Origin: a virus | Taxonomy: Duplodnaviria; Heunggongvirae; Uroviricota; Caudoviricetes | Direction: 5' to 3' (one strand) | Length of the DNA stretch: 40,665 nt | IMG/VR virus record: IMGVR_UViG_2687453300_000007 | Shown here: piece by piece, positions 1 through 40,665 of the stretch | Numbering within the stretch: position 1 is the stretch's first letter | How the letters are laid out: each line of letters begins with the position of its first letter | The notes under the pieces: generated by a model | What the model saw: only the letters and a program-made list of their open reading frames with translations | Told to the model about the DNA's origin: nothing | The model's database searches: none | Made by a program: the position numbers and the translations under genes

Positions 1-993
1 CTAATCGATGGACAGTTTATGGACACTTTCAGCCAGCGGATTAAAGTTGATCGCGTCCAGTAAAAAGTCCGGCGAAAAATGAGCGTACGTCATTGTTTGC
101 TGAATCGTTGCGTGCCCCAGGATTCGTTGCAACGTAACAATATTTCCGCCATTCATCATAAAGTGTGTGGCAAATGTATGACGCATGACATGCGTAGCCT
201 GCCCCTTCGGCAAATCCGGTTTCACCTCCTGAAGAATCTCCCGGAACTTCAGATAATCAACCTGATACAATAACCCCGTTCGACGGGTTTTAATCAGAGG
301 CACGACCGAATCCGCCACAGGAACCGAACGGGATTTTCCGTTTTTGGTGTTAAAGAACGTCACCCGGTTGCCAACGATATGCTCTCCACGTAGTTCCGAT
401 GCTTCACTCCATCGGGCACCAGTAGAAAGACACAGAATGGCAACACGACGCACATCACCCTCCAGTCGCTCAAGAAGCCGTTCAATCTCATCATCAGAAA
501 GAAAGGCCATCTCTGTGTTCTGAACTTTCAGTTTTCGTATACCGCGTACAGGGTTCGCGTTGTGAAAGACCTCAGCTTCAATCAGCACCGTGAACATGGT
601 AGACAGTACGCATAAGTCACGATTAATACTGGACGGCATTAATCCGGCCTGTAATTTCTCTGACCGATATTCAAGCATAAATTTTCGCGTCATCTGACTG
701 GCGCGAGGATCTCCCATTTCACGAACAACCTTCCCTAGCCTAACCCTGTAGCTATCCCCGTAAGCCTGATTACGCCCATCAAGCATCCACCACGCATCAA
801 GCAGCTCTGATAATCGCCGCTGATCAGCTGGCTTAGCCTGCCATGGCTTGTCATGAAAGTTCTGTAACACATACTTCTCAAACTCCTGAGCCTTTGATTT
901 CAGGGCAAAGATTTTTCGAATCCGCTTTCCTTCCGCCCCCTGCGGTCTGACATCGACCTGATAACGTCCGTCTTTGAGTTGCTTAATCGACAT
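1..993 (-). CDS. int: Tyrosine integrase (P2 Int-like)
   Basis: 330-aa minus-strand ORF with the C-terminal R...HxxR...Y signature region of tyrosine recombinases (…VMRHTFATHF…LGHATIQQTMTYAHF…). Start placed at ATG 993, preceded by GGAGGGG SD; stop TAG at 1..3. Confidence 0.9.
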   Translation of the reverse strand: MSIKQLKDGRYQVDVRPQGAEGKRIRKIFALKSKAQEFEKYVLQNFHDKPWQAKPADQRRLSELLDAWWMLDGRNQAYGDSYRVRLGKVVREMGDPRASQMTRKFMLEYRSEKLQAGLMPSSINRDLCVLSTMFTVLIEAEVFHNANPVRGIRKLKVQNTEMAFLSDDEIERLLERLEGDVRRVAILCLSTGARWSEASELRGEHIVGNRVTFFNTKNGKSRSVPVADSVVPLIKTRRTGLLYQVDYLKFREILQEVKPDLPKGQATHVMRHTFATHFMMNGGNIVTLQRILGHATIQQTMTYAHFSPDFLLDAINFNPLAESVHKLSID

Positions 994-1062
994 GATTAGC
1001 CCCTCCAACGGATAAATTAACTAAACACTCCTTGCGATATGTAATTCGCTCAATGTGTAGAG

Positions 1063-1404
1063 TCAGCCAACATTGCGGCCTGATCGGGGTGATTTTTGGG
1101 TAATACCGATTGAAACCTGATCGCCCTCCGACTGAATAGATCCATCAAGAGAGAGAGCCGGAGCAATCTGCCCGGCGACAGGTAGCGTCTTATCTTTTAT
1201 TAGCCACAGCATGTATTTTTCAAAGCGATCGACTTGCAGAACCGCCTCAACGATTTTTGCTCTAGCGTTCTTTTGCCCCGATTCGTAATTCCTTATGGTT
1301 GCCAAAGACAACCCAGTAATATCCGCAAACTGCTTTTGTGTTAACCCTTCCGCCTTACGTATCTGACGTAACTTTTTTGCGTAGTCTATTGACAAGATAA
1401 CCAT
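1063..1404 (-). CDS. Immunity repressor (P2 C-like, HTH)
   Basis: About 113 aa from ATG 1404. Helix-turn-helix LTQKQFADITGLSLATIRNYESG. Divergent from the downstream Cox-like gene, as in the P2 C/cox switch. Confidence 0.75.
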   Translation of the reverse strand: MVILSIDYAKKLRQIRKAEGLTQKQFADITGLSLATIRNYESGQKNARAKIVEAVLQVDRFEKYMLWLIKDKTLPVAGQIAPALSLDGSIQSEGDQVSIGITQKSPRSGRNVG

Positions 1405-1450
1405 TTGAGTATTAACCTCTCGCACAAAGATAACCTTTTGGTTATCTTTA
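1389..1450. promoter_or_regulatory. Putative early promoter and repressor operator sites
   Basis: TTGACA at 1389..1394 and TATTAA at 1410..1415 (spacer 15). Half-site AGATAACC at 1395..1402 and a perfect palindrome AAGATAACC-TTTT-GGTTATCTT at 1428..1449, lying between the divergent repressor and Cox-like starts. Confidence 0.4.
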
Positions 1451-1508
1451 CAAGCCAAAACAAACCATCACAAGGCGCGACAAGCGCACCAACGCAAGAG
1501 GATAACAA

Positions 1509-2030
1509 ATGCGGGACTTCATTGCCGATAAAGAGTTATCTGACCACCAACCACTTCAGGAAAGTGACGCACTCAGCGGATCCATTGATGCCGCCAACGA
1601 CGACGAGCACGAAGAAAACAAGAAAAAGCGTTCCTACAAAAAAGGAGCGACTTTGCGGCTGGATGGTCCGATCGCCGGGCTTTGCTCTCTGGAAAAAGGC
1701 GCGGCATATATTGGGCTAACAAAATCTGCACTGCGCGTAGCCATTCATCGCGGTCAAATGCCGGGACACAAGACGCGCACAAACCCGGAAGATGAAAACT
1801 CAGACGGAGTATGGTGGTTTAACGCCAAAGAGTGGGACAAGTTGGCTGATGAGCTACCAGAGCACGAGCCCCCAGAATGGCACAACTGGAAAAGTTACTG
1901 GACGTATGACCGCCAGAAAAGGAAGTTCTCTCCAGCTAATAAAGAAGACTGCCAGACCATTAACGGTAAGCGAGTTTATACAGGCAGAAGCTCAAAACTG
2001 GACCAACTCAGAAACAACAGAGGCAACTAA
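1509..2030 (+). CDS. Cox-like excisionase/regulator (putative)
   Basis: ATG 1509 preceded by AAGAGGA. Contains an AlpA/excisionase-type HTH (GAAYIGLTKSALRVAIHRGQMPG). At 173 aa it is longer than P2 Cox, so the assignment is tentative. Confidence 0.45.
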   Translation: MRDFIADKELSDHQPLQESDALSGSIDAANDDEHEENKKKRSYKKGATLRLDGPIAGLCSLEKGAAYIGLTKSALRVAIHRGQMPGHKTRTNPEDENSDGVWWFNAKEWDKLADELPEHEPPEWHNWKSYWTYDRQKRKFSPANKEDCQTINGKRVYTGRSSKLDQLRNNRGN

Positions 2031-2034
2031 TCGT

Positions 2035-2457
2035 ATGAAAACAAACACGTCAGATTTCACAATAACTATTTCAAAAAATGACCAAGCATTAATTGATAAC
2101 CTGAAATACCTTGCGGAAAAACATAATAACGGACGAATTGCAATTAATTTACGACACATCACAGGAGTAACAATTGTAACCAGTTACTGGCATCTATATC
2201 TAATCGCTAAATCAGTACTTGAAAACAAAGATTCTGTTGTCAATGGAAGAGATATAGATACTCTTCCTGCACAAATCAAACCGATAGCCTATCAATTGCG
2301 TAATCGTTTTAAAAATGAAGGTGGGATTATATTTGACTTTCCCGCAGCTGTAGCCGTGAGCTTCTCTCGGGGGGATATACTTCACTCATTTCGTTTTGCT
2401 CTATCAGGTGACGAGACATTATGGCAGCTAGAAGATGCCGGGAGCAGCCCGGCATAA
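2035..2457 (+). CDS. Hypothetical protein, AT-rich early-region cargo
   Basis: 140-aa ORF from ATG 2035 in the frame of the 1792..2457 track ORF. The coding sequence is markedly AT-rich compared with flanking prophage DNA. No family recognised. Confidence 0.4.
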   Translation: MKTNTSDFTITISKNDQALIDNLKYLAEKHNNGRIAINLRHITGVTIVTSYWHLYLIAKSVLENKDSVVNGRDIDTLPAQIKPIAYQLRNRFKNEGGIIFDFPAAVAVSFSRGDILHSFRFALSGDETLWQLEDAGSSPA

Positions 2458-2463
2458 ATCAAA

Positions 2464-2655
2464 TTAAAAATCAACCAGTTGTGTGACAGGTGGGTATTTA
2501 CGCTGAATTTTGTCAGTTACTAACGCCAGTAATATATGAATCTCTGTGTTTAATGCGTCTTTATCACCCGTCGTTTTTACCCTGGGAGGGTTAATGTTAT
2601 CCAGAGCAGCACTAAGTTCACTCAACAAATTAACAACTTTTTTATCTTCTGACAT
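2464..2655 (-). CDS. Hypothetical small protein (63 aa), convergent with 2035..2457
   Basis: Track ORF. The two convergent genes are separated by only 6 bp. Confidence 0.3.
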   Translation of the reverse strand: MSEDKKVVNLLSELSAALDNINPPRVKTTGDKDALNTEIHILLALVTDKIQRKYPPVTQLVDF

Positions 2656-2792
2656 GAAAACCTCTTAACAATTTAATTAAACATAAGCCAGGACCTGAAC
2701 CGGCCAGTCCAAGTCCTAGACACACAAAAAAAATACCACAAATCAATACAAGGTGACACGAGTACACCTTACCGAAGGTACAGAGTTTTAAT

Positions 2793-3143
2793 ATGAAACT
2801 ACAGCGCAATTCTTCACAGCAGCGCTTCCGCAACGGTGCGGAACGCCATGCTAACCGTTTCGCTACCAGTGCATCACGTAGCAACTCTCGCTACAGCCTG
2901 AGCGAAACACACGCAACGCCGGATGGCTACCCAGTAAAACAAATTGGTGAACACACTTGGCTGATTGAAAAAGCAGGAATCGTGGTTCACAGATGCCAGC
3001 GCAACCCATTTACCGGAAACCGCATTTTTGCACTGAGCAACGGCGACAATCAGTTCGGGCAGGATTTCACATTATACGAAGCACTTCGCACGGTTGATCG
3101 TCTGCTTCACGGGCAAAGTTTTATTAAACAGGCTGATTTATAA
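2793..3143 (+). CDS. Hypothetical early protein (116 aa)
   Basis: Track ORF in the early operon. No family recognised. Confidence 0.4.
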   Translation: MKLQRNSSQQRFRNGAERHANRFATSASRSNSRYSLSETHATPDGYPVKQIGEHTWLIEKAGIVVHRCQRNPFTGNRIFALSNGDNQFGQDFTLYEALRTVDRLLHGQSFIKQADL

Positions 3144-3153
3144 CAGGTGCTTT

Positions 3154-3432
3154 ATGACCAAAGAGCATGCACAAGGTGTATTTATCCGTTTTATTGATTT
3201 TCGCGGTGAACTGTTATTACGCGCATCAGCCATTGACGGAGTTGTTCCATCCGAAAAAAATGCAGCTACTTACGTTTATCTGAACGGCACGCGCCTGACC
3301 GTAGAACTTCCGTACCAGACTGTACACGAAATCATTAGCGAAGCGGAAAAAGCACGTAAGACTAATGGCGATGAACCCTATATCGAAATTATTTGTATGG
3401 ATTCAGAAGCAGAAATTCAGAAAGCAGATTAA
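3154..3432 (+). CDS. Hypothetical early protein (92 aa)
   Basis: ATG 3154 in the frame of the 3094..3432 track ORF, placed just after the preceding stop. Confidence 0.45.
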   Translation: MTKEHAQGVFIRFIDFRGELLLRASAIDGVVPSEKNAATYVYLNGTRLTVELPYQTVHEIISEAEKARKTNGDEPYIEIICMDSEAEIQKAD

Positions 3433-3443
3433 AGGGCGTTGCG

Positions 3444-3686
3444 ATGGGCAAAGAATATAAAACTCTCATTAACAAAGCACTTGAGCGTTTTTATTTTCGC
3501 TTAAGTGCATCAGGCGCTCATGCTGAACGTGCAGCCCGTGACTCATTGACCAGGGCAATCCGGAGTCTGTATGACGTGGCTTTTTACGCTGATGATCTGG
3601 ATGCACTTAACGAACTTTCCGAGCTGATCTGTGCCGCAGAATGCGGGGAACATATTGAACCGTATAAGCTGGGGAATATCGCATGA
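3444..3686 (+). CDS. Hypothetical early protein (80 aa)
   Basis: ATG 3444 in the frame of the 3393..3686 track ORF. Confidence 0.45.
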   Translation: MGKEYKTLINKALERFYFRLSASGAHAERAARDSLTRAIRSLYDVAFYADDLDALNELSELICAAECGEHIEPYKLGNIA

Positions 3687-3796
3687 GTATATTTATGTCA
3701 TGGATTGTTCTGATTATTTCAGTGGTCTGCGCAATTGGCATTGTGCGAATTATTCATTCAGTAAAAAAGATTGAACGTTTTTTCACTGGTGAATAA
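3683..3796 (+). CDS. Small hydrophobic peptide (37 aa), putative
   Basis: ATGA overlap with the previous gene. Translation MSIFMSWIVLIISVVCAIGIVRIIHSVKKIERFFTGE is a single TM helix with a basic tail. Below the ORF-track size cutoff. Confidence 0.3.
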   Translation: MSIFMSWIVLIISVVCAIGIVRIIHSVKKIERFFTGE

Positions 3797-3889
3797 CGAT
3801 ACAAATAAAACATCAAATTAAATAAGAAAACGTGAAAACCATCCGTATTAACGGAGGTATTCGCACACGCAAATAACGGAGATACAAAA

Positions 3890-4300
3890 ATGCACGCAAA
3901 AGAAGAAGGTATCATCAGAGCACTGAAAGAAATTTCAAAGACAGAAAACGAAGTAGCGAAAAAAGCCATAGCAAATAATCATATGGACGTCGCAACCCAC
4001 ACACTGATAGTCGCAAGAGTCACGGCAGAAGCAGCCGAAATTATCGCAAAACAGGATGCTGAACTGGCGGTTCTCAGAACACAACCAGTCACCGGACTGG
4101 ATTTGTCTAACACCGGACGCCTTATTTACACAATTGGCTCGGAGCTACAGCGATACACCATTATCGCCGGGTTACAGGATAAATACCTGATCACTCCTCA
4201 CCCCATAAGGGAATCAGAAATTCTGACAAATCTCCGCCTGATAGAGCGCTCTCAAGTCGCATTCATTGATGACGCACAGTGCACCGTATTTAACGCATAG
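3890..4300 (+). CDS. Hypothetical early protein (136 aa)
   Basis: Track ORF; ACGGAGA SD upstream of ATG 3890. Confidence 0.5.
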   Translation: MHAKEEGIIRALKEISKTENEVAKKAIANNHMDVATHTLIVARVTAEAAEIIAKQDAELAVLRTQPVTGLDLSNTGRLIYTIGSELQRYTIIAGLQDKYLITPHPIRESEILTNLRLIERSQVAFIDDAQCTVFNA

Positions 4301-4323
4301 AGTTACTGGACAAAGGGGGCGCA

Positions 4324-4527
4324 ATGGCAATTAAGCATTTTCCCGTCGTTCGCTTTACCTCCAGAGGGCGCGAATACGAGGTCGACGAACGCCTGATTAC
4401 CACTATCGACAAACATCGTTCGGAAAAGGATGCACACCACATCTACCTCACTGACGGCACTTACTTCTGCGCCACTAATGTGGCGCGGGTAAACCTTATC
4501 CGACAGGTACAGGAGCCACGCAGATGA
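4324..4527 (+). CDS. Hypothetical early protein (67 aa)
   Basis: Track ORF; 4-bp ATGA overlap with the next gene suggests translational coupling. Confidence 0.45.
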   Translation: MAIKHFPVVRFTSRGREYEVDERLITTIDKHRSEKDAHHIYLTDGTYFCATNVARVNLIRQVQEPRR

Positions 4528-4790
4528 CCATTCTGGACTACATCGCTACTCATCCGGGGTGTAGCGGCGGAGAGATCGCCGCAGCACTGAATACTCCAAC
4601 CACAGCCATTAATGCTGAGTTACGCCAACTTTGGCGCGGCGGCTTAGTCATCAGAACAAACCGCAGCACAGGTGGTCGCGCTCGCAAAACTGGAGGCCAG
4701 GCTTCTTACCACGTAAACCCGATGCCGTTCGGGTGTAGCAATCCACTTACTCACATGTTTAACCAGCTACTGAAGGAAGCCAGAACATGA
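4524..4790 (+). CDS. Hypothetical early protein (88 aa)
   Basis: Track ORF; 4-bp overlaps with both neighbours. Confidence 0.5.
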   Translation: MTILDYIATHPGCSGGEIAAALNTPTTAINAELRQLWRGGLVIRTNRSTGGRARKTGGQASYHVNPMPFGCSNPLTHMFNQLLKEART

Positions 4791-5086
4791 GCACCATCAA
4801 CCACCAGAAGCTACGCGAACTGGCATTTGCCCTGCAACGAATGGCAACACCTCAAAAATTACTGGCATTTCGCGCAATGCTCTCGCCGTCTGCTGCGCTG
4901 GCATTGCTGGATGAGCTGGAGCACGCCAGAACCACGGCTCCTGCCATTCGCCTGACGCTCCATCATGAAATCGCTGATTTCTGCGCGACATTGGAGGTGC
5001 CAGGCGAACCGGAAACGCCGGAAGCAATACAGCAAGAGCTGCTGCAACGTATTGACAAGGTTTTTGATTTTTTTCTGAACCAGTAA
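4787..5086 (+). CDS. Hypothetical early protein (99 aa)
   Basis: Track ORF, translationally coupled to the upstream gene. Confidence 0.5.
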   Translation: MSTINHQKLRELAFALQRMATPQKLLAFRAMLSPSAALALLDELEHARTTAPAIRLTLHHEIADFCATLEVPGEPETPEAIQQELLQRIDKVFDFFLNQ

Positions 5087-5408
5087 GAAACCAGAGCATG
5101 CACACACAAAAAAACCGCTTGCCATGCCGCAATCAGTCAGGTTACATTTCCGCTGCACCTCATAAAACGGGTGCCGGGTTTCGCAGCCTGCTGACTACAC
5201 AAGCGCACAACCGCGCCAGCGGTTTTTTTGTGCGTACTGTATTGCCACGTTTTTTTCGCGTCAGAATTATGGCGGGGCGTACGGGGCCGACTTCGGTCGG
5301 GCCGGGTTCTTGTGTAGCCGGTACTGCGAACCTCGTACGTCTCGCCACCCACAGTTTCGCAGCTCTGGATGGTGAGTTTTCACAACTTACTACACAAGGG
5401 GCCACACC

Positions 5409-5639
5409 ATGGCAAACCGCAAACAGCACCGCGCTATCGCGGAGCGTCGTCACATCCAGACTGAAATCAACCGCAGACTTTCCCGCGCATCACGCGTCGC
5501 GCAAATCATGCACATCAATATGCTGCATGAGCGCAGCCACGCACTATCAAACATTTATTCCGCCTCTGTTTTCAGCTATCTGGCGGATGATCTGCACGAG
5601 CTTCAACAGCTCATCCAGCAGCAAAACAAACTCCATTAA
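5409..5639 (+). CDS. Hypothetical early protein (76 aa)
   Basis: Track ORF immediately downstream of the structured non-coding stretch. Confidence 0.4.
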   Translation: MANRKQHRAIAERRHIQTEINRRLSRASRVAQIMHINMLHERSHALSNIYSASVFSYLADDLHELQQLIQQQNKLH

Positions 5640-5711
5640 TTCCTGTTCCGGGCCTTTCCTGCACCTTGCGGCGGGAGGCCTTCGCACATCTGTAACAAGA
5701 GGATTGCCGCA

Positions 5712-6077
5712 ATGATTCTCGCCAACGACTTTCTTGAATACCTGCTCAATACAGAACGTGATCTTGCCGCTCGCGTGCGTGATCGTTATGACATGTACCT
5801 GAAATCCCTGCCTGTACCGCAGCTCGCTGACGGAAAGATTGTTATTGATGGTCGCTACATGATTGACAGCCACGAGGGAAATTACAGGCTTTACCGCATT
5901 GAAGGTGGCACCCCGTCCGTTATTGGCATTTACCAGCGCCCATCCTCTGCAATCGTCGATGTGATTGCCGACAGCATCCGCATCACACATCGCCATGCCG
6001 ACACAGAAGACACCGTGCTGGAAATTCAGCGGCTGGCTACAGTCTGCCGCGACACCCTGAATGGCATGACGAAGTAA
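5712..6077 (+). CDS. Hypothetical early protein (121 aa)
   Basis: ATG 5712 preceded by AAGAGGA; directly upstream of gene A. Confidence 0.5.
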   Translation: MILANDFLEYLLNTERDLAARVRDRYDMYLKSLPVPQLADGKIVIDGRYMIDSHEGNYRLYRIEGGTPSVIGIYQRPSSAIVDVIADSIRITHRHADTEDTVLEIQRLATVCRDTLNGMTK

Positions 6078-6083
6078 ATCACT

Positions 6084-8906
6084 ATGACGGCAGAGTACCT
6101 CAGGGACTGGCAACAACCGCGCCACGCAGTGGGGCGTGAAGGAACGGGGATCCCCGCTCCTGAATCCGCGCTTTCCTCCTGGCTGGATGCCTACCGGGCA
6201 GAGAACGAGCGCCGCCAGGAAATGGCTGATGCGGCGTTCTCAGCCACGCCGCTGGGCAACCTGATTAATAAAAGCCTGGACGCACAGGAAAAACAGGACA
6301 AAACCATCACACTGGCAGGAGACGCCAGAAAACAGGCACGTGGCGCGGTGGATGAAGCCATGGCCTCGCTGCGCCTGCTGCCGTCCTATCTGCGCGATCC
6401 GCTTATTCGCCACCTCTCCTTCCTGCGCAAAAAACAGGAAGCCGATCGCCGGAAAGGCAAAAAGAGCTGGCAGGCGGAACGCTATGCACGCGGAACCCTG
6501 CGCAAAATATTCGAACGTCTGGATAGCACTGACGGACGCTGGCTGACACCGGGTTATCGCTCCCTTGCCGGACGCGAACGCCTGGACGATTTGCTTTACC
6601 TGCCGCAGCTCAACAAACACCAGATACAGACGCTGGCCACCATGACGGCGGCGATGTTCAGCAGCACCTTCGAAAAACTCTGCGATGGCTTTGGCGCGAC
6701 CGATGGCGAGCTGACCATGGATGTAACCCTGAAGGCGTATCAGATGCTGGCCCGCATGGCGTTACACCTGCACGCCATGCCTCCACATTATGACGCACTG
6801 ACAACAGACAAAGACCGGAGGAACGAACCGGACACGGAGCTGCTGCCGGGCGCAATCCTTCGCCTGACCTGTGCGGAATGGTGGAAACGCAAACTGTGGC
6901 TGTTACGTTGCGAGTGGAGAGAAGAACAACTCCGCGCCGCCTGTCTGGTTTCCAGAAAAACATCACCCTATCTGAGCCAGGACGCGTTAAGCGAGTTTCG
7001 CGCACAGCGCGAGAAAACACGCGATTTCCTGAAAAGTTTCATGCTGGAAAATGAAGACGGGTTCACGATTGATCTCGAGACAGTGTATTACGCGGGAGTA
7101 AGTAACCCGGTTCACCGTAAGGCAGAAATGATGGCCACCATGAAGGGACTGGAACTTCTGGCCGAAGCCCGTGGCGACAAAGCGGTGTTTCTGACTGTCA
7201 CCTGCCCGTCAAAATACCACGCCACAACGGAGAACGGTCATCCGAATCCCAAATGGAACGGGGCCACAATGCGCGACTCCAGCGATTACCTGGTTAACAC
7301 GTTTTTTGCGGCGGTCCGCAAAAAACTGAACCGCGACGGCCTGCGCTGGTATGGCATCCGCACGGTGGAGCCTCATCATGACGGCACCGTGCACTGGCAT
7401 ATGATGGTCTTTGCACATCCGGAAGAAATCGACACCATTGTGTCCCATACCCGCGATATTGCCATTCAGGAAGACCGCCACGAGCTGGGCAATGATATTA
7501 CTCCGCGCTTTAAGGTGGAGTATGTCGACGGCTCAAAAGGCACGCCAACCAGCTACATCGCCACCTACATCGGAAAGAACCTGGACAGCCGCGCCGTGGA
7601 TGGCATCGACCCGAAAACGGGCAAGCCACGCGTGGACCACGAAACCGGAAAATCAATGGCCGAGAGCGTGGAGCGCGCCATCGGCTGGGCGCGCCTTCAC
7701 CGGGTCCGTCAGTTCCAGTTCTTTGGCATCCCCTCCCGTCAGGTGTGGCGTGAACTGCGCCGCCTTGCCAGCCAGATGGCACGCAATCCGGAAGGCCCGC
7801 AACGGCTGAAAGATGATGCAATGGATGCGGTACTCGCTGCCGCCGATGCCGGGTGTTTTGCCACCTACATTGAAAAACAGGGTGGCGTGCTTGTTCCACG
7901 CAAGGACTACCTGATTCGCACCGCCTACGACCTCGCAGATGAGCTGAACGATTACGGCGAACAGAGCGTACAGATTTACGGGATCTGGTCACCACTCATC
8001 GGGGAATCCTCCCGTGTGTGCACGCATCCGGATAACTGGAAGCTGGTAAGACGTAAACCGGAAGCGGAAGACAGCGCCCGCGAAAATGGTTTTGACCTTC
8101 AGGGCGGCCCTGCCGCCCCTTGGACTCGTGGCAATAACTGTCCCCGTGTACAGGAAACGGACAACAACGGGACAGAACAGCCGGAAGAACGGCCAGCACC
8201 GTGGCCGCAGCTCCCTGACGGCGTTGAAGTGAACGAATGGATGCGCTCACTGAAACGACACGAACGCCGGGCGCTGATGCGTTCGCTTCGTGACAAACAG
8301 GCAAAAAACAGCAGCGATGAAATGCAGAGCTGGACACAGAGCCGCAAACAGCAGCGGCCTTTGCCTGATAACCACGAATTACTCGCTAAAGAATGGCGGG
8401 AGTCTGCTGAATCTCTCGGCCTGCATATCGGTGAACAACAGATGCAGCACCTGTTACGGGGCGGCAGTCTGTACGTTGACGGCAGCATCATTGCACCGCA
8501 GGGATTTGAAATTGTACGCAAACCGGATACCCGCCCGGACAGCCGAATCACGCAGCTCTGGCAGCGCCTGAGCCGTAATCATGGCGTAAGCAGCACGGAG
8601 ATCCGCCATAACCCGGTCGCCAGCTATCTGGCACAGCTGGGGGCATCAGACCCTGAAGCCGCCGCACGCCTGGCATCCACACTTCAGCAGGGCCAGAACA
8701 CCATGAAAACACCCGTTACCGTGCTTTCTGACATGCTGCGCGCCATCCGCGACGCAGAGCACGCACAGAGAATCAGTGAAACCACTGAACGCGCCAGCCG
8801 CAAAGCAGACCTGCTGCGGGGTGGCCTGACCAGTGGAAACAAAAAACAGACAGAAACGGGACTTACGAATCCCGTAAATGAGCAAAAAACGCGCAGCGAT
8901 ATATGA
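6084..8906 (+). CDS. A: Rolling-circle replication initiation endonuclease (P2 gpA-like)
   Basis: 940-aa ORF carrying the HUH-type motif region …TVEPHHDGTVHWHMMVF… and tyrosine-bearing segment …YIATYIGKN… typical of P2 A-family proteins. Confidence 0.9.
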   Translation: MTAEYLRDWQQPRHAVGREGTGIPAPESALSSWLDAYRAENERRQEMADAAFSATPLGNLINKSLDAQEKQDKTITLAGDARKQARGAVDEAMASLRLLPSYLRDPLIRHLSFLRKKQEADRRKGKKSWQAERYARGTLRKIFERLDSTDGRWLTPGYRSLAGRERLDDLLYLPQLNKHQIQTLATMTAAMFSSTFEKLCDGFGATDGELTMDVTLKAYQMLARMALHLHAMPPHYDALTTDKDRRNEPDTELLPGAILRLTCAEWWKRKLWLLRCEWREEQLRAACLVSRKTSPYLSQDALSEFRAQREKTRDFLKSFMLENEDGFTIDLETVYYAGVSNPVHRKAEMMATMKGLELLAEARGDKAVFLTVTCPSKYHATTENGHPNPKWNGATMRDSSDYLVNTFFAAVRKKLNRDGLRWYGIRTVEPHHDGTVHWHMMVFAHPEEIDTIVSHTRDIAIQEDRHELGNDITPRFKVEYVDGSKGTPTSYIATYIGKNLDSRAVDGIDPKTGKPRVDHETGKSMAESVERAIGWARLHRVRQFQFFGIPSRQVWRELRRLASQMARNPEGPQRLKDDAMDAVLAAADAGCFATYIEKQGGVLVPRKDYLIRTAYDLADELNDYGEQSVQIYGIWSPLIGESSRVCTHPDNWKLVRRKPEAEDSARENGFDLQGGPAAPWTRGNNCPRVQETDNNGTEQPEERPAPWPQLPDGVEVNEWMRSLKRHERRALMRSLRDKQAKNSSDEMQSWTQSRKQQRPLPDNHELLAKEWRESAESLGLHIGEQQMQHLLRGGSLYVDGSIIAPQGFEIVRKPDTRPDSRITQLWQRLSRNHGVSSTEIRHNPVASYLAQLGASDPEAAARLASTLQQGQNTMKTPVTVLSDMLRAIRDAEHAQRISETTERASRKADLLRGGLTSGNKKQTETGLTNPVNEQKTRSDI

Positions 8907-8951
8907 AGCGCGCACAAAACAGGCAAAAACGGGATTTCAGAATCCCGTAAA
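8854..8951. repeat. Two copies of a 25-bp palindrome-containing element flanking the A stop codon
   Basis: AAACGGGACTTACGAATCCCGTAAA at 8854..8878 and AAACGGGATTTCAGAATCCCGTAAA at 8927..8951 (22/25 identical), each with 6-bp arms ACGGGA/TCCCGT. The second copy sits about 30 bp upstream of the ParM-like start. Confidence 0.6.
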
Positions 8952-8982
8952 CGATTAATTAATCAACATAAGGAAAAGCGAC

Positions 8983-9942
8983 ATGAAAATTTGTATCGAC
9001 GACGGCTCCACCAACATCAAGCTGGCATGGACTGAGAATGGCGAACGCCGCAACGCCATCAGCCCGAACAGCTTCAAGTCGGAATGGTCTGCGCCGTTCG
9101 GTGGCATGCAGCCCGCGAACTACATGCTTGATGGCGTGCGCTATGGTTTTGATCCGGTTAGCGATCGCTTTGTCCAGACGACCGACACGCAATACCAGTA
9201 CAGCGATGTGAATGTAATCGCCATTCATCACGCGCTGGTCAAATCAGGCATCACGCCACAGGAGGTGGATGTGGTTGTCACCCTGCCACTGAGCGAGTAT
9301 TTCGACACAAACGCACAGCCGGACATGGCCAACATCAACCGCAAAAAAGCGAACGTTATGCGCCCGGTGGAATACCAGAACGGCGAAGCATTCACTATCC
9401 GTAACGTGCGGGTTATGCCTGAATCCATTCCGGCTGGCTTTAAAGCACTGGCTGACATGAGTCCGTTTGAATCCCTGCTGATTGTGGATTTAGGCGGAAC
9501 CACGCTGGATGTGGCAAAGGTTCAAGGGCAACTGGCAGGTATCAGCCAGGTGTTTTGCGATCCACACGTAGGCGTTTCCCTGATGGCCGATGCCGTACTG
9601 TCGGTGATGGCCACTAACGGTATGCGCACCAGTCACCACATCGCCAATACCATTATCGAACATCGCCATGATGAAGCCTGGCTGCGCCAGCACATCCACA
9701 ATGACGCGCATTACGCCAGCCTGATGGCGGTTATTCGTGAAAAGGAAGAAACACTGAAACAACGCGTGATCCGCGCGCTGGCGGTTTTTTCGGGTTACGG
9801 GCGGGTGATGGTTGTCGGTGGAGGGGCGGAGATTGTGGCACCCGCTATCCGCGAAGTCTGCGGAGTTAATGCGACTTTCATCGCGGACGGGGTGCCACAG
9901 TTTGCTCTGGTTAATGGGCTGTACGCAATGGACAAGGAGTAA
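8983..9942 (+). CDS. parM: ParM/StbA-like actin-type segregation ATPase
   Basis: N-terminus MKICIDDGSTNIKLAW…ISPNSFK…YSDVNVIAIHHAL closely parallels plasmid R1 ParM as I recall it (MLVFIDDGSTNIKLQW…ISPNSFK…YSDVNVVAVHHAL). Also has the DxGGxT phosphate motif (IVDLGGTTLD). Confidence 0.8.
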   Translation: MKICIDDGSTNIKLAWTENGERRNAISPNSFKSEWSAPFGGMQPANYMLDGVRYGFDPVSDRFVQTTDTQYQYSDVNVIAIHHALVKSGITPQEVDVVVTLPLSEYFDTNAQPDMANINRKKANVMRPVEYQNGEAFTIRNVRVMPESIPAGFKALADMSPFESLLIVDLGGTTLDVAKVQGQLAGISQVFCDPHVGVSLMADAVLSVMATNGMRTSHHIANTIIEHRHDEAWLRQHIHNDAHYASLMAVIREKEETLKQRVIRALAVFSGYGRVMVVGGGAEIVAPAIREVCGVNATFIADGVPQFALVNGLYAMDKE

Positions 9943-9946
9943 ACCA

Positions 9947-10261
9947 ATGACGACACCAACCAGACGGATAAGTTTCTATCTGAAGCCCGCCGCCGTCAAG
10001 AGTGAACAGGAGGCGTGCAATTACCTCGATAGCCTGCCAGCCTCCGAACGCAGCCGCGCGCAACGCGCGGCCTTTCTGGCTGGGCTAGCGCTCATAAAGC
10101 GCAACCCAGCATTTGCCTACTGGATGGCCGAATGGCCAGAGGACAACCTCCCCTTCAATACCGTTAGCATCAAGGAAACATACCAGGATAATCAGCCTAG
10201 CGGAGTTGAATGCAATTTTTATAAAATAAAAAAGAATATTCAGACCTTATTCCCAGAATAA
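9947..10261 (+). CDS. parR: ParR-like centromere-binding protein (putative)
   Basis: ATG 9947 with AAGGAG SD 7 nt upstream, 5 bp after the parM stop. Segment RRISFYLKP…YLDSLPASERSRAQRAAFLAGLAL resembles the RHH N-terminus of R1 ParR (…LDSIPQGERSRLNRAALTAGLAL…). Confidence 0.65.
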   Translation: MTTPTRRISFYLKPAAVKSEQEACNYLDSLPASERSRAQRAAFLAGLALIKRNPAFAYWMAEWPEDNLPFNTVSIKETYQDNQPSGVECNFYKIKKNIQTLFPE

Positions 10262-10344
10262 TCTGATAATTGTATGTGAACTAATAAAATACAGACCAAC
10301 ACATCATTCTGGCACCCTTGCTAACAGGGTGCCAATGTTTCAAA

Positions 10345-11187
10345 TCATGATGAAATTGCCGAAGTTTTTTTATCGTGCTGAAGTACCGCAAATGCCATTA
10401 AAACCTCAAGAGAATAGCGGCGATAATACTTAACAAAACCATAATAAAATACTCGGGATGCAGCAATACAAAACAAGAGAAGAAAACAAAAAGGTAACAG
10501 TCTGATATTTATATCTATTAAAAAGGATAGAAGGAGCAGGAACATAAGCAACCAGACTGAAGCGAGAAAAACAAATGTAATGTTTCTACAAAAACCATAC
10601 AAAGCAACATAGTTTTGCATTTTCACCTGATGATTTTTAGAATGTTCATACACATAATGATAAGCAAGGCGAAAAAGATCGCCCCTCAAGCCCTTACGTC
10701 GATATAGCGTAGATACAGAAAAAACATTTATATAACCATCTCGTATTTGCGGCCAAAAGACTTTAATAAGTATAGAATGCAGTGTGGTTTTATGATGTTC
10801 TGCTTTATCAAAAGCTGATACAGGAAATAAAAAAACTCCACGAATAAAATTAACTATACTGAACTTAGTATTATGTCGTTTTATTTTCAGGGAGCTTCTT
10901 TTAGAAAACAGATAAATTGAAGGATACCCAAGTTTACTGTTCATGTATTTTTCAATTAAACAGGATGATAGAATAGATATGAAGTGACCTGAAATATATG
11001 ATAGAACGATTAATACCACATATATAAATACACTTATTATTTCTTTATATTTCAGGATATGGTTAAGAATACCTTCTATATAAACAGGGTTAATTTCAAT
11101 AGAAAACAAAAAAAGGATAAACAGGAATAACCCACCTGGAATTAGATAGCCCAAAAAGTCATAAAATGAAAACGGATTCTGTGTCAC
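10345..11187 (-). CDS. Hypothetical polytopic membrane protein (280 aa, about 4 TM)
   Basis: GTG start at 11187 with strong SD (AGGGGGAAG). Two N-terminal and two C-terminal hydrophobic helices flank a soluble stretch of about 125 aa. AT-rich with atypical codon usage. No family recognised. Confidence 0.6.
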   Translation of the reverse strand: MTQNPFSFYDFLGYLIPGGLFLFILFLFSIEINPVYIEGILNHILKYKEIISVFIYVVLIVLSYISGHFISILSSCLIEKYMNSKLGYPSIYLFSKRSSLKIKRHNTKFSIVNFIRGVFLFPVSAFDKAEHHKTTLHSILIKVFWPQIRDGYINVFSVSTLYRRKGLRGDLFRLAYHYVYEHSKNHQVKMQNYVALYGFCRNITFVFLASVWLLMFLLLLSFLIDINIRLLPFCFLLLFCIAASRVFYYGFVKYYRRYSLEVLMAFAVLQHDKKTSAISS

Positions 11188-11226
11188 ACTTCCCCCTGTG
11201 TTACTTGTAAATTAAAGGGTAAAACA

Positions 11227-11724
11227 TTATTTGTTTTTCCGTAAAGGATTAGCTTTCCATCTTCTTACTAACCATTCGAATTCTTGATATGTAGTATCCG
11301 AATTAATGCTTTCTCTGATTGCTTTAATTAATGGCTCGGCAATATCATATGTCTCTACAACTGTTGTGTAAGATGTTCTTTTTATCATTTTTTCATCATA
11401 AATACCTTCACGAATACTTACAGCAACTCGCTCGTAAAAATTTAAAATATATTGAAATTTTCGACGCTCGGCCATTTCTTCATCTGTTATTATGCAACCA
11501 TCACAAGGAAAAACATAAGAACGAAATGATTTGCCTGAACGATGCACTTGTTTCAGGGTATGCAATGACTCTATATATTGCATATCTTGCCGACTCTCAA
11601 AAAGAAAGTTGGCCGTTTGAGTTTTTTTTGCGGTACGCACATTGTAGATAATGGTTCCAATGGCAACCAAAACGCCAAGCAGAACAATAGCATTGCTGAT
11701 GATTTGTAGTGTTATTGGGTTCAT
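11227..11724 (-). CDS. Hypothetical single-pass membrane protein (165 aa)
   Basis: N-terminal TM helix (ITLQIISNAIVLLGVLVAIGTIIY) followed by a soluble domain of about 135 aa. Lies 39 bp upstream of the 280-aa gene on the same strand. AT-rich. Confidence 0.6.
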   Translation of the reverse strand: MNPITLQIISNAIVLLGVLVAIGTIIYNVRTAKKTQTANFLFESRQDMQYIESLHTLKQVHRSGKSFRSYVFPCDGCIITDEEMAERRKFQYILNFYERVAVSIREGIYDEKMIKRTSYTTVVETYDIAEPLIKAIRESINSDTTYQEFEWLVRRWKANPLRKNK

Positions 11725-11738
11725 CCTATTTCATCCAT

Positions 11739-11765
11739 AAAAAAGGCGGGGAGCAAATCCCCGCC
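11739..11765 (-). terminator. Intrinsic terminator/attenuator immediately upstream of the 165-aa gene
   Basis: On the minus strand: 8-bp GC stem GGCGGGGA / TCCCCGCC with a 5-nt loop, followed by TTTTTTAT. It ends 14 nt before the ATG at 11724. Confidence 0.6.
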
Positions 11766-11785
11766 TCATTAGAGGTCAACGTAGC

Positions 11786-11821
11786 TTAGAAACCATCAAA
11801 TTCATCATACATTTTTTTCAT
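11786..11821 (-). CDS. Putative 11-codon leader peptide (MKKMYDEFDGF)
   Basis: Minus-strand ATG 11821 preceded by GAGGGGG SD at 5-nt spacing. Stop at 11786..11788, about 20 nt upstream of the terminator stem. Confidence 0.3.
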   Translation of the reverse strand: MKKMYDEFDGF

Positions 11822-11921
11822 ATCAACCCCCTCATAGAAATCATAACCACGTTTTGTGGTTTTTGTGACGTATAAACTACATCAAAGGCAAGCCACGGTC
11901 AAATATATAGGCATGCTTACC

Positions 11922-12020
11922 TGCACAAAAGTGCACAAATTTGCACAATTTTTTTGAACGACTTTTTACCCTTCCGGCCCGCATGGCGGCTGGATCCGTC
12001 AAGGATCCGTGCGTGCACAA
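11922..12020. repeat. Iterated TGCACAA heptamers at 10-bp phasing, plus GGATCCGT direct repeat
   Basis: TGCACAA at 11922, 11932 and 11942 (exact 10-bp period) and again at 12014. GGATCCGT at 11992 and 12003. Located in non-coding DNA between the cargo operon and the orphan gene. Confidence 0.55.
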
Positions 12021-12320
12021 AAAAACGCGCTTTTTCTGCGCGCAGGTGACGGGGGAACAGCCCGCGTTTCAGGGGGTAAATAGCATTCCCTGAACGATGT
12101 CGCAGAGACACAACAGAATGGCCATATTTCTCACGCTGAGCATGAAAAAGGCGTGAGGGCTTTTGATTTGATGGGGTGAAAGGTAAGGCCGTCAAAATCG
12201 CACTGAGGCAGCGAGAACATGCAGTCAACGCGGTGGAATTGCGTAAGAGTCTGACCGTCGATGGTGGCGATAAACTGGAAGGCGTCGTGAAATTATCTGA
12301 TTGATACAGGAGCTGGAGAG

Positions 12321-12347
12321 CCGGGGCATAAATTTTTTATGCCCCGG
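12321..12347. repeat. Near-perfect 27-bp palindrome
   Basis: CCGGGGCATAAATTTTTTATGCCCCGG, with no flanking U-tract on either strand. About 100 bp upstream of the 174-aa gene. Confidence 0.5.
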
Positions 12348-12447
12348 CGAAGCAGCAGACAAGCGAAGCGCGTCAGCGATACGGCACCTTGCCGACCATA
12401 CTTCATAAGTGCAAAATACGAGCAAAGAAATCAATGGAGGCTGTCTT

Positions 12448-12972
12448 ATGGTCATTAATTACAAGCAGTTAAGAGAAAAACGGGAGCAGGTAAAGGAGAG
12501 CTTTCGCCGCAATGAAGATCTGACCCCGCTTGTACGCCTTGCCCAGGGCATTGTTGATGCTTATGAAATCTCGCTGGAGCTGCCATCACAGACCTGGACA
12601 GATAGCGACGGTAATCGCCAGCATTACGTTTCATGCGGACTGGAAGCAGCCGAAGGATTTCGCAGAATGCCTTTATCCCAGATCCCTGCCGCTACCCCCA
12701 AAGCACGGGGCAGCAATGATGAGCGAAAACTGACTTTTAGTATTGAAACGGTGGTTGACGACACACCTGGCGAAGTCGCGTTCGTGCACACTCCTGTTTC
12801 GATCGCAATGTATAACGATGAAATACAGGTTCGCGTTAATAATAATATCGTGCCACTTAAAGAAGGTAATTCACCCTACACCACCGTTTGTGAAGCCATT
12901 CAATATTACGTTCTCTCTGAAATTGATAATCTCAAGCCTGACGGCACCCAGAAAATGGTTCAACTCTGGTAA
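12448..12972 (+). CDS. Hypothetical protein (174 aa) between the cos region and portal gene
   Basis: ATG 12448 with GGAGG SD 7 nt upstream (the track ORF starts at an upstream GTG). Convergent with Q. No family recognised. Confidence 0.5.
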   Translation: MVINYKQLREKREQVKESFRRNEDLTPLVRLAQGIVDAYEISLELPSQTWTDSDGNRQHYVSCGLEAAEGFRRMPLSQIPAATPKARGSNDERKLTFSIETVVDDTPGEVAFVHTPVSIAMYNDEIQVRVNNNIVPLKEGNSPYTTVCEAIQYYVLSEIDNLKPDGTQKMVQLW

Positions 12973-12977
12973 AAAGG

Positions 12978-13004
12978 ACAGCCCCATCACGGGGCTGTTT
13001 TTTC
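12978..13004. terminator. Bidirectional intrinsic terminator between the 174-aa gene and Q
   Basis: Stem ACAGCCCCATCACGGGGCTGT with TTTTTT on the plus strand and a T-rich run on the minus strand. Confidence 0.6.
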
Positions 13005-14033
13005 ATCAAGAAGAGCATAAGAGTTAAAACGGATCACCTCTTCGCCAAGCCAGTCATTGATGTGCTTCATAGCCTCCATAACGGGCATCAGCTCGTTAAT
13101 TGCGTAAACCCGCGCTGCCTTCTCCACATCGCCAAACGCACTTTTTTCGCCCGGCATCGCCCCCATCAGTTGCGGCGGAACGCGGTGCGCAGCCAGCACA
13201 TCATCACGGGATGCCGCCTTAACATTCATGAATTCATCTTTTGCGGTGATCTGCTGGAACGGCAAAATTTGCACCCCCTCTTTGCCCCCGTTGGGCGCAT
13301 GAATGAGCACGTTTTTAAACGCACCACCACCACGTGCCCCCTGTAGCGTTTCTTTCAGGGAGTCCATGCTTTCGCGGTTTACCTGCGCTGCACCGATGTA
13401 GATGATGCACCCGGCGTGGGATCCGTTGTCGTAGTACAGTTTTCTGAACATGTCCGCCGAATGAGAAAGGCTGGCCGAGAGTAATGCGCCAAGATATTCC
13501 GGCATGCCGTAGATTTCCTGGTTAATATCCGGATTCATCAGGTGGCACACTTTGCCAGGACGAAACTGAAACGCGTCCTTGCCATCCTGCACATACCACC
13601 ATGATTCAAGATCGCTTCCGCGTCGCATGTATTTCGCCAGGGCGTGCCGTAATTTAAGCGGTTCGCCGAGCATATTGCTTCGAAGCTCAAGGAATGCGTT
13701 ACCGAACACAAACCAGTCCAGCGCCAGCGCCGAGAAATCCTGCCGGGAAAGCAGCGGGTGCGGGATGTAGCAACCGAGTAATACATTGCGCTTAAAGTAA
13801 AGCGCAGACTGATGCCAGGACGTTTGCCGGGCTGCTCTTGCCAGACCGTACCAGTCCACCGGGGTTTCATACCACCGCCCGTTATCAGCACAGTACATAT
13901 TGTCCAGCAGGTCATGCCCGGTCAGGCGATAAGGACCATCAAATGTGAATGCACTGAGCGATGATTCTTTCCTGAGCGCATCAGCGAGATCAATGCGTGA
14001 ACTCATGCGCACTTTTTTATTTTTTCTGCTCAT
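12987..14033 (-). CDS. Q: Portal protein (P2 gpQ-like)
   Basis: 348-aa ORF, P2 Q-like in size and position (leftward, adjacent to P, near the cos side). Confidence 0.85.
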   Translation of the reverse strand: MSRKNKKVRMSSRIDLADALRKESSLSAFTFDGPYRLTGHDLLDNMYCADNGRWYETPVDWYGLARAARQTSWHQSALYFKRNVLLGCYIPHPLLSRQDFSALALDWFVFGNAFLELRSNMLGEPLKLRHALAKYMRRGSDLESWWYVQDGKDAFQFRPGKVCHLMNPDINQEIYGMPEYLGALLSASLSHSADMFRKLYYDNGSHAGCIIYIGAAQVNRESMDSLKETLQGARGGGAFKNVLIHAPNGGKEGVQILPFQQITAKDEFMNVKAASRDDVLAAHRVPPQLMGAMPGEKSAFGDVEKAARVYAINELMPVMEAMKHINDWLGEEVIRFNSYALLDEKTAP

Positions 14034-15784
14034 CAGAACTCCATAACCATGAAACGCTCGTTTTCTCCTTCGCCGCCAATTGGTTCGTTAATGACAGCAA
14101 GCATGGTTGCCCACGCAAGGTCGCCGTGGCTGATCCCCCTCGCGCGGTCCGTTTCGTAAGTGATAAAGCCGCCCGGTGTTTTCACCTTACGCACGGCGTT
14201 AAAGGCCGCGACCAGCTCGCGTTCGGCGCGATCGTATTCCCACCGCCCGGCACGCATTATTTGCAGCATTTTCAGTACCAGCGACCGTTTTGATGACAGC
14301 GTGAAGGTGTACGGAATAGCAGCAGGGAAAAACCGCTTCACTATCTGATAAACAGCCTCCCCGTTCCCGCCCGTCACATCAATGCCGATGTGTTCCACGT
14401 TGTAGCGACACGTGAACTCTTCAATGACTCTGGCCTGTTCTTCAAACTCCAGCCCCTGAACGCGTCGCGTCTCCACCGTTCGAAAACGGCCGCCAGGAAC
14501 AGCCGGAGGAACCACCACGGACACAGCGCCGCTGTCGCCGTTGCCACTACTGCCGTTTGCGTCATACCCAATCCATACCGGACGATTCCCCATCGGGCGG
14601 GGAGCAAAAGGTTTCCAGTCTTTCCAGTCGTCGTATCCGTCAACACCGCAGCCAATCAGGATATTCAGGTTAAATGCCGATTCCCCTTCGCGGACAAACT
14701 CACACATATAGAGATTGAGGAACTCGTCTTCGGTGTTTTCATCACGAATTTCGTCGATATCGGTGTGTTTCCAGCCGTGATTAACCACATCTTCCAGCGT
14801 GACAATTTGCCGCCACGTCCGGTCAGGGCAGATAAGCCCATTATGCAGCGTTTTCCAGTCCACAGAAAAACGCTGGCGTTTATGCGAGGCCTTTTTCTCG
14901 TTCCAGCGGTCGCCGTTCCAGTAGGCGTATGCCTCGTGCGTTTCGGTGGATGGCGTGGAGAAGTAGGTGCGCCGCAGTCCGCTGAGGGTTGCCATAGCGC
15001 CAGCCACCTTGCGCAGTTCAGCAAAGCGACTGACCCAGAAAAATTCATCAAAATAAAAATTGCCCGTATAGGACTGTGCCGACGCAGCAGAAGTGCCGAG
15101 AAAATGCAGCTCTGCGCCGTTGGAGAGGATGATTTTATCGCCCCCTTTCAGCTCCACATCAACTTCAGCCGCGGCCTTCTGAATAATGCTTTTAAACTGG
15201 AACGCCTGACGACGCGACGCAGACAAAAAAATCTGGTTACGCTGGTAAGGTTGCGCCACATCGTCACGCAGCGCCATCAGCAGTGCTTCCTGTGCAAAAT
15301 ACCAGGTCGCCCCAATCTGTCGGGATTTCAGGATCATCCTGTTACGTATCCCGGCTTCCCTGCAAAGGGTCAGGGAGTCAAACCAGCCCCGCTGATGCCA
15401 CTCCAGCCTGCTGATGATTTTTTCCCGCAGTGCGGCAATCTGTTCCGGCGTGAAATGATTTTTGAGTTTTTTCGCCCGGCCTTTCTTTCCTGCGGCCATC
15501 ACATCCGGCTGGCCATCATGCAGCTTTTTAAGCTGCCGGGTCAGCAGGTCTATTTCCTTAAAGTCACCGCCTGTTTTATTCTGTTTTTCAGTAAGCTGGA
15601 TGAGGCGCGCATCGATGGACTGCGTGACACGCTGCACGGGTGGCGTTTCATCCCACTGGTCACGTTTTTTCCACGCATAAATCGTGTTCGGGTTTATTCC
15701 CATCAGACGTGATATTTCTGCGGGCGGATAACCCTGCCAGTAAAGTTGCCGCGCACGCTGGCGCACAAAAGCGTCCTGAATCAT
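14033..15784 (-). CDS. P: Terminase large subunit, ATPase (P2 gpP-like)
   Basis: 583-aa ORF divergent from the O-N-M-L operon; size and position match P2 P. Confidence 0.85.
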   Translation of the reverse strand: MIQDAFVRQRARQLYWQGYPPAEISRLMGINPNTIYAWKKRDQWDETPPVQRVTQSIDARLIQLTEKQNKTGGDFKEIDLLTRQLKKLHDGQPDVMAAGKKGRAKKLKNHFTPEQIAALREKIISRLEWHQRGWFDSLTLCREAGIRNRMILKSRQIGATWYFAQEALLMALRDDVAQPYQRNQIFLSASRRQAFQFKSIIQKAAAEVDVELKGGDKIILSNGAELHFLGTSAASAQSYTGNFYFDEFFWVSRFAELRKVAGAMATLSGLRRTYFSTPSTETHEAYAYWNGDRWNEKKASHKRQRFSVDWKTLHNGLICPDRTWRQIVTLEDVVNHGWKHTDIDEIRDENTEDEFLNLYMCEFVREGESAFNLNILIGCGVDGYDDWKDWKPFAPRPMGNRPVWIGYDANGSSGNGDSGAVSVVVPPAVPGGRFRTVETRRVQGLEFEEQARVIEEFTCRYNVEHIGIDVTGGNGEAVYQIVKRFFPAAIPYTFTLSSKRSLVLKMLQIMRAGRWEYDRAERELVAAFNAVRKVKTPGGFITYETDRARGISHGDLAWATMLAVINEPIGGEGENERFMVMEF

Positions 15785-15938
15785 TGCTCCCCCTGAGTAA
15801 TTACAGGAAGATTACCCGCGCGCGAAACTGTTCTCCTTAACCCTCTGTTCTGACTGTTTTCTTACAACAAAAGCCCTTTGTATCAGCCTGTTACGCTTTG
15901 CCATCATGACTGAAGAACCAGTCAGAGGGGCAAAAACT

Positions 15939-16775
15939 ATGGCTAATGAAAAAAAGACATCCCGCAAAAAGTTTCGCGTGGCTGTCTCCGGATCAACTGT
16001 TGATGGCCGTGAAATCAGTCCGGTGCATCTGCGTGAAGCCGCCGAGAACTTCAACCCGGATGTTTACGCTGCCCGCGTGAACGTTGAGCACTATCTCTCG
16101 CCATGTCCGTCAAGCGAATTTTCCGCAATGGGCGATGTCACCGCACTGAGTACGGAAGACATTACGGAAGGTCCGCTGGCCGGACGTACTGCGCTGTATG
16201 CAGAAATCGAACCGACCGAGCGCATGAAGCAGCTTGTCGCTGACGGCAAGAAAATCTATTCCAGTATCGAACTGCACCCGCAGTTCTCCGTTAACGGGCG
16301 CGCCTATCTGGTCGGGCTGGCGATGACCGACACCCCGGCAAGCCTGGGCACTGAGCGCCTGAAATTCACGGCACAGCAACGTCAGGCGGTGATGACGTTC
16401 AACAGTATCCAGGGTGAAGCACCGCTTATCTCCGAAGCCATCGAGTCTGAAATCATCGAAATGGCAGAACAACGCCAGGAAGAAGGCACCCAGTGGTTTA
16501 ACCGCGTAATGGGGATTATTGGTCGTGGCCGCAAAGCGGATGACGCCAGTTTCTCCCGAATTCAGGAAGCGGTGGAAGGCGTTGCAACGTCACAGGCCGA
16601 CATTATCGACCGTTTTAATGTGCTGGAAACCCGCCATCAGCAGGACCGCCAGAAAATCACGTCACTGACCACAGAGCTGACAGCATTGAAGGAAAAACTG
16701 CGCACGCAGGACGGCGATCCGCAGAACCGCTTCACCGCAACGGGCGCAGCCTCCGACCAGCTGGCTGACTTCTGA
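15939..16775 (+). CDS. O: Capsid scaffolding protein (P2 gpO-like)
   Basis: Start set at ATG 15939 (MANEKKTSRKKFRVAVSGSTVDGREIS…). Resembles the P2 O N-terminus and the …YLVGLAMTDTPASLGTE… region. Confidence 0.85.
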   Translation: MANEKKTSRKKFRVAVSGSTVDGREISPVHLREAAENFNPDVYAARVNVEHYLSPCPSSEFSAMGDVTALSTEDITEGPLAGRTALYAEIEPTERMKQLVADGKKIYSSIELHPQFSVNGRAYLVGLAMTDTPASLGTERLKFTAQQRQAVMTFNSIQGEAPLISEAIESEIIEMAEQRQEEGTQWFNRVMGIIGRGRKADDASFSRIQEAVEGVATSQADIIDRFNVLETRHQQDRQKITSLTTELTALKEKLRTQDGDPQNRFTATGAASDQLADF

Positions 16776-16798
16776 TAAGACAAAGGAGCAAATTTTTT

Positions 16799-17851
16799 AT
16801 GAATCTGGTGATGTCAGATATTACCCGCAACAAGCTGGGTTGCTATATGGCGCAGCAGGCGTCGCTTAACAATATCCCGGTATCTGCACTGGTATCGCGA
16901 TTTACCGTGGAACCCGCGGTGCAGCAGCGTTTTGAAAACGCCTCAAAGGAAAGTACCGAATTTACGAAAAGAATTAACGTGATCGGCGTGACCGACCAGA
17001 AAGGCGAAAAAATCCTCCTGGACACCACCGGGCCAATTGCGCGCACGAATAGCAGTTATGACGGCATCAAACGCCGTAACCCGAATAACGTGATCGATAT
17101 GAAGTCTCGTCAGTACCAGTGCGAACAGGTGAACTACGATACCTTTATTTCGTACCCACAGCTTGATACCTGGGCGGCCCACAGCGATTTTCAGTCCCGT
17201 ATCAGTACACAGATCGCCCGGCAGGTAGCGCTTGATCGCATCATGATTGGCTTTAACGGCACATCCCACGCCTACGAGTCTGATTTTCACACCAACAAGC
17301 TGCTTCAGGACGTTAACGTGGGCTGGCTGGAGCACATCAGAACCGATGCCAGCGAGCGCGTAATGAATGACGTGACGCTGACCTCCCGCAACATGGACAA
17401 CACTGTGGCGCACGCGGGTAAGTATGCGAATGCCGATGCTCTGGTACAGGATGCGCGCTCATCCCTGCTGGATGAATGGCACAAGGAAGCTGACGACCTC
17501 GCGGTGATTATGGGGCGCAACCTGTTTAACTCGCTGCGTCTGCCCGTGCTGAACAGCATCAGCGGCCAGAATCCCAATGCGGAATTACTTGCCGGGCAGC
17601 TCATCCTGTCATCGCGCACCATTGGCGGGCTGGGCGTGTTCCTTGCGCCGTTCTTCCCGGATGCAACGATGCTTATCACCTCGTTCAACAACCTGTCGAT
17701 TTACTGGCAGAAAGGTTCAATGCGTCGCCTGATGAAAGACGAGCCGGAATACAACCGCATCGCCACCTACCAGTCCATCAATGACGCTTATGTCGTTGAA
17801 GACTATGGCAAGTGCGCGATGGTCACTGGCCTGAAGTTCGCCGACAGCTAA
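16799..17851 (+). CDS. N: Major capsid protein (P2 gpN-like)
   Basis: 350-aa ORF with AAGGAG SD. Segments …FTVEPAV…, …NYDTFISYPQLDTWA…, …IMIGFNG… parallel P2 N. Confidence 0.9.
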   Translation: MNLVMSDITRNKLGCYMAQQASLNNIPVSALVSRFTVEPAVQQRFENASKESTEFTKRINVIGVTDQKGEKILLDTTGPIARTNSSYDGIKRRNPNNVIDMKSRQYQCEQVNYDTFISYPQLDTWAAHSDFQSRISTQIARQVALDRIMIGFNGTSHAYESDFHTNKLLQDVNVGWLEHIRTDASERVMNDVTLTSRNMDNTVAHAGKYANADALVQDARSSLLDEWHKEADDLAVIMGRNLFNSLRLPVLNSISGQNPNAELLAGQLILSSRTIGGLGVFLAPFFPDATMLITSFNNLSIYWQKGSMRRLMKDEPEYNRIATYQSINDAYVVEDYGKCAMVTGLKFADS

Positions 17852-17896
17852 TCAACTCACGGCGGGCATCATGCCCGCCTGTAACGGAGAGAAAAA

Positions 17897-18697
17897 ATGA
17901 TTACTCCTGCACAACAACACTGGCAGAACGTGATGGCACAGCGCGCAGGCCGGGCGAATGAAGGTGTGGACCACGCCGCGTGTACCGCGCATGAAGAGGT
18001 GCTGTATCGTCTGCGTCTGGCACAGGCCAGGCTAAAGGCCATACAGGCCAGAAGCGCGAAAGCCGCCATCAAAAAAGAGTTGTTGCCGGACTTTTCCGGC
18101 TGGATTGAGGGAACGCTGGAGGCTGACGGCGGGCAACAGGACGAAGTAATTGCCACGCTGATGGTGTGGGCGATTGACTGCGGCGATCTTCCGCTGGCGC
18201 TGCGTATTGGTGCATATGTGGTCCGTCACAACCTCATCATGCCGGATAACTTTGGCCGTACTGCTGCCACGGTACTGACCGAAGAAATCTGCAACCCGGT
18301 ACTGACGCAGGCTGGGACGGATGCCGACGCGGATTTATCCGCCTTTATCGAACCACTGGACACACTTTGGGAAATTATCGCCAACCAGGACATGCCGGAC
18401 GAAGTGCGCGCCAAATTATGCAAGGCGTGTGCCTTTGCCCGTCGTGGCCTGACCGATGCAGACAACATGGCCTCATCACTGAAGCTGCTGCGCGAAGCGA
18501 TGCACCTGAACCCGAACGCAGGTGTGAAACGCGAGATTGCAACCCTTTCCCGCGCCCTGAAAAAAGCCGATTCCGCAGCCGAACCAGAAGACGCCAGCGC
18601 ACAGCAGGCGCAGGACGAAAGCAGCAAAAGTAAAAAGACAACGCGGAAGCCTGCAACACGAAAAACCACCGCGACGCAGAAGGCAAAGCGCGGTTAA
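17897..18697 (+). CDS. M: Terminase small/endonuclease subunit (P2 gpM-like)
   Basis: 266-aa ORF between N and L; basic C-terminal tail. Confidence 0.75.
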   Translation: MITPAQQHWQNVMAQRAGRANEGVDHAACTAHEEVLYRLRLAQARLKAIQARSAKAAIKKELLPDFSGWIEGTLEADGGQQDEVIATLMVWAIDCGDLPLALRIGAYVVRHNLIMPDNFGRTAATVLTEEICNPVLTQAGTDADADLSAFIEPLDTLWEIIANQDMPDEVRAKLCKACAFARRGLTDADNMASSLKLLREAMHLNPNAGVKREIATLSRALKKADSAAEPEDASAQQAQDESSKSKKTTRKPATRKTTATQKAKRG

Positions 18698-18710
18698 CGA
18701 CTGACCCCGT

Positions 18711-18786
18711 CAGCGGGCGGCGTGCGCGGTGTTCCGGTTTGACTCCGTGACCGTTTACACCGCGCACCCACCGCCCGATTTTTTCA
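18711..18786 (+). terminator. Long GC-rich stem-loop with U-tract between M and L
   Basis: GCGGGCGGCGTGCGCGGTGT pairs with ACACCGCGCACCCACCGCCCG across a loop of about 24 nt, followed by ATTTTTT. Sits inside the presumed O-N-M-L late operon. Confidence 0.35.
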
Positions 18787-18798
18787 GGAGTGAACCCC

Positions 18799-19293
18799 AT
18801 GAGTATGGTTGCCAGAACTAACCCCGGCCCCGCAGAGGACGACATCACCGACACCGATGATGGCGATACCCGTATTTCAGCGGGTGCATTCTGGCCGGAT
18901 ATTGTGCTGCGCGAGCTGCGTCTGGCGGTACGACTGCCGGGCCGCGTGACCACCTCCCGCCTGCTGCATACCGCCACCGGGGCCATAGCACACGTTACCC
19001 GCGAGCTGGAAGCATGGCAGCAGGAACAACAGGCGGCTGGCTATCAGACGCTGGCCGATGTTCCGGCCCCTGTAATTAACGGAGAAAGCGTCAATCTCTG
19101 GCACTGGCGCAATGCTGTTTATACCGCCACACGCGCCCTGATTCTGGAGCGTTACCGCGATGCGGACACAACGGACAAGGGCGACCGCCGGGCGGACGCA
19201 CTGGATATACAGACATCGGATTTGTGGCGCGATGTGAGCTGGGCCATCTCTGACATTCTGGGACGACCGCGAATGTTTGCGGAGCTGTGCTGA
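18799..19293 (+). CDS. L: Head completion/stabilisation protein (P2 gpL-like)
   Basis: ATG 18799 with AGGAG SD. C-terminal …DLWRDVSWAISDILGRPR… resembles P2 L. Confidence 0.8.
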   Translation: MSMVARTNPGPAEDDITDTDDGDTRISAGAFWPDIVLRELRLAVRLPGRVTTSRLLHTATGAIAHVTRELEAWQQEQQAAGYQTLADVPAPVINGESVNLWHWRNAVYTATRALILERYRDADTTDKGDRRADALDIQTSDLWRDVSWAISDILGRPRMFAELC

Positions 19294-19493
19294 TGAAAGT
19301 GAAGGCACTGGAAGGCGACACCGTGGATTCGCTCTGTTTCCGGTACTACGGCACGACACAGGGCGTCACCGAAAAGGTGCTGGATGCCAACCCCGGACTC
19401 TGTCAGCAGGTATTTCTGGACGCCGGGCAGGAAGTGGAGATGCCGGAGCCGGAGAAGAAGAAACGAGAAATGATTCAGTTGTGGGGGGAGTAG
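19293..19493 (+). CDS. X: Small tail protein (P2 gpX-like)
   Basis: ATG 19293 overlaps the L stop (TGATG). About 66 aa; position matches P2 X. Confidence 0.6.
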   Translation: MKVKALEGDTVDSLCFRYYGTTQGVTEKVLDANPGLCQQVFLDAGQEVEMPEPEKKKREMIQLWGE

Positions 19494-19495
19494 CA

Positions 19496-19819
19496 GTGAG
19501 CACCATTCAAACAGGGATCACAGAGCAGGTTATTGCGTGGCTCTTTGACCACCTGCCAACGGTGTATGCAGTAGGCGCGGCGGTCAGCATTTCCGCGCTG
19601 ATGAGTCTTTATGACGGACGAACACTGGTTCAGACCGTAACGGGATCGCTGGCGTGCGGCGTTCTTGCCATGGCCGTGGCCGGGTCGCTGCGCTTCTTCG
19701 GGATCCCTGAGGATGCAGTGACGTTTTTTGGTGCCTCAATCGGTTTTATGGGCGCAGAGAAAGCACGCGACAAGGTTATTGCAATATTTGATCGCAGGGT
19801 GAAGGAGAGGAACGAATGA
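19496..19819 (+). CDS. Putative holin
   Basis: GTG 19496 start. About 107 aa with two to three hydrophobic segments, immediately upstream of the endolysin. Confidence 0.5.
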   Translation: MSTIQTGITEQVIAWLFDHLPTVYAVGAAVSISALMSLYDGRTLVQTVTGSLACGVLAMAVAGSLRFFGIPEDAVTFFGASIGFMGAEKARDKVIAIFDRRVKERNE

Positions 19820-20208
19820 GCAACACATTTAAATTCAGCAGCCGGAGCGAAAAGAATTTGCAGGGTGTAAATCCTGATCTGGTGAAAGTGACCCGACGGG
19901 CGCTGGAAATCTCGGAAGTGGATTTTGGTATCACCGAAGGATTGCGCAGTCGTTATCGTCAGAAGCAGCTCGTGACCACAGGCAAGAGCCAGACCATGAA
20001 CAGTCGCCATCTCACAGGGCATGCCGTGGATGTTGTGGCTTATGTCGGCAACCAGGTGTCATGGGAATGGCCGCTGTACGAAAAAATCGCAGCAGCATTC
20101 AGACAGGCCAGCCAGGAACTGAATATTCCGGTGGAATGGGGCGGCGACTGGAAGACCCTGAAAGACGGACCGCATTTTCAGTTACCACACGGAGCCTATC
20201 CGGCATGA
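19816..20208 (+). CDS. Endolysin, peptidase M15-type (L-alanyl-D-glutamate endopeptidase-like)
   Basis: 130 aa with zinc-ligand region …SRHLTGHAVDVVAY… characteristic of M15 phage endopeptidases; not the P2 K lysozyme type. Confidence 0.75.
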   Translation: MSNTFKFSSRSEKNLQGVNPDLVKVTRRALEISEVDFGITEGLRSRYRQKQLVTTGKSQTMNSRHLTGHAVDVVAYVGNQVSWEWPLYEKIAAAFRQASQELNIPVEWGGDWKTLKDGPHFQLPHGAYPA

Positions 20209-20600
20209 AGCTCTGGCCCACGCTTGGCGTCGCTTTCCTTCTGATTACATCCATGCGTCTGTCGTGGTCGCTGGGCCGGGAGAACGCCAGAAACGAAGCG
20301 CAGGCCAGCACCCTGAAAAGTACCGTCGACACACTGAATATCATCAGCGCCGGGGTACAGGATATGCAGCAGGTGCTGGCTCAGCTCCGCGCGGAAAATC
20401 AGCAACGCAATCAGGACGGAGAGGTAAGACGTGAACAGCTACGCAACGATATTGCAAAAGATGAATGCGCCCACGCTTTGCCTGACGCTCGTTTTACTGA
20501 CAGGTTGCGCAGGCACGCAGAACGCGCCAGGGCCAGCGCCGTCAGTCCGGCTTATACCGCAGACGCTGACCATGCCGGTAACGCCTCCCCCCTTCCCTGA
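20205..20600 (+). CDS. i-spanin (Rz/LysB-like)
   Basis: ATG 20205 overlapping the endolysin stop. N-terminal TM (LWPTLGVAFLLITSM) followed by a coiled-coil-rich periplasmic domain. Confidence 0.6.
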   Translation: MKLWPTLGVAFLLITSMRLSWSLGRENARNEAQASTLKSTVDTLNIISAGVQDMQQVLAQLRAENQQRNQDGEVRREQLRNDIAKDECAHALPDARFTDRLRRHAERARASAVSPAYTADADHAGNASPLP

Positions 20601-20742
20601 CCCACCCACATGGGGAAACCTCGGAATATGGGGCGACCGCCTTCTGGATGCACTGGAAACCTGTAACGCGGATAAACGGGCCATTGCTGAACTGGATAAG
20701 AGAATAGCCGAACTGACACACCAGACGGGAGTAACACAATGA
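20431..20742 (+). CDS. o-spanin (Rz1/LysC-like lipoprotein)
   Basis: Alternate-frame ORF overlapping the i-spanin 3' end. Signal peptide with lipobox LLTGC, then a proline-rich segment. The start may instead be the internal ATG at 20461. Confidence 0.55.
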   Translation: MNSYATILQKMNAPTLCLTLVLLTGCAGTQNAPGPAPSVRLIPQTLTMPVTPPPFPDPPTWGNLGIWGDRLLDALETCNADKRAIAELDKRIAELTHQTGVTQ

Positions 20743-22616
20743 CCAGTAAGAACTTTGCACTGATTACAGCCATGACACAGGCTGAACTGACTCAAAAGGT
20801 GAATGAACATCTTGCGAAAGGGTGGCATCTTCAGGGGGAGACGCGGGTTGCCTACGAACCCGGCACCCCGTGGTATCTAATGCAGGCAATGGTGGCCGAT
20901 GGCACTACAGACATCTCACCTGATTCCCCCCAGCACGGCAGCGTGCCGGAGTGGTATTACGTGGTGGTACTTGCTGGTCAATCCAATGCCATGTCATATG
21001 GTGAGGGAATGCCGCTGCCGGATTCTTACGATGCGCCCCACCCACGCATTAAGCAACTGGCCCGTCGCAACACAGTGACTCCCGGTGGTAAAGCATGCGC
21101 ATTTAACGACATCATTCCGGCAGACCACTGCCTGCATGATGTTCAGGATATGAGCGCACTGAATCACCCGAATGCAGACCTGAGCAAAGGGCAGTATGGC
21201 TGTGTCGGACAGGGCTTGCATATTGCCAAACGCCTGTTGCCTTACATTCCACAGAATGCCGGGATTTTACTGGTTCCATGCTGTCGTGGTGGTTCGGCAT
21301 TCACCCAGGGCGCGGAGGGGACATTCAGCGAGTCCACAGGAGCCAGTCAGGATTCGGCTCGCTGGGGTGTGGGTAAACCTTTATATCAGGACCTGATTTT
21401 GCGCACGAAGGCCGCATTGCAGAAAAACCCAAAAAACATGCTGCTGGCCGTATGCTGGATGCAGGGCGAATTTGACATGAGCGCCGCTACGTACTCACAG
21501 CAACCTCCGCTGTTTACGGCCATGCTGAAACAGTTTCGTGCGGACATTACCGAGTTTAACACGCAGTGTCATGGAGGCAGAGCGGCAAGTGTGCCATGGA
21601 TTTGTGGTGACACGACGTATTACTGGAAAAACACCTACGGCACGCAGTACGACACCATTTACGGGGCGTACAAAAACAGGGAGAGCGACAACGTTTTCTT
21701 TGTGCCGTTCCTGACCGATGGTAGTGGCAACAATACCTCCACCAACGCACCAACGGAAGATCCGGATGCTGCAAGTGAGGGATATTACGGTTCGGCATCC
21801 CGAACGAACAAAAACTGGGTATCATCAAATCGCCAGACGCATTTCAGCTCATGGGCGCGTCGTGGCATTATTCCCGATCGTATGGCAACCGCTATTCTGA
21901 ACGTAGCCGGTCGCACCTTAGCCTTCATCAGTGGTAAGGCACCGGAAATCAAACCCTCGCCCGGCGGCGACACGCCATCGGGGCCGTCTGAAGATGCATC
22001 CGTACGCACAATCTCCCTGTTGCCGACAGCCGGAGATGCTGCTGCGCAGGGCTGGAGCATTAAGAATGGCGGAATTCAGTTGTCAGAGGGTGTATTTAAG
22101 ATCACCAAGCAGAGCAATAAAGCCTGGTCCCTGACGCGCCCGGTGGATGACGCAGTCTCCCTGCTGACACGGGGTGGCAGACTGAGCTGTAAGTTTCGAC
22201 TGTCAGGCGCACTGACCAACAATCAGTTCGGTCTGGGAATTTATCTGTATACCGATGTAGCGTTACCTGACGTCGTGGCGATGACCGGGACTGGTAACCC
22301 GTTCCTGATGTCGTTCTTCACCCAGACCACAGACGGCAAACTGAATCTGATGCATCACAAGAAAGCAGGAAACACAAAGTTGGGCGAGTTCGGGAATTAC
22401 AGTAACGACTGGCAGACGCTGGAGCTGGTGTTCACCGCCGGCAGTGCCACGGTTACTCCGAAACTGAATGGAGTGGCTGGCCCGGCATTCCAGGTCATAA
22501 AAGACAGTCTGACACTGGGGCTGAATGCGCTGACGTTAACTGATATCACTAAAAATGCCGCGTACGGCGTCGATATCGGCAGCCTGGTGCTGGAAATCAA
22601 TAATCCCGCAGCATAA
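20739..22616 (+). CDS. SGNH-family sialate O-acetylesterase-like protein (NanS-p-like) with N-terminal DUF1737-like region
   Basis: 625 aa. GQSNA motif (…VVVLAGQSNAMSYGEG…) typical of 9-O-acetylesterase/SASA-domain enzymes; N-terminus MTSKNFALITAMTQAELTQKVNEHLAKGWHLQGE… as in prophage NanS-p proteins. Inserted between the lysis genes and R. Confidence 0.75.
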   Translation: MTSKNFALITAMTQAELTQKVNEHLAKGWHLQGETRVAYEPGTPWYLMQAMVADGTTDISPDSPQHGSVPEWYYVVVLAGQSNAMSYGEGMPLPDSYDAPHPRIKQLARRNTVTPGGKACAFNDIIPADHCLHDVQDMSALNHPNADLSKGQYGCVGQGLHIAKRLLPYIPQNAGILLVPCCRGGSAFTQGAEGTFSESTGASQDSARWGVGKPLYQDLILRTKAALQKNPKNMLLAVCWMQGEFDMSAATYSQQPPLFTAMLKQFRADITEFNTQCHGGRAASVPWICGDTTYYWKNTYGTQYDTIYGAYKNRESDNVFFVPFLTDGSGNNTSTNAPTEDPDAASEGYYGSASRTNKNWVSSNRQTHFSSWARRGIIPDRMATAILNVAGRTLAFISGKAPEIKPSPGGDTPSGPSEDASVRTISLLPTAGDAAAQGWSIKNGGIQLSEGVFKITKQSNKAWSLTRPVDDAVSLLTRGGRLSCKFRLSGALTNNQFGLGIYLYTDVALPDVVAMTGTGNPFLMSFFTQTTDGKLNLMHHKKAGNTKLGEFGNYSNDWQTLELVFTAGSATVTPKLNGVAGPAFQVIKDSLTLGLNALTLTDITKNAAYGVDIGSLVLEINNPAA

Positions 22617-22639
22617 GGAAGAGCAGGAGAGCAAAACAG

Positions 22640-23107
22640 ATGCTTAAGACAAACAGTCTGCGAGAGTCCATGCTTCATGGGTGTCGGTGGTGCCAGGCTA
22701 ATCCCGAGAAATTCACCATTTTCGTGGAGAGCGGCAACATTGAAACGACCGGAGAAGCGCCCTCGTTTGTTTACCGCTATCAGATGGTGATGTTTGTCAT
22801 GGATTACGCCGGAGAGCTGGACGACCTCACGCTGCCGCTGCTGGCGTGGTTATCCGAAAATCAGCCACAGTTGTTGCTCAATCCGGAGCGTAATCAGGAC
22901 ATCAAATTTTCTGCCGTTATCAATGACGATGACAGCGCCGATCTCCTGTTTACGCTCCCCCTGCGGGAACGCGTTCGCATCACGCGCAACAGTCAGGGCA
23001 CACCGCAGGCAGAACACCTGCCGGAGCCAAAACCCCGTCTGCCTTCTTCCGAAGGCGACTGGTCGCATGTATTCCAGGATGTGACGTGGGGTGAAAGCGA
23101 TGGATAA
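22640..23107 (+). CDS. R: Tail completion protein (P2 gpR-like)
   Basis: 155 aa, the same length as P2 R; follows the lysis cassette. Confidence 0.7.
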   Translation: MLKTNSLRESMLHGCRWCQANPEKFTIFVESGNIETTGEAPSFVYRYQMVMFVMDYAGELDDLTLPLLAWLSENQPQLLLNPERNQDIKFSAVINDDDSADLLFTLPLRERVRITRNSQGTPQAEHLPEPKPRLPSSEGDWSHVFQDVTWGESDG

Positions 23108-23735
23108 GGCATTCACCCGCGTGGATGAAACCTTTGAGGCTATCCGCGACAGCCTGAATCAGCAGGCCATCAATAACATCGCCAGAAAGCTGGCACAGGA
23201 TTTACGTCGCGCCCAGCAGGCACGTATCCGGTCACAAAAAGCGCCGGACGGGACCGAATGGACACCACGCAGACGCCGCGTAACCCGGATACAGGAGCGC
23301 ATTCGCTTTATCTGGAATAACGAAGCACGCACGCTGAAAAACTGGCATCACGACACAGGGAAATACGGGCGAACCATTACCGGGTGGGATGAGGATAAAA
23401 ACAATATCCGCACGTTTTACCGGGATGACATCGACCGTTTTCTGGAAATACGCACCCGGCGCATCAACCAGGACAGCACAAAGCGCGTCCCCATGTTCGT
23501 AAAACTGCGCACCGCCCGCTACCTGAAAGCCCGTGCAGATGCCTCCGGTGTGACGGTGGGTTACAGCGGCGTGGCCGCACGTATTGCACGCGTTCATCAG
23601 TTCGGTGAGCGCGATCAGGTTGCGCCGGGCATTTTCACCGATTACCCGGTACGTGAGCTGTTGGGTATCAGCCAGGCAGATGAGCGCCTGATTTATAACA
23701 CGGTGCTGGGCCGGATTGCGGAGGCTGTACGGTGA
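23100..23735 (+). CDS. S: Tail completion / virion morphogenesis protein (P2 gpS-like)
   Basis: ATG 23100 overlapping the R stop. Position between R and V. Confidence 0.65.
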   Translation: MDKAFTRVDETFEAIRDSLNQQAINNIARKLAQDLRRAQQARIRSQKAPDGTEWTPRRRRVTRIQERIRFIWNNEARTLKNWHHDTGKYGRTITGWDEDKNNIRTFYRDDIDRFLEIRTRRINQDSTKRVPMFVKLRTARYLKARADASGVTVGYSGVAARIARVHQFGERDQVAPGIFTDYPVRELLGISQADERLIYNTVLGRIAEAVR

Positions 23736-24313
23736 GCGCAGAACTCATGCGACTGCTGAGCAACATCATCCGCACCGGGATCATCTCTGAAGTTGATGAG
23801 AAGTCCTGGCGCGTGCGCGTTCGCAGCGGCGAACTGGAAACAGGCTGGTTGCGCTGGAACACCACGCGCGCGGGAGCCTTCAATGTGTGGCTGCCGCCAT
23901 CACCAGGCGAACAGGTGGTAATTGCCTGCATTGGCGGCAACCCGGAAACCGCCATGATAATTGGCAGCCTGTGGAGTGATGCCAGTCCGGCCCCCGGCAA
24001 AAGCCTGAAAGAAATCGTGGTCAGCGCGCCGGATGGCGCGGTGTTCCGCTACGACGCAGACGCTGGCGCACTGAGCGCCAGCGGCATGAAAACAGCCACC
24101 CTGCAGGCATCCGTCAGCGTGACACTGGATACGCCCGTCGTGGAATGCACAAACCTTCTGAGAACGGCGACGCTTGACGTCACAAAAGAGGGAAAGATGA
24201 GCGGCAATATCACGCACAGCGGCGGCAATTTCACCTCAAACGGCATTACCGTGCATACGCATAAGCACGGTGGCGTTAAAGGTGGCAGCGATTCGACAGG
24301 AGGCCCGCAGTGA
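23732..24313 (+). CDS. V: Baseplate assembly/spike protein (P2 gpV-like)
   Basis: GTG 23732 start (GTGA overlap with S). …LSNIIRTGIISEVD… and …VHTHKHGGVKGGSDSTGGP resemble P2 V. Confidence 0.85.
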   Translation: MSAELMRLLSNIIRTGIISEVDEKSWRVRVRSGELETGWLRWNTTRAGAFNVWLPPSPGEQVVIACIGGNPETAMIIGSLWSDASPAPGKSLKEIVVSAPDGAVFRYDADAGALSASGMKTATLQASVSVTLDTPVVECTNLLRTATLDVTKEGKMSGNITHSGGNFTSNGITVHTHKHGGVKGGSDSTGGPQ

Positions 24314-24660
24314 CAACCCGCTACACAGGAATGAACCCGGACGGGACGGGAAACCTGAACGATATGGAGCACCTGAAACAGTCAGTCAGGGACATCCTGA
24401 TCACCCCGCTGGCAAGCCGGGTTATGCGACGGGAATATGGCAGCCTTGTGCCTGATTTGATTGACGAACCCATGAATAACACCACGCGTCTGCAATGCAT
24501 GAGTGCTGCCGTGATTGCGCTGACACGATGGGAACCCCGCATTGCCCTGGACGCCATCGACGTTGTCTGGAAGGCAGGAGGCCGCGCCGGGGTGACGCTG
24601 TCGGGCACTGTCATGCAGACCATGCAGAATGTTGAATTAACCATCACGCTGAGAGAGTAA
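24310..24660 (+). CDS. W: Baseplate wedge protein (P2 gpW-like)
   Basis: GTG start. MTTRYTGMN…RDILITPLASRVMRREYGSL… parallels P2 W (MTARYLGMN…). Confidence 0.85.
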   Translation: MTTRYTGMNPDGTGNLNDMEHLKQSVRDILITPLASRVMRREYGSLVPDLIDEPMNNTTRLQCMSAAVIALTRWEPRIALDAIDVVWKAGGRAGVTLSGTVMQTMQNVELTITLRE

Positions 24661-24663
24661 ATC

Positions 24664-25560
24664 ATGCCTGCTGTTGATCTTTCCCAGTTACCGGAACCCG
24701 CCATCATCGCGGAGCCTGATTTTGAGGCAATTCTGGCTGACACAAAGGCCATGATGATTGCGTCCTATCCTGCCGAACAGCGTGAAGCCGTCTCCGCCGC
24801 GCTGGAGCTGGAATCAGAACCCCTGAACGTTATCGCTCAAACCATGTCGTTTCGTGAAATGCTGTTACGCCAGCGGGTTAACGAGGGCGCACGCGCCTGC
24901 ATGTTAAGCCACGGTTCAGGGACAAACCTGGACAACCTCGCGGGCAATATGAACACAAAGCGCCTGGTTATCACTCCGGCAACGGATACCACCGACGCGG
25001 TGATGGAGAGCGACACCTCGCTGAGACTGCGGGCGCAGCGGGCGTATGACGGCCTGAGTGTTGCTGGCCCGTCAGGTGCATACGAGTATTTTGCACGCAG
25101 CGCCAGCGGTCTGGTGCGTGATGCGCGGGCCATCAGCCCGTCTCCGGCCTGTGTGACGGTTTCCATTCTGTCCACTGAAGGCGACGGCACAGCAACGGAG
25201 GCGTTGCTTAATACCGTTCGCGCCGTTCTGAATGCAGAGGATACCCGCCCGGTGGCCGACCGACTGACCGTACAGAGCGCCAGCATCGTGACATGGCGGC
25301 TGAATGCAAAACTGTACTTTTACCCCGGCCCGGAATCCGAACCTATTCTGGCTGCGGCTGAATCGTCGTTCAGGAAGTGGCTGGCTGAGCAGGGGCTTAT
25401 TGGTCAGGACGTGGCGTTGTCAGCCATTGCTGCCGCACTTCATGTGCACGGCGTGCAACGCGTGGAGATAATCGAACCCACACAGAATATGGCCATCAGC
25501 GACATACAGGCGGCGCGCTGTGAGTCATTCACCATCAGCGAAGGTGGGCGTAATGAGTAA
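24664..25560 (+). CDS. J: Baseplate protein (P2 gpJ-like)
   Basis: 298 aa; size and order match P2 J. Confidence 0.85.
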   Translation: MPAVDLSQLPEPAIIAEPDFEAILADTKAMMIASYPAEQREAVSAALELESEPLNVIAQTMSFREMLLRQRVNEGARACMLSHGSGTNLDNLAGNMNTKRLVITPATDTTDAVMESDTSLRLRAQRAYDGLSVAGPSGAYEYFARSASGLVRDARAISPSPACVTVSILSTEGDGTATEALLNTVRAVLNAEDTRPVADRLTVQSASIVTWRLNAKLYFYPGPESEPILAAAESSFRKWLAEQGLIGQDVALSAIAAALHVHGVQRVEIIEPTQNMAISDIQAARCESFTISEGGRNE

Positions 25561-26083
25561 TTCACTGTTACCGCCATCAGCCAGCAATTTCATGCGTTGC
25601 GCCGAAGCTGTCGGAGCGCGCATTACAGACATCCCGGTAGACCTCAACACGCTGTGGTCACCGGACACCTGCCCGGTGCATCTGCTGCCTTATCTCGCCT
25701 GGGCATTTTCCGTTGACCGCTGGGATCGCAACTGGCCGGAAGAGACAAAGCGACAGGTGATTCGTGATGCATGGCTGATACACCGACACAAAGGGACCAT
25801 CAGCGCACTGCGCCGGGCCATTGAGCCGCTGGGATACCTCATTCGCGTGTCTGAGTGGTGGGAGTTCGGCGGAGAACCGGGAACATTTACCGTTGAAGTC
25901 GGCACGCTGGACAGTGGCGTGACGGAGGAAATGTATCTGGAAATGGAGCGGTTGATTGCTGATGCCCGCCCGGTCAGCCGCCACATGACAGGGCTGAATA
26001 TCATTCAGGAGATTCAGGGAGATATTTTCGCGGCGGCAGCAACTTACGACGGCGAAGTCATTACCATTTATCCGGACGATTAA
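25553..26083 (+). CDS. I: Baseplate protein (P2 gpI-like)
   Basis: ATG 25553 overlapping the J stop; about 176 aa, as for P2 I. Confidence 0.8.
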   Translation: MSNSLLPPSASNFMRCAEAVGARITDIPVDLNTLWSPDTCPVHLLPYLAWAFSVDRWDRNWPEETKRQVIRDAWLIHRHKGTISALRRAIEPLGYLIRVSEWWEFGGEPGTFTVEVGTLDSGVTEEMYLEMERLIADARPVSRHMTGLNIIQEIQGDIFAAAATYDGEVITIYPDD

Positions 26084-26085
26084 GC

Positions 26086-28071
26086 ATGAGTACCACAACA
26101 CGTAAATTTAAAACCGTTATCACCGATACGGGTGCCAAAAAATTAGCTCAGGCAGCCGCGCCAGATGGTAAGCCTGTCCGCCTGACTCATATGGCCGTGG
26201 GCGACGGTGGCGGCACGTTGCCCACACCAGACAGTAAGCAGACCCGTCTGGTGCATGAGGTGTGGCGACATACTGTTAATCGCGTCATCCTGGACGCAAC
26301 ACATCAGAACCGCATTATTGCGGAGCTGGTTATTCCTCCTGAAACGGGCGGATTCTGGATCCGGGAAATTGGTGTATTTGATGAGCACGGCGATTTAATC
26401 GCGGTGGGCAATACTGCCGAAAGTTACAAGCCAGCCGTTGCCGAAGGGTCCGGTCGTGCACAAACATTTCGCACCATTCTGACCGTATCCAGCACTGCCA
26501 CCGTGGTGCTTACCGTGGATAACACCATGGTGATGGCCACAGTGGATTACGTGGATGACAAACTGAAAGAGCATGAACAGTCACGACGTCACCCGGACGC
26601 CTCGCTGACCGCAAAAGGCTTTGTTCAACTCAGTAGCGCCACTAACAGCGTGTCTGAAACGCAGGCTGCAACGCCGAAAGCAGTAAAGGCCGCGTATGAC
26701 CTTGCTAACGGTAAATATACTGCGCAGGATGCCAGCACGACGCGAAAAGGCCTTGTCCAGCTCAGTAGCGCCACCAACAGCACGTCTGAAACGCAGGCTG
26801 CAACGCCGAAAGCAGTAAAGGCCGCGTATGACCTTGCTAACGCAAAATATACCGCTCAGGACGCCACGACGGCACAAAAAGGGATAGTCCAGCTCAGTAG
26901 TGCCACCAACAGCACGTCTGAAACACTGGCCGCGACATCGAAAGCTGTTAAGGCGGTAATGGATGAAACGAACAAGAAAGCGCCCTTAAATAGTCCTGCA
27001 CTGACCGGAACGCCAACAACACCAACTGCGCGACAGGGAACGAATAATACCCAAATCGCAAGCACGGCTTTCGTTATGGCTGCGATTGCCGCCCTTGTAG
27101 ATTCGTCACCTGATGCACTGAACACGCTGAACGAGCTGGCTGCGGCGCTGGGCAACGACCCGAATTTTGCGACCACCATGACTAACGCGCTTGCGGGTAA
27201 GCAACCGAAAGATGCCACCCTGACGGCGCTGGCCGGACTTACTACTGCGGCAGGCAAGTTTCCGTATTTTACGGGGAATGATGTCGCCAGCCTGGCAACC
27301 CTGACAAAAGTCGGGCGGGATATTCTTGCGAAATCGACCGTTGCTGCCGTTATCGAATACCTCGGTTTACGAGAACTCGGCACAAGCGGGGAGAAAATAC
27401 CGTTACTCAGTACAGCGAATACCTGGACCAATCGACAAACATTCAGCGGTGGCCTTTCTGGGGAACTGTCCGGCAATGCCGCTACTGCAACAAAGCTGAA
27501 AACAGCACGAAAAATTGCTGGAGTTGGTTTTGATGGTTCTAGCGATATTTCAATTAGTGCCAAAAATGTCAATGCATTTGCACTCCGACAAACAGGTAAT
27601 ACTGTTAATGGTGATACATCCGTTGGATGGAATTGGGATAGTGGTGCATATAACGCCATGATTGGTGGTGCATCTGCATTAATTCTTCACTTTAATATAA
27701 ATGCTGGTAGCTGTCCTGCCGTACAATTCCGTGTGAATTATAAAAATGGTGGCATTTCCTACAGGTCGGCTCGTGATGGTTATGGGTTTGAATTAGGTTG
27801 GTCAGATTTCTATACCACGACACGAAAACCTTCAGCGGGAGATGTTGGTGCATATACGCGGACAGAATGTAACTCAAGGTTTATTACAGGTATTCGCCTT
27901 GGCGGTCTGTCATCTGTTCAGACATGGAATGGTCCCGGCTGGTCTGACAGGTCAGGTTATGTCGTTACGGGTTCAGTTAACGGAAACCGTGATGAATTAA
28001 TTGATACAACACAGGCAAGGCCAATTCAGTATTGCATTAATGGGACGTGGTATAACGCGGGGAGTATTTAA
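26086..28071 (+). CDS. H: Tail fibre protein (P2 gpH-like), current orientation of the invertible tip
   Basis: 661 aa. The constant N-terminal part ends at the hix-like site near 27362; the C-terminal tip ends …INGTWYNAGSI. Confidence 0.9.
   Translation: MSTTTRKFKTVITDTGAKKLAQAAAPDGKPVRLTHMAVGDGGGTLPTPDSKQTRLVHEVWRHTVNRVILDATHQNRIIAELVIPPETGGFWIREIGVFDEHGDLIAVGNTAESYKPAVAEGSGRAQTFRTILTVSSTATVVLTVDNTMVMATVDYVDDKLKEHEQSRRHPDASLTAKGFVQLSSATNSVSETQAATPKAVKAAYDLANGKYTAQDASTTRKGLVQLSSATNSTSETQAATPKAVKAAYDLANAKYTAQDATTAQKGIVQLSSATNSTSETLAATSKAVKAVMDETNKKAPLNSPALTGTPTTPTARQGTNNTQIASTAFVMAAIAALVDSSPDALNTLNELAAALGNDPNFATTMTNALAGKQPKDATLTALAGLTTAAGKFPYFTGNDVASLATLTKVGRDILAKSTVAAVIEYLGLRELGTSGEKIPLLSTANTWTNRQTFSGGLSGELSGNAATATKLKTARKIAGVGFDGSSDISISAKNVNAFALRQTGNTVNGDTSVGWNWDSGAYNAMIGGASALILHFNINAGSCPAVQFRVNYKNGGISYRSARDGYGFELGWSDFYTTTRKPSAGDVGAYTRTECNSRFITGIRLGGLSSVQTWNGPGWSDRSGYVVTGSVNGNRDELIDTTQARPIQYCINGTWYNAGSI
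26614..27009 (+). repeat. Three tandem 132-bp (44-aa) repeats inside tail fibre H
   Basis: Units begin at 26614, 26746 and 26878 (KG[FLI]VQLSSATNS.SET[QL]AAT[PS]KAVKA… repeats), with near-identical DNA between copies 1 and 2. Confidence 0.8.
27350..27375. promoter_or_regulatory. hix/gix-like inversion crossover site (left)
   Basis: TTATCGAATACC-TC-GGTTTACGAGAA: 12-bp half-sites around a 2-bp core, matching the Hin/Gin recombination-site architecture. 23/26 identical to the reverse complement of the site at 30875..30900. Confidence 0.75.
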
Positions 28072-28073
28072 CG

Positions 28074-28607
28074 ATGATGCACTTAAAAAACATTACTGCT
28101 GGCAACCCTAAAACAAAAGAGCAATACCAGCTAACAAAGCAATTTAACATCAAATGGCTTTATTCAGCTGATGGAAAAAACTGGTATGAGGAACAAAAGA
28201 ATTTCCAGCCAGACACTTTGAAAATGGTCTATGACCATAACGGCGTTATTATTTGTATTGAAAAGGATGTTTCAGCAATTAATCCGGAAGGCGCAAGCGT
28301 CGTTGAATTACCTGATATTACAGCAAATCGCCGGGCTGATATTTCGGGGAAATGGATGTTCAAAGATGGCGTAGTGGTAAAGCGAACTTATACCGAGGAA
28401 GAGCAGAGGCAACAAGCGGAAAATGAAAAGCAGAGCCTGTTGCAACTTGTCAGGGATAAAACTCAGCTATGGGACTCACAGCTACGGCTGGGCATCATTT
28501 CCGACGAGAATAAACAAAAATTAACCGAGTGGATGCTCTATGCGCAGAAAGTCGAATCCACAGACACCTCCAGCCTGCCAGTAACATTTCCCGAACAACC
28601 TGAATGA
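28074..28607 (+). CDS. G: Tail fibre assembly chaperone (P2 gpG-like)
   Basis: 177 aa; N-terminus MMHLKNITAGNPKTKEQYQLTK… shared with the inverted copy at 28636..29163. Confidence 0.85.
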   Translation: MMHLKNITAGNPKTKEQYQLTKQFNIKWLYSADGKNWYEEQKNFQPDTLKMVYDHNGVIICIEKDVSAINPEGASVVELPDITANRRADISGKWMFKDGVVVKRTYTEEEQRQQAENEKQSLLQLVRDKTQLWDSQLRLGIISDENKQKLTEWMLYAQKVESTDTSSLPVTFPEQPE

Positions 28608-28611
28608 GACA

Positions 28612-28640
28612 AGGCCCGATAACGGGCCTTAATTTTTATT
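28612..28640 (+). terminator. Intrinsic terminator between G and G'
   Basis: Stem AAGGCCCG-ATAA-CGGGCCTT followed by AATTTTTATT. Confidence 0.55.
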
Positions 28641-29163
28641 CAGGCTTTTGTGGCCATTCAGGATTTGCCGTATCCACACGGTTGACCAGAACACTGTAGC
28701 GTTCCCATGCTTCCAGTCGTGTGCGTTCCTCGTCTGTTGCCATATTCAGCCTGACAGCGCGTTCCAGCGGCTGGATGACTGATTCAGCTTCGGAAAGCAA
28801 TGCGGCCTTTTGTGATTCGGCCTGTTGTTGCTGTTCGTCAGCCGTATAAATCCGTTTAACCACAGCTCCGTCCTTAAACATCCACTTACCGGAATCATCG
28901 GTCCGACGATTGGCCGTTATATCGGGAACCTCGACGACGCTAAAACCTTCGGGATTAAGCGTGGAGGCATCTCTGGTGATGGCGACAATAATATTATTTT
29001 CATCGTAAACAATCTTTATGGTGTCTGGCTGAAAGTTTTTCACTTCCTCATACCAGTTTTTTCCGTCCTCAGAGTAAAGCCAGATAACTCCGTGTTTCTT
29101 TGTTAACTCATACTGTTCCAGTGTTTTAGCATTACCCGCTTTTATGTTCTTTAAGTGCATCAT
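28636..29163 (-). CDS. Alternative tail fibre assembly chaperone (G')
   Basis: 175 aa on the minus strand with the same conserved N-terminus ([22 protein letters not shown]…) and a divergent C-terminus. Confidence 0.8.
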
Positions 29164-29697
29164 ATTAAACGCTCGCTACATTATACCAGGTGCCATTTAT
29201 ATACTTTTGAACGGGTCTGTAATAAACACCCGCTATATTATCGGCAGAGTTAGACCCTGTATCCTGAACATTAATACCAGACAATACATGACCTGAAGGG
29301 CACTGGAAATTCCATGTTCGCCAGTTGTTCACTCCATAATATTGCTGTGAACCAAGTCGAACATCTTTCACATAACGGGAATCAAAGTTACCGTAATCCG
29401 AGGGATTAACACGCCCCGTAATATTTATGGTCTTATTACTTTGAATGCTTCCGGGAACAAAGCGCATAACATGGACGTAATTAGCATAAACATCCAGATT
29501 ACCATCGCCATTTTGTTTAAAGCCCGTGTCATTATCACCCAATACAATCGAATTACCGCCAAGAGCACTGGATGTTCCGATACCCAGTGCACCATTCAGT
29601 TGACCACCAGATAACGGCAGTGCACCAACATCTCCTGCTGAAGGTTTTCTGGTGGTGGTGTAAAATTCGGACCAGTCGGCTTCAAAACCATAACCAT

Positions 29698-29706
29698 CAC
29701 GGGCTG
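29698..29706. repeat. IS1 target-site duplication (CACGGGCTG); partner copy at 30475..30483
   Basis: Identical 9-bp direct repeats immediately flank the 768-bp element. Confidence 0.9.
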
Positions 29707-29721
29707 GGTAATGACTCCAAC

Positions 29722-30225
29722 TTATTGATAGTGTTTTATGTTCAGATAATGCCCGATGACTTTGTCATGCAGCTCCACCGATTTTGAGAACGACAGCGAC
29801 TTCCGTCCCAGCCGTGCCAGGTGCTGCCTCAGATTCAGGTTATGCCGCTCAATTCGCTGCGTATATCGCTTGCTGATTACGTGCAGCTTTCCCTTCAGGC
29901 GGGATTCATACAGCGGCCAGCCATCCGTCATCCATATCACCACGTCAAAGGGTGACAGCAGGCTCATAAGACGCCCCAGCGTCGCCATAGTGCGTTCACC
30001 GAATACGTGCGCAACAACCGTCTTCCGGAGCCTGTCATACGCGTAAAACAGCCAGCGCTGGCGCGATTTAGCCCCGACATAGCCCCACTGTTCGTCCATT
30101 TCCGCGCAGACGATGACGTCACTGCCCGGCTGTATGCGCGAGGTTACCGACTGCGGCCTGAGTTTTTTAAGTGACGTAAAATCGTGTTGAGGCCAACGCC
30201 CATAATGCGGGCTGTTGCCCGGCAT
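29722..30225 (-). CDS. insB: IS1 transposase InsB
   Basis: 167-aa ORF matching IS1 InsB (…[38 protein letters not shown]…). Confidence 0.9.
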
Positions 30226-30419
30226 CCAACGCCATTCATGGCCATATCAATGATTTTCTGGTGCGTACCGGGTTGAGAAGCGGTGTAAGTGAACTGCAGT
30301 TGCCATGTTTTACGACAGTGAGAGCAGAGATAGCGCTGATGTCCGGCGGTGCTTTTGCCGTTACGCACCACCCCGTCAGTAGCTGAACAGGAGGGACAGC
30401 TGATAGAAACAGAAGCCAC
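30144..30419 (-). CDS. insA: IS1 InsA
   Basis: 91-aa [46 protein letters not shown]…, the zinc-finger/HTH InsA. Confidence 0.9.
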
Positions 30420-30874
30420 TGGAGCACCTCAAAAACACCATCATACACTAAATCAGTAAGTTGGCAGCATCACCCACGGGCTGAACGATAAAAAATACCG
30501 CCATTTTTATAATTAATCCGAAACTGAGCTGCAGGACAACTTCCGTCTCCCATATAAAAATGAATAATTAACGTTGATGCACCACCAATATTTGCGTTAT
30601 AGGCTCCGCTACTCCAGTTCCATCCAACTGCTTTATCATTCGCAACGGTGCTTCCTGTTTTCCCTAAGGCAAACGCACCAACATGACTTGCTTTTAATGT
30701 GATATCGGAGGAACCATCAAAAGCCACATTGCTTATTTTCCTGGCAGTTTTTAATTTTGCAGCTGTAGAAGCATTGCCGGATAGTTCACCAGAAAGGCCA
30801 CCGCTGAATGTTTGTCGATTAGTCCAGGTATTCGCTGTACTGAGTAACGGTATTTTCTCCCCGCTTGTGCCGAG

Positions 30875-30900
30875 TTCTCGTAAACCGAGGTTTTAAATAA
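30875..30900. promoter_or_regulatory. hix/gix-like inversion crossover site (right)
   Basis: TTCTCGTAAACC-GA-GGTTTTAAATAA, in inverted orientation relative to 27350..27375 with a complementary core dinucleotide. About 55 bp upstream of the invertase start. Confidence 0.75.
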
Positions 30901-30954
30901 TGGCCGTTTCTGGCCTGCATGGCATGATTTGCGCTTTTGGACGGGAGATTCAGT

Positions 30955-31554
30955 GTGCTGATTGGCTATGTAAGGGTATCAACAAATGACCAGAATACAG
31001 ACCTGCAACGAAACGCTCTTGTTTGTGCAGGATGTGAACAAATATTTGAAGATAAATTAAGCGGGACAAAGACAGACCGACCGGGATTAAAACGCGCTTT
31101 AAAGCGCCTTCAAAAAGGTGACACGCTGGTTGTCTGGAAACTGGATCGCCTCGGGCGAAGCATGAAACATCTGATTTCTCTCGTCGGGGAACTACGGGAG
31201 CGAGGGATTAATTTTCGCAGTCTGACCGACAGCATAGACACATCTTCTCCAATGGGGCGTTTTTTCTTCCACGTGATGGGTGCCCTGGCTGAAATGGAAC
31301 GTGAATTAATTGTTGAACGTACACTGGCCGGGCTGGCGGCAGCGCGCGCAAGGGGGCGCACAGGCGGACGTCGACCGAAGCTGACAAAAGAACAGCATGA
31401 GCAAATAGCAAGGCTAATCAAAAACGGGCACGACAGAAAACAACTGGCAATAATTTACGGCATTGGCACATCGACGATTTATCGTTATCACCCTGTAGGC
31501 GATATACAGACTGAAGAAACAACCGGGCAGACTCAGGAAAATGAAAACCGCTAA
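30955..31554 (+). CDS. Serine DNA invertase (Gin/Hin/Pin family)
   Basis: GTG 30955 start with GGGAG SD. (M)LIGYVRVSTNDQNTDLQRNAL…LVVWKLDRLGRSM…GINFRSLTDSIDTSSPMGRFFFHVMGALAEMERELIVERT… closely resembles the e14 Pin / Mu Gin family, with a C-terminal HTH. Confidence 0.9.
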   Translation: MLIGYVRVSTNDQNTDLQRNALVCAGCEQIFEDKLSGTKTDRPGLKRALKRLQKGDTLVVWKLDRLGRSMKHLISLVGELRERGINFRSLTDSIDTSSPMGRFFFHVMGALAEMERELIVERTLAGLAAARARGRTGGRRPKLTKEQHEQIARLIKNGHDRKQLAIIYGIGTSTIYRYHPVGDIQTEETTGQTQENENR

Positions 31555-31576
31555 TCTGACCATTAGCGGTTTTTGT
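31544..31576. terminator. Bidirectional intrinsic terminator between the invertase and U
   Basis: Stem ACCGCTAAT-CTGACC-ATTAGCGGT flanked by A-run and T-run. Confidence 0.6.
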
Positions 31577-31582
31577 GTTAAA

Positions 31583-32077
31583 TCAGAACAGCCCTTTAAC
31601 TGAACTGGCCGCGCTGTTAAGAGATGATGTCACCTTATCTTTGAAGCCGGACAGCATATCACTGAACGATGAGGATTGCAGGCGCTCCCGCAAATCCTCA
31701 TCACAGCGTTCAAGAGTCAGTGAAAATTCTATCTTTTTCGCCTTACCGTAGCGATCAAACTCGGAGCGGGTCGTATTCGTTTCAGTCAGGACATACATGC
31801 CGTAAATCTGCCCGACGCCATCAATCAAAGGCCAGGGTCGTCCTGTATACGCCTGCGTGGTCAGCAGCGACAGCGACACTTCGCCACCTGTAATTTCAGG
31901 ATAAAGCACACCAGAAAGAACGATGCGATCATCACCTGCACCGATATACTGCCAGCTTGCTGAACGGTTAACGCGTTCATTTTTCACATGCCGCCAGCTT
32001 TTGTTTTGCTGTAACTGCTGATGCGGCAGCGTGCGCAGCTCAAAAACAAACATGCCGTAGATCATCATCATGGCCAT
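31583..32077 (-). CDS. U: Tail protein (P2 gpU-like)
   Basis: 164-aa ORF following the tape measure gene on the minus strand. Confidence 0.75.
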   Translation of the reverse strand: MAMMMIYGMFVFELRTLPHQQLQQNKSWRHVKNERVNRSASWQYIGAGDDRIVLSGVLYPEITGGEVSLSLLTTQAYTGRPWPLIDGVGQIYGMYVLTETNTTRSEFDRYGKAKKIEFSLTLERCDEDLRERLQSSSFSDMLSGFKDKVTSSLNSAASSVKGLF

Positions 32078-32083
32078 GACTCC

Positions 32084-34899
32084 TCAATCTTTATCGTAAA
32101 AACTGCCACGCCCGGCACGGGCGCGCCGTTCCATTTCTGCCCTGACCATTTCACCGACCAGTTTCGCCAGTTCGCGGGGATTCTGCGTAACAACGTTATG
32201 CAGATGAACATGAATTTCACCACCAAATCCGGAGGCAACAGGCTCCCGGTTACGGGAAGTTACAGGAACTGATGCCACTGGAGATCGTATAGCCTCCGCC
32301 ACCGGGCGGGAGCTGGCCGCAACAACAGGGACCAGCGCCGGAGGCAGCGGAGCCGGGACCACGGGTGTGATATTAATTGCGGGGGCAGGCTTACTGACCT
32401 GCGCAATCTTCCGCTCCTGCCACTCCCCACGAACAGCAAGTGCTCGGGGCAGGTTTTTAAAGACAATATCGCCGGGGCCAATGCGTTTTTTCGTCTCCTC
32501 AACCAGCTTACCTGTGTTATCAGCAATTTTGCTGAGTCTGCGCAGCGTACCGGTATTGCTGTCTGTGAGCGGTTTATTGTCTTTGGGGTTATCACCTCCG
32601 GTGCCATTGCCATTTTCCACAGGCTTCGGCGGATTGATTTTCGCCAGGTCCCCCTGAAGCAAGGCAACCTTGTCCTGAAGAATGGCCGCACGCTGTGCGT
32701 CTTCGATTTTCTTGCGCGCCCTTTCCGCTTCATCCGGAAGCACACCAAGCTTTTCAAGTATCCACGCCAGCGTATCCAGCAACATTTTTGCAGGTGTCAG
32801 AACAAGTTGTAACGCACCGCCAAGAACGTTACCGAATATCTCGCCAGCACTGGTACATTTATCCAGAGTTTCCTTGCTGGACTCCATCGGAGACAGCAGC
32901 GATTTAAACCAGTTAAACACCTGGCTGATCCCACTCCCGATTGCGTCAAAAACAGGACCAAACCGTTCAAAGGTTTCGCGCAACGGGGTCAGCCTTTCCA
33001 TAATCCCGCTGAACACCCCGGCAAAAAATGCCCTGATGGGATCCCAGTATTTCCAGATGAGAACGGCAGCTCCGGCAAGCGCAGCCACGATAAGGCCGAC
33101 CGGACTGAACAACGCCCCGATAGCGCCCCCAGTAACGAAACGGAACCCGTCACCATTCCCCATAGTGCTGGCAGGAGTCTGACAGCATTCATTGAACCGG
33201 TCAGGAGGGAAAAGCCAAGACGCAGTTTTGCCAGCGGGCCAGCAAGCACACCAATAGCCAGCGACAACGAGCCAACCGTTGCAGTCATTGCCAGCAACGC
33301 ACCGCCTGCTATCAGTAGCTGGCGCGTCAGTACCGGATGGGCCTGCGCCAGCGAGGTGATTTTTTCAAGCACCCGCGTGAGCCACTGCGTGACAGAACGC
33401 AGCGGACCGTCAACCAGATCACTGATGCGAATACGAAGACCTTCCCATGCGCTGTCGAGATTTTTCAGGTCCCCATCAAGATTATCGGCCATTACTTTTG
33501 CAACGCGATCGGCCTCTCCCCTTGCCCCCTGCAATTCTCTGGTCAGTTTTTGCAGCTCTCCTGAACCAGCCGCCGCAACAAGCGTCTGCAAACCAACGAA
33601 CGCCTCTTCTCCGGCGATGTCCTTGAAGAAGGAAACCTGGTCCACCTGTCCGTATTTTTGTGTCGCCTTATAGAGATCAAGCAGCACATCCTCCATCGGG
33701 CGCATTTTGCCTCTGGCGTCAGCAACTGACACCCCCAGCTCTTTCAGCGCATCAGCCGCAGCTTTTGGCGGTGATGCAAGGCGGGACAGACTTGCGCGCA
33801 TGGCCGTACCAGCATCGCTTCCACGAAGACCATTATTGGCAAGCATCCCGGCCATGGCTGCCGCTTCTTCAAGACTGATACCAAGTTTTGCGGCAACCGG
33901 ACCGGTATACTTCATGGTTTCGCCCAGCGCGCGTAAATCAGTATTGGTCCGGGTGAATGCCGCTGTCAGCGTATCGCCAACCCGGTCCATTTGATCGGCT
34001 GTCAGGTTGAACTGTGTGAGGATATTGGAGCCTATATCAGCCGTCTCGCCGAGTTCGACGCCACCTGCCAGCGCCATATTAAGAACACCGGGCAATGCGG
34101 CCTGAATGGCCTGCGGAGTAAAACCAGCCATTGCCAGAAAGCTCTGCCCACTGGCGGCATCACTCGCAGTAAACTGTGTTTCAGAGCCAAGTTTTAACGC
34201 CTGCTCACGCAGCGCCTTAAACTGCGGGCTGTTTTTGTCGATTCGCGTCAGCGCCTGAACGCGGGACATCTCTTTGCCGAACCCGATCGCGGGCTGCAAA
34301 AAACGCCCGGCAGCATAGCCGCCCGCCGCTGCCGCACCAATTGCCAGCGCACCACCTGTTTTCAGTTTTCCCGCGGTTTCCTGCGCGCGCGAATACCGCT
34401 CACGAGCCTGCGTTACACGCGCAAGCGCCTGCCGTTCGCGTTCAAGCTGGTTGTTGTATTGTTCGGTGCGTCTGATGGCCTGCTGGATGGTGTTATCGCT
34501 GCCTGTCAGGGAAATGCCGTGGCGTTTCAGTTCTCCGCCAAGCTCCCGCATTTTCTGAATTTCCCGTGTGCGCGATTCATTCAGGCGTTCAAGCCGGGTG
34601 CTTAACTGCTGCATCAGCTTTTGTTGTTTTTCGCTGAGCACTGTACCCGTGCGTTGTAACTGATTAAGGGCGTTAAGCTGGCGTCGTGCTTTCACGATAC
34701 CCGCATCCGCTTTACTGACAGCGTCGCGGGCGCGCTCAAATGAACGCGCCTGACGCTCGAGATTTTTGATCGCCCCCTGCGTTCGCTGAATGGAGTCACC
34801 AAACTGCCCCATCAGGCGGCGGGCGTTTTCGGCAGGCCGGGTCAGCCTGTCAACGGCGCTGAAAGCGACCCGGATGTCAAGAGTCTTCATTATCTGCAT
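32084..34899 (-). pseudogene. T: Tail tape measure protein (P2 gpT-like), apparently frameshifted
   Basis: Two overlapping minus-strand ORFs (32989..34926 and 32084..33163) both look like genuine tape-measure sequence and overlap by about 175 bp in frames offset by one nucleotide. A C5/G5 homopolymer lies at 33126..33130. Could be a real inactivating frameshift or a sequencing error. Confidence 0.55.
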
Positions 34900-35113
34900 T
34901 CCCGCTGCGAAGTGCCGCCCGCTCACGCCAGCTAACCACTTCGCCGGGCGTCATCATGAAGATTTCGGCGGGCGACCAGTTGAAAATGGCGGCAATATCC
35001 GCCACCAGATCTTCGATGTGCTCAAAGCACACCAGGGTGATTACGCTGCCGTCTCCTGCACGCTCTTCGCGCCAGAGTCTGGCTCGCTCATAAAATTTAC
35101 AGCCACAGCGCAC
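34877..35113 (-). CDS. E' extension reached by -1 frameshift (E+E' chaperone)
   Basis: ORF in the -1 frame relative to E, overlapping the E 3' end, with a run of seven A (plus-strand T at 35139..35145) in the overlap. Confidence 0.45.
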   Translation of the reverse strand: MRCGCKFYERARLWREERAGDGSVITLVCFEHIEDLVADIAAIFNWSPAEIFMMTPGEVVSWRERAALRSGNADNEDS

Positions 35114-35415
35114 AACTGAATAAAATCGCGTGACGACATTTTTTTAATCATCACTTCATCCAGTCGTGGCGAGGTCACGCGAGGCAACAGCGTGAACATG
35201 GTATCCGCTTTCAGATTCAGCACATCAGACAGCGACAGACCACGCAGGGATCCCGCCTGCTCAATAGCCCCGGTGATCTCCACATATGTGATTTTTTCGG
35301 CACCACGCTCAATTGGCCGGGAAAGTTTTACACCACGTTCGACAGCCATATCCTCACCTGACGTCACATCATCCGCTACGGTGTTATTCCGGGTTTCAGT
35401 ATCGATATCTTTCAT
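35041..35415 (-). CDS. E: Tail assembly chaperone (P2 gpE-like)
   Basis: ORF upstream of the tape measure gene on the same strand; the true start may be an internal ATG. Confidence 0.6.
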   Translation of the reverse strand: MKDIDTETRNNTVADDVTSGEDMAVERGVKLSRPIERGAEKITYVEITGAIEQAGSLRGLSLSDVLNLKADTMFTLLPRVTSPRLDEVMIKKMSSRDFIQLCAVAVNFMSEPDSGAKSVQETAA

Positions 35416-35470
35416 CAGTTGTCTCCTTTTCAGTCAGAGGCGACGCACTGCGCCGCCTGCATATTACTTA

Positions 35471-35983
35471 TCAGCCAAGCCCAAGCGCGGAACGAATGCG
35501 GTCAGGCACAATGTCCTTGCCGTCCTTCCGGTAGATGTGGTTCAACAGGTCGATTTCCCACAGCGGGCGATCGTTAACGCTCAGCTTGTAGTAGGTGTTT
35601 TTGACAGCGTAAGTGTGTGATGTGGCTTCGCCCTGTTTGGCCTCCCCCATATCAATTTCCGTCACACGCCCGCGCATCTCGATTTCATACAGATCGCTTT
35701 CTGCATCGGTGTAATATTCACCCGCAAAACGCAGCAGCGTGCCGTCAATCGTGCCGCCATACTTAAGGAACAGTGCACGAACAGCTCCCCCCATGACAAA
35801 GCTCGCATCAAGCGCGGAGTCGTCCAGACCGAGATCAATACTTACTGCTCCCATCATGCCACCACCACGATAGCTGTCGGTTTTGCGCGTCAGTTTGGGC
35901 GGCGTGACGGATGTCACTTTACCCACTTCGTTTTCACCATCCACAAACAACGTAAAAAAGCGAAGATGTTTTGGTACAGCCAT
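35471..35983 (-). CDS. FII: Tail tube protein (P2 gpFII-like)
   Basis: 170 aa, directly downstream of the sheath gene. Confidence 0.85.
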   Translation of the reverse strand: MAVPKHLRFFTLFVDGENEVGKVTSVTPPKLTRKTDSYRGGGMMGAVSIDLGLDDSALDASFVMGGAVRALFLKYGGTIDGTLLRFAGEYYTDAESDLYEIEMRGRVTEIDMGEAKQGEATSHTYAVKNTYYKLSVNDRPLWEIDLLNHIYRKDGKDIVPDRIRSALGLG

Positions 35984-37167
35984 CAGGCACCTCCCAGCAC
36001 CGCAAATGCGGGACCAAAGAATTCATCAGTAAACGTCTGGTAAAGCTCCATGTCTTCCAGCGGGGGAACGGGCGTATATTTGTAGCGAATACGCACACGC
36101 CCCTGACGTAAATCCGTGGTGCCGTTATCCACCACGTCATACCAGCACTCCGCGCCAATCAGTTTCCCGGCAGTAACCAGCGAATCCAATTTTGCCCTGA
36201 TGGCACTGATAACATCCTTCACGTTCGCAGGCGTCAGTGGACTGTCGATGGTTTCAAACTGCGCTTCCGCAATTGAATCAGCCAGCACCTGTGCGGTTCG
36301 GGTATACACCTCAAAGATGTAGGCGTTCGTTTCCGGTGTGCGGTTGCCCCAGAAGCGGAACCCGTTACGACGAATAATGGTCGTGATTTCTTTGTTGTTG
36401 AGGCTGTTGGCATCACTGTCTTCGGCCTGTAACGACCAGAACACATGCCTCGACATCCCCAGCACATTTTTAACCGGAACGTTGGACAGCGATTTGTGCC
36501 AGCCCTGCTCATGGTCAATGTACGCACGAAGGCCGCACGCATAAGCAGGCGCGGGGAACGTTTCGTTTTTGCCACTTTTCGGGTTGTAGGCGATGAAGTC
36601 AGGCCATAAGAGCATCACCTCACGTTCGTTGAATTTCTGGCGGTAGGTAATCGCCTCAGCCATCGTGTTACAACCATGACATGTGGCATACACAAACGCG
36701 CGCAGTTTACCCGCAATCACGCACAGGGATTTTGTCACCGCCTCCGTGTCCAGCTCCGGCGCGGCCAGAATACGCGGACGGTATCCGATGCTTTCATCCT
36801 GCTCTGCAACAAGCAGCGCATACATCCCCGTATAGCTGCCGTCAGATTCAGAACCACCGATAACCAGTTGATCCTGCGTCCTACCGCCTTCTTCTTTGTG
36901 TTCAGCCACGCGAACGACGATCACTTTTGTGCTCACCTGGTCTGCGATAGCCTTAAGCGCACGATAAAGCGTCCCCGTAGTCCCGCATTTTCCCAGCACG
37001 TCATTGACGCGGGTCAGCAGTGTGGGCTTGTTCAGCGGGAACAGCTCCGCATCCGCATCATCCGCCGTTGCCACGATACCGATAACGCTGGAATCAACAT
37101 CATTAATCGCTGTTACCAGGTCGGTACTTTCCGTGACACGGGCACCATGAAAACGAGTTTCACTCAT
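35983..37167 (-). CDS. FI: Tail sheath protein (P2 gpFI-like)
   Basis: 394 aa. Motifs …DADAELFPLNKP…, …FRFWGNRT…, …YKYTPVPPLE… parallel P2 FI. Confidence 0.9.
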   Translation of the reverse strand: MSETRFHGARVTESTDLVTAINDVDSSVIGIVATADDADAELFPLNKPTLLTRVNDVLGKCGTTGTLYRALKAIADQVSTKVIVVRVAEHKEEGGRTQDQLVIGGSESDGSYTGMYALLVAEQDESIGYRPRILAAPELDTEAVTKSLCVIAGKLRAFVYATCHGCNTMAEAITYRQKFNEREVMLLWPDFIAYNPKSGKNETFPAPAYACGLRAYIDHEQGWHKSLSNVPVKNVLGMSRHVFWSLQAEDSDANSLNNKEITTIIRRNGFRFWGNRTPETNAYIFEVYTRTAQVLADSIAEAQFETIDSPLTPANVKDVISAIRAKLDSLVTAGKLIGAECWYDVVDNGTTDLRQGRVRIRYKYTPVPPLEDMELYQTFTDEFFGPAFAVLGGA

Positions 37168-37324
37168 AGCTTCAGCCCCTTGTATCCGTTAAATGATTCG
37201 GCAACAATCATCACCCACCACGCGCGTAATCTCACCCCTGCGCCGTTCTCCCGCCACGGCGACAACAAAAAGCAGTAACCCCCTCCGCACGCACATGCGA
37301 CCATGCCGCACAGGGAGGGAGCAG

Positions 37325-38434
37325 ATGACCGACACCACCATGCAATTGCTCAGTCAGGGCACAGACCCCGTGAAAATGCCGGATTTTGATATTCTCGCGG
37401 AGGGTAAAACGCTGTCAGGCGTGGCAGAGCGCCTGATGAGCCTGTCACTGACCGACAACCGGGGATTTGAGGCGGACCAGCTCACCATCACGCTGGATGA
37501 TGCGGATGGTCAGTTGCAGCTACCGCCACGGGGCGCGCGCCTGACGGTTCTCATTGGCTGGAAAGGAGAACCGCTGACAGAAAAAGGCACTTACATTGTT
37601 GATGAAATCGCTCACGAAGGACCGCCGGACAGGCTGACTGTTTCAGCCAGAAGCGCAGATTTTCGGGATGAATTTAACGTTAAACGTGAGGTGTCCTGGC
37701 ATGATGTGACCGTTGAGCGTGTGGTATCCGCCATCGCTCATCGGTATGGTCTGAAACCGCAAATCAGCGAAATGCTGATGGATATCGAAATCGACCACGC
37801 CGACCAGACCGAAGAAAGCGACATGTCCTTCCTTACGCGCATGGCGGAAATGCTGGGCGCAATCACCACGGTAAAAAGCGGTAATCTGTTATTCATCATG
37901 CCCGGCGGTGGCGTGAACGCACAGGGCCAGCCGTTGCCATCGTTTGCCATCACACGCAGCAGCGGCGATCGCCATCAGTTCCGCATTGCTGACCGCGAAG
38001 CGTATACGGGGGTACGCGCTTACTGGCTTGATCTTAATTACGGGAAAAAGAAAAAAGTCAGCGTGAAACGCCGTAAACCGCCAAAACCCAAAAAGGAGAA
38101 AAGCAGCAGCCGCGAAGGTGATTATATGGAAGGCGCGGAAGGCAATGTGTTTGTGTTACGCAAGACTTATCAGAACGAGCAGGCAGCAAGACGCGCAGCG
38201 GCGGCAAAGTGGCAGCAACTACAACGCGGAGCCGCATCATTCTCCATCACGCTGGCGCGTGGACGTGCAGAACTCTACCCCGAAATGCATGGCACGGTAA
38301 CAGGATTTAAAAGCGAGATTGATAATCAGGACTGGATCATTGCAAAAGCCGAGCACACCATTGATAACAGCGGTTTTACCACGCAGCTTGAGCTTGAGGC
38401 AAAAATCCCGGAATGGATAGCGGAAACAGAGTGA
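37325..38434 (+). CDS. D: Tail protein / late control protein D (P2 gpD-like)
   Basis: Start set at ATG 37325 after GGGAGGGAG SD (the track ORF starts further upstream). About 370 aa. Confidence 0.8.
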   Translation: MTDTTMQLLSQGTDPVKMPDFDILAEGKTLSGVAERLMSLSLTDNRGFEADQLTITLDDADGQLQLPPRGARLTVLIGWKGEPLTEKGTYIVDEIAHEGPPDRLTVSARSADFRDEFNVKREVSWHDVTVERVVSAIAHRYGLKPQISEMLMDIEIDHADQTEESDMSFLTRMAEMLGAITTVKSGNLLFIMPGGGVNAQGQPLPSFAITRSSGDRHQFRIADREAYTGVRAYWLDLNYGKKKKVSVKRRKPPKPKKEKSSSREGDYMEGAEGNVFVLRKTYQNEQAARRAAAAKWQQLQRGAASFSITLARGRAELYPEMHGTVTGFKSEIDNQDWIIAKAEHTIDNSGFTTQLELEAKIPEWIAETE

Positions 38435-38474
38435 GCAACTTAGAATAGGCAGCACCACGTTAAGGGAGGTCGCT

Positions 38475-38735
38475 ATGTTCCGTTGTCCGCTTTGTGGCGC
38501 ATCTGCCCGTATCCGCACCAGTCGTCCGGAAAATGATTCAAACACCGTGCGGCAAAAGTATTACCAGTGTAACAATCTGGAATGCGGCGTATGCTTCTCA
38601 ACACTGGAAGCTTTCCATAAATTCACATCAAAACACGCCTCCGGCGTTCACTCTTCAGAAGGTATCCCGTGGCATGATCTGCCAGCTTCACACAGGGGAA
38701 ACAATCAGATGAGTTTGCCTTTATCTCAGAATTAA
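38475..38735 (+). CDS. ogr: Late gene activator, Ogr/Delta zinc-finger family
   Basis: MFRCPLCGASARIRTSR…YYQCNNLECGVCF gives C-x2-C-x22-C-x4-C, as in P2 Ogr (MFHCPLC…). Confidence 0.85.
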   Translation: MFRCPLCGASARIRTSRPENDSNTVRQKYYQCNNLECGVCFSTLEAFHKFTSKHASGVHSSEGIPWHDLPASHRGNNQMSLPLSQN

Positions 38736-38823
38736 CAGGCAGAATTGCCGGAGTAACAAAAAAGCGATAGATTACGTGCGGGTGCCTTTCGGCTGATGGT
38801 CGGAGGGAATACCCGAAGGCCAG

Positions 38824-39009
38824 ATGTGGAAAGGCCCCGAGTCAACTTTAACGTTAACCCGAGGCCCTAACCATCTACCCTCAGCAAGTGATAGGTTAGC
38901 GCCTCCCCGAAAAAGGAGCAAGCGCTATGTCGCAAAAATCGCTTACGGCCATCACATTCTGCGTGACGGCAATCCTCATCATCTGGATGCTGCACGGTTC
39001 GCTGTGTGA
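38824..39009 (+). CDS. Possible mok-like overlapping reading frame
   Basis: 61-aa ORF starting upstream of and overlapping the hok-like ORF in another frame, as in hok/mok/sok loci. Composition is weakly protein-like. Confidence 0.25.
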   Translation: MWKGPESTLTLTRGPNHLPSASDRLAPPRKRSKRYVAKIAYGHHILRDGNPHHLDAARFAV

Positions 39010-39067
39010 AATACGGATGAGTTTCTGGGGAGCGGAGTTTGCGGCGTTCTTACAGTGTAAGCAGTAA
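38927..39067 (+). CDS. Hok/Gef-family type I toxin (46 aa), putative
   Basis: ATG 38927 with AAGGAG SD 8 nt upstream. MSQKSLTAITFCVTAILIIWMLHGSLCEIRMSFWGAEFAAFLQCKQ: N-terminal TM helix followed by the SLCE(I/L) … AAF(L) pattern seen in Hok/Gef toxins. Below the ORF-track size cutoff. Confidence 0.55.
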   Translation: MSQKSLTAITFCVTAILIIWMLHGSLCEIRMSFWGAEFAAFLQCKQ

Positions 39068-39165
39068 GGAAACCGCGACGGGGAAGGCAACTTCCCCGTC
39101 AATCGGTTGCCAGGGTAAAGGTCGAAAAGGCACCCTATTTCCAGTTGACGTGAACAACAAGCCCG

Positions 39166-39198
39166 CAGCGTAAAAACTGCGGGTTTTCTTTTTGGTTC
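39166..39198 (+). terminator. Intrinsic terminator downstream of the hok-like ORF
   Basis: Stem CCCGCAGCG-TAAAAA-CTGCGGG followed by TTTTCTTTTT. Confidence 0.6.
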
Positions 39199-39223
39199 CC
39201 TCACTCATGAGGACACCAAAAAA

Positions 39224-39255
39224 CAAAGCCCACAGCATAGAAGCTGTGGGCTTTT
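39224..39255. terminator. Bidirectional intrinsic terminator
   Basis: Stem AAAGCCCACAGC-ATAGAA-GCTGTGGGCTTT with T-runs on both strands (minus strand TTGTTTTTTGG). Probable serS terminator. Confidence 0.55.
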
Positions 39256-39372
39256 TGCATTCAAAGATGGACGTTATATGGACACTTAAAAATAAAATCC
39301 ATTTATTTTCAAATGATTAAACCTCTACTTAAAGCGCCCGCAGGCGCTTTTTAGATTCAGAAAAATTGGGTA

Positions 39373-40665
<1,293 letters not shown>

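Follow-up and report, generated by a model that had tools for sequence, protein, structure and literature searches.

Organization of the region beside the portal gene

The window analyzed here, 40,665 nucleotides of viral DNA (IMG/VR record IMGVR_UViG_2687453300_000007), derives from a P88-like prophage (Xuanwuvirus, P2 family) of Escherichia coli ST131. On its minus strand, the portal gene (12987-14033) and the gene for the large terminase subunit, a gpP homologue (14033-15784), are both transcribed towards the site described below, which lies between the replication-gene and cargo side and the 3′ end of the leftward portal gene. The small terminase subunit is encoded on the plus strand at 17897-18697 (PF05944, E = 2.4e-37; 37% identity to P2 gpM). 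P2-family phages have their cos site between gpA and gpQ, adjoining a cargo hotspot, and share it with P4 (PMC9122126). In these phages, the cohesive end, 19 nucleotides long, is part of a cos region conserved over 55 bp (Ziermann & Calendar 1990, cited by both PMC3931495 and PMC9122126); PMC3931495 mentions this region without stating its limits. The original prediction treated approximately 640 bp of repeat-rich noncoding DNA beside the portal gene as one element, but we found three unrelated pieces (11736-11921, 11922-12087, and 12088-12376).

The left piece belongs to a leftward cargo gene for a 165-residue DUF4760 protein, which starts at 11724 directly after its minus-strand leader (11736-11869); a second cargo protein, of 280 residues, gave a weak Csx27-like match (Pfam, PADLOC). 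The leader possesses a consensus promoter match (11869-11840) that is not conserved, a Shine-Dalgarno sequence (11833-11827), a conserved ORF of 11 codons (MKKMYDEFDGF, 11821-11786), and, as an intrinsic terminator, a stem at 11767-11743 with a T-run reaching 11736. In seven diverged versions, the C-terminus FDEFDGF of the mini-ORF stayed the same although its codons had undergone synonymous changes; compensatory changes were present in the terminator stem. The earlier view that the interval holds no convincing ORF was correct for the ORFs listed, those across 11917-12228 overlapping the central piece, but it overlooked this short one. An Rfam search of 11000-13200 at E ≤ 1 returned nothing above the gathering score; the sole match, SorX-like, fell on the leader terminator at a sub-threshold 19.3 bits (cut-off 46.6).

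The right piece is lineage-specific noncoding DNA that terminates in a 45-bp dyad. Its stretch up to the dyad (12088-12311), characteristic of the Xuanwuvirus lineage, matched no Pfam family. ORF42 (42 codons, 12176-12304) is probably spurious as a gene; in-frame stops or a frameshift were present in 3 of 44 versions, and the variable columns, distributed 24/19/15 by codon position, displayed no third-position excess. Analysis of 12064-12376 for structured RNA by RNAalifold revealed no convincing covariation on either strand; double changes affected 3 of approximately 75 pairs and many pairs were broken, at a divergence too low for a firm verdict.

The dyad (12312-12356) consists of 13-bp inner arms (12320-12348), a 3-nucleotide loop, a 4 × 4 internal loop, and 4-bp outer arms. 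Within it lies what had been described as a perfect 27-bp palindrome (12321-12347); the sequence and position of that description were accurate, whereas the structure is an inverted repeat, CCGGGGCATAAA-TTT-TTTATGCCCCGG, with 12-bp arms around a 3-nucleotide center. Folded as RNA, either strand of the dyad had a calculated energy of −29 to −32 kcal/mol (z = −7 to −7.5). It was nearly invariant in 86 relatives, among which no compensatory changes were found. The suggestion that the palindrome forms part of cos was not supported, as it lies outside the shared unit and at the place of a portal-operon terminator. In P88, approximately 25 nucleotides separate the portal stop codon from the end of the inner stem, which corresponds to the location of tQ in P2 and of tW in 186 after the portal gene. 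The dyad differs from intrinsic terminators of the tQ/tW type in that neither strand provides a U-tract (flanks CGAAGCAGC on the plus strand and CTCTCCAGC on the minus strand), and a terminator scan of the window did not list it. From its position, it is most likely what was once the terminator, or a 3′ stem, of the portal operon. Unlike in P2 and 186, an inserted cargo gene stands between this structure and the portal gene of the window, which now has its own canonical terminator. The insertion (12377-13020, plus strand) is missing from P88 and takes the place of the final portal codons. It contains ORF174 (12448-12972, plus strand; without a match in Pfam or PADLOC) and, at 12978-12998, a bidirectional terminator. 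Arrival of the insertion would have been a later event that separated the dyad from the portal gene.

TGCACAA boxes and the predicted cohesive end

The central piece, the probable cos unit (11922-12087), comprises boxes 1-3, box 4 with an A-run, and a G-rich segment. Boxes 1-3 are TGCACAA heptamers at 11922, 11932, and 11942 (11922-11948, plus strand; 10 bp start to start) and form a putative primary recognition array for the small terminase. A T-run, TTTTTTTGA (11949-11957, plus strand; 1.04 bits, commonest base frequency 0.79), directly follows box 3. Box 4 starts at 12014, exactly 72 bp after box 3, and together with its A-run (12014-12025, plus strand) makes up the left edge of a conserved block adjoining the predicted cohesive end. 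These motif positions, along with those of the GGATCCGT copies at 11992 and 12003, were all as originally predicted. TGCACAA is ordinary in number over the whole window (10 observed, 10.8 expected). First-order Markov simulation of the window, repeated 300 times, never gave three or more copies within 100 bp, and for any one copy the Poisson probability that three others fall within 100 bp is approximately 5e-7.

We assessed conservation in relatives that were picked by their portal protein alone, with the cos sequence not used; 39 loci of this set had, downstream of the portal, a homologous stretch of 155 bp. The heptamer boxes were the most conserved columns, with information contents of 1.59, 1.44, 1.85, and 1.90 bits for boxes 1 to 4, and the predicted cosN had 1.56 bits, compared to 0.4-1.0 bits for the spacers and 0.19 bits for the left flank. 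Box 4 read TGCAY in 33 of 36 loci. Boxes 1 and 2 did so in 18 and 22 of the 36, respectively, and may be dispensable given this degeneracy in about half of the relatives. The spacer sequences diverged while the spacings stayed invariant: 72 bp separated boxes 3 and 4 in 41 of 42 sequences, and 36 bp separated box 4 from a CGGGG core in all 42, P2, 186, and P4 among them. The triple box occurred at 120 IMG/VR loci, with box 4 at +92 in 103 of them and GGTGACGGGGG at +123 in 97. Complete sites numbered 105, and in 99 of them a minus-strand portal gene followed 376-1070 bp away; the distance from box 1 to the portal stop was approximately 900-1070 bp at 12 of these loci versus 376-499 bp at the other 87.

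The spacer between the T-run and box 4 (11958-12013, plus strand) is fixed in length and variable in sequence. It holds the GGATCCGT direct repeat (11992-11999 and 12003-12010), for which an iteron function had been envisaged. We obtained no support for such a function: the two copies had only 0.79 and 0.56 bits, with 40% and 51% identity to the window across relatives, and the repeat is specific to the E. coli/P88 lineage and missing from the satellite cos described below. The window contains three copies versus 1.08 expected, a count reached in 11 of 100 shuffled sequences, so the repeat is significant only by adjacency and not by number.

Box 4, within TGCACAAAAAAA, is succeeded by a G+C-rich hairpin (12025-12043, minus strand), in agreement with the TGCAY, A-run, and G+C-rich order of the proximal block in P2-family cos sites. 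The terminator scan lists this hairpin as GCGCGCAGAAAAAGCGCGT + TTTTTTGTGC, and with the following T7 run it resembles an intrinsic terminator; a similar hairpin can be seen by eye in the P2, 186, and P4 sequences, and it is not kept in all relatives. Beyond it, the G-rich segment at 12043-12063 (plus strand) is the predicted cosN, the future 19-nucleotide 5′ cohesive end, which aligns with the mapped ends of P2, 186, PSP3, and P4. The segment is related to GGCGAGGCGGGGAAAGCAC, the 19-nucleotide cohesive end of the P2 family, and lies at the fixed distance from box 4. Strict spacing places the end at 12043-12061 (CAGGTGACGGGGGAACAGC; 10 of 19 positions identical to the P2 cohesive end), whereas sequence similarity favors 12045-12063 (GGTGACGGGGGAACAGCCC; 13 of 19 identical to P2), and the predicted nick positions are uncertain by approximately 2 nucleotides. 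Searching the window for the P2 cohesive end with three mismatches allowed gave no match because the site is too diverged; it was located instead by layout and profile comparison. An intermediate class of relatives carries a clearly P2-like GGCGAGGCGGGGGAGCAAGC / GGCGAGGCGGGGG at the same place, and a P2 cos query matched this segment in loci L038 (E = 6.7e-5) and L032. No linear phage records or viral contigs of the lineage ending at the predicted cosN were found, and cleavage at 12043-12063 is predicted by homology. Phages vB_EcoM-569R5 and PhiR44_2 show 100% identity to the window in this region. The right flank of the unit (CGCG...GGGGG..., 12064-12087, plus strand; 1.07 bits) reaches the point where similarity to the satellite stops.

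Comparison with known cos sites and proposed terminase recognition

The records of P2, 186, and P4 start at mapped cohesive ends, with TGCAT boxes at −123/−124, −111, −101, and −29; in PSP3 the boxes are found at −120, −111, −101, and −29, and those of the window lie at −123, −113, −103, and −31 relative to 12045. The TGCACAA boxes thus align one for one with TGCAT boxes beside experimentally mapped cohesive ends, and the region of box 4 is the counterpart of TGCATTAAAA at −29 in P2, 186, PSP3, and P4; this alignment supports the earlier expectation that cos lies inside the interval and that the phased heptamers belong to it. Common to the window and these four systems are the position between the gpA-side cargo hotspot and the portal 3′ end, three boxes approximately 100-125 bp before the cut, a fourth with an A-run approximately 30 bp before it, a G-rich cohesive segment with a CGGGG core, and identical 72-bp and 36-bp spacings. 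Apart from such shared features, the stretch from box 3 to box 4 shows no sequence relationship between P2 and P4. The minimal P2 cos measures approximately 125 bp. The window differs in its box sequence (TGCACAA rather than TGCAT(T)), in the spacing of the first three boxes (10 + 10 bp versus 9-13 + 10 bp), in a cohesive segment only 10-13/19 identical to that of P2, and in the distance from cosN to the original portal stop (approximately 310 bp compared to 170 bp in P2). The ends of those four were mapped experimentally, and those of the window lineage are predicted.

Two more distant systems provide further comparisons. Pseudomonas phage phiCTX follows the same plan, with TGCAGAAAAA at −28, phased YGCAG boxes at −109 and −99, and more at −83 and −37, and its record (NC_003278) already annotates repeats R3 and R4-R6 and an IHF site around cos; it differs in its 21-nucleotide cohesive end, in the sequence and number of its boxes, and in its distant host. 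The lambda cos combines cosN with cosB, in which sites R3-I1-R2-R1 are bound by gpNu1 and IHF (see PMC4856287). The two arrangements are alike in principle, each having small-terminase repeats on one side of the nick, one near cosN and the others past a bendable spacer. A lambda-type cos with R sites and a Nu1-family small terminase was rejected for the window: the small terminase belongs to PF05944, there is no sequence relationship, and the array lies on the cosN side away from the packaging genes, unlike in lambda, leaving a functional analogy only.

Taken together, the layout and sequence homology to mapped cos sites, the concentration of conservation in the boxes and cosN, the invariant spacings, the adjoining portal gene, and retention by a satellite make it likely that 11922-12087 is the cos site of this prophage, recognized by terminase as outlined here. 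A cos site at this place is an expected feature of a P2-like prophage, with swapped-in cargo DNA on its flanks. The TGCACAA boxes are probably docking points for the phage terminase, which we regard as the best reading of them in view of their alignment with P2-family boxes, their top conservation, and their retention by the satellite. An oligomer of the gpM homologue would bind boxes 1-3, which the 10-bp spacing would place on one face of the helix, and the same oligomer would bind box 4, 72 bp (approximately seven turns) further on, and would thus bend or wrap the fixed-length spacer. The gpP homologue would thereby be positioned over the G-rich segment approximately 30 bp past box 4 (12043-12063), where it would make staggered nicks to generate the 19-nucleotide 5′ cohesive end. 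The changed box sequence fits a small terminase that is only 37% identical to P2 gpM. The gpM homologue, the presumed binder of the boxes and bender of the spacer, had no relative in a PDB sequence search.

Other explanations were weighed for both the cut and the boxes. It is very unlikely that the DNA is cut elsewhere in the conserved unit, near 11966/11967, with the G-rich segment acting only as a flanking recognition element. The sole linear close relative, P88_4B11 (NC_049391), does end with ...GAACGAATTTT and start with TGCCCTTCC..., a break equivalent to window 11966/11967, and the adjoining CCCTTCCGGCC is moderately conserved; a literature search on how the ends of that record were set found nothing. 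The break, however, falls in the spacer and not at the predicted cosN, its junction is seamless and lacks a duplicated overhang, and the surrounding 11958-11991 has only 0.87 bits and 41% identity to the window across relatives. P2, 186, PSP3, and P4 are moreover cut 29 bp after box 4, in keeping with the constant box 4-CGGGG distance and with the P2-like GGCGAGGCGGGGG at the predicted cosN of the intermediate class. If the site is cos, its boxes might still be bound by a host architectural protein, or act by intrinsic curvature of A/T-tracts, rather than being read by the small terminase. Phased A- and T-runs surround the boxes, phiCTX has its annotated IHF site beside the cos repeats, and our literature search found no structural or footprinting data and no report of gpM binding to the boxes. 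We nevertheless consider this unlikely, as a host factor would be expected to use one constant motif, whereas the box differs among lineages on the single host E. coli (TGCAT in P2, 186, and P4; TGCAC in P88-like phages), with YGCAG in phiCTX; the letters TGCAC themselves are also conserved (1.85-1.90 bits) beyond what base composition would give.

The original prediction also offered roles for the array outside packaging. That the boxes serve as operators or promoter elements for the neighboring cargo genes or for late transcription is highly improbable, even though the mapped old-tin transcript of P2 starts approximately 25-30 bp left of box 1, with a −35 hexamer that by our own reading of the sequence overlaps that box. 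Cargo left of the boxes varies or is replaced while the boxes are unchanged, and the core homology found in 1148 E. coli genomes begins at 11921/11922 (box 1) whatever cargo is present; the satellite likewise retains the boxes in a wholly different gene context. The sole promoter-like match of the window is 50 bp outside the boxes and not conserved. Two Ogr-type TGT-N12-ACA dyads do occur in the interval (11864 and 12098), but we treated them as chance matches, as the pattern is under-represented in the window (5 versus 10 expected) and is absent from the intergenic region that separates the portal-terminase operon from the scaffold operon, in which late promoters would be expected from the arrangement in P2. 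To the proposal that the heptamers are a parC-type centromere of a prophage ParM/ParR system we give next to no credence. ParM and a partition protein are encoded approximately 1.7-2.9 kb to the left (8983-10261), and centromeres of such partition systems, as in parC of plasmid R1, are iteron arrays; the array here, however, adjoins the portal gene and is separated from parMR by cargo genes. The same box layout is present in P2, 186, P4, PSP3, and phiT5282H, with no parMR annotated beside cos in the stretches examined, and in the satellite, which also has the array, the 12 kb inspected shows no par annotation.

Possible packaging specificity and a satellite with the probable cos site

Just as the P2-family cos is common to P4, that of the window is common to a satellite. 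This element, in E. coli ETEC6333, encodes an integrase, a toprim primase, an ogr/Delta-like protein, and a P2-family capsid protein, and the 6 kb flanking its cos in each direction contained no annotated portal or terminase gene. Such sharing is typical of P2-family cos sites, which serve satellites dependent on the helper terminase. The similarity to the P88-like phages is limited to 167 bp (11921-12087, corresponding to 6001-6167 of locus L064), with homology ending near 12085, and it includes all four boxes, their spacings, and cosN. We found the satellite locus in 53 E. coli genomes and two IMG/VR contigs.

Of 5426 complete E. coli genomes, 1148 (about a fifth) carry the prophage type with this cos, ST131 included. 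The comparison defines the boundaries of the cargo and defense hotspot at the base level, with cargo starting directly left of box 1, and points to the portal stop codon as a second insertion point beside the hotspot. The small hypothetical proteins annotated across the region in P88-family records are probably spurious, and 11915-12090 could serve as a minimal cos cassette in cosmids or transducing particles built from P88-like phages.

More tentatively, and with the odds somewhat against it, the (T/Y)GCAN boxes in their 3 + 1 arrangement, with 72-bp and 36-bp spacings that do not vary, may be the gpM recognition code of the whole P2 family, with the box variant (TGCAT in P2, 186, and P4; TGCAC in P88-like phages, Novemvirus, and Klebsiella phages; YGCAG in phiCTX) deciding which satellites a helper packages. 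Four boxes and two fixed spacings offer a compact, testable model of terminase recognition in the family, and the variants suggest how helper-satellite pairing could be set. If the model is correct, the ST131 prophage would belong to a packaging-specificity group separate from that of P2, and this group would have its own family of capsid-encoding satellites that copied exactly these 167 bp.

Box layout and identity of the cos unit

The element is a P2-family prophage. A gpA-type replication gene (6084-8906), ParM with a partition protein, and two leftward cargo genes (10345-11187, and 11227-11724 for the DUF4760 protein) lie left of the putative cos unit (11922-12087); an ORF of 174 or 187 codons (12409/12448-12972), the portal gene (12987-14033, minus strand), and the large terminase gene (14033-15784, minus strand) lie to its right. 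Many E. coli ST131 chromosomes, as well as the phage records vB_EcoM-569R5 and vB_EcoM-705R2, match the 751 bp around the interval 11771-12408 at 100% identity, and P88 and other members of the P88-like genus Xuanwuvirus matched part of this stretch at 93-95% identity. The same cos unit and a P88-type portal (99% identical) were also present on NZ_JBQPOM010000071, labelled 'Vagococcus sp. WN89Y' after a Gram-positive genus, probably through assembly contamination or mislabelling.

All motifs of the original prediction were recovered at their positions, including TGCACAA at 11922, 11932, 11942, and 12014 (boxes 1-4). The heptamer was not over-represented in the window (10 copies observed, 10.8 expected), but four same-strand copies within 99 bp are far above chance; even three per 100 bp were reached in none of 300 Markov simulations (Poisson estimate 5e-7). 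The box layout matches that of the cos regions of P2, 186, P4, and PSP3. The first base of the P2, 186, and P4 records is their experimentally mapped cohesive end, so the ends of each record were joined and positions counted from the first base of the 19-nt overhang. The TGCAT boxes of these three records lie at -123/-124, -111, -101, and -29, those of PSP3 at -120, -111, -101, and -29, and the TGCACAA boxes of the window at -123, -113, -103, and -31 when counted from GGTGACGGGGGAACAGCCC at 12045. P4 relies on the P2 terminase (PMC9122126). The stretch from box 3 to box 4 is otherwise unrelated in sequence in P2 and P4, which makes the boxes retained by P4 prime candidates for recognition elements.

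Relatives gathered by portal protein alone (52 loci in species-representative genomes) carried a homologous segment 3' of the portal gene in 39 cases, as detected with a profile of window 11905-12075, in genera including Citrobacter, Enterobacter, Kosakonia, Klebsiella, Pantoea, Erwinia, Brenneria, Serratia, Symbiopectobacterium, and Morganella; a P2 cos query matched the same portal-downstream segment in two of these loci. One alignment class carries the GGTGACGGGGGAAC of the window, and a second carries GGCGAGGCGGGGGAGCAAGC, which is clearly P2-like yet accompanied by TGCAC boxes and so bridges the window and P2. Conservation was concentrated in boxes 1-4 (1.59, 1.44, 1.85, and 1.90 bits) and in the G-rich segment with the candidate cohesive-end sequence, cosN (1.56 bits); the spacers reached 0.4-1.0 bits and the left flank 0.19 bits. 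In 41 of 42 sequences box 4 lay 72 bp after box 3, and the CGGGG core lay 36 bp after box 4 in all 42, including P2, 186, and P4; a geometry-constrained spacer should look like this, fixed in length and free in sequence. Scanning IMG/VR for the triple box yielded 120 loci, with box 4 at +92 in 103 and GGTGACGGGGG at +123 in 97, and a minus-strand portal gene lay 376-1070 bp beyond the site in 99 of 105 complete sites.

Homology of relatives to the window was confined to 11922-12376, and a more distant Enterobacter phage had only 11922-12066 in common with it. Of 5426 complete E. coli genomes, 1148 matched the 176-bp core, with the match beginning at 11921/11922, the first base of box 1; DNA to the left of that point is cargo-specific. 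These comparisons indicate that 11922-12087 is the cos site of the prophage, whereas the remainder of the interval 11771-12408, for which the original prediction had proposed cos or terminase-binding elements, consists of a cargo leader on the left and non-cos DNA on the right; the interval thus holds three separate things. The suggestions that the boxes are cargo operators or ParR-binding sites were unsupported. Since any P2-family prophage is expected to carry a cos unit, its novelty is limited to that of a new, unmapped member among known cos sites. Repeats beside cos are not a new idea in the P2 family either, because repeats and an IHF site are already marked around cos in the public record of phiCTX.

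Candidate cut position and proposed terminase binding

Projecting the P2 overhang by the invariant spacing places the candidate cut segment at 12043-12061, and projecting it by sequence similarity (GGYGA..., 13/19) places it at 12045-12063. No linear records or viral contigs ending at the predicted cosN were found. The linear record of a close relative, the Xuanwuvirus P88_4B11 (NC_049391), begins and ends at window 11966/11967, within the box 3-box 4 spacer and ~78 bp before the predicted cut, as would be the case if the true cut were near that position; however, its junction is seamless, with no overhang duplicated, and the break is probably an arbitrary record start.

By analogy with lambda cosB, the PF05944 small terminase (17897-18697) would bind the boxes, with boxes 1-3, one helical turn apart, presenting a single face and box 4, seven turns further, bringing the complex to the nick site; we infer binding, bending, and nicking at the cos unit. 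A phage-encoded reader of the boxes is favored over a host protein because their sequence differs between lineages in the same host (TGCAT and TGCAC, both in E. coli); in phiCTX it is YGCAG.

On the minus strand, a GC hairpin (12025-12043) lying between cosN and box 4 and followed by a T-run to 12018, the complement of the box-4 A-run, resembles an intrinsic terminator that would halt leftward transcription soon after it has passed cosN. Visual inspection showed a similar hairpin and T-run in P2, 186, and P4, and they are absent from several relatives. In P2 (NC_001895 33424-33475), the mapped start sites of the old-tin transcript are ~25-30 bp to the left of box 1 of cos, and a -35-like TTGAAT, as read from the sequence, overlaps that box; binding of terminase might therefore interfere with cargo transcription at this site, or the reverse.

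DNA flanking and within the cos unit

The left part of the interval belongs to the leader of the DUF4760 cargo gene (11736-11869, minus strand). An 11-codon mini-ORF (MKKMYDEFDGF, 11821-11786) with a strong upstream Shine-Dalgarno sequence is followed by an intrinsic terminator (11767-11743 plus a T-run), directly beyond which DUF4760 starts at 11724, all on the minus strand. FDEFDGF is kept in seven diverged versions through synonymous changes, the terminator stem varies in compensatory fashion, and the promoter region upstream of the mini-ORF is unconserved. The region looks like a translated leader with an attenuator-like terminator. Phe accounts for 3-4 of the 11 mini-ORF residues. The leader may be a leader-peptide attenuator, but no clear antiterminator was found. 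The two-gene cargo (10345-11724, minus strand) sits in a cos-proximal hotspot; PADLOC matched its 280-aa protein weakly to Csx27 (E = 1.1e-5), its 165-aa DUF4760 protein shares 78% identity with 'memP' of Citrobacter phage Shae_phiSM, and the pair may be a membrane-associated defence candidate.

The direct repeat GGATCCGT (11992 and 12003) is considered incidental on present comparisons. Its three copies in the window (1.08 expected) were matched by 11 of 100 shuffles, it is restricted to the E. coli/P88 lineage, and semi-conservation is limited to the GGATC in the second copy, within one class of relatives. The small 'hypothetical proteins' of the P88 family at 11941-12093 and 12176-12304 (plus strand; P88 gp21 and gp22) overlap the cos unit or have no coding signature and are probably annotation artefacts; the latter, a 42-codon ORF annotated in P88 records, lacks that signature and is probably not a gene. 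The activator motif of P2 late promoters (Ogr/Delta type), a TGT-N12-ACA dyad, occurs five times in the window, and two of these dyads flank the cos unit (11864-11881 and 12098-12115). They were treated as chance occurrences, as the motif is under-represented overall and has no match between the portal-terminase and scaffold operons.

Farther right, the predicted 27-bp palindrome exists as an inverted repeat (12+3+12) but is part of a longer 45-bp dyad (12312-12356), within a ~95-bp stretch that is almost invariant in 86 relatives. In P88, the dyad lies just past the portal stop, with the inner stem ~25 nt away, the same place that tQ occupies in P2 and tW in 186. It fails a formal terminator test because a U-tract is absent, and no compensatory changes were found among the 86 relatives. 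We tentatively regard it as a terminator or 3' stabilizer of the portal operon, giving this reading slightly less than an even chance; the main alternative is a protein-binding site. In the window, an insertion missing from P88 (12377 to about 13020) severs the dyad from the portal gene. It brought ORF174 (12448-12972), which matched no Pfam or PADLOC family, a canonical intrinsic terminator that is bidirectional (12978-12998), and new C-terminal codons for the portal gene. The insertion joins the phage DNA at the former portal stop codon and, at its other junction, within the 3' end of the portal gene, whose final codons are therefore unlike those of P88. This places a second cargo slot across cos from the first.

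A satellite-like element with the same cos unit

The weakest full-length E. coli match to the core was in strain ETEC6333 (NZ_CP122600 4120943-4133109), in a satellite-like element adjoining host hpt. It encodes an Icd-like protein, a toprim primase, an integrase, an ogr/Delta-like protein, a 236-aa hypothetical protein, its own P2-family major capsid protein, and MazEF; neither a portal nor a terminase is annotated in the 6 kb to each side of its cos. The only DNA it has in common with P88-like phages is window 11921-12087. Its cos retains boxes 1-4 at unchanged spacing as well as the G-rich segment; the spacer is largely different and both GGATCCGT copies are absent. The same locus was found in 53 complete E. 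coli genomes, its overlap with some 410 P88-type prophages being the 167-bp piece only, and two further copies (L171 and L186) are in IMG/VR. The satellite provides independent functional evidence for the cos unit; it parallels the P2-P4 relationship and delimits the functional unit. The family-wide plan of three boxes plus one with fixed spacings, together with the matching satellite, are the parts most deserving of experiment.

What the first reader, a model, noticed from the sequence alone, without database searches (positions are those of the whole stretch)
12321..12972. Orphan 174-aa gene inserted between the cos region and the portal gene
In P2 the portal gene Q is the first gene next to cos. 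Here an extra plus-strand gene (ATG 12448, strong GGAGG SD) is wedged between the repeat region and Q, convergent with Q and sharing a bidirectional terminator. It has no recognisable family from the sequence and sits in the same hotspot as the membrane operon, so it may be a further cargo, anti-defence or defence gene.
Basis: inference. Interest (0 to 1): 0.4.

Follow-up and report, generated by a model that had tools for sequence, protein, structure and literature searches.

The report
Accessory moron gene beside prophage portal
A real, selectively maintained 174-residue gene of unknown function sits as a self-contained cassette between the cos region and the portal gene of a P88/P2-like E. 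coli prophage; it belongs to an uncharacterised phage family (phrog_5091) and is an ordinary example of cargo in a known insertion hotspot.

Summary
ORF 12448-12972 (+) has a GGAGG Shine-Dalgarno at 12436-12440. It converges on portal gene Q (12987-14033, -), and both share a bidirectional hairpin terminator whose loop holds the Q stop codon.

The prophage is P88-like (Xuanwuvirus). Phage P88 lacks the gene. About 626 bp here replace about 13 bp of P88, including the last five portal codons. Among 5426 complete E. coli genomes, 1146 carry this cos-Q region and 397 (35%) carry the gene. Nearly all sampled others have an empty site.

dN/dS between alleles is 0.07, so the gene is functional. It is not a true orphan: it matches phrog_5091 over its full length (unknown function). 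About 60 distant relatives lie in lambdoid prophages (Q-to-holin, lysis-to-terminase) and other P2-like prophages.

Pfam, NCBIfam, PADLOC, PDB sequences and fold searches give nothing significant. The AlphaFold model (pLDDT 78) is a soluble alpha+beta protein with no catalytic motif.

Rousset et al. 2022 already list this protein (WP_000236495) as "hypothetical" in the gpA-gpQ hotspot, untested.

My best reading is a moron expressed from its own sigma-70 promoter, acting as a stoichiometric binder in phage conflict. Exclusion is slightly favoured over anti-defence. The function is inferred, not shown.

The parts
12176..12304 (+). 42-codon ORF, probably a relic. It is homologous to the first 44 residues of a 236-aa phrog_5091-like gene found at this place in other E. 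coli P2-like prophages. It is context for the cassette, not part of it.
   Evidence: pN/pS against P88 is 0.084/0.097, which looks neutral, but this rests on only 11 substitutions.
12320..12348 (.). Perfect 13-bp-arm hairpin conserved in all P88-like phages, whether or not they carry the gene. It lies just left of the indel. It is probably the ancestral element downstream of Q, and here it would insulate the cassette from the left.
   Evidence: searches (I5; -31.6 and -29.3 kcal/mol, z about -7), and for conservation.
12377..13002 (.). Inserted module relative to phage P88. The left breakpoint is 12377-12388 and the right is about 13003. It replaces about 13 nt of P88 and rewrites the last five portal codons (TQPTS* becomes EKTAP*).
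   Evidence: Alignments. In E. coli genomes the region spans 1201 nt with the gene and about 587 nt without it.
12389..12417 (+). Putative sigma-70 promoter inside the module: TTGCCG (12389-12394), 17-nt spacer, CAAAAT (12412-12417).
   Evidence: Read from the sequence. Both hexamers and the 17-nt spacing are kept in the 63%-identical Salmonella orthologue, although its spacer sequence has diverged (TTGTCT-17-CAAAAT). It scores 8 of 12, below the 9 of 12 threshold of the consensus scan. It is inferred, not shown.
12436..12440 (+). Shine-Dalgarno GGAGG, 7 nt upstream of the ATG.
12448..12972 (+). CDS of 174 aa (19.8 kDa, pI 5.0). There is no TM segment or signal peptide. It is identical to WP_000236495.1 and belongs to family phrog_5091.
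12978..12998 (.). Bidirectional intrinsic terminator shared by the 174-aa gene and portal Q. The portal stop codon (12987-12989) is in the loop, and the last four portal codons form the 3' arm.
   Evidence: (I7).
12987..14033 (-). Portal gene Q (348 aa). It is 99% identical to the P88 portal except at the C-terminal tail.

Best explanation
This is a self-contained accessory cassette, a 'moron', inserted at the 3' end of the portal gene of a P88-like (P2-family) prophage. It consists of its own weak sigma-70-type promoter, a strong Shine-Dalgarno, a 174-aa ORF and a bidirectional terminator that also ends the portal transcript.

The product is a soluble, mildly acidic alpha+beta protein of phage family phrog_5091 with no catalytic signature. 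It is dispensable for phage growth but kept under strong purifying selection.

I infer three things:
- It is transcribed independently of the Ogr-controlled late genes, and therefore also in the lysogen.
- It acts stoichiometrically by binding another protein.
- It most likely acts as a lysogenic-conversion factor in inter-phage competition. That would be exclusion of a superinfecting phage by poisoning one of its proteins, which is how P2 Tin works, although there is no homology to Tin.

The cassette anatomy, accessory status, selection and family membership are shown. Promoter activity, expression in the lysogen, binding and the exclusion phenotype are inferred.
For: Anatomy.

Accessory status:
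- Absent from P2, from P88 and from 11 other related phage records.
- Present in 4 of 50,697 phage records.
- Present in 397 of the 1146 E. coli genomes that carry this region.
- The indel boundaries are sharp and the module supplies a new portal C-terminus.

Selection and composition:
- dN/dS is 0.074.
- The exact protein occurs on at least 1000 contigs.
- GC is 47% against 53-54% in neighbouring core genes.

Independent transcription unit:
- A strong hairpin lies upstream.
- The -35/-10 hexamers are conserved in the Salmonella orthologue across a diverged spacer.
- I saw no TGT-N12-ACA Ogr-type dyad upstream on reading the sequence. No pattern search was run.

Independence from neighbouring cargo: it occurs with at least 4 different cargo sets left of cos.

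Relatives sit in classic moron slots beside other conversion or TA cargo:
- HicB and Phd/Fic.
- HicAB.
- TerB/TciB-like genes.
- Ant/Bro genes.

Literature: the cosL-Q interval is a recognised pick-up site for lysogenic-conversion genes (PMC5694545), and more than a third of tested gpA-gpQ hotspot systems defend against phages (PMC9122126).

Against: - There is no experimental or homology evidence for any function.
- PADLOC-DB has no hit, even at E<=1.
- The protein is not among the stored DefensePredictor supplementary tables.
- A lone 174-aa soluble protein without an effector domain is atypical for a defence system.
- In lambdoid prophages the relatives lie co-directionally inside the late operon: Q to holin, or lysis to terminase. 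That suggests expression during lytic growth rather than in the lysogen.
- In the genomes sampled, the site holds only this gene or nothing, unlike swapping defence hotspots.
- The promoter is weak by consensus and fell below the scan threshold.
Confidence: 0.35

Rival explanations
1. It is an anti-defence or lytic-cycle helper. The protein would bind and neutralise a host immune component, or sequester an immune signalling molecule, to benefit the phage during infection or induction.
For: - It is small, soluble and acidic (pI 5.0), with no catalytic domain.
- It evolves faster than the adjacent portal: 63% against 75% identity to the Salmonella orthologues.
- Relatives sit co-directionally in the late operons of lambdoid prophages. 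One such locus also holds an Acb2/Tad1-hairpin gene about 5 kb away.
- It is absent from all defence HMM sets.
Against: - In the window the gene is outside both the early and the late operon and has its own promoter-like and terminator elements, which is the usual layout for prophage-expressed cargo.
- Its neighbours elsewhere are mostly TA or conversion cargo.
- A recent survey found very few recognisable anti-defence genes in P2-like prophages (PMC13586616). That only reflects known families.
Confidence: 0.27
2. It is an accessory head or packaging factor functionally tied to cos, portal or terminase, for example one that modulates packaging or satellite (P4-like) interference.
For: - The family recurs next to packaging genes. 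It is convergent with the portal in E. coli and Salmonella P2-like prophages.
- A second family member (236 aa) lies on the other side of the conserved hairpin in the same cos-Q interval.
- Two lambdoid prophages carry it between the lysis cassette and the small terminase.
- The module rewrites the portal C-terminal five residues.
Against: - P88 and about 65% of related prophages lack it, and P88 is a viable inducible phage (PMC5285337).
- Other family members lie after gpA, between Q and holin, beside ant/Bro genes, or in a non-phage chromosomal context.
- These slots are simply the permissive moron sites of those genomes.
Confidence: 0.1
3. It is a host-fitness or virulence lysogenic-conversion gene unrelated to phage conflict, altering host physiology in the way ctx in phiCTX or bor in lambda do.
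For: - The cosL-Q slot carries ctx in phiCTX and Vgr-like ORFs in phiRSY1 (PMC5694545).
- The gene is common in clinical E. coli: 397 of 5426 complete genomes, many from humans.
- In phage CharmingMan the relative sits beside TerB/TciB-like genes.
Against: - The protein is cytoplasmic, with no secretion signal, lipobox or TM segment.
- It has no similarity to any toxin, adhesin or resistance family.
- It is also found in strains from environmental, animal and commensal sources.
Confidence: 0.15
4. It is a chance or decaying ORF with no function.
For: No annotated function exists anywhere. All sources call it 'hypothetical protein'.
Against: - dN/dS is 0.074, with 21 synonymous against 6 non-synonymous changes.
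- Full-length orthologues exist at 46-63% identity.
- About 60 distant full-length relatives share conserved motifs.
- The AlphaFold model is confident and consistent between two alignments.
- A strong Shine-Dalgarno and a terminator are present.
Confidence: 0.03

Closest known systems
PHROG family phrog_5091 (unknown function)
   Same: Full-length HMM match: E 1.4e-67, residues 1-168 against profile positions 1-164 of 164. All 47 distant relatives tested match the same family.
   Different: Nothing differs; it is a member. The family has no assigned function, no Pfam or NCBIfam model and no solved or similar structure.
Cargo in the cosL-gpQ slot of P2-like phages: ctx of Pseudomonas phage phiCTX and ORF1-4 of Ralstonia phage phiRSY1
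   Same: The genomic position is the same: between the cohesive end and the portal gene. The literature describes this as a place where foreign genes are picked up without disturbing phage functions (PMC5694545).
   Different: There is no sequence relationship. Those genes encode a secreted cytotoxin or Vgr-like proteins. This one is a cytoplasmic protein of unknown function, and it is convergent with Q.
P2 old and tin: lysogenic-conversion exclusion genes of the gpA-gpQ cos-proximal hotspot (Rousset et al. 2022)
   Same: It is a non-essential gene in the same gpA-to-gpQ interval, transcribed apart from the phage operons. Tin is also a soluble, non-enzymatic protein that acts by binding a phage protein (my own knowledge; the P2 record notes 'blocks growth of T-even phages').
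   Different: old and tin lie on the gpA side of cos, whereas this gene lies on the Q side. hhalign against Tin gives probability 0.4%. There is no AAA/TOPRIM domain as in Old. In the genomes sampled, its site is biallelic rather than hypervariable.
Lambdoid 'morons' (Juhala/Hendrix concept), for example genes between Q and the lysis cassette or between lysis and terminase
   Same: It is present or absent between close relatives, is flanked by its own promoter-like and terminator elements, and has a lower GC than its neighbours. Family members actually occupy those lambdoid slots.
   Different: The promoter is only predicted. In the lambdoid loci I did not check whether the relatives have their own promoters and terminators.
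Weak structural neighbours: actin-capping protein beta, PI31/Fbxo7 FP domain, Tim21, Mog1/PsbP/DcrB/Eag-type and NTF2-like folds, P1 DarA, AcrIIA11

Membership tests
phrog_5091 | Significant full-length match to the family HMM | tested here: met
   E 1.4e-67, 227.5 bits, residues 1-168 against profile 1-164 of 164. 47 of 47 relatives also match.
Moron / lysogenic-conversion cassette | Present in some but absent from closely related phages, with sharp boundaries | tested here: met
   P88 and 11 other related phage records lack it. 397 of 1146 E. coli genomes with this region carry it. All but one of the 35 sampled genomes without it have an empty 587-nt site.
Moron / lysogenic-conversion cassette | Own transcription terminator | tested here: met
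   Hairpin 12978-12998 with a T-run on both strands; -21.5 and -18.8 kcal/mol, z -5.8 and -4.6. In silico only.
Moron / lysogenic-conversion cassette | Own promoter, active in the lysogen | tested here: inconclusive
   TTGCCG-17-CAAAAT at 12389-12417 is conserved in the Salmonella orthologue, but scores 8 of 12 and was not called by the scan. No expression data were available.
Moron / lysogenic-conversion cassette | Nucleotide composition differs from the flanking phage genes | tested here: met
   GC is 47.4% against 52.9% (portal) and 54.1% (terminase). The difference is modest.
Known anti-phage defence systems (PADLOC-DB v2.0.0) | Match to any of 5027 defence or candidate-defence HMMs | tested here: not met
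   0 families at E<=1.
P2-family core morphogenetic or packaging genes | Conserved in all P2-like phages at a fixed position | tested here: not met
   Absent from P2, from P88 and from about 65% of E. coli prophages with this region.
P2 Tin | Sequence or profile homology to Tin | tested here: not met
   hhalign of the 80-sequence profile against P2 Tin gives probability 0.4%.
Curated protein families (Pfam-A, NCBIfam) | Score above the gathering threshold for any model | tested here: not met
   The best Pfam hit is Complex1_LYR at 12.3 bits against a cutoff of 24.8. NCBIfam gives none. No Pfam family is shared among 47 relatives.
Known anti-defence proteins (e.g. DarA, AcrIIA11, Acb2/Tad1) | Significant fold or sequence similarity | tested here: inconclusive

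The most novel reading that the evidence does not exclude
phrog_5091 could be a new, structurally unprecedented family of single-protein effectors in phage conflict. It could be a Tin-like exclusion protein expressed from prophages. Alternatively it could be an inhibitor or sponge that disarms a host immune system. Either would explain why temperate enterobacterial phages repeatedly place it next to their packaging and lysis genes.
Probability: 0.5. Interest if true: 0.55.

Novelty: new member of a known kind. Interest (0 to 1): 0.3.

Why it matters
The gene is in about 7% of complete E. coli genomes (397 of 5426) and is under strong purifying selection. Yet it has no function, no Pfam model and no structural relative. 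It is a clean one-gene cassette with natural presence and absence alleles in otherwise near-identical prophages, so it is cheap to test for exclusion or anti-defence activity. As it stands it is an ordinary uncharacterised moron in a hotspot that has already been surveyed, so the finding adds curation detail rather than a new principle.

Tried and rejected
Searches that gave nothing useful:
- Pfam, NCBIfam and PADLOC scans of the protein. Nothing passed a threshold.
- A Pfam scan of 47 divergent relatives. No family was shared.
- A profile search of PDB sequences. Only EMC2 appeared, at E about 0.09 over the N-terminal helix, which I take as noise.
- hhalign against P2 Tin was negative.
- The P2 cos 19-mer and blastn of the P2 cos junction gave no match, so the cos site of this P88-like phage could not be placed exactly.
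- An Rfam scan of 11700-13100 gave only a sub-threshold SorX hit on the DUF4760 gene's terminator.
- Literature searches for phrog_5091, WP_000236495, A0A0C5EXS4 and FIG00643476 gave no paper text. The only occurrence is Table S5 of Rousset 2022. The protein is absent from the stored DefensePredictor supplements.
- The search for related loci with the broad alignment failed because no conserved stretch was available. With the narrow alignment it returned only Salmonella and Trabulsiella representatives.

Ideas considered and rejected:
- That the gene forms a system with the upstream DUF4760 + membrane pair. It occurs with at least four other cargo sets, and P88 has one of those sets without the gene.
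- That the ORF starts at GTG 12409. Homologue N-termini and the Shine-Dalgarno position favour ATG 12448.
- That the equal length (40665) of the window and the phage CharmingMan record means they are the same. They are different phages.

Full report
**1. What is at the coordinates**

The + strand ORF 12448-12972 encodes 174 aa.
- GGAGG lies at 12436-12440, 7 nt before the ATG.
- An in-frame GTG at 12409 would add 13 residues. Every homologue starts M-[VT]-[IV]-[NT]-Y, so ATG 12448 is the start.
- Downstream, portal Q (12987-14033, -) and terminase P (14033-15784, -) read towards the ORF.
- The 14-nt gap between the stop codons lies inside a hairpin at 12978-12998: AAAAAGG-ACAGCCCC-ATCAC-GGGGCTGT-TTTTT.
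- The hairpin folds at -21.5 kcal/mol on the + strand and -18.8 on the - strand (z -5.8 and -4.6).
- The portal TGA is in the loop, and the last four portal codons (KTAP) are encoded by the stem.

**2. Which phage, and is the gene extra?**

The region is 100% identical to Escherichia phages vB_EcoM-569R5, vB_EcoM-705R2 and a P88-derived record. It is 99.8% identical to PhiR44_2. These all match the P88 group (P88 itself is Xuanwuvirus, Peduoviridae), which is P2-like.

Only those four of 50,697 phage records encode the protein. P88 itself, 520873, 500465-2, 503458, P884B11, Chuche and Citrobacter phiSM match the flanks but lack the gene.

Alignment with P88 shows the following:
- The sequences are colinear up to about 12376-12388.
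- About 626 bp in the window then replace about 13 bp of P88.
- Homology resumes near 13003, inside the last codons of the portal.
- The two portals are 99% identical but end differently: ...LLDTQPTS* in P88 and ...LLDEKTAP* here.
- The relic of the P88-type stop (TCA at 12373-12375) is still present left of the insert. The few bases after it weakly resemble the old portal 3' end. This fits insertion into a formerly empty site.

In P2 itself, Q follows cosL with only a terminator between them.

**3. Population picture**

Among 5426 complete E. coli genomes, 1146 have this cos-Q region. Of these, 397 (35% of those, 7% of all) have the gene.

In a spread sample of 60 genomes, 21 have the full 1201-nt version and 35 have a 585-588-nt version with nothing in the gap. 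In that sample the site is essentially biallelic, not a slot where many cargos alternate.

One rarer variant exists (31 genomes; see section 7).

Alleles range from 94% to 100% identity, in step with the flanks. The window allele and an O145 allele differ by 21 synonymous and 6 non-synonymous changes. That gives dS 0.20, dN 0.015 and dN/dS 0.074. The gene is therefore functional and has been in this lineage for some time.

The exact protein (WP_000236495.1; UniProt A0A0C5EXS4) is on at least 1000 contigs and is everywhere named 'hypothetical protein'.

**4. Independence from neighbouring cargo**

A conserved non-coding block (about 11920-12376) separates the gene from the variable cargo next to gpA/ParM/ParR. 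The gene occurs with at least four different cargo sets:

| Cargo left of the cos block | Where |
|---|---|
| DUF4760 protein + 280-aa membrane protein | the window; strain 4/1-1 |
| ClpX-zinc-finger gene + a hypothetical gene | O145 strain |
| A longer gene set | PhiR44_2 |
| A different lone DUF4760 gene | strain A36 |

P88 has the ClpX-type cargo without the 174-aa gene. The gene is therefore not part of the 'membrane operon' system.

**5. Family**

Pfam, NCBIfam and PADLOC give nothing. PHROGs gives a full-length match to phrog_5091, unknown function, at E 1.4e-67.

The word-indexed protein search found only close relatives:
- E. coli at 79-96% identity.
- Salmonella at 60-63%.
- Trabulsiella at 46%.

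An exhaustive profile search of 1.84 billion representatives found 88 proteins at E<=1e-3. About 60 of these are full-length, 155-175 aa, and 22-32% identical. All 47 that I tested match phrog_5091, and no Pfam family is shared among them.

Conserved positions are mostly aromatic or hydrophobic: Y39, S42, L43, L45, W50, G55, Y60, V61, F97 and T101. There is also a T-V-x-D-D-x-P loop. This is not a recognisable catalytic constellation.

**6. Where relatives sit**

| Host element | Position of the relative |
|---|---|
| Salmonella P2-like prophages | Convergent with the portal, as here |
| Trabulsiella P2-like prophage | Directly after gpA, followed by HicB and Phd/Fic modules |
| Lambdoid prophages and phage CharmingMan | Between the late antiterminator and the holin, once beside HicAB and once beside TerB/TciB-like genes |
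| Lambdoid prophages | Between the lysis cassette and the small terminase |
| A myovirus-type prophage | After ant/Bro antirepressor genes |
| Bacterial chromosome | One non-phage-looking context |

These are the classic permissive 'moron' slots. No partner gene recurs, so the gene appears to work alone.

**7. A second family member in the same interval**

In E. coli DG342-2 and 30 other genomes, a 236-aa gene lies between the cos block and the conserved hairpin 12320-12348. That is just left of where the window's cassette sits.
- Its residues 98-143 carry the family signature: A..L.D.YE..L.LPS..W.D.DG....YV..G (BLASTP E 4e-8).
- Its first 44 residues are homologous to the 42-codon ORF at 12176-12304, which all P88-like phages keep.
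- That small ORF has pN/pS of 0.084/0.097 between the window and P88, based on only 11 substitutions. This looks like neutral drift.
- It is probably the relic of a truncated ancestral gene of the same family.

The cos-Q interval of these phages has therefore held phrog_5091-type genes at two adjacent points.

**8. Expression signals**

A perfect 13-bp-arm hairpin (12320-12348; -31.6 kcal/mol) is conserved whether or not the gene is present. It would block read-through from the left.

Within the module, TTGCCG (12389-12394), a 17-nt spacer and CAAAAT (12412-12417) form a weak sigma-70-like promoter. The scan did not call it: it scores 8 of 12 against a threshold of 9.

The 63%-identical Salmonella orthologue keeps TTGTCT-17-CAAAAT while its spacer has diverged. 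I take this as moderate support for the promoter.

I saw no Ogr-type TGT-N12-ACA dyad on reading the sequence. No pattern search was run for it.

Promoter + Shine-Dalgarno + ORF + terminator, a lower GC (47% against 53-54%) and presence/absence polymorphism together fit the moron definition.

**9. The protein**

It is 19.8 kDa with pI 5.0, and has no hydrophobic segment or signal peptide.

Two AlphaFold runs, with 9-sequence and 80-sequence alignments, agree (pLDDT 77-78, pTM 0.66-0.71):
- Two N-terminal helices (residues 5-22 and 26-42).
- A seven- to eight-stranded antiparallel sheet.
- A disordered loop (residues 83-89).
- A C-terminal helix (residues 145-159).

Fold searches give no significant match:
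- Foldseek against PDB and BFVD finds nothing at E<0.001.

The fold has no significant match in the PDB or BFVD. What it resembles are mostly binding or adaptor modules, not enzymes.

**10. What is already known**

Rousset et al. 2022 analysed the gpA-gpQ interval of 18,150 E. coli P2-like loci. [quoted passage not shown] It appears 167 times in the stored part of the file. I found no match to it in their other stored tables, including the table of systems evaluated for defence.

The cosL-gpQ slot has been called a pick-up site for foreign genes since phiCTX (ctx) and in phiRSY1 (PMC5694545).

The kind of thing is therefore known and the gene is catalogued. Its function is not known.

**11. 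Mechanism**

Shown:
- Cassette anatomy.
- Accessory status.
- Purifying selection.
- Family membership.
- Solubility.
- Lack of any enzymatic or defence-family signature.

Inferred: an independently transcribed gene whose product acts by binding.

I favour a prophage-expressed exclusion factor (0.35). The cassette is uncoupled from both phage operons and carries constitutive-type signals. Its relatives keep company with TA and conversion cargo. This hotspot is also rich in defences.

The main rival is anti-defence (0.27). It is favoured by the small acidic effector-less protein and by the late-operon placement of lambdoid relatives.

Other readings and my estimates:
- A packaging-linked role: 0.10.
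- A host-fitness role: 0.15.
- A non-functional ORF: effectively excluded.

**12. Verdict**

This is a well-defined but ordinary accessory gene in a known hotspot. It is uncharacterised and easy to test. I rate interest at 0.3 and novelty as 'new member of a known kind'.

Noticed in passing
window 12176-12304 (+); L013:1568-2278: The 42-codon ORF annotated as 'hypothetical' in P88-like phages matches the first 44 residues of a 236-aa gene in 31 E. coli genomes. The rest of that gene carries the phrog_5091 signature. Between the window and P88 the small ORF evolves about neutrally (pN/pS 0.084/0.097, from only 11 substitutions). It is probably a relic of a truncated older copy of the same family.
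   Followed up: partly
window 10345-11187 (-) and 11227-11724 (-): This is a two-gene low-GC cargo (27-38% GC against 52% for the window). One gene is a 280-aa multi-pass membrane protein with a weak PADLOC hit to Csx27 (E 1e-5). The other is a DUF4760 protein (WP_001068329) ending in a strong terminator at 11743-11767. It is a candidate defence pair. It is listed in Rousset 2022 Table S5, and I found no match to it in their other stored tables.
   Followed up: partly
window 11922-12020: Four of the window's ten TGCACAA heptamers cluster here, and three are exactly 10 bp apart (11922, 11932, 11942). This lies inside the conserved non-coding block next to the presumed cos. It could be a phased protein-binding array for the small terminase, IHF or the ParR-like protein. 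The P2 cos 19-mer itself is absent from the window.
   Followed up: partly
window 12320-12348: A perfect 13-bp-arm hairpin (-31.6 kcal/mol) is conserved in all P88-like phages. It has an A/T-rich top and no flanking T-run. It lies 24 nt beyond the portal stop in phages that lack the cassette. Its role (atypical terminator or protein-binding site) is unknown.
   Followed up: partly
window 8983-10261: ParM (StbA) and ParR-like partition genes follow gpA, as in P88. This suggests these prophages may also be maintained as plasmids, as Rousset et al. 2022 noted for about a quarter of P2-like phages.
   Followed up: no
L028:10491-10519: One lambdoid prophage that carries a phrog_5091 member after its antiterminator also encodes an Acb2/Tad1-hairpin protein (an anti-CBASS/Thoeris sponge family) just past its lysis cassette. 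This shows that anti-defence genes share these late-region moron slots.
   Followed up: no
L020:12298-13098 (E. coli 4/1-1): In strain 4/1-1, whose cos-Q region is identical to the window, RefSeq marks the small terminase gpM as a pseudogene with an internal stop. The window's gpM ORF (17897-18697) is intact.
   Followed up: no

Follow-up and report, generated by a model that had tools for sequence, protein, structure and literature searches.

We found that the window, a stretch of 40,665 nucleotides of tailed-virus DNA (Caudoviricetes; IMG/VR record IMGVR_UViG_2687453300_000007), carries at 20739..22616 on the plus strand a gene for a 625-aa protein of the prophage NanS-p type, and that this product, judged from its alignments, is a mosaic in which a P2-lineage N-terminus is joined to a lambdoid-like body. 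The reading that we favor is of a NanS-p-type sialate O-acetylesterase encoded within the late, O-type operon of an E. coli prophage of the P2 family that resembles P88, and possibly tethered to the capsid; taken as a whole, we give it about an even chance. The esterase itself is ordinary and of a known kind, and the informative part is the comparative pattern of a lineage-bound adaptor combined with a traded body.

Domain architecture and predicted esterase activity

The open reading frame of this nanS-p-like gene starts with ATG, and its coordinates agree with those of an earlier, sequence-only reading of the window. From its N-terminus the protein comprises, all encoded on the plus strand, a P2-lineage-specific variant of the DUF1737 domain (aa 1–55; 20739..20903), delimited with Pfam and an AF2 model; a disordered, Ser/Pro-containing linker 1 with the sequence TTDISPDSPQHGS (aa 56–68; 20904..20942; pLDDT <50); an SGNH type II/SASA esterase domain (aa 69–398; 20943..21932), delimited by alignment to NanS and Foldseek; a Pro/Ser-rich, disordered linker 2 (aa 399–422; 21933..22004; pLDDT <50 for aa 400–422); and a lectin-like jelly-roll C-terminal domain, DUF6645 (aa 423–625; 22005..22613), recognized from PDB entry 6YP6 and Foldseek. 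Pfam matched DUF1737 (PF08410) at aa 4–53 (E 1.1e-6; 28.8 bits against a cutoff of 24), SASA at aa 75–271 (E 2e-11) and DUF6645 (PF20350) at aa 476–586 (E 2.1e-19). The PHROG family phrog_143 matched over the full length of the protein with 1068 bits, and NCBIfam returned no model for it.

Residues 69–388 align with E. coli NanS (YjhS; PDB 3PT5) at ~58% identity (E 1.7e-125), and Foldseek placed the esterase domain on 3PT5 with a TM of 0.81. The GQSNA motif lies at aa 80–84, and Gln81, Ser82 and His368 (codons at 20979–20984 for Gln81-Ser82 and at 21840–21842 for His368) align with Gln18, Ser19 and His301 of NanS, which form its Ser-His dyad and Gln oxyanion residue; all three are invariant in a 39-sequence alignment of homologues. 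The sequence-only reading had called the product a NanS-p-type SGNH esterase with a DUF1737-like N-terminus, and the SASA and DUF1737 matches in Pfam, the homology to 3PT5 and the presence of the catalytic Ser82 and His368 in the alignment bear this out. The SGNH type II core, the dyad and the oxyanion residue are thus shared with E. coli NanS; unlike the window protein, however, NanS has neither a DUF1737 N-terminus nor a lectin-like C-terminus, and it belongs to a chromosomal sialic-acid catabolic regulon, whereas the window gene lies in a phage operon.

Beyond the NanS-homologous region, we found a disordered linker of ~35 aa followed by a β-sandwich domain of ~200 aa. This domain matches 6YP6, the domain solved for the NanS-p of phi24B, in sequence (E 1.7e-29) and in structure (Foldseek TM 0.85, rmsd 2.2 Å), and the ConA-type lectins that Foldseek ranked after 6YP6 include the sialic-acid-binding domain of V. 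cholerae sialidase. At the proposed binding-site positions, three of the four aromatic residues are kept (F497, Y502 and F527), the fourth being L593. A C-terminal carbohydrate-binding extension of ~250 aa had been proposed; its lectin-like character stood, although the domain proved slightly shorter than that figure once the linker was set apart.

Four features of NanS-p are present (SASA/SGNH domain, Ser-His dyad with Gln, DUF1737, and a DUF6645/6YP6 lectin-like domain), and the same three-domain architecture and catalytic residues recur in the lambdoid NanS-p proteins of 933W (Z1466/L0105), phi24B (gp84 = vb_24B_21) and 434 (gp71). By its domain content, the 625-aa protein belongs fully to the NanS-p family of prophages, a type already known, and the intact active site makes it very probably an active NanS-like esterase. 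NanS-p enzymes from EDL933 and O104:H4 are experimentally active (PMC8065619). We found that O104:H4 C227-11 carries the same P2-type gene as the window; five NanS-p enzymes of this strain are reported to be active, the P2-type allele not necessarily being among the five (PMC8065619).

Operon position and the lysC-R junction

The gene lies between lysC, which encodes the o-spanin (20431..20742, plus strand; Pfam LysC E 1.6e-13, and RefSeq annotation in matching genomes), and R, which encodes the tail completion/terminator protein (22640..23107, plus strand; Pfam P2_Phage_GpR E 1.4e-38). Further upstream are X, a holin, an M15 endolysin and a LysB-like protein, S follows R downstream, and nanS-p has the same orientation as the lysis and tail genes. 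A Shine-Dalgarno sequence and an ATGA overlap (20727..20742, plus strand) couple nanS-p translationally to lysC: GGGAG at 20727–20731 precedes the nanS-p start codon (20739–20741), which overlaps the lysC stop codon (20740–20742). Only 23 nt separate the nanS-p stop from the start of R, which has its own AGGAG.

Promoter scans at nanS-p, with admittedly crude consensus patterns, and terminator scans gave matches at or below shuffle expectation, and no terminator was found between nanS-p and R. The single weak sigma-70-like match, at 20713–20740, cannot drive the nanS-p ORF, because it ends on the start codon. No Ogr-type TGT-N12-ACA site was found within 12.1–29.3 kb, a weak result, as this pattern fails to pick up the expected late promoters too. 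The GC content of nanS-p matches that of its flanks (0.54–0.56), the lysC-R-S stretch of P2 belongs to the O operon, and lambdoid nanS-p is induced along with the late genes (PMC10462455). Given the ATGA overlap, the short gap to R and scans that did not rise above background, late expression and release by lysis are to be expected, and we consider it likely that nanS-p expression is late or lysis-linked. The protein has no hydrophobic stretch resembling a signal peptide at its N-terminus and should therefore leave the cell through holin/endolysin/spanin lysis.

As the sequence-only reading had stated, P2 has no gene at this position: its lysC and R overlap there, and in P88 and many relatives lysC is followed directly by R, with nothing between. 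The junction is occupied in ~373 of 5,426 complete E. coli genomes and empty in ~689, and carrier strains include ST131, O103, O111 and O104:H4. P88 (Xuanwuvirus; P2-like Peduoviridae) has flanks 96–97% identical to those of the window at the nucleotide level and shares the gene order X-holin-M15 endolysin-lysB-lysC-R-S-V; the window differs from it by an extra 1.9-kb gene and by diverged 3′ and 5′ ends of lysC and R, respectively. The segment diverged from or absent in P88 spans 20687..22681 on the plus strand (blastn breakpoints at 20686 and 22682, and alignment) and takes in the last ~18 codons of lysC, nanS-p, the intergenic region and the first ~14 codons of R. These junctions inside lysC and R, together with the non-lambdoid N-terminus, speak against a lambdoid gene having simply been inserted, and we reject that account. 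The place between lysis and tail genes that had been suggested is right.

The host element also sets this gene apart, as the window is a P2-family myovirus whereas the canonical NanS-p belongs to lambdoid phages. Linkage to late genes and a place beside the lysis cassette are common to both, but lambdoid nanS-p sits between Q/stx and holin S, and window nanS-p after the lysis genes and before the tail gene R. Such a lambdoid location is a trait of the usual setting of nanS-p and does not define the protein family. DUF1378/DUF826 genes follow nanS-p in lambdoid and in more distant P2-like phages and are absent from the window.

A lineage-bound N-terminus and a traded body

The two parts of the protein differ in their relatives. 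Residues 69–625 are 85–87% identical to the lambdoid NanS-p of phages 434 and JLK-2012, and residues 1–55 are 31–33% identical to the same two proteins and 20% identical to the phi24B type. Among P2-like phages, residues 1–55 share 55–95% identity, against 20–39% to lambdoid phages; the esterase and C-terminal domains do not follow this division, with 85–87% identity to phage 434 versus 31–70% to distant P2-like phages. At the nucleotide level, similarity to lambdoid nanS-p starts at 20945, just past linker 1, and the body is 85% identical. In 20 of 26 P88-like loci the N-terminus is unchanged (100% identity); over the 26, identity runs from 80.7% to 100% in the esterase and from 90.7% to 100% in the C-terminal domain. 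The window DUF1737 is a distinct subtype (20–33% identical to lambdoid forms) with a different β2-β3 loop.

This N-terminal variant was found in 376 E. coli genomes, adjoining lysC in nearly all sampled rows, and P2-type N-terminal sub-variants occupy the lysC-R slot in all loci examined. The slot is also filled in distant P2-like phages, whose capsid protein is 62% identical. The P2-type N-terminus goes with P2-like phages in all loci examined, and the phi24B-type goes with Traversviruses. Altogether, nanS-p is carried by ~350 phage records and ~2,100 E. coli genomes. Exchange of the body is seen in Stx2-phage 86, which combines a phi24B-type N-terminus with a 434/window-type body, and elsewhere the esterase-lectin cassette is joined to the N-terminal domain of a tail fibre. 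Phages 434 and JLK-2012 have N-termini 92% identical and unrelated capsid proteins, a pair that rules out a strict pairing of N-terminal type with capsid type in lambdoid phages.

When the 71-aa N-terminus was used in a word-indexed protein search, near-identical fragments at contig ends were all that came back. Exhaustive HMMER searching of the N-terminus against 1.84 billion representatives gave only 10 matches at E<1e-3, most of them to short proteins with a single domain. The P2-type N-terminal alignment, run against species-representative genomes, gave no match, presumably owing to strain-to-strain variation of the element.

The catalytic/lectin body is traded among P2-like, lambdoid, Mu-like and tail-fibre contexts. 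In the reading that we favor, this body is a cassette that recombination has repeatedly swapped with the nanS-p alleles of lambdoid phages in the same hosts, the DUF1737 adaptor remaining with the phage type. Vertical descent alone could also account for the lineage-bound N-terminus, the boundary of recombination lying at the point where lambdoid homology stops.

A possible capsid tether and competing functions

In the AF2 model (pLDDT ~88), the N-terminal domain has a β-α-β-β topology (E4–11, H14–26, E29–40, E43–54), with a conserved EPG at the tip of the β2-β3 hairpin. The DUF1737 of phi24B gp84 (residues 2–57) is a hexameric, hexon-binding capsid decoration domain; its binding is confined to the flat hexons at the facet centres of the T=9 capsid, where it inserts a Tyr42 "tooth" between the pore helices of the capsid protein (PDB 9XLP and related; bioRxiv 10.64898/2026.04.10.717836). 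The window domain shares with gp84 the Pfam family, a helix with three antiparallel strands (predicted for the window) and a following flexible, Ser/Pro-containing linker, although the two N-termini are only ~20% identical. Conservation does not extend to the anchor Tyr42, which aligns with Thr43 in a different loop. In place of the gp84 anchor loop stands an invariant hairpin, (A)[YS]EPGxPWY, in which Y39, W45 or Y46 might stand in for Tyr42. Differences among N-terminal types cluster in the β2-loop-β3 segment, which is where Tyr42 of gp84 lies.

P2-type capsids are T=7 and, to our knowledge, have no facet-centre hexon of the phi24B kind; the target of the window protein would be P2 gpN, encoded in the window at 16799–17851, in this T=7 shell, as against the T=9 capsid of phi24B. 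We know of no head decoration proteins in P2-family phages. Foldseek with the N-terminal model gave no significant match, the best being dodecin-like (E 0.08), and no decoration proteins, in a PDB copy without the gp84 chains, and a literature search on DUF1737 or sialate esterases in P2-like phages found nothing relevant. By homology with phi24B gp84, DUF1737 may dock the enzyme on the P2-type capsid, a proposal that we place a little short of an even chance. The wider scheme, in which the P2-family T=7 capsid would display an interchangeable esterase/lectin cassette through a lineage-adapted DUF1737 "plug", with DUF1737, tail-fibre and Mu-like N-termini as alternative docking adaptors for one mobile, mucus-targeting cassette common to temperate coliphages, is tentative, and we consider it rather doubtful. 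Under this scheme, about a third of P88-like prophages, those of ST131 and O104:H4 among them, would produce glycan-active virions.

In the capsid-tethered reading, the nanS-p product would be made only in lytic growth and freed when the adjacent cassette lyses the cell. Outside the cell, the esterase would strip O-acetyl groups from 9-O-acetylated sialic acids on mucin-type glycans, to which the lectin-like C-terminal domain would target it. The 55-aa DUF1737 would act as a phage-lineage-specific adaptor, docking the enzyme to the capsid through flexible Ser/Pro linkers and giving virions a mucus-binding or mucus-modifying surface, and any enzyme that is free or cleaved would, in addition, make sialic acid accessible to those kin lysogens that survive.

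Lambdoid NanS-p supports growth on Neu5,9Ac2 and de-O-acetylation of mucin (PMC8065619), as would be expected if NanS-p were a soluble public good, released by the lysing fraction to free sialic acid for kin and not associated with virions, with DUF1737 having another role (folding, oligomerisation) or none. The intact active site and the late-operon site beside the lysis cassette suit this explanation, as do the loss of the Tyr42 anchor and the spread of the 434/JLK-2012 N-terminal type over unrelated capsids. However, it leaves unexplained why a lineage-bound, near-invariant N-terminus accompanies a freely recombining body, why the cassette is fused to a tail-fibre domain and why the phi24B homologue binds its capsid directly, and we regard it as somewhat unlikely.

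We judge it quite unlikely that the enzyme instead serves the phage by deacetylating bacterial capsules or O-antigens that contain sialic acid or are otherwise O-acetylated, exposing receptors or freeing progeny from debris in the manner of receptor-destroying enzymes. O-acetylated sialic acid is a constituent of the O104 antigen and of the K1 capsule, and both the tail-fibre fusion and the likeness of the lectin-like domain to binders of sialic acid and gangliosides fit such a role, but no surface sialic acid is known for most carrier strains (ST131, O103, O111). A function of this kind has been raised for NanS-p, yet NanS, the closest enzyme, acts on free Neu5,9Ac2, and NanS-p on mucin glycans (PMC8065619). 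The earlier suggestion of a moron, that is, lysogenic-conversion cargo inserted from a lambdoid Stx-type phage and transcribed independently from the repressed prophage, is very improbable, since the absence of the gene from P2, P88 and the genomes with an empty junction, the lambdoid-like body and the weak sigma-70-like match are outweighed by a match that ends on the start codon, promoter-like matches fewer than shuffle expectation, the lack of a terminator ahead of R, the ATGA coupling to lysC and close spacing to R, a GC content equal to that of the flanks, a non-lambdoid N-terminus and a slot that is also filled in distant P2-like phages.

If the capsid-tethered reading is wrong, nanS-p would still encode an esterase that is expressed late and serves as a public good, now in a new phage family. 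If it is right, common prophages of the P2-like kind in pathogenic E. coli (ST131, O104:H4, O103, O111) would yield virions decorated with a mucin-active esterase. This would be the first head decoration reported in the P2 family, and NanS-p would shift from "metabolic cargo" of the lysogen to a component of the virion.

Domains and active site of the NanS-p protein

The open reading frame lies where the sequence-only reading placed it (20739..22616, + strand, ATG start) and encodes 625 aa with Pfam matches to DUF1737 (aa 4-53, E 1.1e-6), SASA (aa 75-271, E 2e-11) and DUF6645 (aa 476-586, E 2.1e-19). The PHROG family phrog_143, of unknown function, covers the protein end to end (1068 bits); no NCBIfam model was found for it. 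Against PDB sequences, aa 69-388 match E. coli NanS/YjhS (3PT5, E 1.7e-125) and aa 430-622 match the C-terminal domain of phage phi24B NanS-p (6YP6, E 1.7e-29). NanS catalysis has been reported to use Ser19 and His301 with the oxyanion-hole residue Gln18 and no catalytic Asp (PMC9063846); by alignment the window protein has Ser82, His368 and Gln81 at these positions, all invariant across 39 homologues. An AlphaFold2 model (mean pLDDT 73.9) contains three ordered modules, a beta-alpha-beta-beta module (aa 4-54), an esterase module (aa 69-398) and a beta-sandwich (aa 423-620), separated by disordered linkers (aa 56-68 and aa 400-422). Foldseek matched it to 3PT5 (TM 0.81) and 6YP6 (TM 0.85, rmsd 2.2 A), followed by ConA-type lectins, among them the V. 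cholerae sialidase domain that binds sialic acid. Four aromatics, Y510, Y515, Y540 and F611, have been proposed to form the phi24B sugar site (PMC10462455); in alignment, the window protein keeps an aromatic at three of these positions (F497, Y502, F527) and has L593 at the other. The SASA match, the presence of Ser82 and His368 and the 3PT5 match thus bear out the earlier assignment to the NanS-p esterases: the protein has every sequence-level hallmark of the family, and its predicted activity is that of an esterase.

Genomic setting, expression and distribution

The window backbone is a P88-like Xuanwuvirus of the P2 family (96-97% nucleotide identity). Its P2-type late block contains the major capsid protein gpN (16799-17851), then small terminase and head completion protein L; X, holin, M15 endolysin, a LysB-like protein and LysC (20431-20742) lie upstream of nanS-p, and R (22640-23107), S, V and W downstream. 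In P2, lysC overlaps R, both within the O operon with a terminator after S, whereas in the window nanS-p stands between lysC and R. P88 and its relatives align to the window in two pieces, skipping nanS-p: homology to P88 ends at 20686, within the last ~18 codons of lysC, and restarts at 22682, within the first ~14 codons of R, so the differing segment is larger than the nanS-p ORF. It looks like an exchange among P2-like phages via flanking homology.

The nanS-p ATG shares bases with the stop codon of lysC (ATGA, 20739-20742), GGGAG lies 7 nt upstream, 23 nt separate its stop from the R start, and its GC content equals that of the flanks. Across 16-25 kb, promoter-like and terminator-like matches did not exceed shuffle expectation; the lone promoter-like match close to nanS-p on the + strand reaches as far as the start codon and so cannot drive the ORF, and no TGT-N12-ACA site was found across 12.1-29.3 kb. 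Given the ATGA overlap, the 23-nt gap and the lack of signals above background, the gene belongs to the late lysis/tail operon and is not the autonomous moron that had been proposed. The N-terminal residues, as read from the sequence, contain no signal-peptide-like hydrophobic stretch, so the enzyme should leave the cell by way of phage lysis. This late, lysis-linked reading agrees with lambdoid nanS-p, whose expression goes up upon induction (PMC10462455; PMC8065619).

The lysB-nanS-p-R arrangement occurs in 373 of 5,426 complete E. coli genomes, and the empty P88-type junction in 689; carriers of the P2-type gene include ST131, O104:H4 C227-11, O103:H2 and O111:H11. NanS-p in P2-like phages is not described in the searchable literature. 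Five NanS-p enzymes of one O104:H4 strain have been assayed (PMC8065619); since that strain carries the P2-type gene, this allele may be among those already tested, its context unremarked. Three deposited "complete" P88-like genomes, 100% identical to the window (ON470599.1, ON470623.1, PV468777.1; equivalents of 19000-22202), stop inside nanS-p around aa 405-488, probably an assembly or prophage-boundary artefact from multi-copy nanS-p in host genomes.

The window holds other cargo. A low-GC patch (10345-11724, - strand; 31-37% vs ~55%) separating portal gene Q from the replication genes encodes two proteins: one of 279 aa, without a Pfam match and only weakly similar to Csx27 in PADLOC (E 1.2e-5), and one with DUF4760 (E 1.8e-34). 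The location is the classic P2 cargo hotspot, which makes the two genes candidates for an anti-phage system. Directly after the gpA-like replication gene, 8983-9942 (+) encodes an actin-like segregation protein of the ParM/StbA type, with StbA_N (E 2.7e-82) and a ParM C-terminal domain, unusual cargo for an integrating P2-like prophage. Near the integrase (1-1008, -), the early region, which is richer in AT, encodes a DUF4761 protein (2793-3143, +; E 2.2e-68).

A lineage-specific N-terminus and an exchanged body

Nucleotide similarity to lambdoid nanS-p (phage 434, Stx1a phages; ~85%) starts only at 20945, corresponding to aa 69. We compared protein identity to the window over DUF1737 (aa 1-55), the esterase (aa 69-390) and the C-terminal domain (aa 430-625), obtaining 31-33%, 85-86% and 87% for lambdoid phages 434 and JLK-2012; 20%, 67% and 36% for the phi24B-like Stx2a phage F451; and 55-64%, 66-70% and 31-37% for distant P2-like loci (L008, L012, L014), the last range from pairwise alignment, as tblastn with the window C-terminal domain found no match in these phages. 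Two divergent E. coli P2-type variants have N-termini 100% identical to the window's and bodies (esterase plus C-terminal domain) 88-99% identical, patchworked with lambdoid alleles. Among 26 IMG/VR P88-like loci, the left junction is identical in all and the N-terminal segment in 20 (lowest 92.1%); identity is 80.7-100% for the esterase, 90.7-100% for the C-terminal domain and 99.4-100% for the capsid gene. The 207-nt N-terminal segment is present in 376 genomes, nearly equal to the 373 with the P2-type arrangement; only a few sampled rows lack an adjacent lysC annotation. In the identity matrix for the N-terminus, P2-type and lambdoid sequences form two cleanly separated blocks, whereas the esterase and C-terminal matrices show no such split.

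Distant P2-like phages, whose capsid protein, R and S are ~62%, 56-58% and 45-48% identical to the window's, have the slot between lysC and R filled as well, by a gene for a DUF1737-SASA-jelly-roll protein (642-656 aa). Sub-variants P0076 and P0106 occupy this slot too, in P2-like phages with lysozyme-type endolysins, and as in Stx phages a small DUF1378 gene comes next. Such a gene also lies between nanS-p and R at L048 (9046-9213), L050 (12105-12257) and L008 (7971-8373). DUF1378 accompanies nanS-p in lambdoid phages too, whereas the window lacks it. Occupancy in distant P2-like phages, together with the N-terminal block split, indicates that the nanS-p slot is old in the P2 lineage. On these alignments, the N-terminal adaptor is passed down with the phage and the body exchanged across phage families.

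In the Stx2-converting phage 86 (Traversvirus; L055, 228-2123), a phi24B-type DUF1737 precedes a 434/window-type body (79% overall identity to the window protein). This is a second clear case of a body exchanged while the N-terminus stayed with the virion type.

Possible capsid docking through DUF1737

The phi24B NanS-p, gp84, has been described in a 2026 preprint as a virion protein (10.64898/2026.04.10.717836). In that account its DUF1737 (residues 2-57) assembles into a hexamer within the pore at the middle of the facet-centre hexons of the T=9 capsid, a loop residue, Tyr42, provides the anchor, and the esterase and lectin parts are apparently cleaved off near SSP-containing linker motifs. 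The window N-terminal model (pLDDT ~88) has the helix-plus-three-strand topology of gp84. The five N-terminal types found among E. coli NanS-p proteins differ chiefly in the beta2-loop-beta3 segment, which bears the anchor in gp84; in the P2-type it is marked by an invariant (A)[YS]EPGxPWYLMQ hairpin. A docking role fits the retention of a phi24B-type N-terminus by phage 86, itself a Traversvirus like phi24B, and the presence of the esterase-lectin cassette behind other N-termini. P0102 (917 aa; L046, 1015-3768) joins a PF08400 tail-fibre N-terminus to a coiled coil, esterase, lectin and extra C-terminal tail. Its gene lies at one end of a prophage, beside a gene for tail-fibre assembly; architecture and location indicate that the cassette serves there as a tail-fibre module. 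P0133 (L044, 7001-9070; also P0080), at the end of Mu-like prophages, has the cassette behind an unrelated ~120-aa N-terminus without DUF1737; its gene follows tail-fibre, assembly and Gin-like invertase genes and precedes DUF1378 and DUF826, as in Stx phages. On a single contig, P0020 (752 aa) has ~600 aa identical to the window protein, then a tail-collar PF07484 fibre C-terminus, and could be either a genuine fusion or a chimera from assembly.

Against docking, Tyr42 is not conserved in the window N-terminus, whose model has no significant structural neighbour in the PDB copy used, which lacks the gp84 chains. A facet-centre hexon is missing from P2-type capsids, which are T=7. Moreover, the 434 and JLK-2012 N-termini are 92% identical, whereas their capsid proteins (lambda gpE-type and protease-capsid fusion, respectively) have no detectable sequence similarity, so N-terminal type is not strictly capsid-specific. 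The lineage pattern could instead reflect vertical descent, with a recombination boundary where lambdoid homology ends. On balance we put forward docking through DUF1737 tentatively, its likelihood falling somewhat short of even.

The proposal of a moron inserted from a lambdoid phage as lysogenic-conversion cargo holds only in part. Here nanS-p is accessory within the late operon and belongs to a NanS-p lineage specific to P2, with a catalytic and lectin body that passes between this lineage and lambdoid phages. In the mechanism we favour, its product would be expressed late, may dock to the capsid through the lineage-specific DUF1737 and, once freed by phage lysis, would de-O-acetylate sialoglycans.

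Follow-up and report, generated by a model that had tools for sequence, protein, structure and literature searches.

Invertible Gin-type tail-fibre segment of prophage Phi1 in Escherichia coli ST131, with its silent alternative tip split by IS1 in strain JJ1887

The window, that is, the whole stretch of 40,665 nt analyzed in this study, is the reverse complement of positions 946015-986679 of the genome of Escherichia coli JJ1887 (ST131; NZ_CP014316.1). All the virion genes of a P2-family phage were present in it, on a backbone that is P2-like by gene content, and the host element is prophage Phi1 of strain EC958, which lies at the chromosomal position beside serS in E. coli ST131. This prophage belongs to the P2 family (Peduoviridae, P88-like Xuanwuvirus).

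The tail-fibre gene H (26086-28071, plus strand) encodes a protein of 661 aa (full H-A). Its constant N-terminal part (codons 1-421; 26086..27349, plus strand) contained a P2-type fibre N-terminal domain (Pfam PF12571, 2.5e-53) and three Phage_fiber_2 repeats (PF03406 x3, 3.5e-61), as well as three 132-nt tandem repeats at 26595-26954. The expressed variable C-terminus, tip A (27376..28071, plus strand), was of the Mu S' type, with 88% identity to Mu S' over its C-terminal 165 aa and a weak match to gp37_C. It is followed by its cognate tail-fibre assembly chaperone gene, G (28074..28607, plus strand; Caudo_TAP, 3.6e-37), whose product was 97% identical to Mu U'. The arrangement of these genes agreed with a preliminary description of this DNA, which had placed the current H tip and G on the plus strand between two crossover sites. 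The alternative chaperone, G' (28636..29163, minus strand; Caudo_TAP, 4.2e-38), is the cognate of a second tip, tip B, and shared 90% identity with Mu U. G and G' are convergent, and a GC-rich, terminator-like hairpin followed by a T-run, found between them by pattern matching at 28611..28630 (AAGGCCCGATAACGGGCCTT), probably acts as a bidirectional terminator.

Tip B was present on the minus strand as two pieces separated by an insertion sequence. The distal fragment (29165..29706), which carries the receptor-binding end, matched the end of P2 gpH with 87.6% identity over its distal 177 aa, against just 51% to Mu S over 83 aa, and the proximal fragment (30475..30874) comprises about 133 codons between the right crossover site and the insertion. 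The inserted element (29707..30474, minus strand) is annotated as IS1A family in RefSeq and showed the features of IS1, including a length of 768 bp, perfect terminal inverted repeats, the insA and insB' reading frames (insA 30144-30419 and insB 29722-30225, minus strand; PF03400 2.3e-78, PF12759, and PF03811), and a 9-bp target duplication, CACGGGCTG. One copy of the duplication (29698-29706) lies in the distal fragment and the other (30475-30483) in the proximal one. The fragmented minus-strand open reading frames of this region were also considered as extra alternative cassettes, but they proved to be insA and insB of IS1 and the two halves of one tip.

When IS1 and one copy of the duplication were removed, tip B became an open tip of 319 aa, and in-silico inversion produced a fused H-B protein of 740 aa followed by G'. 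Thus, in the IS1-free sequence the constant part joins in frame to either tip, each with its own chaperone, and both tips are intact in IS1-free relatives; in the window, tip B is interrupted, and in-silico inversion of JJ1887 as it stands gave a truncated H of 564 aa with a stop just inside IS1. The alternative G' reported on the minus strand by the preliminary description was confirmed, whereas the H' tip reported beside it is split, and the predicted fusion of H to an alternative tip holds for IS1-free relatives but would yield the truncated fibre here. The IS1 junction was found only in JJ1887 among 5,426 genomes and was absent from the sister isolate JJ1886. A second record retrieved with the junction query (Ec-23, H192) was rejected, as it matched in two pieces over 757 bp with 94% identity and had a different junction. 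The insertion in JJ1887 is recent.

Two 26-bp sites in inverted orientation, each with imperfect 12-bp half-sites around a 2-bp core and with matching cores, bound the region. The left gix-like site (27350..27375, plus strand), TTATCGAATACC-TC-GGTTTACGAGAA, has its core at 27362-27363 and lies within H codons 422-430, and the right gix-like site (30875..30900, minus strand) reads TTATTTAAAACC-TC-GGTTTACGAGAA on the minus strand, with its core at 30887-30888. The two sites differed at three positions, all within the outer half-site, and a match this close did not arise in any of 100 shuffles. Positions, half-sites, and cores were as given in the preliminary description, and so was the count of 425 constant N-terminal codons, as codon 426 of H is the one that contains the crossover core. 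Alignment to Mu gix (TTATCCAAAACCTCGGTTTACAGGAA) gave 22 of 26 matching positions for the left site (four mismatches) with a shared TC/GA core. Also, the left and right sites were identical to Phi1_5prime (Table 3) and Phi1_3prime, respectively, of the published EC958 analysis (PMC4134206). Searches of the window with the full 26-mer (up to three mismatches) and with the core AAACCNNGGTTT (up to one mismatch) returned these two sites only; a multi-inversion system like p15B Min was ruled out by this absence of a third or secondary crossover site in the window.

The sites are embedded in an inverted repeat (27346-27515 and 30735-30904) of 170 nt with 89% identity. Homology between the tips was perfect over 70 nt (27359-27428) and amounted to 76% over 520 nt with IS1 removed, comparable to the imperfect repeat of 508 bp and 77% identity described by Forde et al. 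(PMC4134206). The earlier estimate that homology ends about 100 bp inward from the sites was therefore too low, the real extent being approximately 500 bp.

The gene for a Gin-family serine DNA invertase of 199 aa (30955..31554, plus strand; GTG start) begins 55 bp past the right site, outside the segment, where the preliminary description had located a Pin/Gin-family enzyme. The protein had the features of a small serine recombinase, with a resolvase domain (PF00239, 1.4e-50), a C-terminal helix-turn-helix (HTH_7, PF02796, 4e-13), and the motif MLIGYVRVSTNDQ containing the catalytic Ser9; no NCBIfam model matched at the curated cut-off. Its identity to Mu Gin was 84.5% over 181 aa, and its top PDB matches were Gin structures (4M6F, E=3e-100; 3UJ3, E=1.4e-99) aligned to Gin residues 1-183. 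Residues related to Fis dependence were likewise conserved, namely the Q-x-x-R-L patch as EQIARL (...HEQIARLIK...), which contacts Fis and lies in helix 1 of the DNA-binding domain (PMC3798978), and Met114 (...ALAEMEREL...), whose replacement in M114V renders Gin Fis-independent (PMC3575834). The same invertase accession, WP_000905061.1, occurs in JJ1887, JJ1886, and strain 4/1-1. In phage systems with such invertases, the cis-acting recombinational enhancer has two Fis sites and sits near the start of the invertase gene. The Mu enhancer is placed inside the invertase gene by Kahmann 1985, as cited in PMC3798978. Of the initial 200 nt of the gene in the window (30955..31154), 197 (98.5%) matched the corresponding stretch of Mu gin, and this near-identity to Mu suggests that a Fis-dependent recombinational enhancer with Fis binding is to be expected somewhere within them.

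Inversion of the IS1-free element occurs in cultures of EC958 and across genomes. Forde et al. (2014; PLoS One 9:e104400; PMC4134206) described Phi1 of EC958, listed both 26-bp sites, and reported an invertible segment of 2773 bp with approximately 50% of PacBio reads in each orientation, from an ordinary culture of a lysogen. Over H, G, G', tip B, and the invertase, EC958 DNA and the window showed 100% identity once IS1 was set aside. Two junctions were searched for in 5,426 complete E. coli genomes at an identity of at least 99%; that of H with tip A was found in about 133 records, and that of H with tip B, built in silico, in about 106. These counts derive from identity bands for the best place in each record and are approximate, perhaps including a few partial matches. 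At the same chromosomal position, strain 4/1-1 matched the in-silico inverted, IS1-free window with one mismatch in 10,291 nt, and its annotation contains a 2223-nt fibre gene in the H-tip B state. The expectation that both orientations exist was thus borne out among the relatives of JJ1887, both as a polymorphism between genomes and within the EC958 reads, while the assembly of JJ1887 has a single orientation, which is also that of JJ1886.

Sequence comparison can place the crossover only within the identical 70 nt at 27359-27428 and not at the 2-bp core, and such a stretch would suffice for RecA. It could be argued from this that the genome inversions arose by RecA-dependent homologous recombination between the inverted repeats of about 500 bp. 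However, an inverted fraction of about 50% of reads in one culture far exceeds the expectation from 70 nt of homology, the arms are only about 76% identical beyond that stretch, and the locus has an invertase close to Gin, 26-bp sites of canonical form whose cores match, and an enhancer region nearly identical to that of Mu. A RecA-dependent origin is therefore highly improbable.

Taken together, the sites, genes, and domains, with the inversion observed in EC958 and among genomes, support the earlier reading of a Gin/Hin/Pin-type invertible tail-fibre segment in a P2-like prophage, and the locus is very probably the Gin-type invertible segment of the ST131 prophage Phi1, with tip B split by IS1 in JJ1887. 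The Gin-like invertase, encoded just outside the segment, would bind the two inverted gix-like sites, and host Fis, on the enhancer expected near the start of the invertase gene, might assist the reaction. Cleavage at the TC/GA core and strand rotation by 180 degrees would then flip the 3.55-kb segment (3551 bp; 2.77 kb without IS1). The present orientation would express the 425 constant H codons with tip A (Mu S'-type) and then G (Mu U'-type), and the other would express H with tip B (P2 gpH-type) and then G' (Mu U-type), presumably with changed receptor specificity.

The JJ1887 copy as it stands is not a functional two-host switch, because IS1 truncates the alternative tip. A flip would leave a 564-aa fibre without the distal receptor-binding end, and the expression of G' would probably be lowered by IS1 polarity. 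The switch of JJ1887 is expected to alternate between a working and a broken fibre if flipping continues, and IS1 has likely reduced it from a choice between two specificities to one that turns fibre production on or off. The segment might instead be frozen in JJ1887, with the sites and the invertase as relics, for example if the invertase is silent in a repressed or decaying prophage. The single orientation in the JJ1887 assembly and in JJ1886 is compatible with this, as is the decay of the JJ1887 prophage, whose tip B is interrupted by IS1 and whose tape-measure gene is frameshifted. Nevertheless, EC958, in which about half of the reads are inverted, has exactly the same invertase protein, pair of sites, and enhancer region. 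In addition, IS1 lies far from the sites and the enhancer and only makes the segment longer. At 3.55 kb, the segment remains in the size range spanned by the Mu G (about 3 kb) and P1 C (about 4 kb) segments. A frozen segment is thus very unlikely.

The tape-measure gene of JJ1887 is frameshifted at 33131, and the prophage may be defective for this reason; therefore, the switch may lack a phenotype in this strain. The FI-FII-E-E'-T-U tail block (31583-37167), which lies on the opposite strand, was considered as a second, larger inversion by the invertase, but no convincing flanking inverted repeats were found, and the same order in phage 520873 indicates a lineage trait. Gene D appeared truncated in RefSeq (801 nt), but its reading frame is open over 413 codons (37193-38434), so that only the choice of start site differs.

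The segment could also mainly serve the bacterial host, for example through a fibre-derived protein that blocks the adsorption of other phages. Such an effect was reported in 2025 for PinQ and e14 StfE2, so that a defensive function of an invertible fibre segment in a prophage has a precedent (PMC12529663), and the element has been kept across ST131, where either orientation is common. Within the window, nothing points to such a role, the complete P2-family virion genes make a phage host-range role sufficient, and IS1 and the tape-measure frameshift in JJ1887 resemble neutral decay; we consider a main benefit to the host very unlikely. It is also very unlikely, on our analysis, that in a lysogen that goes on flipping the segment the fibre products of one orientation, perhaps including the IS1-truncated H of JJ1887, would act at the cell surface and alter susceptibility to other phages. 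Such a surface role, if true, would explain the retention of a highly active switch across ST131 despite prophage decay.

The host-range switch of Phi1 is already published, and its class, that of Mu Gin and the G segment, is standard textbook material. The novelty implied by the remark that P2 itself has no such switch was therefore not upheld, and the same layout is present in related phages, Escherichia phage 520873 among them. As a discovery, the locus is of small importance, as the exact element was described in 2014 with direct read evidence. The sole new point is that IS1 breaks the currently silent alternative tip in JJ1887; the JJ1887 genome announcement mentions neither IS1 nor the inversion. 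This case indicates that the silent side of a phase-variable locus can deteriorate without being noticed, so that a host-range switch is left with a single working orientation. IS1 and the tape-measure frameshift are also markers that separate JJ1887 from the near-identical JJ1886. For annotators and assemblers, the locus is heterogeneous within cultures, and complete ST131 genomes are divided roughly half per orientation.

Compared with known systems, Phi1 of EC958 is the same element, with identical sites at the same location by serS and inversion seen directly in PacBio reads; JJ1887 differs by the 768-bp IS1 with its 9-bp duplication (segment of 3551 versus 2773-2774 bp) and by the additional 1-bp frameshift in the tape-measure gene. 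The Mu G segment with Gin, as in the related D108 and SfMu, shares the order constant part, site, tip, chaperone, convergent chaperone', tip', and site, and its invertase likewise points away. Unlike in Mu, an H N-terminus of P2 type that carries Phage_fiber_2 repeats takes the place of Mu Sc as the constant part, tip B resembles P2 gpH rather than Mu S, the inverted repeats reach about 500 bp into the tips whereas those of Mu are short, and the segment resides in a Peduoviridae prophage rather than in a transposable phage. The P1/P7 C segment with Cin, the e14 P segment with Pin, and the Salmonella H segment with Hin use serine invertases of this same family, which depend on Fis and an enhancer and recombine 26-bp sites. 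C-segment DNA of P1/P7 was 90-93% identical to 27612-29210 of the window; Cin is located on the other side, with long repeats of 0.6 kb, and Hin inverts a promoter and not gene ends. P2 shares the backbone gene content and the gpH C-terminus resembling the distal part of tip B, and has, to our knowledge, a single H tip and no invertase; its tail block FI-FII-E-E'-T-U is on the opposite strand in the present lineage (Xuanwuvirus, e.g., 520873). Phage 520873, an Escherichia phage of Xuanwuvirus, has the same switch layout as Phi1.

The fibre gene H (26086-28071, plus strand) encodes a 661-aa protein with a P2-type fibre N-terminal domain and three Phage_fiber_2 repeats, and is followed by the assembly chaperone gene G (28074-28607, plus strand), a second chaperone gene G' (28636-29163, minus strand), and an invertase gene with a GTG start (30955-31554, plus strand). 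Both chaperones belong to the Caudo_TAP family, and the 199-aa invertase carries Resolvase and HTH_7 domains. A GC-rich hairpin with a T-run (28611-28630) lies between the convergent genes G and G'. This layout agrees with the preliminary description for H, G, G', and the invertase, including an invertase start about 55 bp outside the right crossover site (55 bp found); the minus-strand alternative tip (H', or tip B), in contrast, is not a single open frame owing to IS1. Additionally, the three Phage_fiber_2 repeats are encoded by tandem 132-nt repeats in constant H (26595-26954, 75-88% identical), a possible source of variation in fibre-shaft length.

The two inverted 26-bp sites described earlier were recovered at 27350-27375 (plus strand, TTATCGAATACC-TC-GGTTTACGAGAA) and 30875-30900 (read on the minus strand, TTATTTAAAACC-TC-GGTTTACGAGAA). 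They differ at three positions, all within the outer half-site, and a comparable match was absent from 100 dinucleotide-preserving shuffles; no third crossover site was found within the window. Both sites are enclosed by a 170-nt inverted repeat (27346-27515 and 30735-30904, 89% identity). The homology of about 100 bp previously ascribed to the two tips was too short an estimate: it comprises 70 nt of perfect identity (27359-27428), 170 nt at 89%, and, with the IS1 offset of 777 bp removed, 520 nt at 76%. The 2-bp core falls at codon 426 of H, and inversion would swap the 3' end of the fibre gene together with its chaperone.

The orientation of the segment was examined in 5,426 complete E. coli genomes by using two 801-nt junction queries, constant H joined to tip A (the currently expressed 3' end) and constant H joined to IS1-free tip B, the latter produced by in-silico inversion at the cores. 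At an identity of at least 99%, the tip A junction was found in 133 records and the tip B junction in 106 (approximate identity-band counts, with which evenly spaced listings agree), whereas a query aligned to the wrong orientation at only 85.9% identity. In strain 4/1-1, the tip B fusion is located at approximately 958 kb, a position common to JJ1887 and EC958, and its 10.8-kb locus differs from the in-silico inverted, IS1-free window by one mismatch in 10,291 nt, the comparison ending at a 1-bp indel within the tape-measure gene. The anatomy of the segment and its inversion in IS1-free copies are established. The outer half-sites are unmoved in 4/1-1 and the exchange was placed within 27359-27428, core included; RecA acting between the repeats is an unlikely source of this inversion, and standard Gin-type, Fis/enhancer-dependent site-specific inversion is very probably the best explanation.

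The invertible segment of the window is already published. Three invertible tail-fibre segments were reported in the ST131 strain EC958, and the sites listed in Table 3 for its prophage Phi1, 'gccgTTATCGAATACCTC GGTTTACGAGAA' and 'gccaTTATTTAAAACCTC GGTTTACGAGAA' (Forde et al. 2014, PMC4134206), are identical to the pair in the window. The Phi1 segment was described as 2773 bp within a 508-bp imperfect inverted repeat of 77% identity, with about 50% of PacBio reads in the other orientation (PMC4134206). Over 26800-31600, the window and EC958 agree at 100% identity apart from IS1. A second prophage fibre gene in the same ST131 genomes (e.g., NZ_CM190148.1 2428489-2429289) showed 97% identity to the tip B junction and is probably that of EC958 Phi4, whose own invertase is truncated and which the Phi1 invertase, the enzyme encoded in the window, was suggested to flip in trans (Forde et al., PMC4134206).

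Translation of the minus-strand alternative tip revealed IS1 InsA and InsB sequences in shifted frames. Exact matches to both IS1 ends delimited a 768-bp element (29707-30474) with a 9-bp target duplication, CACGGGCTG, on either side; the transposase domains were confirmed by Pfam, and RefSeq annotates an IS1A-family element at this position. Removing IS1 and one copy of the duplication in silico reopened tip B (319 aa), giving a fused H-B protein of 740 aa, while inversion with IS1 present would yield a 564-aa H ending ...FYRSARG*, without the distal 176 residues. A 301-nt IS1/tip-B junction query matched fully only in JJ1887 among the 5,426 genomes. JJ1886, a near-identical isolate obtained from the sister of the patient (PMC4866839), shares the prophage and its orientation, and its tip B fragment of 894 nt is unbroken. 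The JJ1887 genome announcement (PMC4866839), which gives 66,442 PacBio reads averaging 10.9 kb, makes no mention of the insertion. The IS1 insertion is private to JJ1887 and recent. A switch frozen in this strain is unlikely; flipping presumably continues and is expected to alternate a working Mu-S'-type fibre with a truncated one, and IS1 may exert polarity on G'. This strain-private lesion in the silent cassette is the sole addition to published knowledge. JJ1886 G' (NC_022648.1 956746-957283; L006, the JJ1886 locus, 6747-7284) is annotated as frameshifted, which may be a further minor divergence within the silent half or a sequencing error; JJ1887 G' is intact.

The window reproduces NZ_CP014316.1 946015-986679, from the chromosome of E. 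coli JJ1887 (ST131-H30Rx), exactly in reverse complement and holds a complete P2-family prophage, with the integrase gene at one side and serS at the other. For the invertible segment, a host-level role resembling PinQ/StfE2 is unlikely. The prophage encodes integrase, repressor/Cox, replication endonuclease, portal, terminase, scaffold, capsid, and lysis functions, as well as R, S, V, W, J, I, H, G, the invertase, a tail block, D, and ogr. The tail block FI-FII-E-E'-T-U (31583-37167) is encoded by the minus strand, opposite to H, G, the invertase gene, D, and ogr (plus strand), an order unlike that of canonical P2. Escherichia phage 520873 (Peduoviridae, Xuanwuvirus) shares this order, and also the H-G-G'-H'-invertase module; therefore, the orientation is a lineage feature and a local rearrangement was ruled out. 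No meaningful inverted repeats bordering the block were found.

In the minus-strand tape-measure gene (approximately 32084-34926), JJ1887 has C5 at 33131 versus C6 in 4/1-1, which splits the gene into two overlapping ORFs (labelled 'frameshifted' in RefSeq); it is intact (2808 nt) in JJ1886 and 4/1-1, and intact in EC958 too. The C5 run may reflect either genuine inactivation by mutation or a sequencing error in the homopolymer, and because of this frameshift the JJ1887 prophage may be defective anyway. A 1878-nt DUF6645 protein gene (20739-22616) between the lysis cassette and tail genes R/S looks like inserted cargo (moron), since phage 520873 lacks a gene there (4835-4973 of its locus, L004). 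ParM-like segregation and plasmid partition/stability genes in the early region (8983-10261) hint at a plasmid-like maintenance module, and a Hok/Gef-family toxin gene (38927-39067) sits between serS and the prophage-end gene ogr. Gene D (37193-38434) is annotated in RefSeq as 801 nt plus a small fragment, yet its ORF is open for 413 codons; it is probably intact, with the annotated start too far downstream.

The window sites match Mu gix at 22 of 26 positions, and the invertase is 84.5% identical to Mu Gin over 181 aa, its top solved-structure matches being the Gin entries 4M6F (E=3e-100) and 3UJ3 (E=1.4e-99). The nucleophile Ser9 and Met114 are kept; Gin M114V is Fis-independent (PMC3575834). 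The Q-x-x-R-L patch, to which Fis contact is assigned in Fis-dependent invertases (McLean et al., PMC3798978), reads EQIARL here, and we infer that the inversion depends on Fis. The Mu enhancer is placed within gin (Kahmann 1985, as cited in PMC3798978), and the first 200 nt of the two invertase genes differ at three positions. G is 97% identical to Mu U' and G' 90% identical to Mu U. The C-terminal 165 aa of tip A are 88% identical to Mu S', while the C-terminal 83 aa of tip B are only 51% identical to Mu S and its distal 177 aa are 87.6% identical to the P2 gpH C-terminus. Receptor specificities presumably come with the tips; by the likeness of tip A to Mu S' and of tip B to P2 gpH, the module sets two kinds of tip, Mu-S'-type and P2-H-type, on a fibre shaft of P2 type.

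Follow-up and report, generated by a model that had tools for sequence, protein, structure and literature searches.

A probably recent IS1 insertion interrupts the alternative tail-fibre cassette of the Phi1 invertible segment in Escherichia coli JJ1887

Among the closest described relatives of the locus analysed in this work are the G segment of phage Mu and the C segment of phage P1, which combine a Gin or Cin invertase, inverted 26-bp gix-like sites located in the fibre gene and a mirror pair of tip-plus-chaperone cassettes (S-U versus S'-U'). Members of the IS1 family measure about 768 bp, and their terminal inverted repeats, each about 23 bp long, are imperfect; IS1 is classically strongly polar. 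In the classical polar insertions of the gal and lac operons, a gene is interrupted by a 768-bp element flanked by a 9-bp direct duplication, and expression of the downstream gene is also affected. An invertible fibre segment has already been published in prophage Phi1 of the E. coli ST131 strain EC958, in which about 50% of the PacBio reads were found in each orientation (Forde et al. 2014, PMC4134206).

The locus of E. coli JJ1887 has the same Gin-like invertase, inverted sites and mirrored cassettes as the Mu and P1 segments. The U/U' region of Mu, D108 and P1/P7 is about 89-90% identical at the DNA level to the JJ1887 segment, and the end of the expressed JJ1887 tip is identical to Mu S'. 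Unlike Mu and P1, the carrier is a P2-like (Xuanwuvirus/P88-like) prophage, one of the cassettes is broken by IS1, and the second tip is similar to P2 gpH (about 82% identity) instead of following Mu S throughout. With the classical IS1 mutations the locus shares the 768-bp element, the 9-bp duplication and the interruption of a gene, and polarity on the downstream gene is likewise expected; in contrast to the classical cases, the element has struck the silent cassette of a phage gene subject to phase variation, and a phenotype is therefore expected in one DNA orientation but not in the other. The explanation considered highly probable is that a recent, strain-private IS1 insertion breaks the H' cassette of the Phi1 invertible fibre segment. 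The event is one of ordinary prophage decay, another instance of a well-known event in an already published switch.

The window, that is, the whole stretch of 40,665 bp that was analysed, contains a complete P2-like prophage extending from the integrase gene to ogr and adjoining serS, with P2-type structural, lysis, replication, cox/integrase and ogr genes all present. The 12.6 kb around the IS1 site match E. coli JJ1887 (ST131 H30Rx; NZ_CP014316.1) over their whole length at 100% identity. The prophage belongs to the P88/Xuanwuvirus group (Peduoviridae), its identity to P88, P884B11 and 503458 being 93-95%. It is the Phi1 prophage already described in strain EC958 (Forde et al. 2014, PMC4134206). 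EC958 and JJ1887 share the protein accessions of the fibre, the invertase and both chaperones, the two 26-bp crossover sites are letter-for-letter identical (Table 3 in PMC4134206), and the segment occupies the same chromosomal place with respect to the tail genes. The segment of EC958 Phi1 was published as 2,773 bp (PMC4134206), and that of JJ1887 measures 3,551 bp with IS1 and 2,774 bp when the IS1 and one repeat copy are subtracted. Two differences separate JJ1887 from its relatives: the alternative tip is unbroken in EC958, JJ1886, AR_0058 and hundreds more genomes, IS1 being found there only in JJ1887, and the tape-measure gene is intact in EC958, JJ1886 and AR_0058 but frameshifted in JJ1887.

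Exactly two crossover sites, both centred on TC, were found in the window, where none is expected by chance. Each of them is enclosed by one of the inverted-repeat arms (left, 27346-27515; right, 30735-30904), and since there are only two sites the segment has two states. The coordinates of these sites and of the other features of the locus are given in Table 1. The layout is that of the Din family, with the constant N-terminal part of the fibre outside the segment and two C-terminal tips with their chaperones mirrored inside. In the tail-fibre gene H, the constant part gives way at about codon 425 to the variable tip Hv, and the last 67 aa of the protein match the S' part of PDB 8ju3 without a difference (Mu S'-type tip). 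In the assembled orientation this gene is intact and is followed by its own chaperone gene. Three tandem 132-bp (44-aa) Phage_fiber_2 repeats, 75-88% identical to one another, are located at 26595-26954 in the constant part of the fibre.

Table 1. Positions of the features of the invertible fibre segment, the IS1 element and the tape-measure lesion in the window.
Feature	Position	Strand	Description
Tail-fibre gene H, as assembled	26086..28071	+	661 aa; Phage_tail_fib N-terminal domain and Phage_fiber_2 repeats; WP_021538277.1
Left 26-bp crossover site	27350..27375	+	TTATCGAATACC-TC-GGTTTACGAGAA (= TTATCGAATACCTCGGTTTACGAGAA); equals EC958 Phi1_5prime
Chaperone gene tfa	28074..28607	+	Cognate to the intact tip; Caudo_TAP, 3.6e-37
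Alternative chaperone gene tfa'	28636..29163	-	Intact; Caudo_TAP, 4.2e-38; WP_001554335.1, shared with EC958
Distal H' fragment	29165..29706	-	Encodes residues 564-740 of the flipped fibre, including the divergent P2-H-like / Mu-S-like receptor-binding end; also holds the left repeat copy; RefSeq pseudogene AX202_RS04625
Left target-site duplication copy	29698..29706	.	CACGGGCTG; single in the empty site of AR_0058
IS1 (IS1A type)	29707..30474	-	768 bp; ends, domains, RefSeq, 768/768 plasmid match
Right target-site duplication copy	30475..30483	.	CACGGGCTG; repeat search
Proximal H' fragment	30475..30874	-	Ends in YRSAR, then G and TGA from the IS1 end; RefSeq pseudogene AX202_RS27250
Right 26-bp crossover site	30875..30900	-	TTATTTAAAACC-TC-GGTTTACGAGAA (= TTATTTAAAACCTCGGTTTACGAGAA); equals EC958 Phi1_3prime
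Gin-type serine DNA invertase gene	30955..31554	+	Intact; Resolvase and HTH_7; WP_000905061.1
1-bp deletion in a G6 run	33126..33130	-	Splits the tape-measure gene (32084-34926, -); this assembly only

The invertase is nearly identical to Mu Gin in the catalytic domain (E=3e-100 to the structures 4m6f and 3uj3), and its accession is common to JJ1886, AR_0058 and EC958. A Fis-dependent recombinational enhancer is expected in the 5' part of the invertase gene, given the near-identity of its N-terminal coding region to gin. At least 20 genomes match a synthetic flipped junction over its entire length (100% coverage) at 100% identity. Matches spanning the junction were obtained for the flipped type in 325 genomes and for the unflipped type in 327, and ST131 genomes with either orientation are found at 100% identity. 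The switch is evidently active in this prophage lineage, and JJ1887 itself presumably still inverts. H' had been taken in the initial annotation, made from the DNA alone, as the alternative tip of a two-state segment, and this assignment is upheld by the presence of two sites only, the Gin-like invertase and the occurrence of both orientations in genomes.

The two copies of CACGGGCTG that flank the element are the only ones on the + strand of the 40.7-kb window, and the match between both flanks ends exactly at 9 bp on either side; a 9/9 match at one fixed pair of positions would arise by chance with a probability of about 4e-6. The span between them is exactly 768 bp and its ends are the imperfect terminal inverted repeats GGTAATGACTCCAACTTATTGAT and GGTGATGCTGCCAACTTACTGAT, in agreement with the length and ends of the IS1A type. 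The 9-bp duplication around the element, which is reduced to one copy in the unoccupied site, is also that of IS1. Two proteins are encoded on the - strand, InsA (30144-30419, 91 aa), with the Pfam domains Zn_ribbon_InsA and HTH_Tnp_IS1, and InsB (29722-30225, 167 aa), with DDE_Tnp_IS1 at 2e-78. The slippery A6C motif TTAAAAAAC is located at 30162-30168 on the same strand, and a -1 shift leads to a 232-aa InsAB' fusion. The element is labelled in RefSeq as 'IS1A family transposase, programmed frameshift' (WP_103215986.1) and is placed there between two partial tail-fibre pseudogenes. The transposase is co-directional with H'. This IS1 copy looks functional, and it is probably active in transposition, as suggested by its intact ORFs and ends and its identity to a plasmid copy. 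A complete IS1 with intact InsA/InsB and frameshift motif, flanked by identical 9-bp repeats, had been proposed initially; the ends, the domains and the A6C fusion bear out the first part, and the presence of CACGGGCTG on both sides the second. When IS1 and one repeat were deleted in silico, the open frame that had been quoted (...YRSARDGYGFEADWSEFYTTTRKPSAGDVGA...) was recovered and extended to the natural stop.

Some 400 bp separate the IS1, which is located well within the segment, from the right crossover site, and neither the sites nor the invertase gene are touched. Inversion carried out in silico at the TC centres joins the constant part of about 425 codons to H'. The resulting flipped fibre has 740 aa without IS1 and 564 aa with it, the latter consisting of 563 native residues plus a Gly, followed by a TGA derived from IS1. 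The break point (YRSAR|DGYGFE) lies in a shaft region common to both tips, upstream of all the divergent sequence, and the 177 aa that are lost comprise the stretch that matches the C terminus of Mu S (5yvq) and, at about 82% identity, P2 gpH. After inversion, tfa' would be located downstream of IS1. The initial statement that half of the inversion states would produce a truncated fibre is thus true as a count of states (one of two, 564 versus 740 aa in silico). The insertion was also said to inactivate one of the two tips specifically; H' is broken and the 661-aa fibre with the other tip is intact, the functional loss being predicted.

According to the favoured explanation, IS1 would have transposed into H' of the Gin-type segment of JJ1887 Phi1, duplicating the 9-bp CACGGGCTG, with the identical copy on plasmid pJJ1887-5 as a possible donor. 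The switch would have remained untouched, with the invertase and both 26-bp crossover sites intact. The assembled orientation would give the normal 661-aa fibre with its Mu S'-type tip, and inversion would fuse the constant part to H', in which translation would end one codon into IS1, at 564 of the 740 aa, yielding a truncated product without the whole divergent receptor-binding end. In the flipped state, a polar IS1 would in addition be placed upstream of the cognate tfa'. Receptor binding and adsorption are likely to be lost in this state and IS1 is probably polar on tfa' after inversion; because of the truncated fibre and this polarity, particles produced in the flipped orientation should be fibre-defective.

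Comparison with IS1-free homologous prophages, which had been suggested as a check, revealed the empty site in AR_0058, JJ1886, EC958 and many other genomes. In AR_0058, the sequence of which was read directly, the two flanks adjoin each other across one copy of CACGGGCTG, IS1 being absent, and the alternative tip is an unbroken 894-bp cassette in this strain as well as in JJ1886 and EC958. A reconstructed 500-bp empty-site query was found in 551 complete E. coli genomes with a coverage of at least 80%, and 374 of them matched it with at least 99% identity. The genomes with an uninterrupted site include more distant relatives (89-99% identity) as well as P2-like phages. When the IS1 junctions of each side were used as queries, they were contiguous only in JJ1887 among 5,426 complete genomes.

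Strain JJ1886 has been described as nearly identical to JJ1887, both isolates having been obtained in 2007 from two sisters of one household. Since JJ1886 is nearly identical and yet lacks the IS1, the insertion postdates the divergence of the two strains. The IS1 of the prophage is identical in 768 of 768 positions to the copy located at 42820-43587 of plasmid pJJ1887-5, which may be the donor. This plasmid is a large F-type plasmid that goes without mention among those shared with JJ1886 in the genome paper. The insertion, which had been regarded as recent, is to all appearances recent and private to JJ1887, as indicated by a junction present only in this strain among the 5,426 genomes, its absence from JJ1886 and the identical plasmid copy. 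It could have occurred in laboratory culture instead of in the patient.

An adaptive origin has also been considered, in which either the loss of the P2-H-like tip or an IS1-driven transcription of distal H' and tfa' would have been selected in the household lineage. A second, apparently independent lesion in the same module of the nearly identical strain JJ1886 speaks for it: in tfa' of JJ1886 (about 13119-13134 of the stretch compared; about 28770-28775 in the window), GAAGCT is replaced by AGGAACAGTTCTCAAC, a net change of +10 bp that causes a frameshift, and this private indel was found in no other complete genome. It may be a coincidence, an assembly error produced by reads of mixed orientation or a weak hint of parallel inactivation. 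The sample consists, however, of two strains, and the JJ1886 indel may belong to a kind of artefact described in PMC4134206, a consensus error arising where reads of both orientations are mixed. The late genes are silent in lysogens, so that no selective benefit is evident, and the remaining ST131 strains keep the module intact. Selection for inactivation of the alternative module in the JJ1886/JJ1887 lineage, or an orientation-dependent, phase-variable transcription caused by IS1, is accordingly considered very improbable. Either of them, if true, would make the insertion more than neutral prophage decay.

A slightly smaller chance is given to an assembly artefact, that is, an IS1 misplaced through repeat collapse or a chimeric read, with an empty site in the real JJ1887 chromosome. 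The insertion is present in only one genome, invertible regions are a known source of confusion in genome assembly (Forde et al. 2014, PMC4134206), and the JJ1887 assembly also carries the homopolymer frameshift in the tape-measure gene (Table 1), which is unbroken in AR_0058, JJ1886 and EC958. A perfect 9-bp duplication of a sequence that is single-copy in the relatives is, nevertheless, the signature of IS1 transposition and would not be created by a misjoin. In addition, the mean PacBio read was about 10.9 kb at 118x, far above the 768 bp of the element, and the assembly was subjected to Illumina correction and a structural check with Delly. The tape-measure deletion itself may be genuine and inactivate the gene, or it could equally have arisen as a homopolymer error of PacBio sequencing. 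If it is real, no functional tails would be formed in either fibre state, and it may then make the state of the fibre irrelevant.

Precise excision of IS1 is rare. That the element is ancestral and was precisely excised from all the other Phi1-bearing genomes is conceivable in principle, nothing specific speaking for it, and it is the least credible explanation in view of this rarity, of the 551 uninterrupted genomes, including relatives at 89-99% identity and P2-like phages, versus one with IS1, and of the zero divergence from the plasmid copy of the same cell.

A recent transposition of IS1 into H' of JJ1887 has a small broader weight, as a clean and datable example of the erosion of prophages by IS elements. 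Its dating is provided by a sister isolate without the insertion and by an identical candidate donor on a co-resident plasmid. It also exemplifies a lesion whose phenotype a DNA switch hides in one of its states, and it serves as a strain-specific marker to tell JJ1887 from JJ1886. For annotators, 'partial tail fiber' pseudogenes adjacent to an invertase may be either normal silent cassettes, as in the relatives, or truly broken ones, as in JJ1887.

Other IS events are found in this prophage family, at sites and with elements that differ from those of JJ1887. Strain Ec-23 was considered as a second case of the same insertion and discarded, since its CACGGGCTG site is empty and an independent IS1 is located about 215 bp away. 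In Ec-23 (3501-5086) this IS1 abuts a homologous alternative tip; the prophage there, located near trpA, is a degraded remnant in which the invertase is truncated. The IS100 of Escherichia phage 503458 (Xuanwuvirus) was likewise rejected as an insertion into an invertible segment; it is located at 9374-12171 and breaks the tail-sheath gene, so that the deposited 'phage' record corresponds to a defective prophage.

Several accessory genes were observed in the window. A ParM and a partition protein are encoded at 8983-10261. At 10345-12972, three genes whose products are of unknown function (DUF4760 and others) separate the replication genes from the portal gene, and at 20739-22616 a gene for a 625-aa DUF6645 protein separates the lysis genes from the tail genes. 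A hok/gef toxin gene at 38927-39067 adjoins serS. A PADLOC scan of the accessory genes of the window revealed no convincing defence system, with a weak Csx27-like match (1e-5).

The tail genes FI-FII-E-E'-T-U (31583-37167, -) are located on the strand opposite to gpD/ogr (37193-38735) and the H operon, unlike in P2. An aberrant large inversion of this block, linked to the invertase, was considered and rejected, as the block is colinear in P88, P884B11, 503458 and Shae_phiSM; this arrangement, colinear across the P88-group phages, is therefore a feature of the genus. The gpD-like ORF at 37193-38434 encodes 413 aa, with a match to the tail-protein profile from about residue 43, and the gpD call in RefSeq has just 266 aa, with a start at 37634 that was probably placed too far downstream.

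Follow-up and report, generated by a model that had tools for sequence, protein, structure and literature searches.

The tail tape-measure gene (T) of a prophage in Escherichia coli strain JJ1887 is split by the loss of a single G from a short G tract, and this frameshift is an ordinary homopolymer indel of one assembly, already annotated as such: the RefSeq entry for the gene is a pseudogene (AX202_RS04595) described as 'frameshifted'. In our opinion the indel is somewhat more likely to be technical than biological. The stretch of DNA analysed here (the window, 40,665 nucleotides) is the reverse complement of positions 946015..986679 of the JJ1887 chromosome (ST131, NZ_CP014316.1), and positions 29084..37926 of the window match the reverse complement of JJ1887 948754..957596 base for base. 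The prophage lies between serS and dmsA, is P88-like and belongs to the P2 family, with P88 (Xuanwuvirus, Peduoviridae) as its nearest free phage; it bears the name Phi1, given to it in strain EC958 by Forde et al. (PMC4134206).

Table 1. Features of the Phi1 tail region discussed in the text (window coordinates)
Feature	Position	Strand	Basis
gpT-type tail tape-measure gene (T), disrupted	32084..34890	-	annotation, PF10145, PHROG 28
T 5' reading frame, 633 codons: native residues 1-588 plus 45 out-of-frame; stop at 32989..32991	32989..34890	-	translation compared with the intact JJ1886 protein
T 3' part in the native frame: residues A590-935 of the intact protein; ORF open from ATG 33163	32084..33124	-	translation comparison
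G5 tract where one base is lost (C5 on the plus strand)	33126..33130	-	direct reading, comparison
gpU tail protein, 162 aa, intact	31583..32071	-	PF06995
E', in the -1 frame with respect to E; 14 nt shared with the start of T	34877..35113	-	PF06528 (Phage_P2_GpE)
E, gpE-like tail assembly chaperone, 124 aa	35041..35415	-	annotation; PF10109 below curated cutoff
Slippery heptamer A_AAT_TTT, in frame, within E	35092..35098	-	sequence; conserved in P88
Tail tube, intact	35471..35983	-	ORF listing, annotation
Tail sheath, intact	35983..37167	-	ORF listing, annotation
gpD baseplate hub protein, intact ORF of 369 aa	37325..38434	+	PF05954
DNA invertase of the tail-fibre switching segment	30955..31554	+	annotation; PMC4134206
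IS1, 768 bp (29707..30474), with 9-bp target duplications CACGGGCTG (29698..29706, 30475..30483)	29698..30483	.	annotation, alignment

One gene in two frames

What remains of T is read from two open reading frames of the minus strand. The upstream frame (32989..34926) encodes 645 amino acids from its first GTG, or 633 from the conserved start, the ATG at 34890, and the downstream frame (32084..33163) encodes 359. They overlap by 175 nucleotides (32989..33163) and are one nucleotide apart, much as the initial annotation had described them (an overlap of about 175 bp, offset by one). Its further claim that both are genuine tape-measure sequences is borne out by the profile matches: the 5' half matches PF10145 (PhageMin_Tail; E = 7.7e-57, aa 228-427) and PHROG 28, 'tail length tape measure protein' (2e-176), while the 3' half matches positions 645-772 of the same PHROG (E = 1.9e-32) and has 100% identity with the C-terminal end of the intact protein. 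The gene also occupies the position expected of a tape measure: it lies downstream of the sheath and tube genes, with the tail chaperone pair (E/E') on one side and gpU on the other.

The site of the shift can be read directly. The minus strand at 33130..33126 is GGGGG; in JJ1886, EC958 and S65EC the corresponding tract has six G (nucleotides 1761-1766 of T, codons L587-G588-G589) and is the longest G/C run in the gene. Comparison with JJ1886 places the loss exactly in the five-nucleotide homopolymer that had been suspected from the sequence of the window, and adding the G back gives a continuous protein of 935 amino acids (WP_000853410.1), close to the roughly 940 that had been anticipated. 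A single continuous tape-measure frame of about 800-1000 amino acids is thus absent from the window and present, at 935 amino acids, in JJ1886, EC958, S65EC and P88. The split is that of one homologous gene with one indel, and not a chance overlap of reading frames. The distal half of the protein has two strongly hydrophobic, membrane-like stretches on the Kyte-Doolittle scale (aa 524-554 and 580-616), as is usual for a tape measure, and the second of them contains the frameshift.

The tape measure of P88 (gp45) has the same length as the intact ST131 protein, with which it has 875 of 935 residues in common; at the site where JJ1887 has G5 and a split gene, P88 has GGGAGG. We also observed that four PHROG families of 'unknown function' (17114, 5431, 38463 and 10546) align over nearly their full length with T, but only with fragments of it; split tape-measure genes of deposited phage records are their probable source.

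The tail module and the remainder of the prophage

The order of the tail genes is that of a free phage. In P88, as in Phi1 of EC958 and JJ1886, the genes for sheath, tube, E, E', T and U follow one another on one strand, with the invertase and fibre cassettes flanking one side and gpD, ogr and hok the other. The FETUD operon of P2 likewise has a chaperone pair, whose -1 frame E' (PF06528) overlaps the start of T, followed by a PF10145 tape measure and by gpU (PF06995). P88-like phages differ from P2 in the orientation of the FI-FII-E-T-U block, which is inverted with respect to gpD and the V-W-J-I-H-G genes, and in the presence of the invertase and switchable fibre cassettes beside this block. 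We considered whether this inversion could be a large rearrangement that crippled Phi1, and rejected the idea, the free phage P88 having the same order.

The heptamer A_AAT_TTT in E is where the chaperone pair would be expected to have its programmed -1 frameshift, which would yield a predicted E+E' fusion of 179 amino acids. It is unlike the slippery heptamer of P2, which is T_TTT_TTG. PGAP calls E and a 51-aa 'GpE family' piece as two separate coding sequences, with no programmed frameshift. Another peculiarity of the annotation concerns gpD (window 37193..38434): in every ST131 genome examined, PGAP calls only its last 266 amino acids and adds a spurious partial 'hypothetical protein'. This looks like a quirk of start-site annotation; a truncation of gpD can be rejected, since its 369 codons are open from the conserved start, match PF05954 and are called in full in other assemblies.

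An invertase-driven fibre switching segment has been described for Phi1 (PMC4134206), and it is in this segment that the IS1 is found. The initial annotation had taken the IS1 for a hit in the fibre tip. The insertion is real, a genuine transposition with 9-bp target duplications, with JJ1887 as its sole carrier among the 5,426 complete E. coli genomes; the cassette that it entered, however, is the silent, inverted alternative C-terminal cassette of the fibre, and the expressed 661-aa fibre gene (H) and its assembly gene are intact. We therefore reject inactivation of the fibre by IS1 in the current orientation of the segment; the element would disrupt the fibre only after inversion.

In a four-way alignment of the window with JJ1886, EC958 and S65EC, the differences private to JJ1887 are two in number, the one-base deletion in T and the IS1, and the remaining Phi1 genes are identical to their EC958 and S65EC counterparts. 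This comparison with EC958 and S65EC gave no evidence of progressive decay of Phi1. The idea that the prophage is decaying while retaining its cargo is therefore unsupported: the frameshift is private to one assembly among the matches listed (the best 60 of 229 near-identical complete genomes, see below), and both gpD and the expressed fibre are intact.

Three differences in Phi1 are private to the JJ1886 assembly (JJ1886 locus ~11109..11124, 17823 and 22025; window ~28791, 22088 and 17876). One is a 16-column block with a net insertion of 10 bp that frameshifts the alternative fibre-assembly gene within the invertible segment, where clustered assembly discrepancies arising from mixed orientations were reported by Forde et al. 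(PMC4134206); the others are a SNP in the DUF6645 gene and a GGG-to-GG deletion in an intergenic hairpin. The non-structural cargo of Phi1, found at window positions ~20739..22616 (minus strand), 10345..11724 and 38927..39067, comprises a 625-aa DUF6645 protein inserted between the lysis genes and the tail genes, a DUF4760 protein paired with a hypothetical protein, a ParM/ParR-like partition pair, and a Hok/Gef toxin adjoining ogr.

Distribution of the G5 allele

Over window positions 29084..37926, leaving aside the fibre region and the IS1, a single base separates JJ1887 from JJ1886, its sister isolate from the same household: G5 against G6. The DNA of T is otherwise identical in the two strains. 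When T was compared by megablast with the 5,426 complete E. coli genomes, JJ1887 itself gave the only equal-length match among the matches listed, the other 100%-identity matches listed having an aligned span one base longer. A query of 121 nucleotides centred on the tract retrieved 229 records with at least 99% identity; among the best 60 of these, the 121/121 match is that of JJ1887 only, and the next 59 span 122 bases, that is, they have G6.

In data from public sequencing runs, the exact shortened product of 633 amino acids is encoded by 16 contigs from independent runs. Set against the 34,573 index blocks that list the neighbouring gpU protein, this makes G5 a very rare allele overall. 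G5 was confirmed in 10 of 10 contigs fetched from these 16, and in nine of the ten, another one to three single bases are deleted within 5-7 kb. Eight contigs are otherwise identical to JJ1886: each of their extra deletions falls in a run of at least five G, C or A (for example G6 to G5 and G5 to G4 in the tube gene, or C5 to C4 in the invertase), and there is not a single substitution. A look-up with a 305-aa 3' fragment brought up further runs with the same pattern of homopolymer deletions. Deletions so dense, and confined to homopolymers, are the signature of a platform and not biology, so that the G tract of T is demonstrably undercalled by error-prone platforms, and noisy public data sets show this miscall again and again. 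Two runs stand apart: in ERR474107 G5 is the sole difference over 6.9 kb, and in SRR3098856 the sole difference over 4.5 kb is G7. Our literature search found no publications on the run accessions that carry G5.

T is also frameshifted elsewhere, at other positions. Two NCBI drafts (GCA_029124685.1 and GCA_029124735.1) have a 4-bp GCTG tandem duplication at window ~33244, about 113 nucleotides upstream of the G tract, which independently frameshifts the gene and gives products of 642 and 305 amino acids, and in phage record 520873 T is split at yet another site. Real frameshifts in T therefore probably do occur.

Miscall or mutation

The choice proposed at the outset, between an inactivating mutation and a sequencing or assembly error, is the one that carries most of the weight in our analysis. 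On balance we lean slightly towards the G5 call being a residual homopolymer undercall of the PacBio consensus, with G6 present in T of the organism. The errors that typically remain with the P5-C3 chemistry are losses of one base in runs of G or C. The JJ1887 genome was assembled with HGAP3 from PacBio P5-C3 reads (PMC4866839). In the sequence of events that we would propose, the consensus lost one G of the six, and JJ1887 itself would have an intact 935-aa tape measure and the same tail module as other ST131 strains. What is seen resembles the homopolymer undercalls known from long-read (PacBio CLR, ONT) and flow-based sequencing, in that a single base is missing from the longest G/C run of T in a PacBio assembly, and the indel is private to this assembly. 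On this reading the JJ1887 call would be one of the recurring miscalls described above. The rarity of the allele also speaks for an artefact, and no selective reason for inactivating a tail gene in a lysogen is apparent to us.

The alternative, a genuine and very recent G6-to-G5 replication slippage in the JJ1887 lineage after its split from JJ1886, truncating T at residue 588, is a serious one, to which we would give a little less than an even chance. JJ1887 departs from the undercalls just mentioned in that no other such error was found in 140 kb of its assembly and that short-read correction was reported for it: its authors state that they used 125x Illumina reads for error correction and verified the sequences (PMC4866839). 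The comparable PacBio assembly of EC958 was left with only one or two homopolymer errors genome-wide (PMC4134206). Apart from the IS1, no other private indel of JJ1887 was found in the window or in 100 kb of core chromosome. JJ1887 50-150 kb equals JJ1886 over 99,998 bp with zero mismatches and zero gaps, and 12 other G/C runs of at least six are concordant within the 140 kb examined, which implies that few errors are left in the assembly, although the 100-kb comparison bounds the rate of indel errors only loosely. The private IS1, which is certainly real and lies only 2.6 kb away, shows that the Phi1 copy of JJ1887 has diverged; G5 in ERR474107 and G7 in SRR3098856, each as a sole difference, make real slippage at the tract plausible, and the GCTG duplication of the two drafts looks like a genuine frameshift of the same gene. 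Against a mutation, G5 is a singleton among the matches listed (the best 60 of 229 near-identical complete genomes), and from the known indel rates of E. coli about one real small indel or fewer per genome would be expected on so short a branch. Moreover, the deletion is of exactly the type, and in exactly the place, favoured by errors in long-read consensus, and error demonstrably yields the same G5 call in other data sets.

An ORF spanning the IS1 junction, whose start codon had been checked and which served as a marker of JJ1887 read sets, had no match in the Logan assemblies. A mix-up of paralogues in the consensus can be rejected, since JJ1887 has only one place that matches T. In Table 2 of the EC958 paper (PMC4134206), discrepancies are given for 955837-957967, under the label "Phi1 tail region", a range that would overlap T in the current record; we rejected their location in T, as they fit the invertible fibre segment after a shift of 2,541 bp, and the coordinates of that table appear to come from an earlier coordinate version.

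Two other explanations would make the split functional. The frames of T might be joined by programmed ribosomal frameshifting, so that a full-length tape measure is still made. The operon does have one expected -1 site, but it is that of the upstream chaperone pair; in T a +1 shift would be required, at CUG GGG GCG, which matches no known +1 motif, nor does the sequence there offer any known slippery motif in the required frame. The overlap of the two T frames exists solely through the loss of one base, and relatives do not share the split: the gene is a single uninterrupted ORF in P88, 500465-2 and more than 1,300 E. coli genomes, and the two-frame layout is found in JJ1887 only, among the matches listed (the best 60 of 229). 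Programmed frameshifting in T is thus effectively refuted, and we give it next to no credence. The tract might, on the other hand, be a phase-variable contingency switch by which some of the lysogens start or stop producing tails, and it is true that G5, G6 and G7 are all present in public data. The tract is, however, only six nucleotides long and is unconserved (GGGAGG in P88 encodes the same Gly-Gly), the variants are extremely rare and mostly found beside other homopolymer miscalls, and the 59 records that come next after JJ1887 (best 60 of 229) all have G6. A contingency locus should be both conserved and polymorphic in length at an appreciable frequency, and this tract is neither; such a switch seems to us hardly conceivable. 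A weaker version, in which the G6 tract is a genuine slippage hotspot that stochastically yields tail-less (G5 or G7) Phi1 lysogens in ST131 populations, is very improbable as well; if true, a fraction of cells would carry a prophage able to lyse its host and unable to transmit.

If the deletion were real, the product of T would consist of 588 native and 45 missense residues, would end within the second hydrophobic segment and would be without the C-terminal 347 residues of the tape measure. It is established for gpH of lambda and the TMP of TP901-1 that the C-terminal part of the tape measure is required for tail assembly to start on the baseplate hub. By analogy, the C-terminal part of gpT is likely to be needed for tail assembly too, and Phi1 of JJ1887 would for this reason have no functional tails: tail assembly should be abolished, with replication, head assembly and lysis predicted to be unaffected. 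The lesion would be neutral in the lysogen and revertible by slippage. It would make Phi1 non-transmissible in JJ1887, in a prophage otherwise conserved across ST131, a small peculiarity of one strain, without evident consequence for virulence.

A single homopolymer call thus decides whether Phi1 of JJ1887 is scored as intact or as tail-defective, which is mainly a matter of annotation hygiene. The G6 tract is repeatedly miscalled in public data, and a split T in this prophage family should therefore not be read as decay without support at the level of the reads.

Follow-up and report, generated by a model that had tools for sequence, protein, structure and literature searches.

The window, a 40,665-nucleotide stretch of tailed-phage DNA (Caudoviricetes; IMG/VR record IMGVR_UViG_2687453300_000007) given as one strand from 5' to 3', ends in the host gene serS. 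A small open reading frame lies between serS and the phage gene ogr, and a reading from sequence alone had proposed that it encodes a Hok/Gef-type toxin at a prophage-host junction. Its neighbours confirm this location. The protein-coding features are the following.

38475..38735: ogr, matching Pfam Ogr_Delta at 5e-14
38824..39009, plus strand: leader ORF of 61 codons, overlapping the hok start in the -1 frame
38927..39067, plus strand: hok, encoding the 46-aa Hok/Gef toxin MSQKSLTAITFCVTAILIIWMLHGSLCEIRMSFWGAEFAAFLQCKQ (Pfam PF01848, PHROG 251, RefSeq WP_000078916.1)
39373..40665, minus strand: serS, from the ORF list and annotation

The 46-aa reading frame starts 8 nt downstream of a strong Shine-Dalgarno sequence (AAGGAG, 38913-38918), as had been noted. 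Profile alignment bears out the proposed family: HOK_GEF (PF01848) matches the peptide with 29.9 bits at a gathering score of 22 (E 4e-7), aligning residues 7-44 with model positions 5-42, that is 38 of 42 positions, and PHROG 251 'MokW-like host killing' matches at E 1e-22. In RefSeq, the same peptide is annotated as 'Hok/Gef family protein' (WP_000078916.1). The peptide has an N-terminal hydrophobic helix and all seven residues that are more than 80% conserved in Hok according to a preprint logo and row 1621 of the published alignment, namely M1, C12, T14, L26, C27, E28 and E37, which correspond to M1, C16, T18, L30, C31, E32 and E41 in R1 numbering; the residue at position 48 of the R1 numbering is a cysteine (C44). 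The family assignment is unambiguous. Table S2 of the preprint (bioRxiv 10.1101/2025.08.07.668861, 2026) contains the exact peptide as entry 72_1621 among 45 Hok sequences tested. There, 42 of the 45 are given as toxic and the three non-toxic peptides bear other ids, so that the toxicity of the exact 46-aa peptide is taken from these literature reports.

The proposed mok-like frame upstream of hok exists in the window, yet its overlap is not a conserved property. Of 50 unique IMG/VR loci, 8 have a leader frame that reads into hok, as do 3 of 9 aligned homologues, and 26 of 47 loci have no ORF with a start codon that crosses the hok ATG. Among homologues, the leader ORF ranges from 6 to 79 codons, with natural forms of 8, 19 and 61 codons among them, while its ATG, the upstream GAAGG (SD) and the codons MWKGP are invariant. 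The window and 933W differ by a 1-nt indel in a loop. Neither Pfam nor PHROG has a family that matches the product of the leader ORF, and a collection of 15 billion proteins lacks the exact sequence; we therefore reject the leader ORF as a protein. Although the window itself has the overlap, we find no conserved overlapping mok frame that would couple its translation to hok. In R1, the overlapping mok frame is essential. The translational-coupling step may therefore differ from R1.

Around these frames, we assign promoters and RNA elements as follows.

38745..38773, plus strand: predicted hok promoter, -35 TTGCCG (38745-50), 17-nt spacer, -10 TAGATT (38768-73)
38780..39193, plus strand: predicted full-length hok mRNA, about 360-410 nt, with a putative 5' end and its 3' end at the intrinsic terminator
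38780..38794, plus strand: tac-like 5' element GGGUGCCUUUCGGCU, invariant across all homologues
38826..38838, plus strand: putative ucb-like element, the alternative tac partner after 3' truncation when refolded in silico
38828..38921, minus strand: predicted sok gene, -35 TTGCTC (38921->38916), 17-nt spacer, -10 TAACCT (38898->38893)
~38886 to ~38828, minus strand: predicted Sok RNA, about 60 nt, with a 16-bp hairpin (38867->38833) and a UUUCC tail
39077..39100, plus strand: conserved 10-bp hairpin GACGGGGAAG/CTTCCCCGTC in the hok mRNA 3' region
39102-39117, plus strand: dcb-like element, pairing with the Sok-target region 38876-38892
39120-39135, plus strand: fbi-like element, pairing with tac
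39159..39193, plus strand: intrinsic terminator, stem 39162-39183 followed by TTTTCTTTTT to 39193 (the scan gave 39159..39186)

The RNA fold supports the type I toxin-antitoxin reading. The segment 38780..39198 folds with a minimum free energy (MFE) of -172.6 kcal/mol, at z = -5.7 relative to shuffled sequences. Across 9 homologues, 92.7% of cells are paired compared to ~41% in slid controls, the former percentage being inflated because the scored structure was derived from the window's own sequence; 8 pairs change on both sides in the 9-homologue alignment, versus 0-4 in the slid controls. The Rfam family 'sok' (RF01794) matches 38780..38940 over its full length (model positions 1-157) with E 5e-8 and 42.8 bits, which is below the gathering threshold of 59 bits. 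The E-value and the full-length match indicate a divergent relative. Other Rfam matches, to miRNA, leader and sRNA families at 39150-39320, have E >= 0.01 and were disregarded as terminator look-alikes.

Pairing of the 5' and 3' ends of the mRNA, tac (38780-94) with fbi (39120-35), is present in both the MFE and the centroid fold. This helix (helix 1) comprises 15 pairs, of which 92.6% are paired in the 9 homologues; it has no changes on both sides because its 5' side is invariant. The GGCACCC core of the fbi pairing is found in 52 of 55 loci. In the helix of the dcb-like element (helix 5), three pairs change on both sides. The perfect 10-bp GC hairpin described earlier at 39079..39102 is present at 39077..39100 (helix 13), with two pairs exchanged on both sides (GC<->AU; AU<->CG/GC); it belongs to the interior of the hok mRNA 3' region and is no independent terminator. 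Similarly, the terminator that had been placed at 39166..39198 is real and lies slightly further upstream. It is kept in P88-like loci, where homology to the window stops at ~39193-39205, and is missing from the versions in Stx phages and phiSM. Homology with the Stx phages stops just beyond fbi, at ~39135-39141.

The Shine-Dalgarno sequence of hok (38913..38918) overlaps the -35 of sok and is sequestered by the upstream CCUCC at 38902-38906 (helices 6 and 7). With fbi removed in silico, tac is predicted to re-pair with 38826-38838, and the modelled unpaired probability of the leader AUG increases from 0.18 to 0.66, that of the Sok target from 0.28 to 0.53. The refolding suggests a ucb-like activation switch of the truncated mRNA.

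A generic consensus promoter scan of 38600..39400 found no sigma-70 site at its threshold of 9/12, and we base the promoter proposals on positional conservation instead. The predicted hok promoter scores 8/12, and each hexamer of the candidate hok and sok promoters matches at only 3-4 of 6 positions. A gap of 6 nt separates the hok -10 from the predicted +1 at 38780. The layout TTGNNN-17/18-TANNNT, 6 nt upstream of GGGTGCC, recurs in 62 of 63 unique IMG/VR homologues and also in the 933W paralogue. For sok, the candidate layout TTGNNN-17/18-TAACCT is found in all 55 unique homologues, its hexamers being weak. In the same 55 of 55 homologues the minus-strand Sok hairpin exceeds its plus-strand mirror in stability; in the window, the Sok region folds with -35.5 kcal/mol on the minus and -18.1 on the plus strand. 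The upper stem of the Sok hairpin is swapped compensatorily between two variants, and no stretch of the locus varies more than 38868-38886, which would form the single-stranded 5' part of Sok.

Downstream of the terminator, the following features define the end of the prophage.

39225..39254, minus strand: strong terminator-like hairpin facing serS, 12 bp then GTTTTTTGG, within the phage att arm
39266..39287, plus strand: probable integrase arm-type site, two ATGGAC repeats 11 bp apart
39331..39350, plus strand: attR core AAAGCGCCCGCAGGCGCTTT, 20 bp, identical to the serS terminator hairpin, from comparison of attL, attR and the empty site

It had been expected that the attR core lies between hok and serS, and comparison with attL and the empty site locates it there. 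An identical prophage has the 20-bp core AAAGCGCCCGCAGGCGCTTT at its attL, and the empty site contains it too; to the left of the core the lysogen and empty-site sequences diverge. The window holds a single copy; attL lies ~112 bp outside the window start. The hairpin at 39225..39254 may serve as a backstop to serS read-through, because integration leaves the serS terminator with a T-run of 3 instead of 7. The site at 39266..39287 has a twin at window positions 7-28, inside the 3' end of int; the pattern GATGGACNNTNTATGGACACTT is found twice, with 0 occurrences expected by chance. By analogy with the attP arms of P2-type phages, we consider it a probable integrase arm-type site.

This comparison also decides between phage cargo and a host gene. 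Among complete E. coli genomes, 5424 of 5426 match the query, with a coverage of at least 80% in only 293. Those sampled that lack the prophage match solely at the last 42 bp, 39331..39372, and in the empty site the dmsA-serS spacer stands in place of everything left of the core. A host-borne locus that merely adjoins the prophage end, for which nothing speaks except the position beside serS, would have to be present next to serS in such genomes, and it is not in those sampled. In addition, the module accompanies ogr to other integration sites and is contained in phage genome records such as P88 and phiSM, both described as temperate and active. We give the host-borne reading practically no credence and regard the host-gene interpretation as ruled out by the empty site, attL and attR. 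The module is phage cargo, since prophage-free E. coli have just 39331..39372 and the att comparison puts the core there: it lies inside an att-bounded element and moves with phage genes, as cargo of P2-family phages does.

The closest relatives are P88, Chuche and phiSM (Xuanwuvirus, Peduoviridae). They share the gene order of the window, with the tail sheath on the minus strand followed by gpD, ogr and hok, and have 90-94% DNA identity to the window across the module; their ParM proteins are 95-100% identical in amino acid sequence to that of the window prophage. An inversion that splits gpD was considered for the minus-strand tail genes (31.6-37.2 kb) beside the plus-strand gpD and rejected, since relatives including P88 and Chuche are arranged alike; this arrangement is normal for the genus. 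In contrast to the window prophage, these phages use other integration sites, carry other cargo between hok and attP, and have another variant of the Sok stem and recognition sequence, the window's stem being of the Stx-phage type. The IS1 element of the window prophage is a further difference. The slot between ogr and attP is variable, with Com and a methyltransferase in Chuche and a TagO-like gene in phiSM. We find the ogr-hok pair in P88, Chuche, phiSM and prophages at the tRNA-Leu/pgsA site; it is conserved in P88-like phages integrated at other sites. The window prophage also encodes ParM/ParR, with parM/parR adjoining the replication gene. A literature search on Xuanwuvirus, P88 and ParM returned nothing on the function of hok or ParM in these phages.

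Of 120 IMG/VR loci scanned, about half were too short to assess owing to a contig end. Among the 73 loci long enough, 62 have an intact Hok of 46-47 aa (50 unique sequences) with conservative substitutions, while 8 have no Hok ORF and 3 no leader ATG by the criteria of the script. Adjacency of hok to ogr is found in 39 of 64 loci. In one decayed prophage, the ogr-hok fragment persists alone, beside an IS3 and a group II intron.

A further close known system is hok/sok (parB) of plasmid R1, the paradigm of type I toxin-antitoxin modules. Common to both are a small Hok/Gef membrane toxin in which the C..T...LCE...E positions are conserved, an antisense RNA of ~60 nt that is encoded in cis, convergent and has its promoter at the hok SD, and the tac/fbi 5'-3' pairing, alternative tac partner and sequestered SD, the RNA features being predicted here. 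Differences are the length of the toxin (46 aa here, 52 aa in R1, about one third identical when aligned by eye), the carrier, which is an integrating P2-family phage rather than a plasmid, and the leader, in which only the start of a short ORF is conserved and not the long overlapping mok frame. Unlike in R1, fbi does not lie at the extreme 3' end but ~25-60 nt upstream of a separate intrinsic terminator, so that the mRNA processing path may differ.

Two published data sets touch on this locus. The catalogue of Escalera-Maurer et al. (bioRxiv 10.1101/2025.08.07.668861) contains Hok cluster 72 (entries 72_1621 and 72_1589), of which 72_1621 is identical to the window peptide. It treats coding sequences only, states that it did not resolve Mok, Sok and mRNA ends, and gives neither the placement between ogr and attP nor the serS att site. 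For hokW-sokW of the Stx2 phage Sp5/933W, likewise a prophage-borne hok/sok module, Takada et al. 2021 (PMC8621323) report experimental toxin and antitoxin activity that depends on RNase III and Hfq, as well as a halved number of released phages when hokW-sokW is deleted in Sp5. The 'MokW-like' labels suggest orthology, which we reject because the loci in 933W differ: tblastn with R1 Hok puts hokW/mokW at 58463-58615, whereas the window homologue lies at 45491-45865, beside lom and without annotation in that record. HokW, with 51 aa and 44% identity to R1 Hok (PMC8621323), is thus a distinct paralogue, and the experiments on hokW-sokW are not directly transferable because they concern a different locus.

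Taken together, we interpret the locus as a hok/sok-type (type I) module that is complete and belongs to the cargo of a P88-like prophage (Xuanwuvirus, P2 family) integrated in the serS terminator; the module lies between ogr and the right att arm. We put the probability of this reading at roughly 0.88. The transcript ends, the processing, the instability of Sok and the biological role are what we infer beyond it. Following the paradigm of plasmid R1, the weak constitutive promoter at 38745-38773 would produce a stable hok mRNA of ~410 nt. In this RNA, tac locked to fbi would bury the start codon of the leader together with the Sok target and the SD of hok, precluding both translation and antisense binding. 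Slow 3' trimming would then take off fbi, tac would move to 38826-38838, and the leader would open. As long as the prophage is transcribed, a short-lived Sok of ~60 nt from the convergent promoter overlapping the hok SD would pair with the opened leader and direct the mRNA to decay. Once the supply of Sok ends, through loss of the element or shut-off of transcription, the activated mRNA would be translated, and the 46-aa Hok would enter the inner membrane, collapse the membrane potential and kill the cell.

What such a module does for the phage can be weighed from its setting. It could act in prophage addiction, killing or arresting cells that lose the prophage by excision without re-integration, or that lose its right end, and thereby stabilising the element. 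This is a tentative possibility. It corresponds to the classical function of hok/sok on R1, as given in the background of PMC8621323. The module lies at the very end of the prophage, adjoining att, and the phage also carries ParM/ParR, the other stability locus of R1. The ogr-hok fragment that outlives the rest of one decayed prophage fits as well, but the survival of a remnant can be chance, and P2-type prophages seldom excise anyway. A doubtful option is abortive infection or superinfection exclusion, in which a lytic phage stops host transcription, Sok decays and Hok kills the cell before phage release. A defence role of hok/sok is implicated in the background of PMC8621323, prophages are about four-fold enriched in hok genes in the data of bioRxiv 10.1101/2025.08.07.668861, and the interval from ogr to attP takes up variable cargo in Chuche and phiSM. 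Against it, the prophage's other cargo ORFs, with the Hok peptide left out, have no significant PADLOC match, the best being a marginal Csx27 at 1e-5. We consider it rather unlikely that Hok aids lysis, with Sok dropping upon induction and Hok helping to permeabilise the membrane so that more phage is released; the effect on release demonstrated for Sp5 (PMC8621323) belongs to another paralogue at another position, and we see nothing that would tie the window's Sok promoter to P2-type late control or the SOS response.

Two further readings concern the state of the element itself. Since P88-like phages carry both classical stability modules of R1, with hok/sok at the att end and parM/parR by the replication gene, they might live partly as a partitioned low-copy extrachromosomal element in which hok/sok is the post-segregational killer, which we judge improbable. 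In a lesser variant of this improbable reading, the Hok subfamily would have exchanged the mok overlap for a short leader ORF of variable length, with Sok control independent of mok. It is very improbable that the locus is an inactive relic, a hok copy in decay that is not expressed, comparable to the chromosomal hok loci that IS elements have disrupted in E. coli K-12. Decay would fit two observations, namely that in most relatives the mok-type overlapping frame is broken and that an IS1 is inserted elsewhere in the window's prophage, but the Hok frame is intact in most of the assessable IMG/VR loci, the RNA helices still pair with compensatory changes, both promoter-like layouts keep a fixed position, and the peptide is reported toxic (bioRxiv 10.1101/2025.08.07.668861).

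As a prophage-borne Hok/Sok, the locus is an ordinary and already known one, its peptide being present in RefSeq, PHROGs and the preprint catalogue, and it matters little except for correct annotation. The increments of our analysis are the exact boundary between phage and host, with the att core coinciding with the serS terminator, a map of the RNA elements at base level, the finding that the characterised hokW-sokW is not orthologous, and the observation that this subfamily does not conserve the mok overlap, a result with a bearing on the transfer of the R1 model to other Hok clusters.

The interval between ogr and serS holds a bona fide hok/sok-type type I toxin–antitoxin module. It belongs to the phage and borders the right att arm on its inner side. 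It is made up of, or bordered by, the following features.

38475..38735: ogr, Ogr/Delta zinc-finger protein
TTGCCG-17-TAGATT, 6 nt 5' of 38780, plus strand: predicted hok promoter
38824..39009, plus strand: leader ORF of 61 aa, in a frame other than that of hok
38867->38833, minus strand: predicted Sok hairpin, 16 bp, then UUUCC
TTGCTC 38921->38916, 17 nt, TAACCT 38898->38893, minus strand: predicted sok promoter
AAGGAG, 8 nt 5' of the hok ATG, plus strand: Shine–Dalgarno (SD) sequence, read from the sequence
38927..39067, plus strand: hok ORF, 46 aa, MSQKSLTAITFCVTAILIIWMLHGSLCEIRMSFWGAEFAAFLQCKQ
39077..39100: 10-bp hairpin
39162-39183, T-run to 39193, plus strand: hok terminator
39254->39225, minus strand: strong terminator, located in the phage arm about 80 nt inward of the serS hairpin
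7..28 (int 3' end) and 39266..39287 (right att arm), same orientation: twin 22-bp elements, GATGGAC-N5-ATGGACACTT
39331..39350: att core (attR), 20 bp, AAAGCGCCCGCAGGCGCTTT, one copy in the window, serS terminator stem-loop
39373..40665, minus strand: serS

The sequence-only reading had proposed a 46-aa Hok/Gef ORF with an SD sequence at this position between ogr and serS, and the profile comparison it called for bears this out. The peptide scores 29.9 bits against Pfam HOK_GEF (gathering score 22), matches PHROG 251 'MokW-like host killing' at E 1e-22 and is identical to RefSeq WP_000078916.1, labelled 'Hok/Gef family protein'. The overlapping upstream ORF, the 10-bp hairpin and the terminator are all found as well, 2–7 nt from the coordinates first proposed. 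With Rfam, the entire sok/hok-leader model aligns to 38780..38940 at E 5e-8; the 42.8 bits fall short of its gathering score of 59.

Whether hok is phage or host DNA was decided by comparison with prophage-free serS regions. Of 5,426 complete E. coli genomes queried by megablast with 38736..39372, 5,424 give a match, and in only 293 does it span at least 80% of the query. In the sampled prophage-free genomes, only the last 42 bases (39331..39372) are shared, and a hok locus beside serS, expected of a host gene, is absent from them. At the K-12-like empty site, the dmsA–serS spacer continues directly into AAAGCGCCCGCAGGCGCTTTTTAG... Strain 4/1-1 matches the window at 100% identity across its right junction; its left junction runs from host spacer through AAAGCGCCCGCAGGCGCTTT into phage DNA, with the int stop codon (window position 1) about 112 bp past AAAGCGCCCGCAGGCGCTTT. 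Because the empty site and both junctions share this 20-bp sequence, we assign it as the att core, which falls within the interval in which attR had been anticipated. By this sequence comparison, all DNA left of the core, hok included, is phage. Integration reduces the T-run after the serS hairpin, on the serS strand, from 7 to 3 and keeps the hairpin; the minus-strand terminator at 39254->39225 may be a backstop against serS read-through antisense into hok. The 22-bp elements each carry two ATGGAC repeats 11 bp apart, an arrangement with 0 occurrences expected by chance. By analogy with P2-type attP, they are probably integrase arm-type binding sites.

The fold of 38780..39198 has a free energy of -172.6 kcal/mol (z = -5.7). 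Its first 15 nt, the tac element, pair with 39120-39135, the 3' partner fbi, while the Sok-target region 38876-38892 pairs with a dcb-like segment at 39102-39117 and the hok SD with a CCUCC 5' of it. Projected onto nine aligned homologues, this structure, derived from the window's own sequence, leaves 92.7% of cells paired versus about 41% with slid partners. Eight pairs are changed on both sides, compared with 0–4 in slid controls; the long-range helix accounts for three of the eight and the hairpin 39077-39100 for two. When fbi is removed in silico, tac re-pairs with 38826-38838. The leader AUG and the Sok target open up, their unpaired probabilities going from 0.18 to 0.66 and from 0.28 to 0.53, respectively. 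The R1 activation switch is thus reproduced in the model. In silico, an R1-type mechanism is well supported for this module, the mok coupling step excepted.

On the antisense side, the Sok region folds with -35.5 kcal/mol on the minus strand versus -18.1 for its plus-strand mirror; the minus-strand hairpin is the more stable one in 55 of 55 unique homologues. C–A mismatches of the plus strand are G–U pairs on the minus strand, and the changes that distinguish the two Sok stem variants are compensatory. Along the aligned loci, variation peaks in the predicted single-stranded 5' part of Sok, as would be expected of a region that sets antisense specificity. For the sok-like promoter that was to be looked for, there is a candidate: its layout recurs in 55/55 loci, but the hexamers are weak and a generic promoter scan reported none. 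The predicted hok promoter, with its layout in 62/63 loci, is likewise a weak consensus match.

The mok-like ORF exists in the window, as proposed, but its overlap with hok is not conserved. The leader ATG (38824), its GAAGG and codons 1–5 (MWKGP) do not vary, whereas ORF length does: it ranges from 8 to 78 codons in the nine homologues, reaching hok in three, and the 61-codon form has just one T more in the Sok loop than the 8-codon form of 933W. We scanned 120 IMG/VR loci, about half of which ended too early at a contig edge; 73 were long enough to assess. The leader ORF overlaps hok in 8 of 50 unique sequences, and 26 of 47 loci have no ATG-, GTG- or TTG-started ORF across the hok ATG. Therefore, the overlapping mok frame that defines R1 hok/sok is not conserved across this Hok subfamily. 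Its part may be played by a short leader ORF, or Sok may trigger decay directly. Mok was left out of the survey of Escalera-Maurer et al., its prediction being explicitly judged ambiguous in that preprint (bioRxiv 10.1101/2025.08.07.668861).

The module is 90–94% identical in P88, Chuche, P884B11, phiSM, 500465-2 and PhiR44_2 (Xuanwuvirus, Peduoviridae) and about 83% identical in Stx phages such as 933W. P88 and phiSM are described as active temperate P2-like phages; P88 was recovered after a prophage had been induced chemically (PMC6456863). In P88-like genomes hok always follows ogr; the pair also occurs in prophages near the tRNA-Leu/Cys/Gly–pgsA cluster, and ogr adjoins hok in 39 of 64 usable IMG/VR loci collected via the invariant 20-mer GGGTGCCTTTCGGCTGATGG. 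Homology to P88-like loci stops at the hok terminator (about 39193-39205). Homology to Stx phages and phiSM ends just beyond 39135, so the transferable unit extends from promoter to fbi. Cargo between hok and attP differs: Chuche has Com and a methyltransferase, phiSM has a TagO-like gene, other relatives have small hypothetical genes, and the window has no cargo gene there. Its Sok stem-loop (38839..38861, alignment columns 104-125) is the Stx-phage variant in an otherwise P88-like locus. This sequence pattern suggests that hok loci of unrelated phages have recombined inside the antisense region. At the tRNA-Leu/pgsA site of E. coli MIN12 (locus L008, 2237..2962), a prophage remnant consists of ogr and the hok module only and lies between a truncated IS3 transposase and a group II intron; here the module has outlasted the rest of its phage.

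Besides hokW/mokW, which is annotated and has been studied, Stx phages hold a second, distinct hok locus: a 46-aa paralogue beside lom that lacks annotation. In 933W, hokW (58463-58615) encodes 51 aa, and the lom-adjacent locus at 45491-45865 carries the 46-aa form without annotation. The latter, not hokW, is the true homologue of our locus. Since hokW-sokW of Sp5/933W, characterised by Takada et al. 2021 (PMC8621323), is another locus, those results serve as analogy only.

The same prophage carries further mobile and accessory DNA. A complete 768-bp IS1 (29707..30474) has exact terminal inverted repeats and a 9-bp target duplication, CACGGGCTG, at 29698-29706 and 30475-30483, between an alternative tail-fibre segment and an invertase gene. 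Strain 4/1-1 has a prophage that is identical except for being about 784 bp shorter, consistent with lack of this IS1. The serine invertase (Resolvase and HTH_7, 30937..31554) adjoins opposite-strand tail-fibre/assembly ORFs (28636..29542, minus), and 28636..31554 looks like a Gin/Cin-type invertible host-range segment with IS1 now interrupting nearby. In the gpA–portal gap, the position of the P2 tin/old hotspot, two genes (10345..11724, minus) encode a DUF4760 protein (11227..11724) and a 280-aa protein with only a weak PADLOC match to Csx27 (1e-5); they may be defence or exclusion cargo.

The survey reports hok as about four-fold enriched in prophages and lists the identical peptide as 72_1621, from a high-abundance cluster, among 45 experimentally tested Hok sequences. 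Toxicity was seen for 42 of them, and the remaining three bear other ids (bioRxiv 10.1101/2025.08.07.668861). An intact Hok is found in 62 of the 73 assessable IMG/VR loci (50 unique sequences); by our script criteria, 8 have no Hok ORF and 3 no leader ATG. That the module is an inactive relic is improbable. Prophage addiction leads the functional readings at a probability of about 0.3; abortive infection is a doubtful candidate, and help with lysis is unlikely.

One further locus bears on addiction and stability.

8983..10261, plus strand: ParM (StbA_N 2.7e-82, ParM C-terminal domain) and ParR/StbB-like protein (Plasmid_stab_B 1.9e-28), directly 3' of the gpA-like replication gene

In 14 phage records, which represent about 10 distinct P88-like phages, ParM is 95–100% identical. 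With ParM/ParR and hok/sok in one phage, both R1 stability loci are therefore carried. NZ_CP148288.1, a phage-sized 34,461-bp circle deposited as a non-mobilizable plasmid, contains in its first 3.1 kb the ogr–hok–Com–methyltransferase block that marks a Chuche-like Xuanwuvirus. The record represents an episomal form, or else phage DNA that had been excised and was assembled into a circle. Together with the ParM/ParR co-occurrence, it gives a small chance that these phages pass through a plasmid-like stage. Neither the type of module nor its sequence is new. Mild novelty is confined to the mok frame not being conserved and to the ParM/ParR co-occurrence taken together with the 34.5-kb circular 'plasmid' record.
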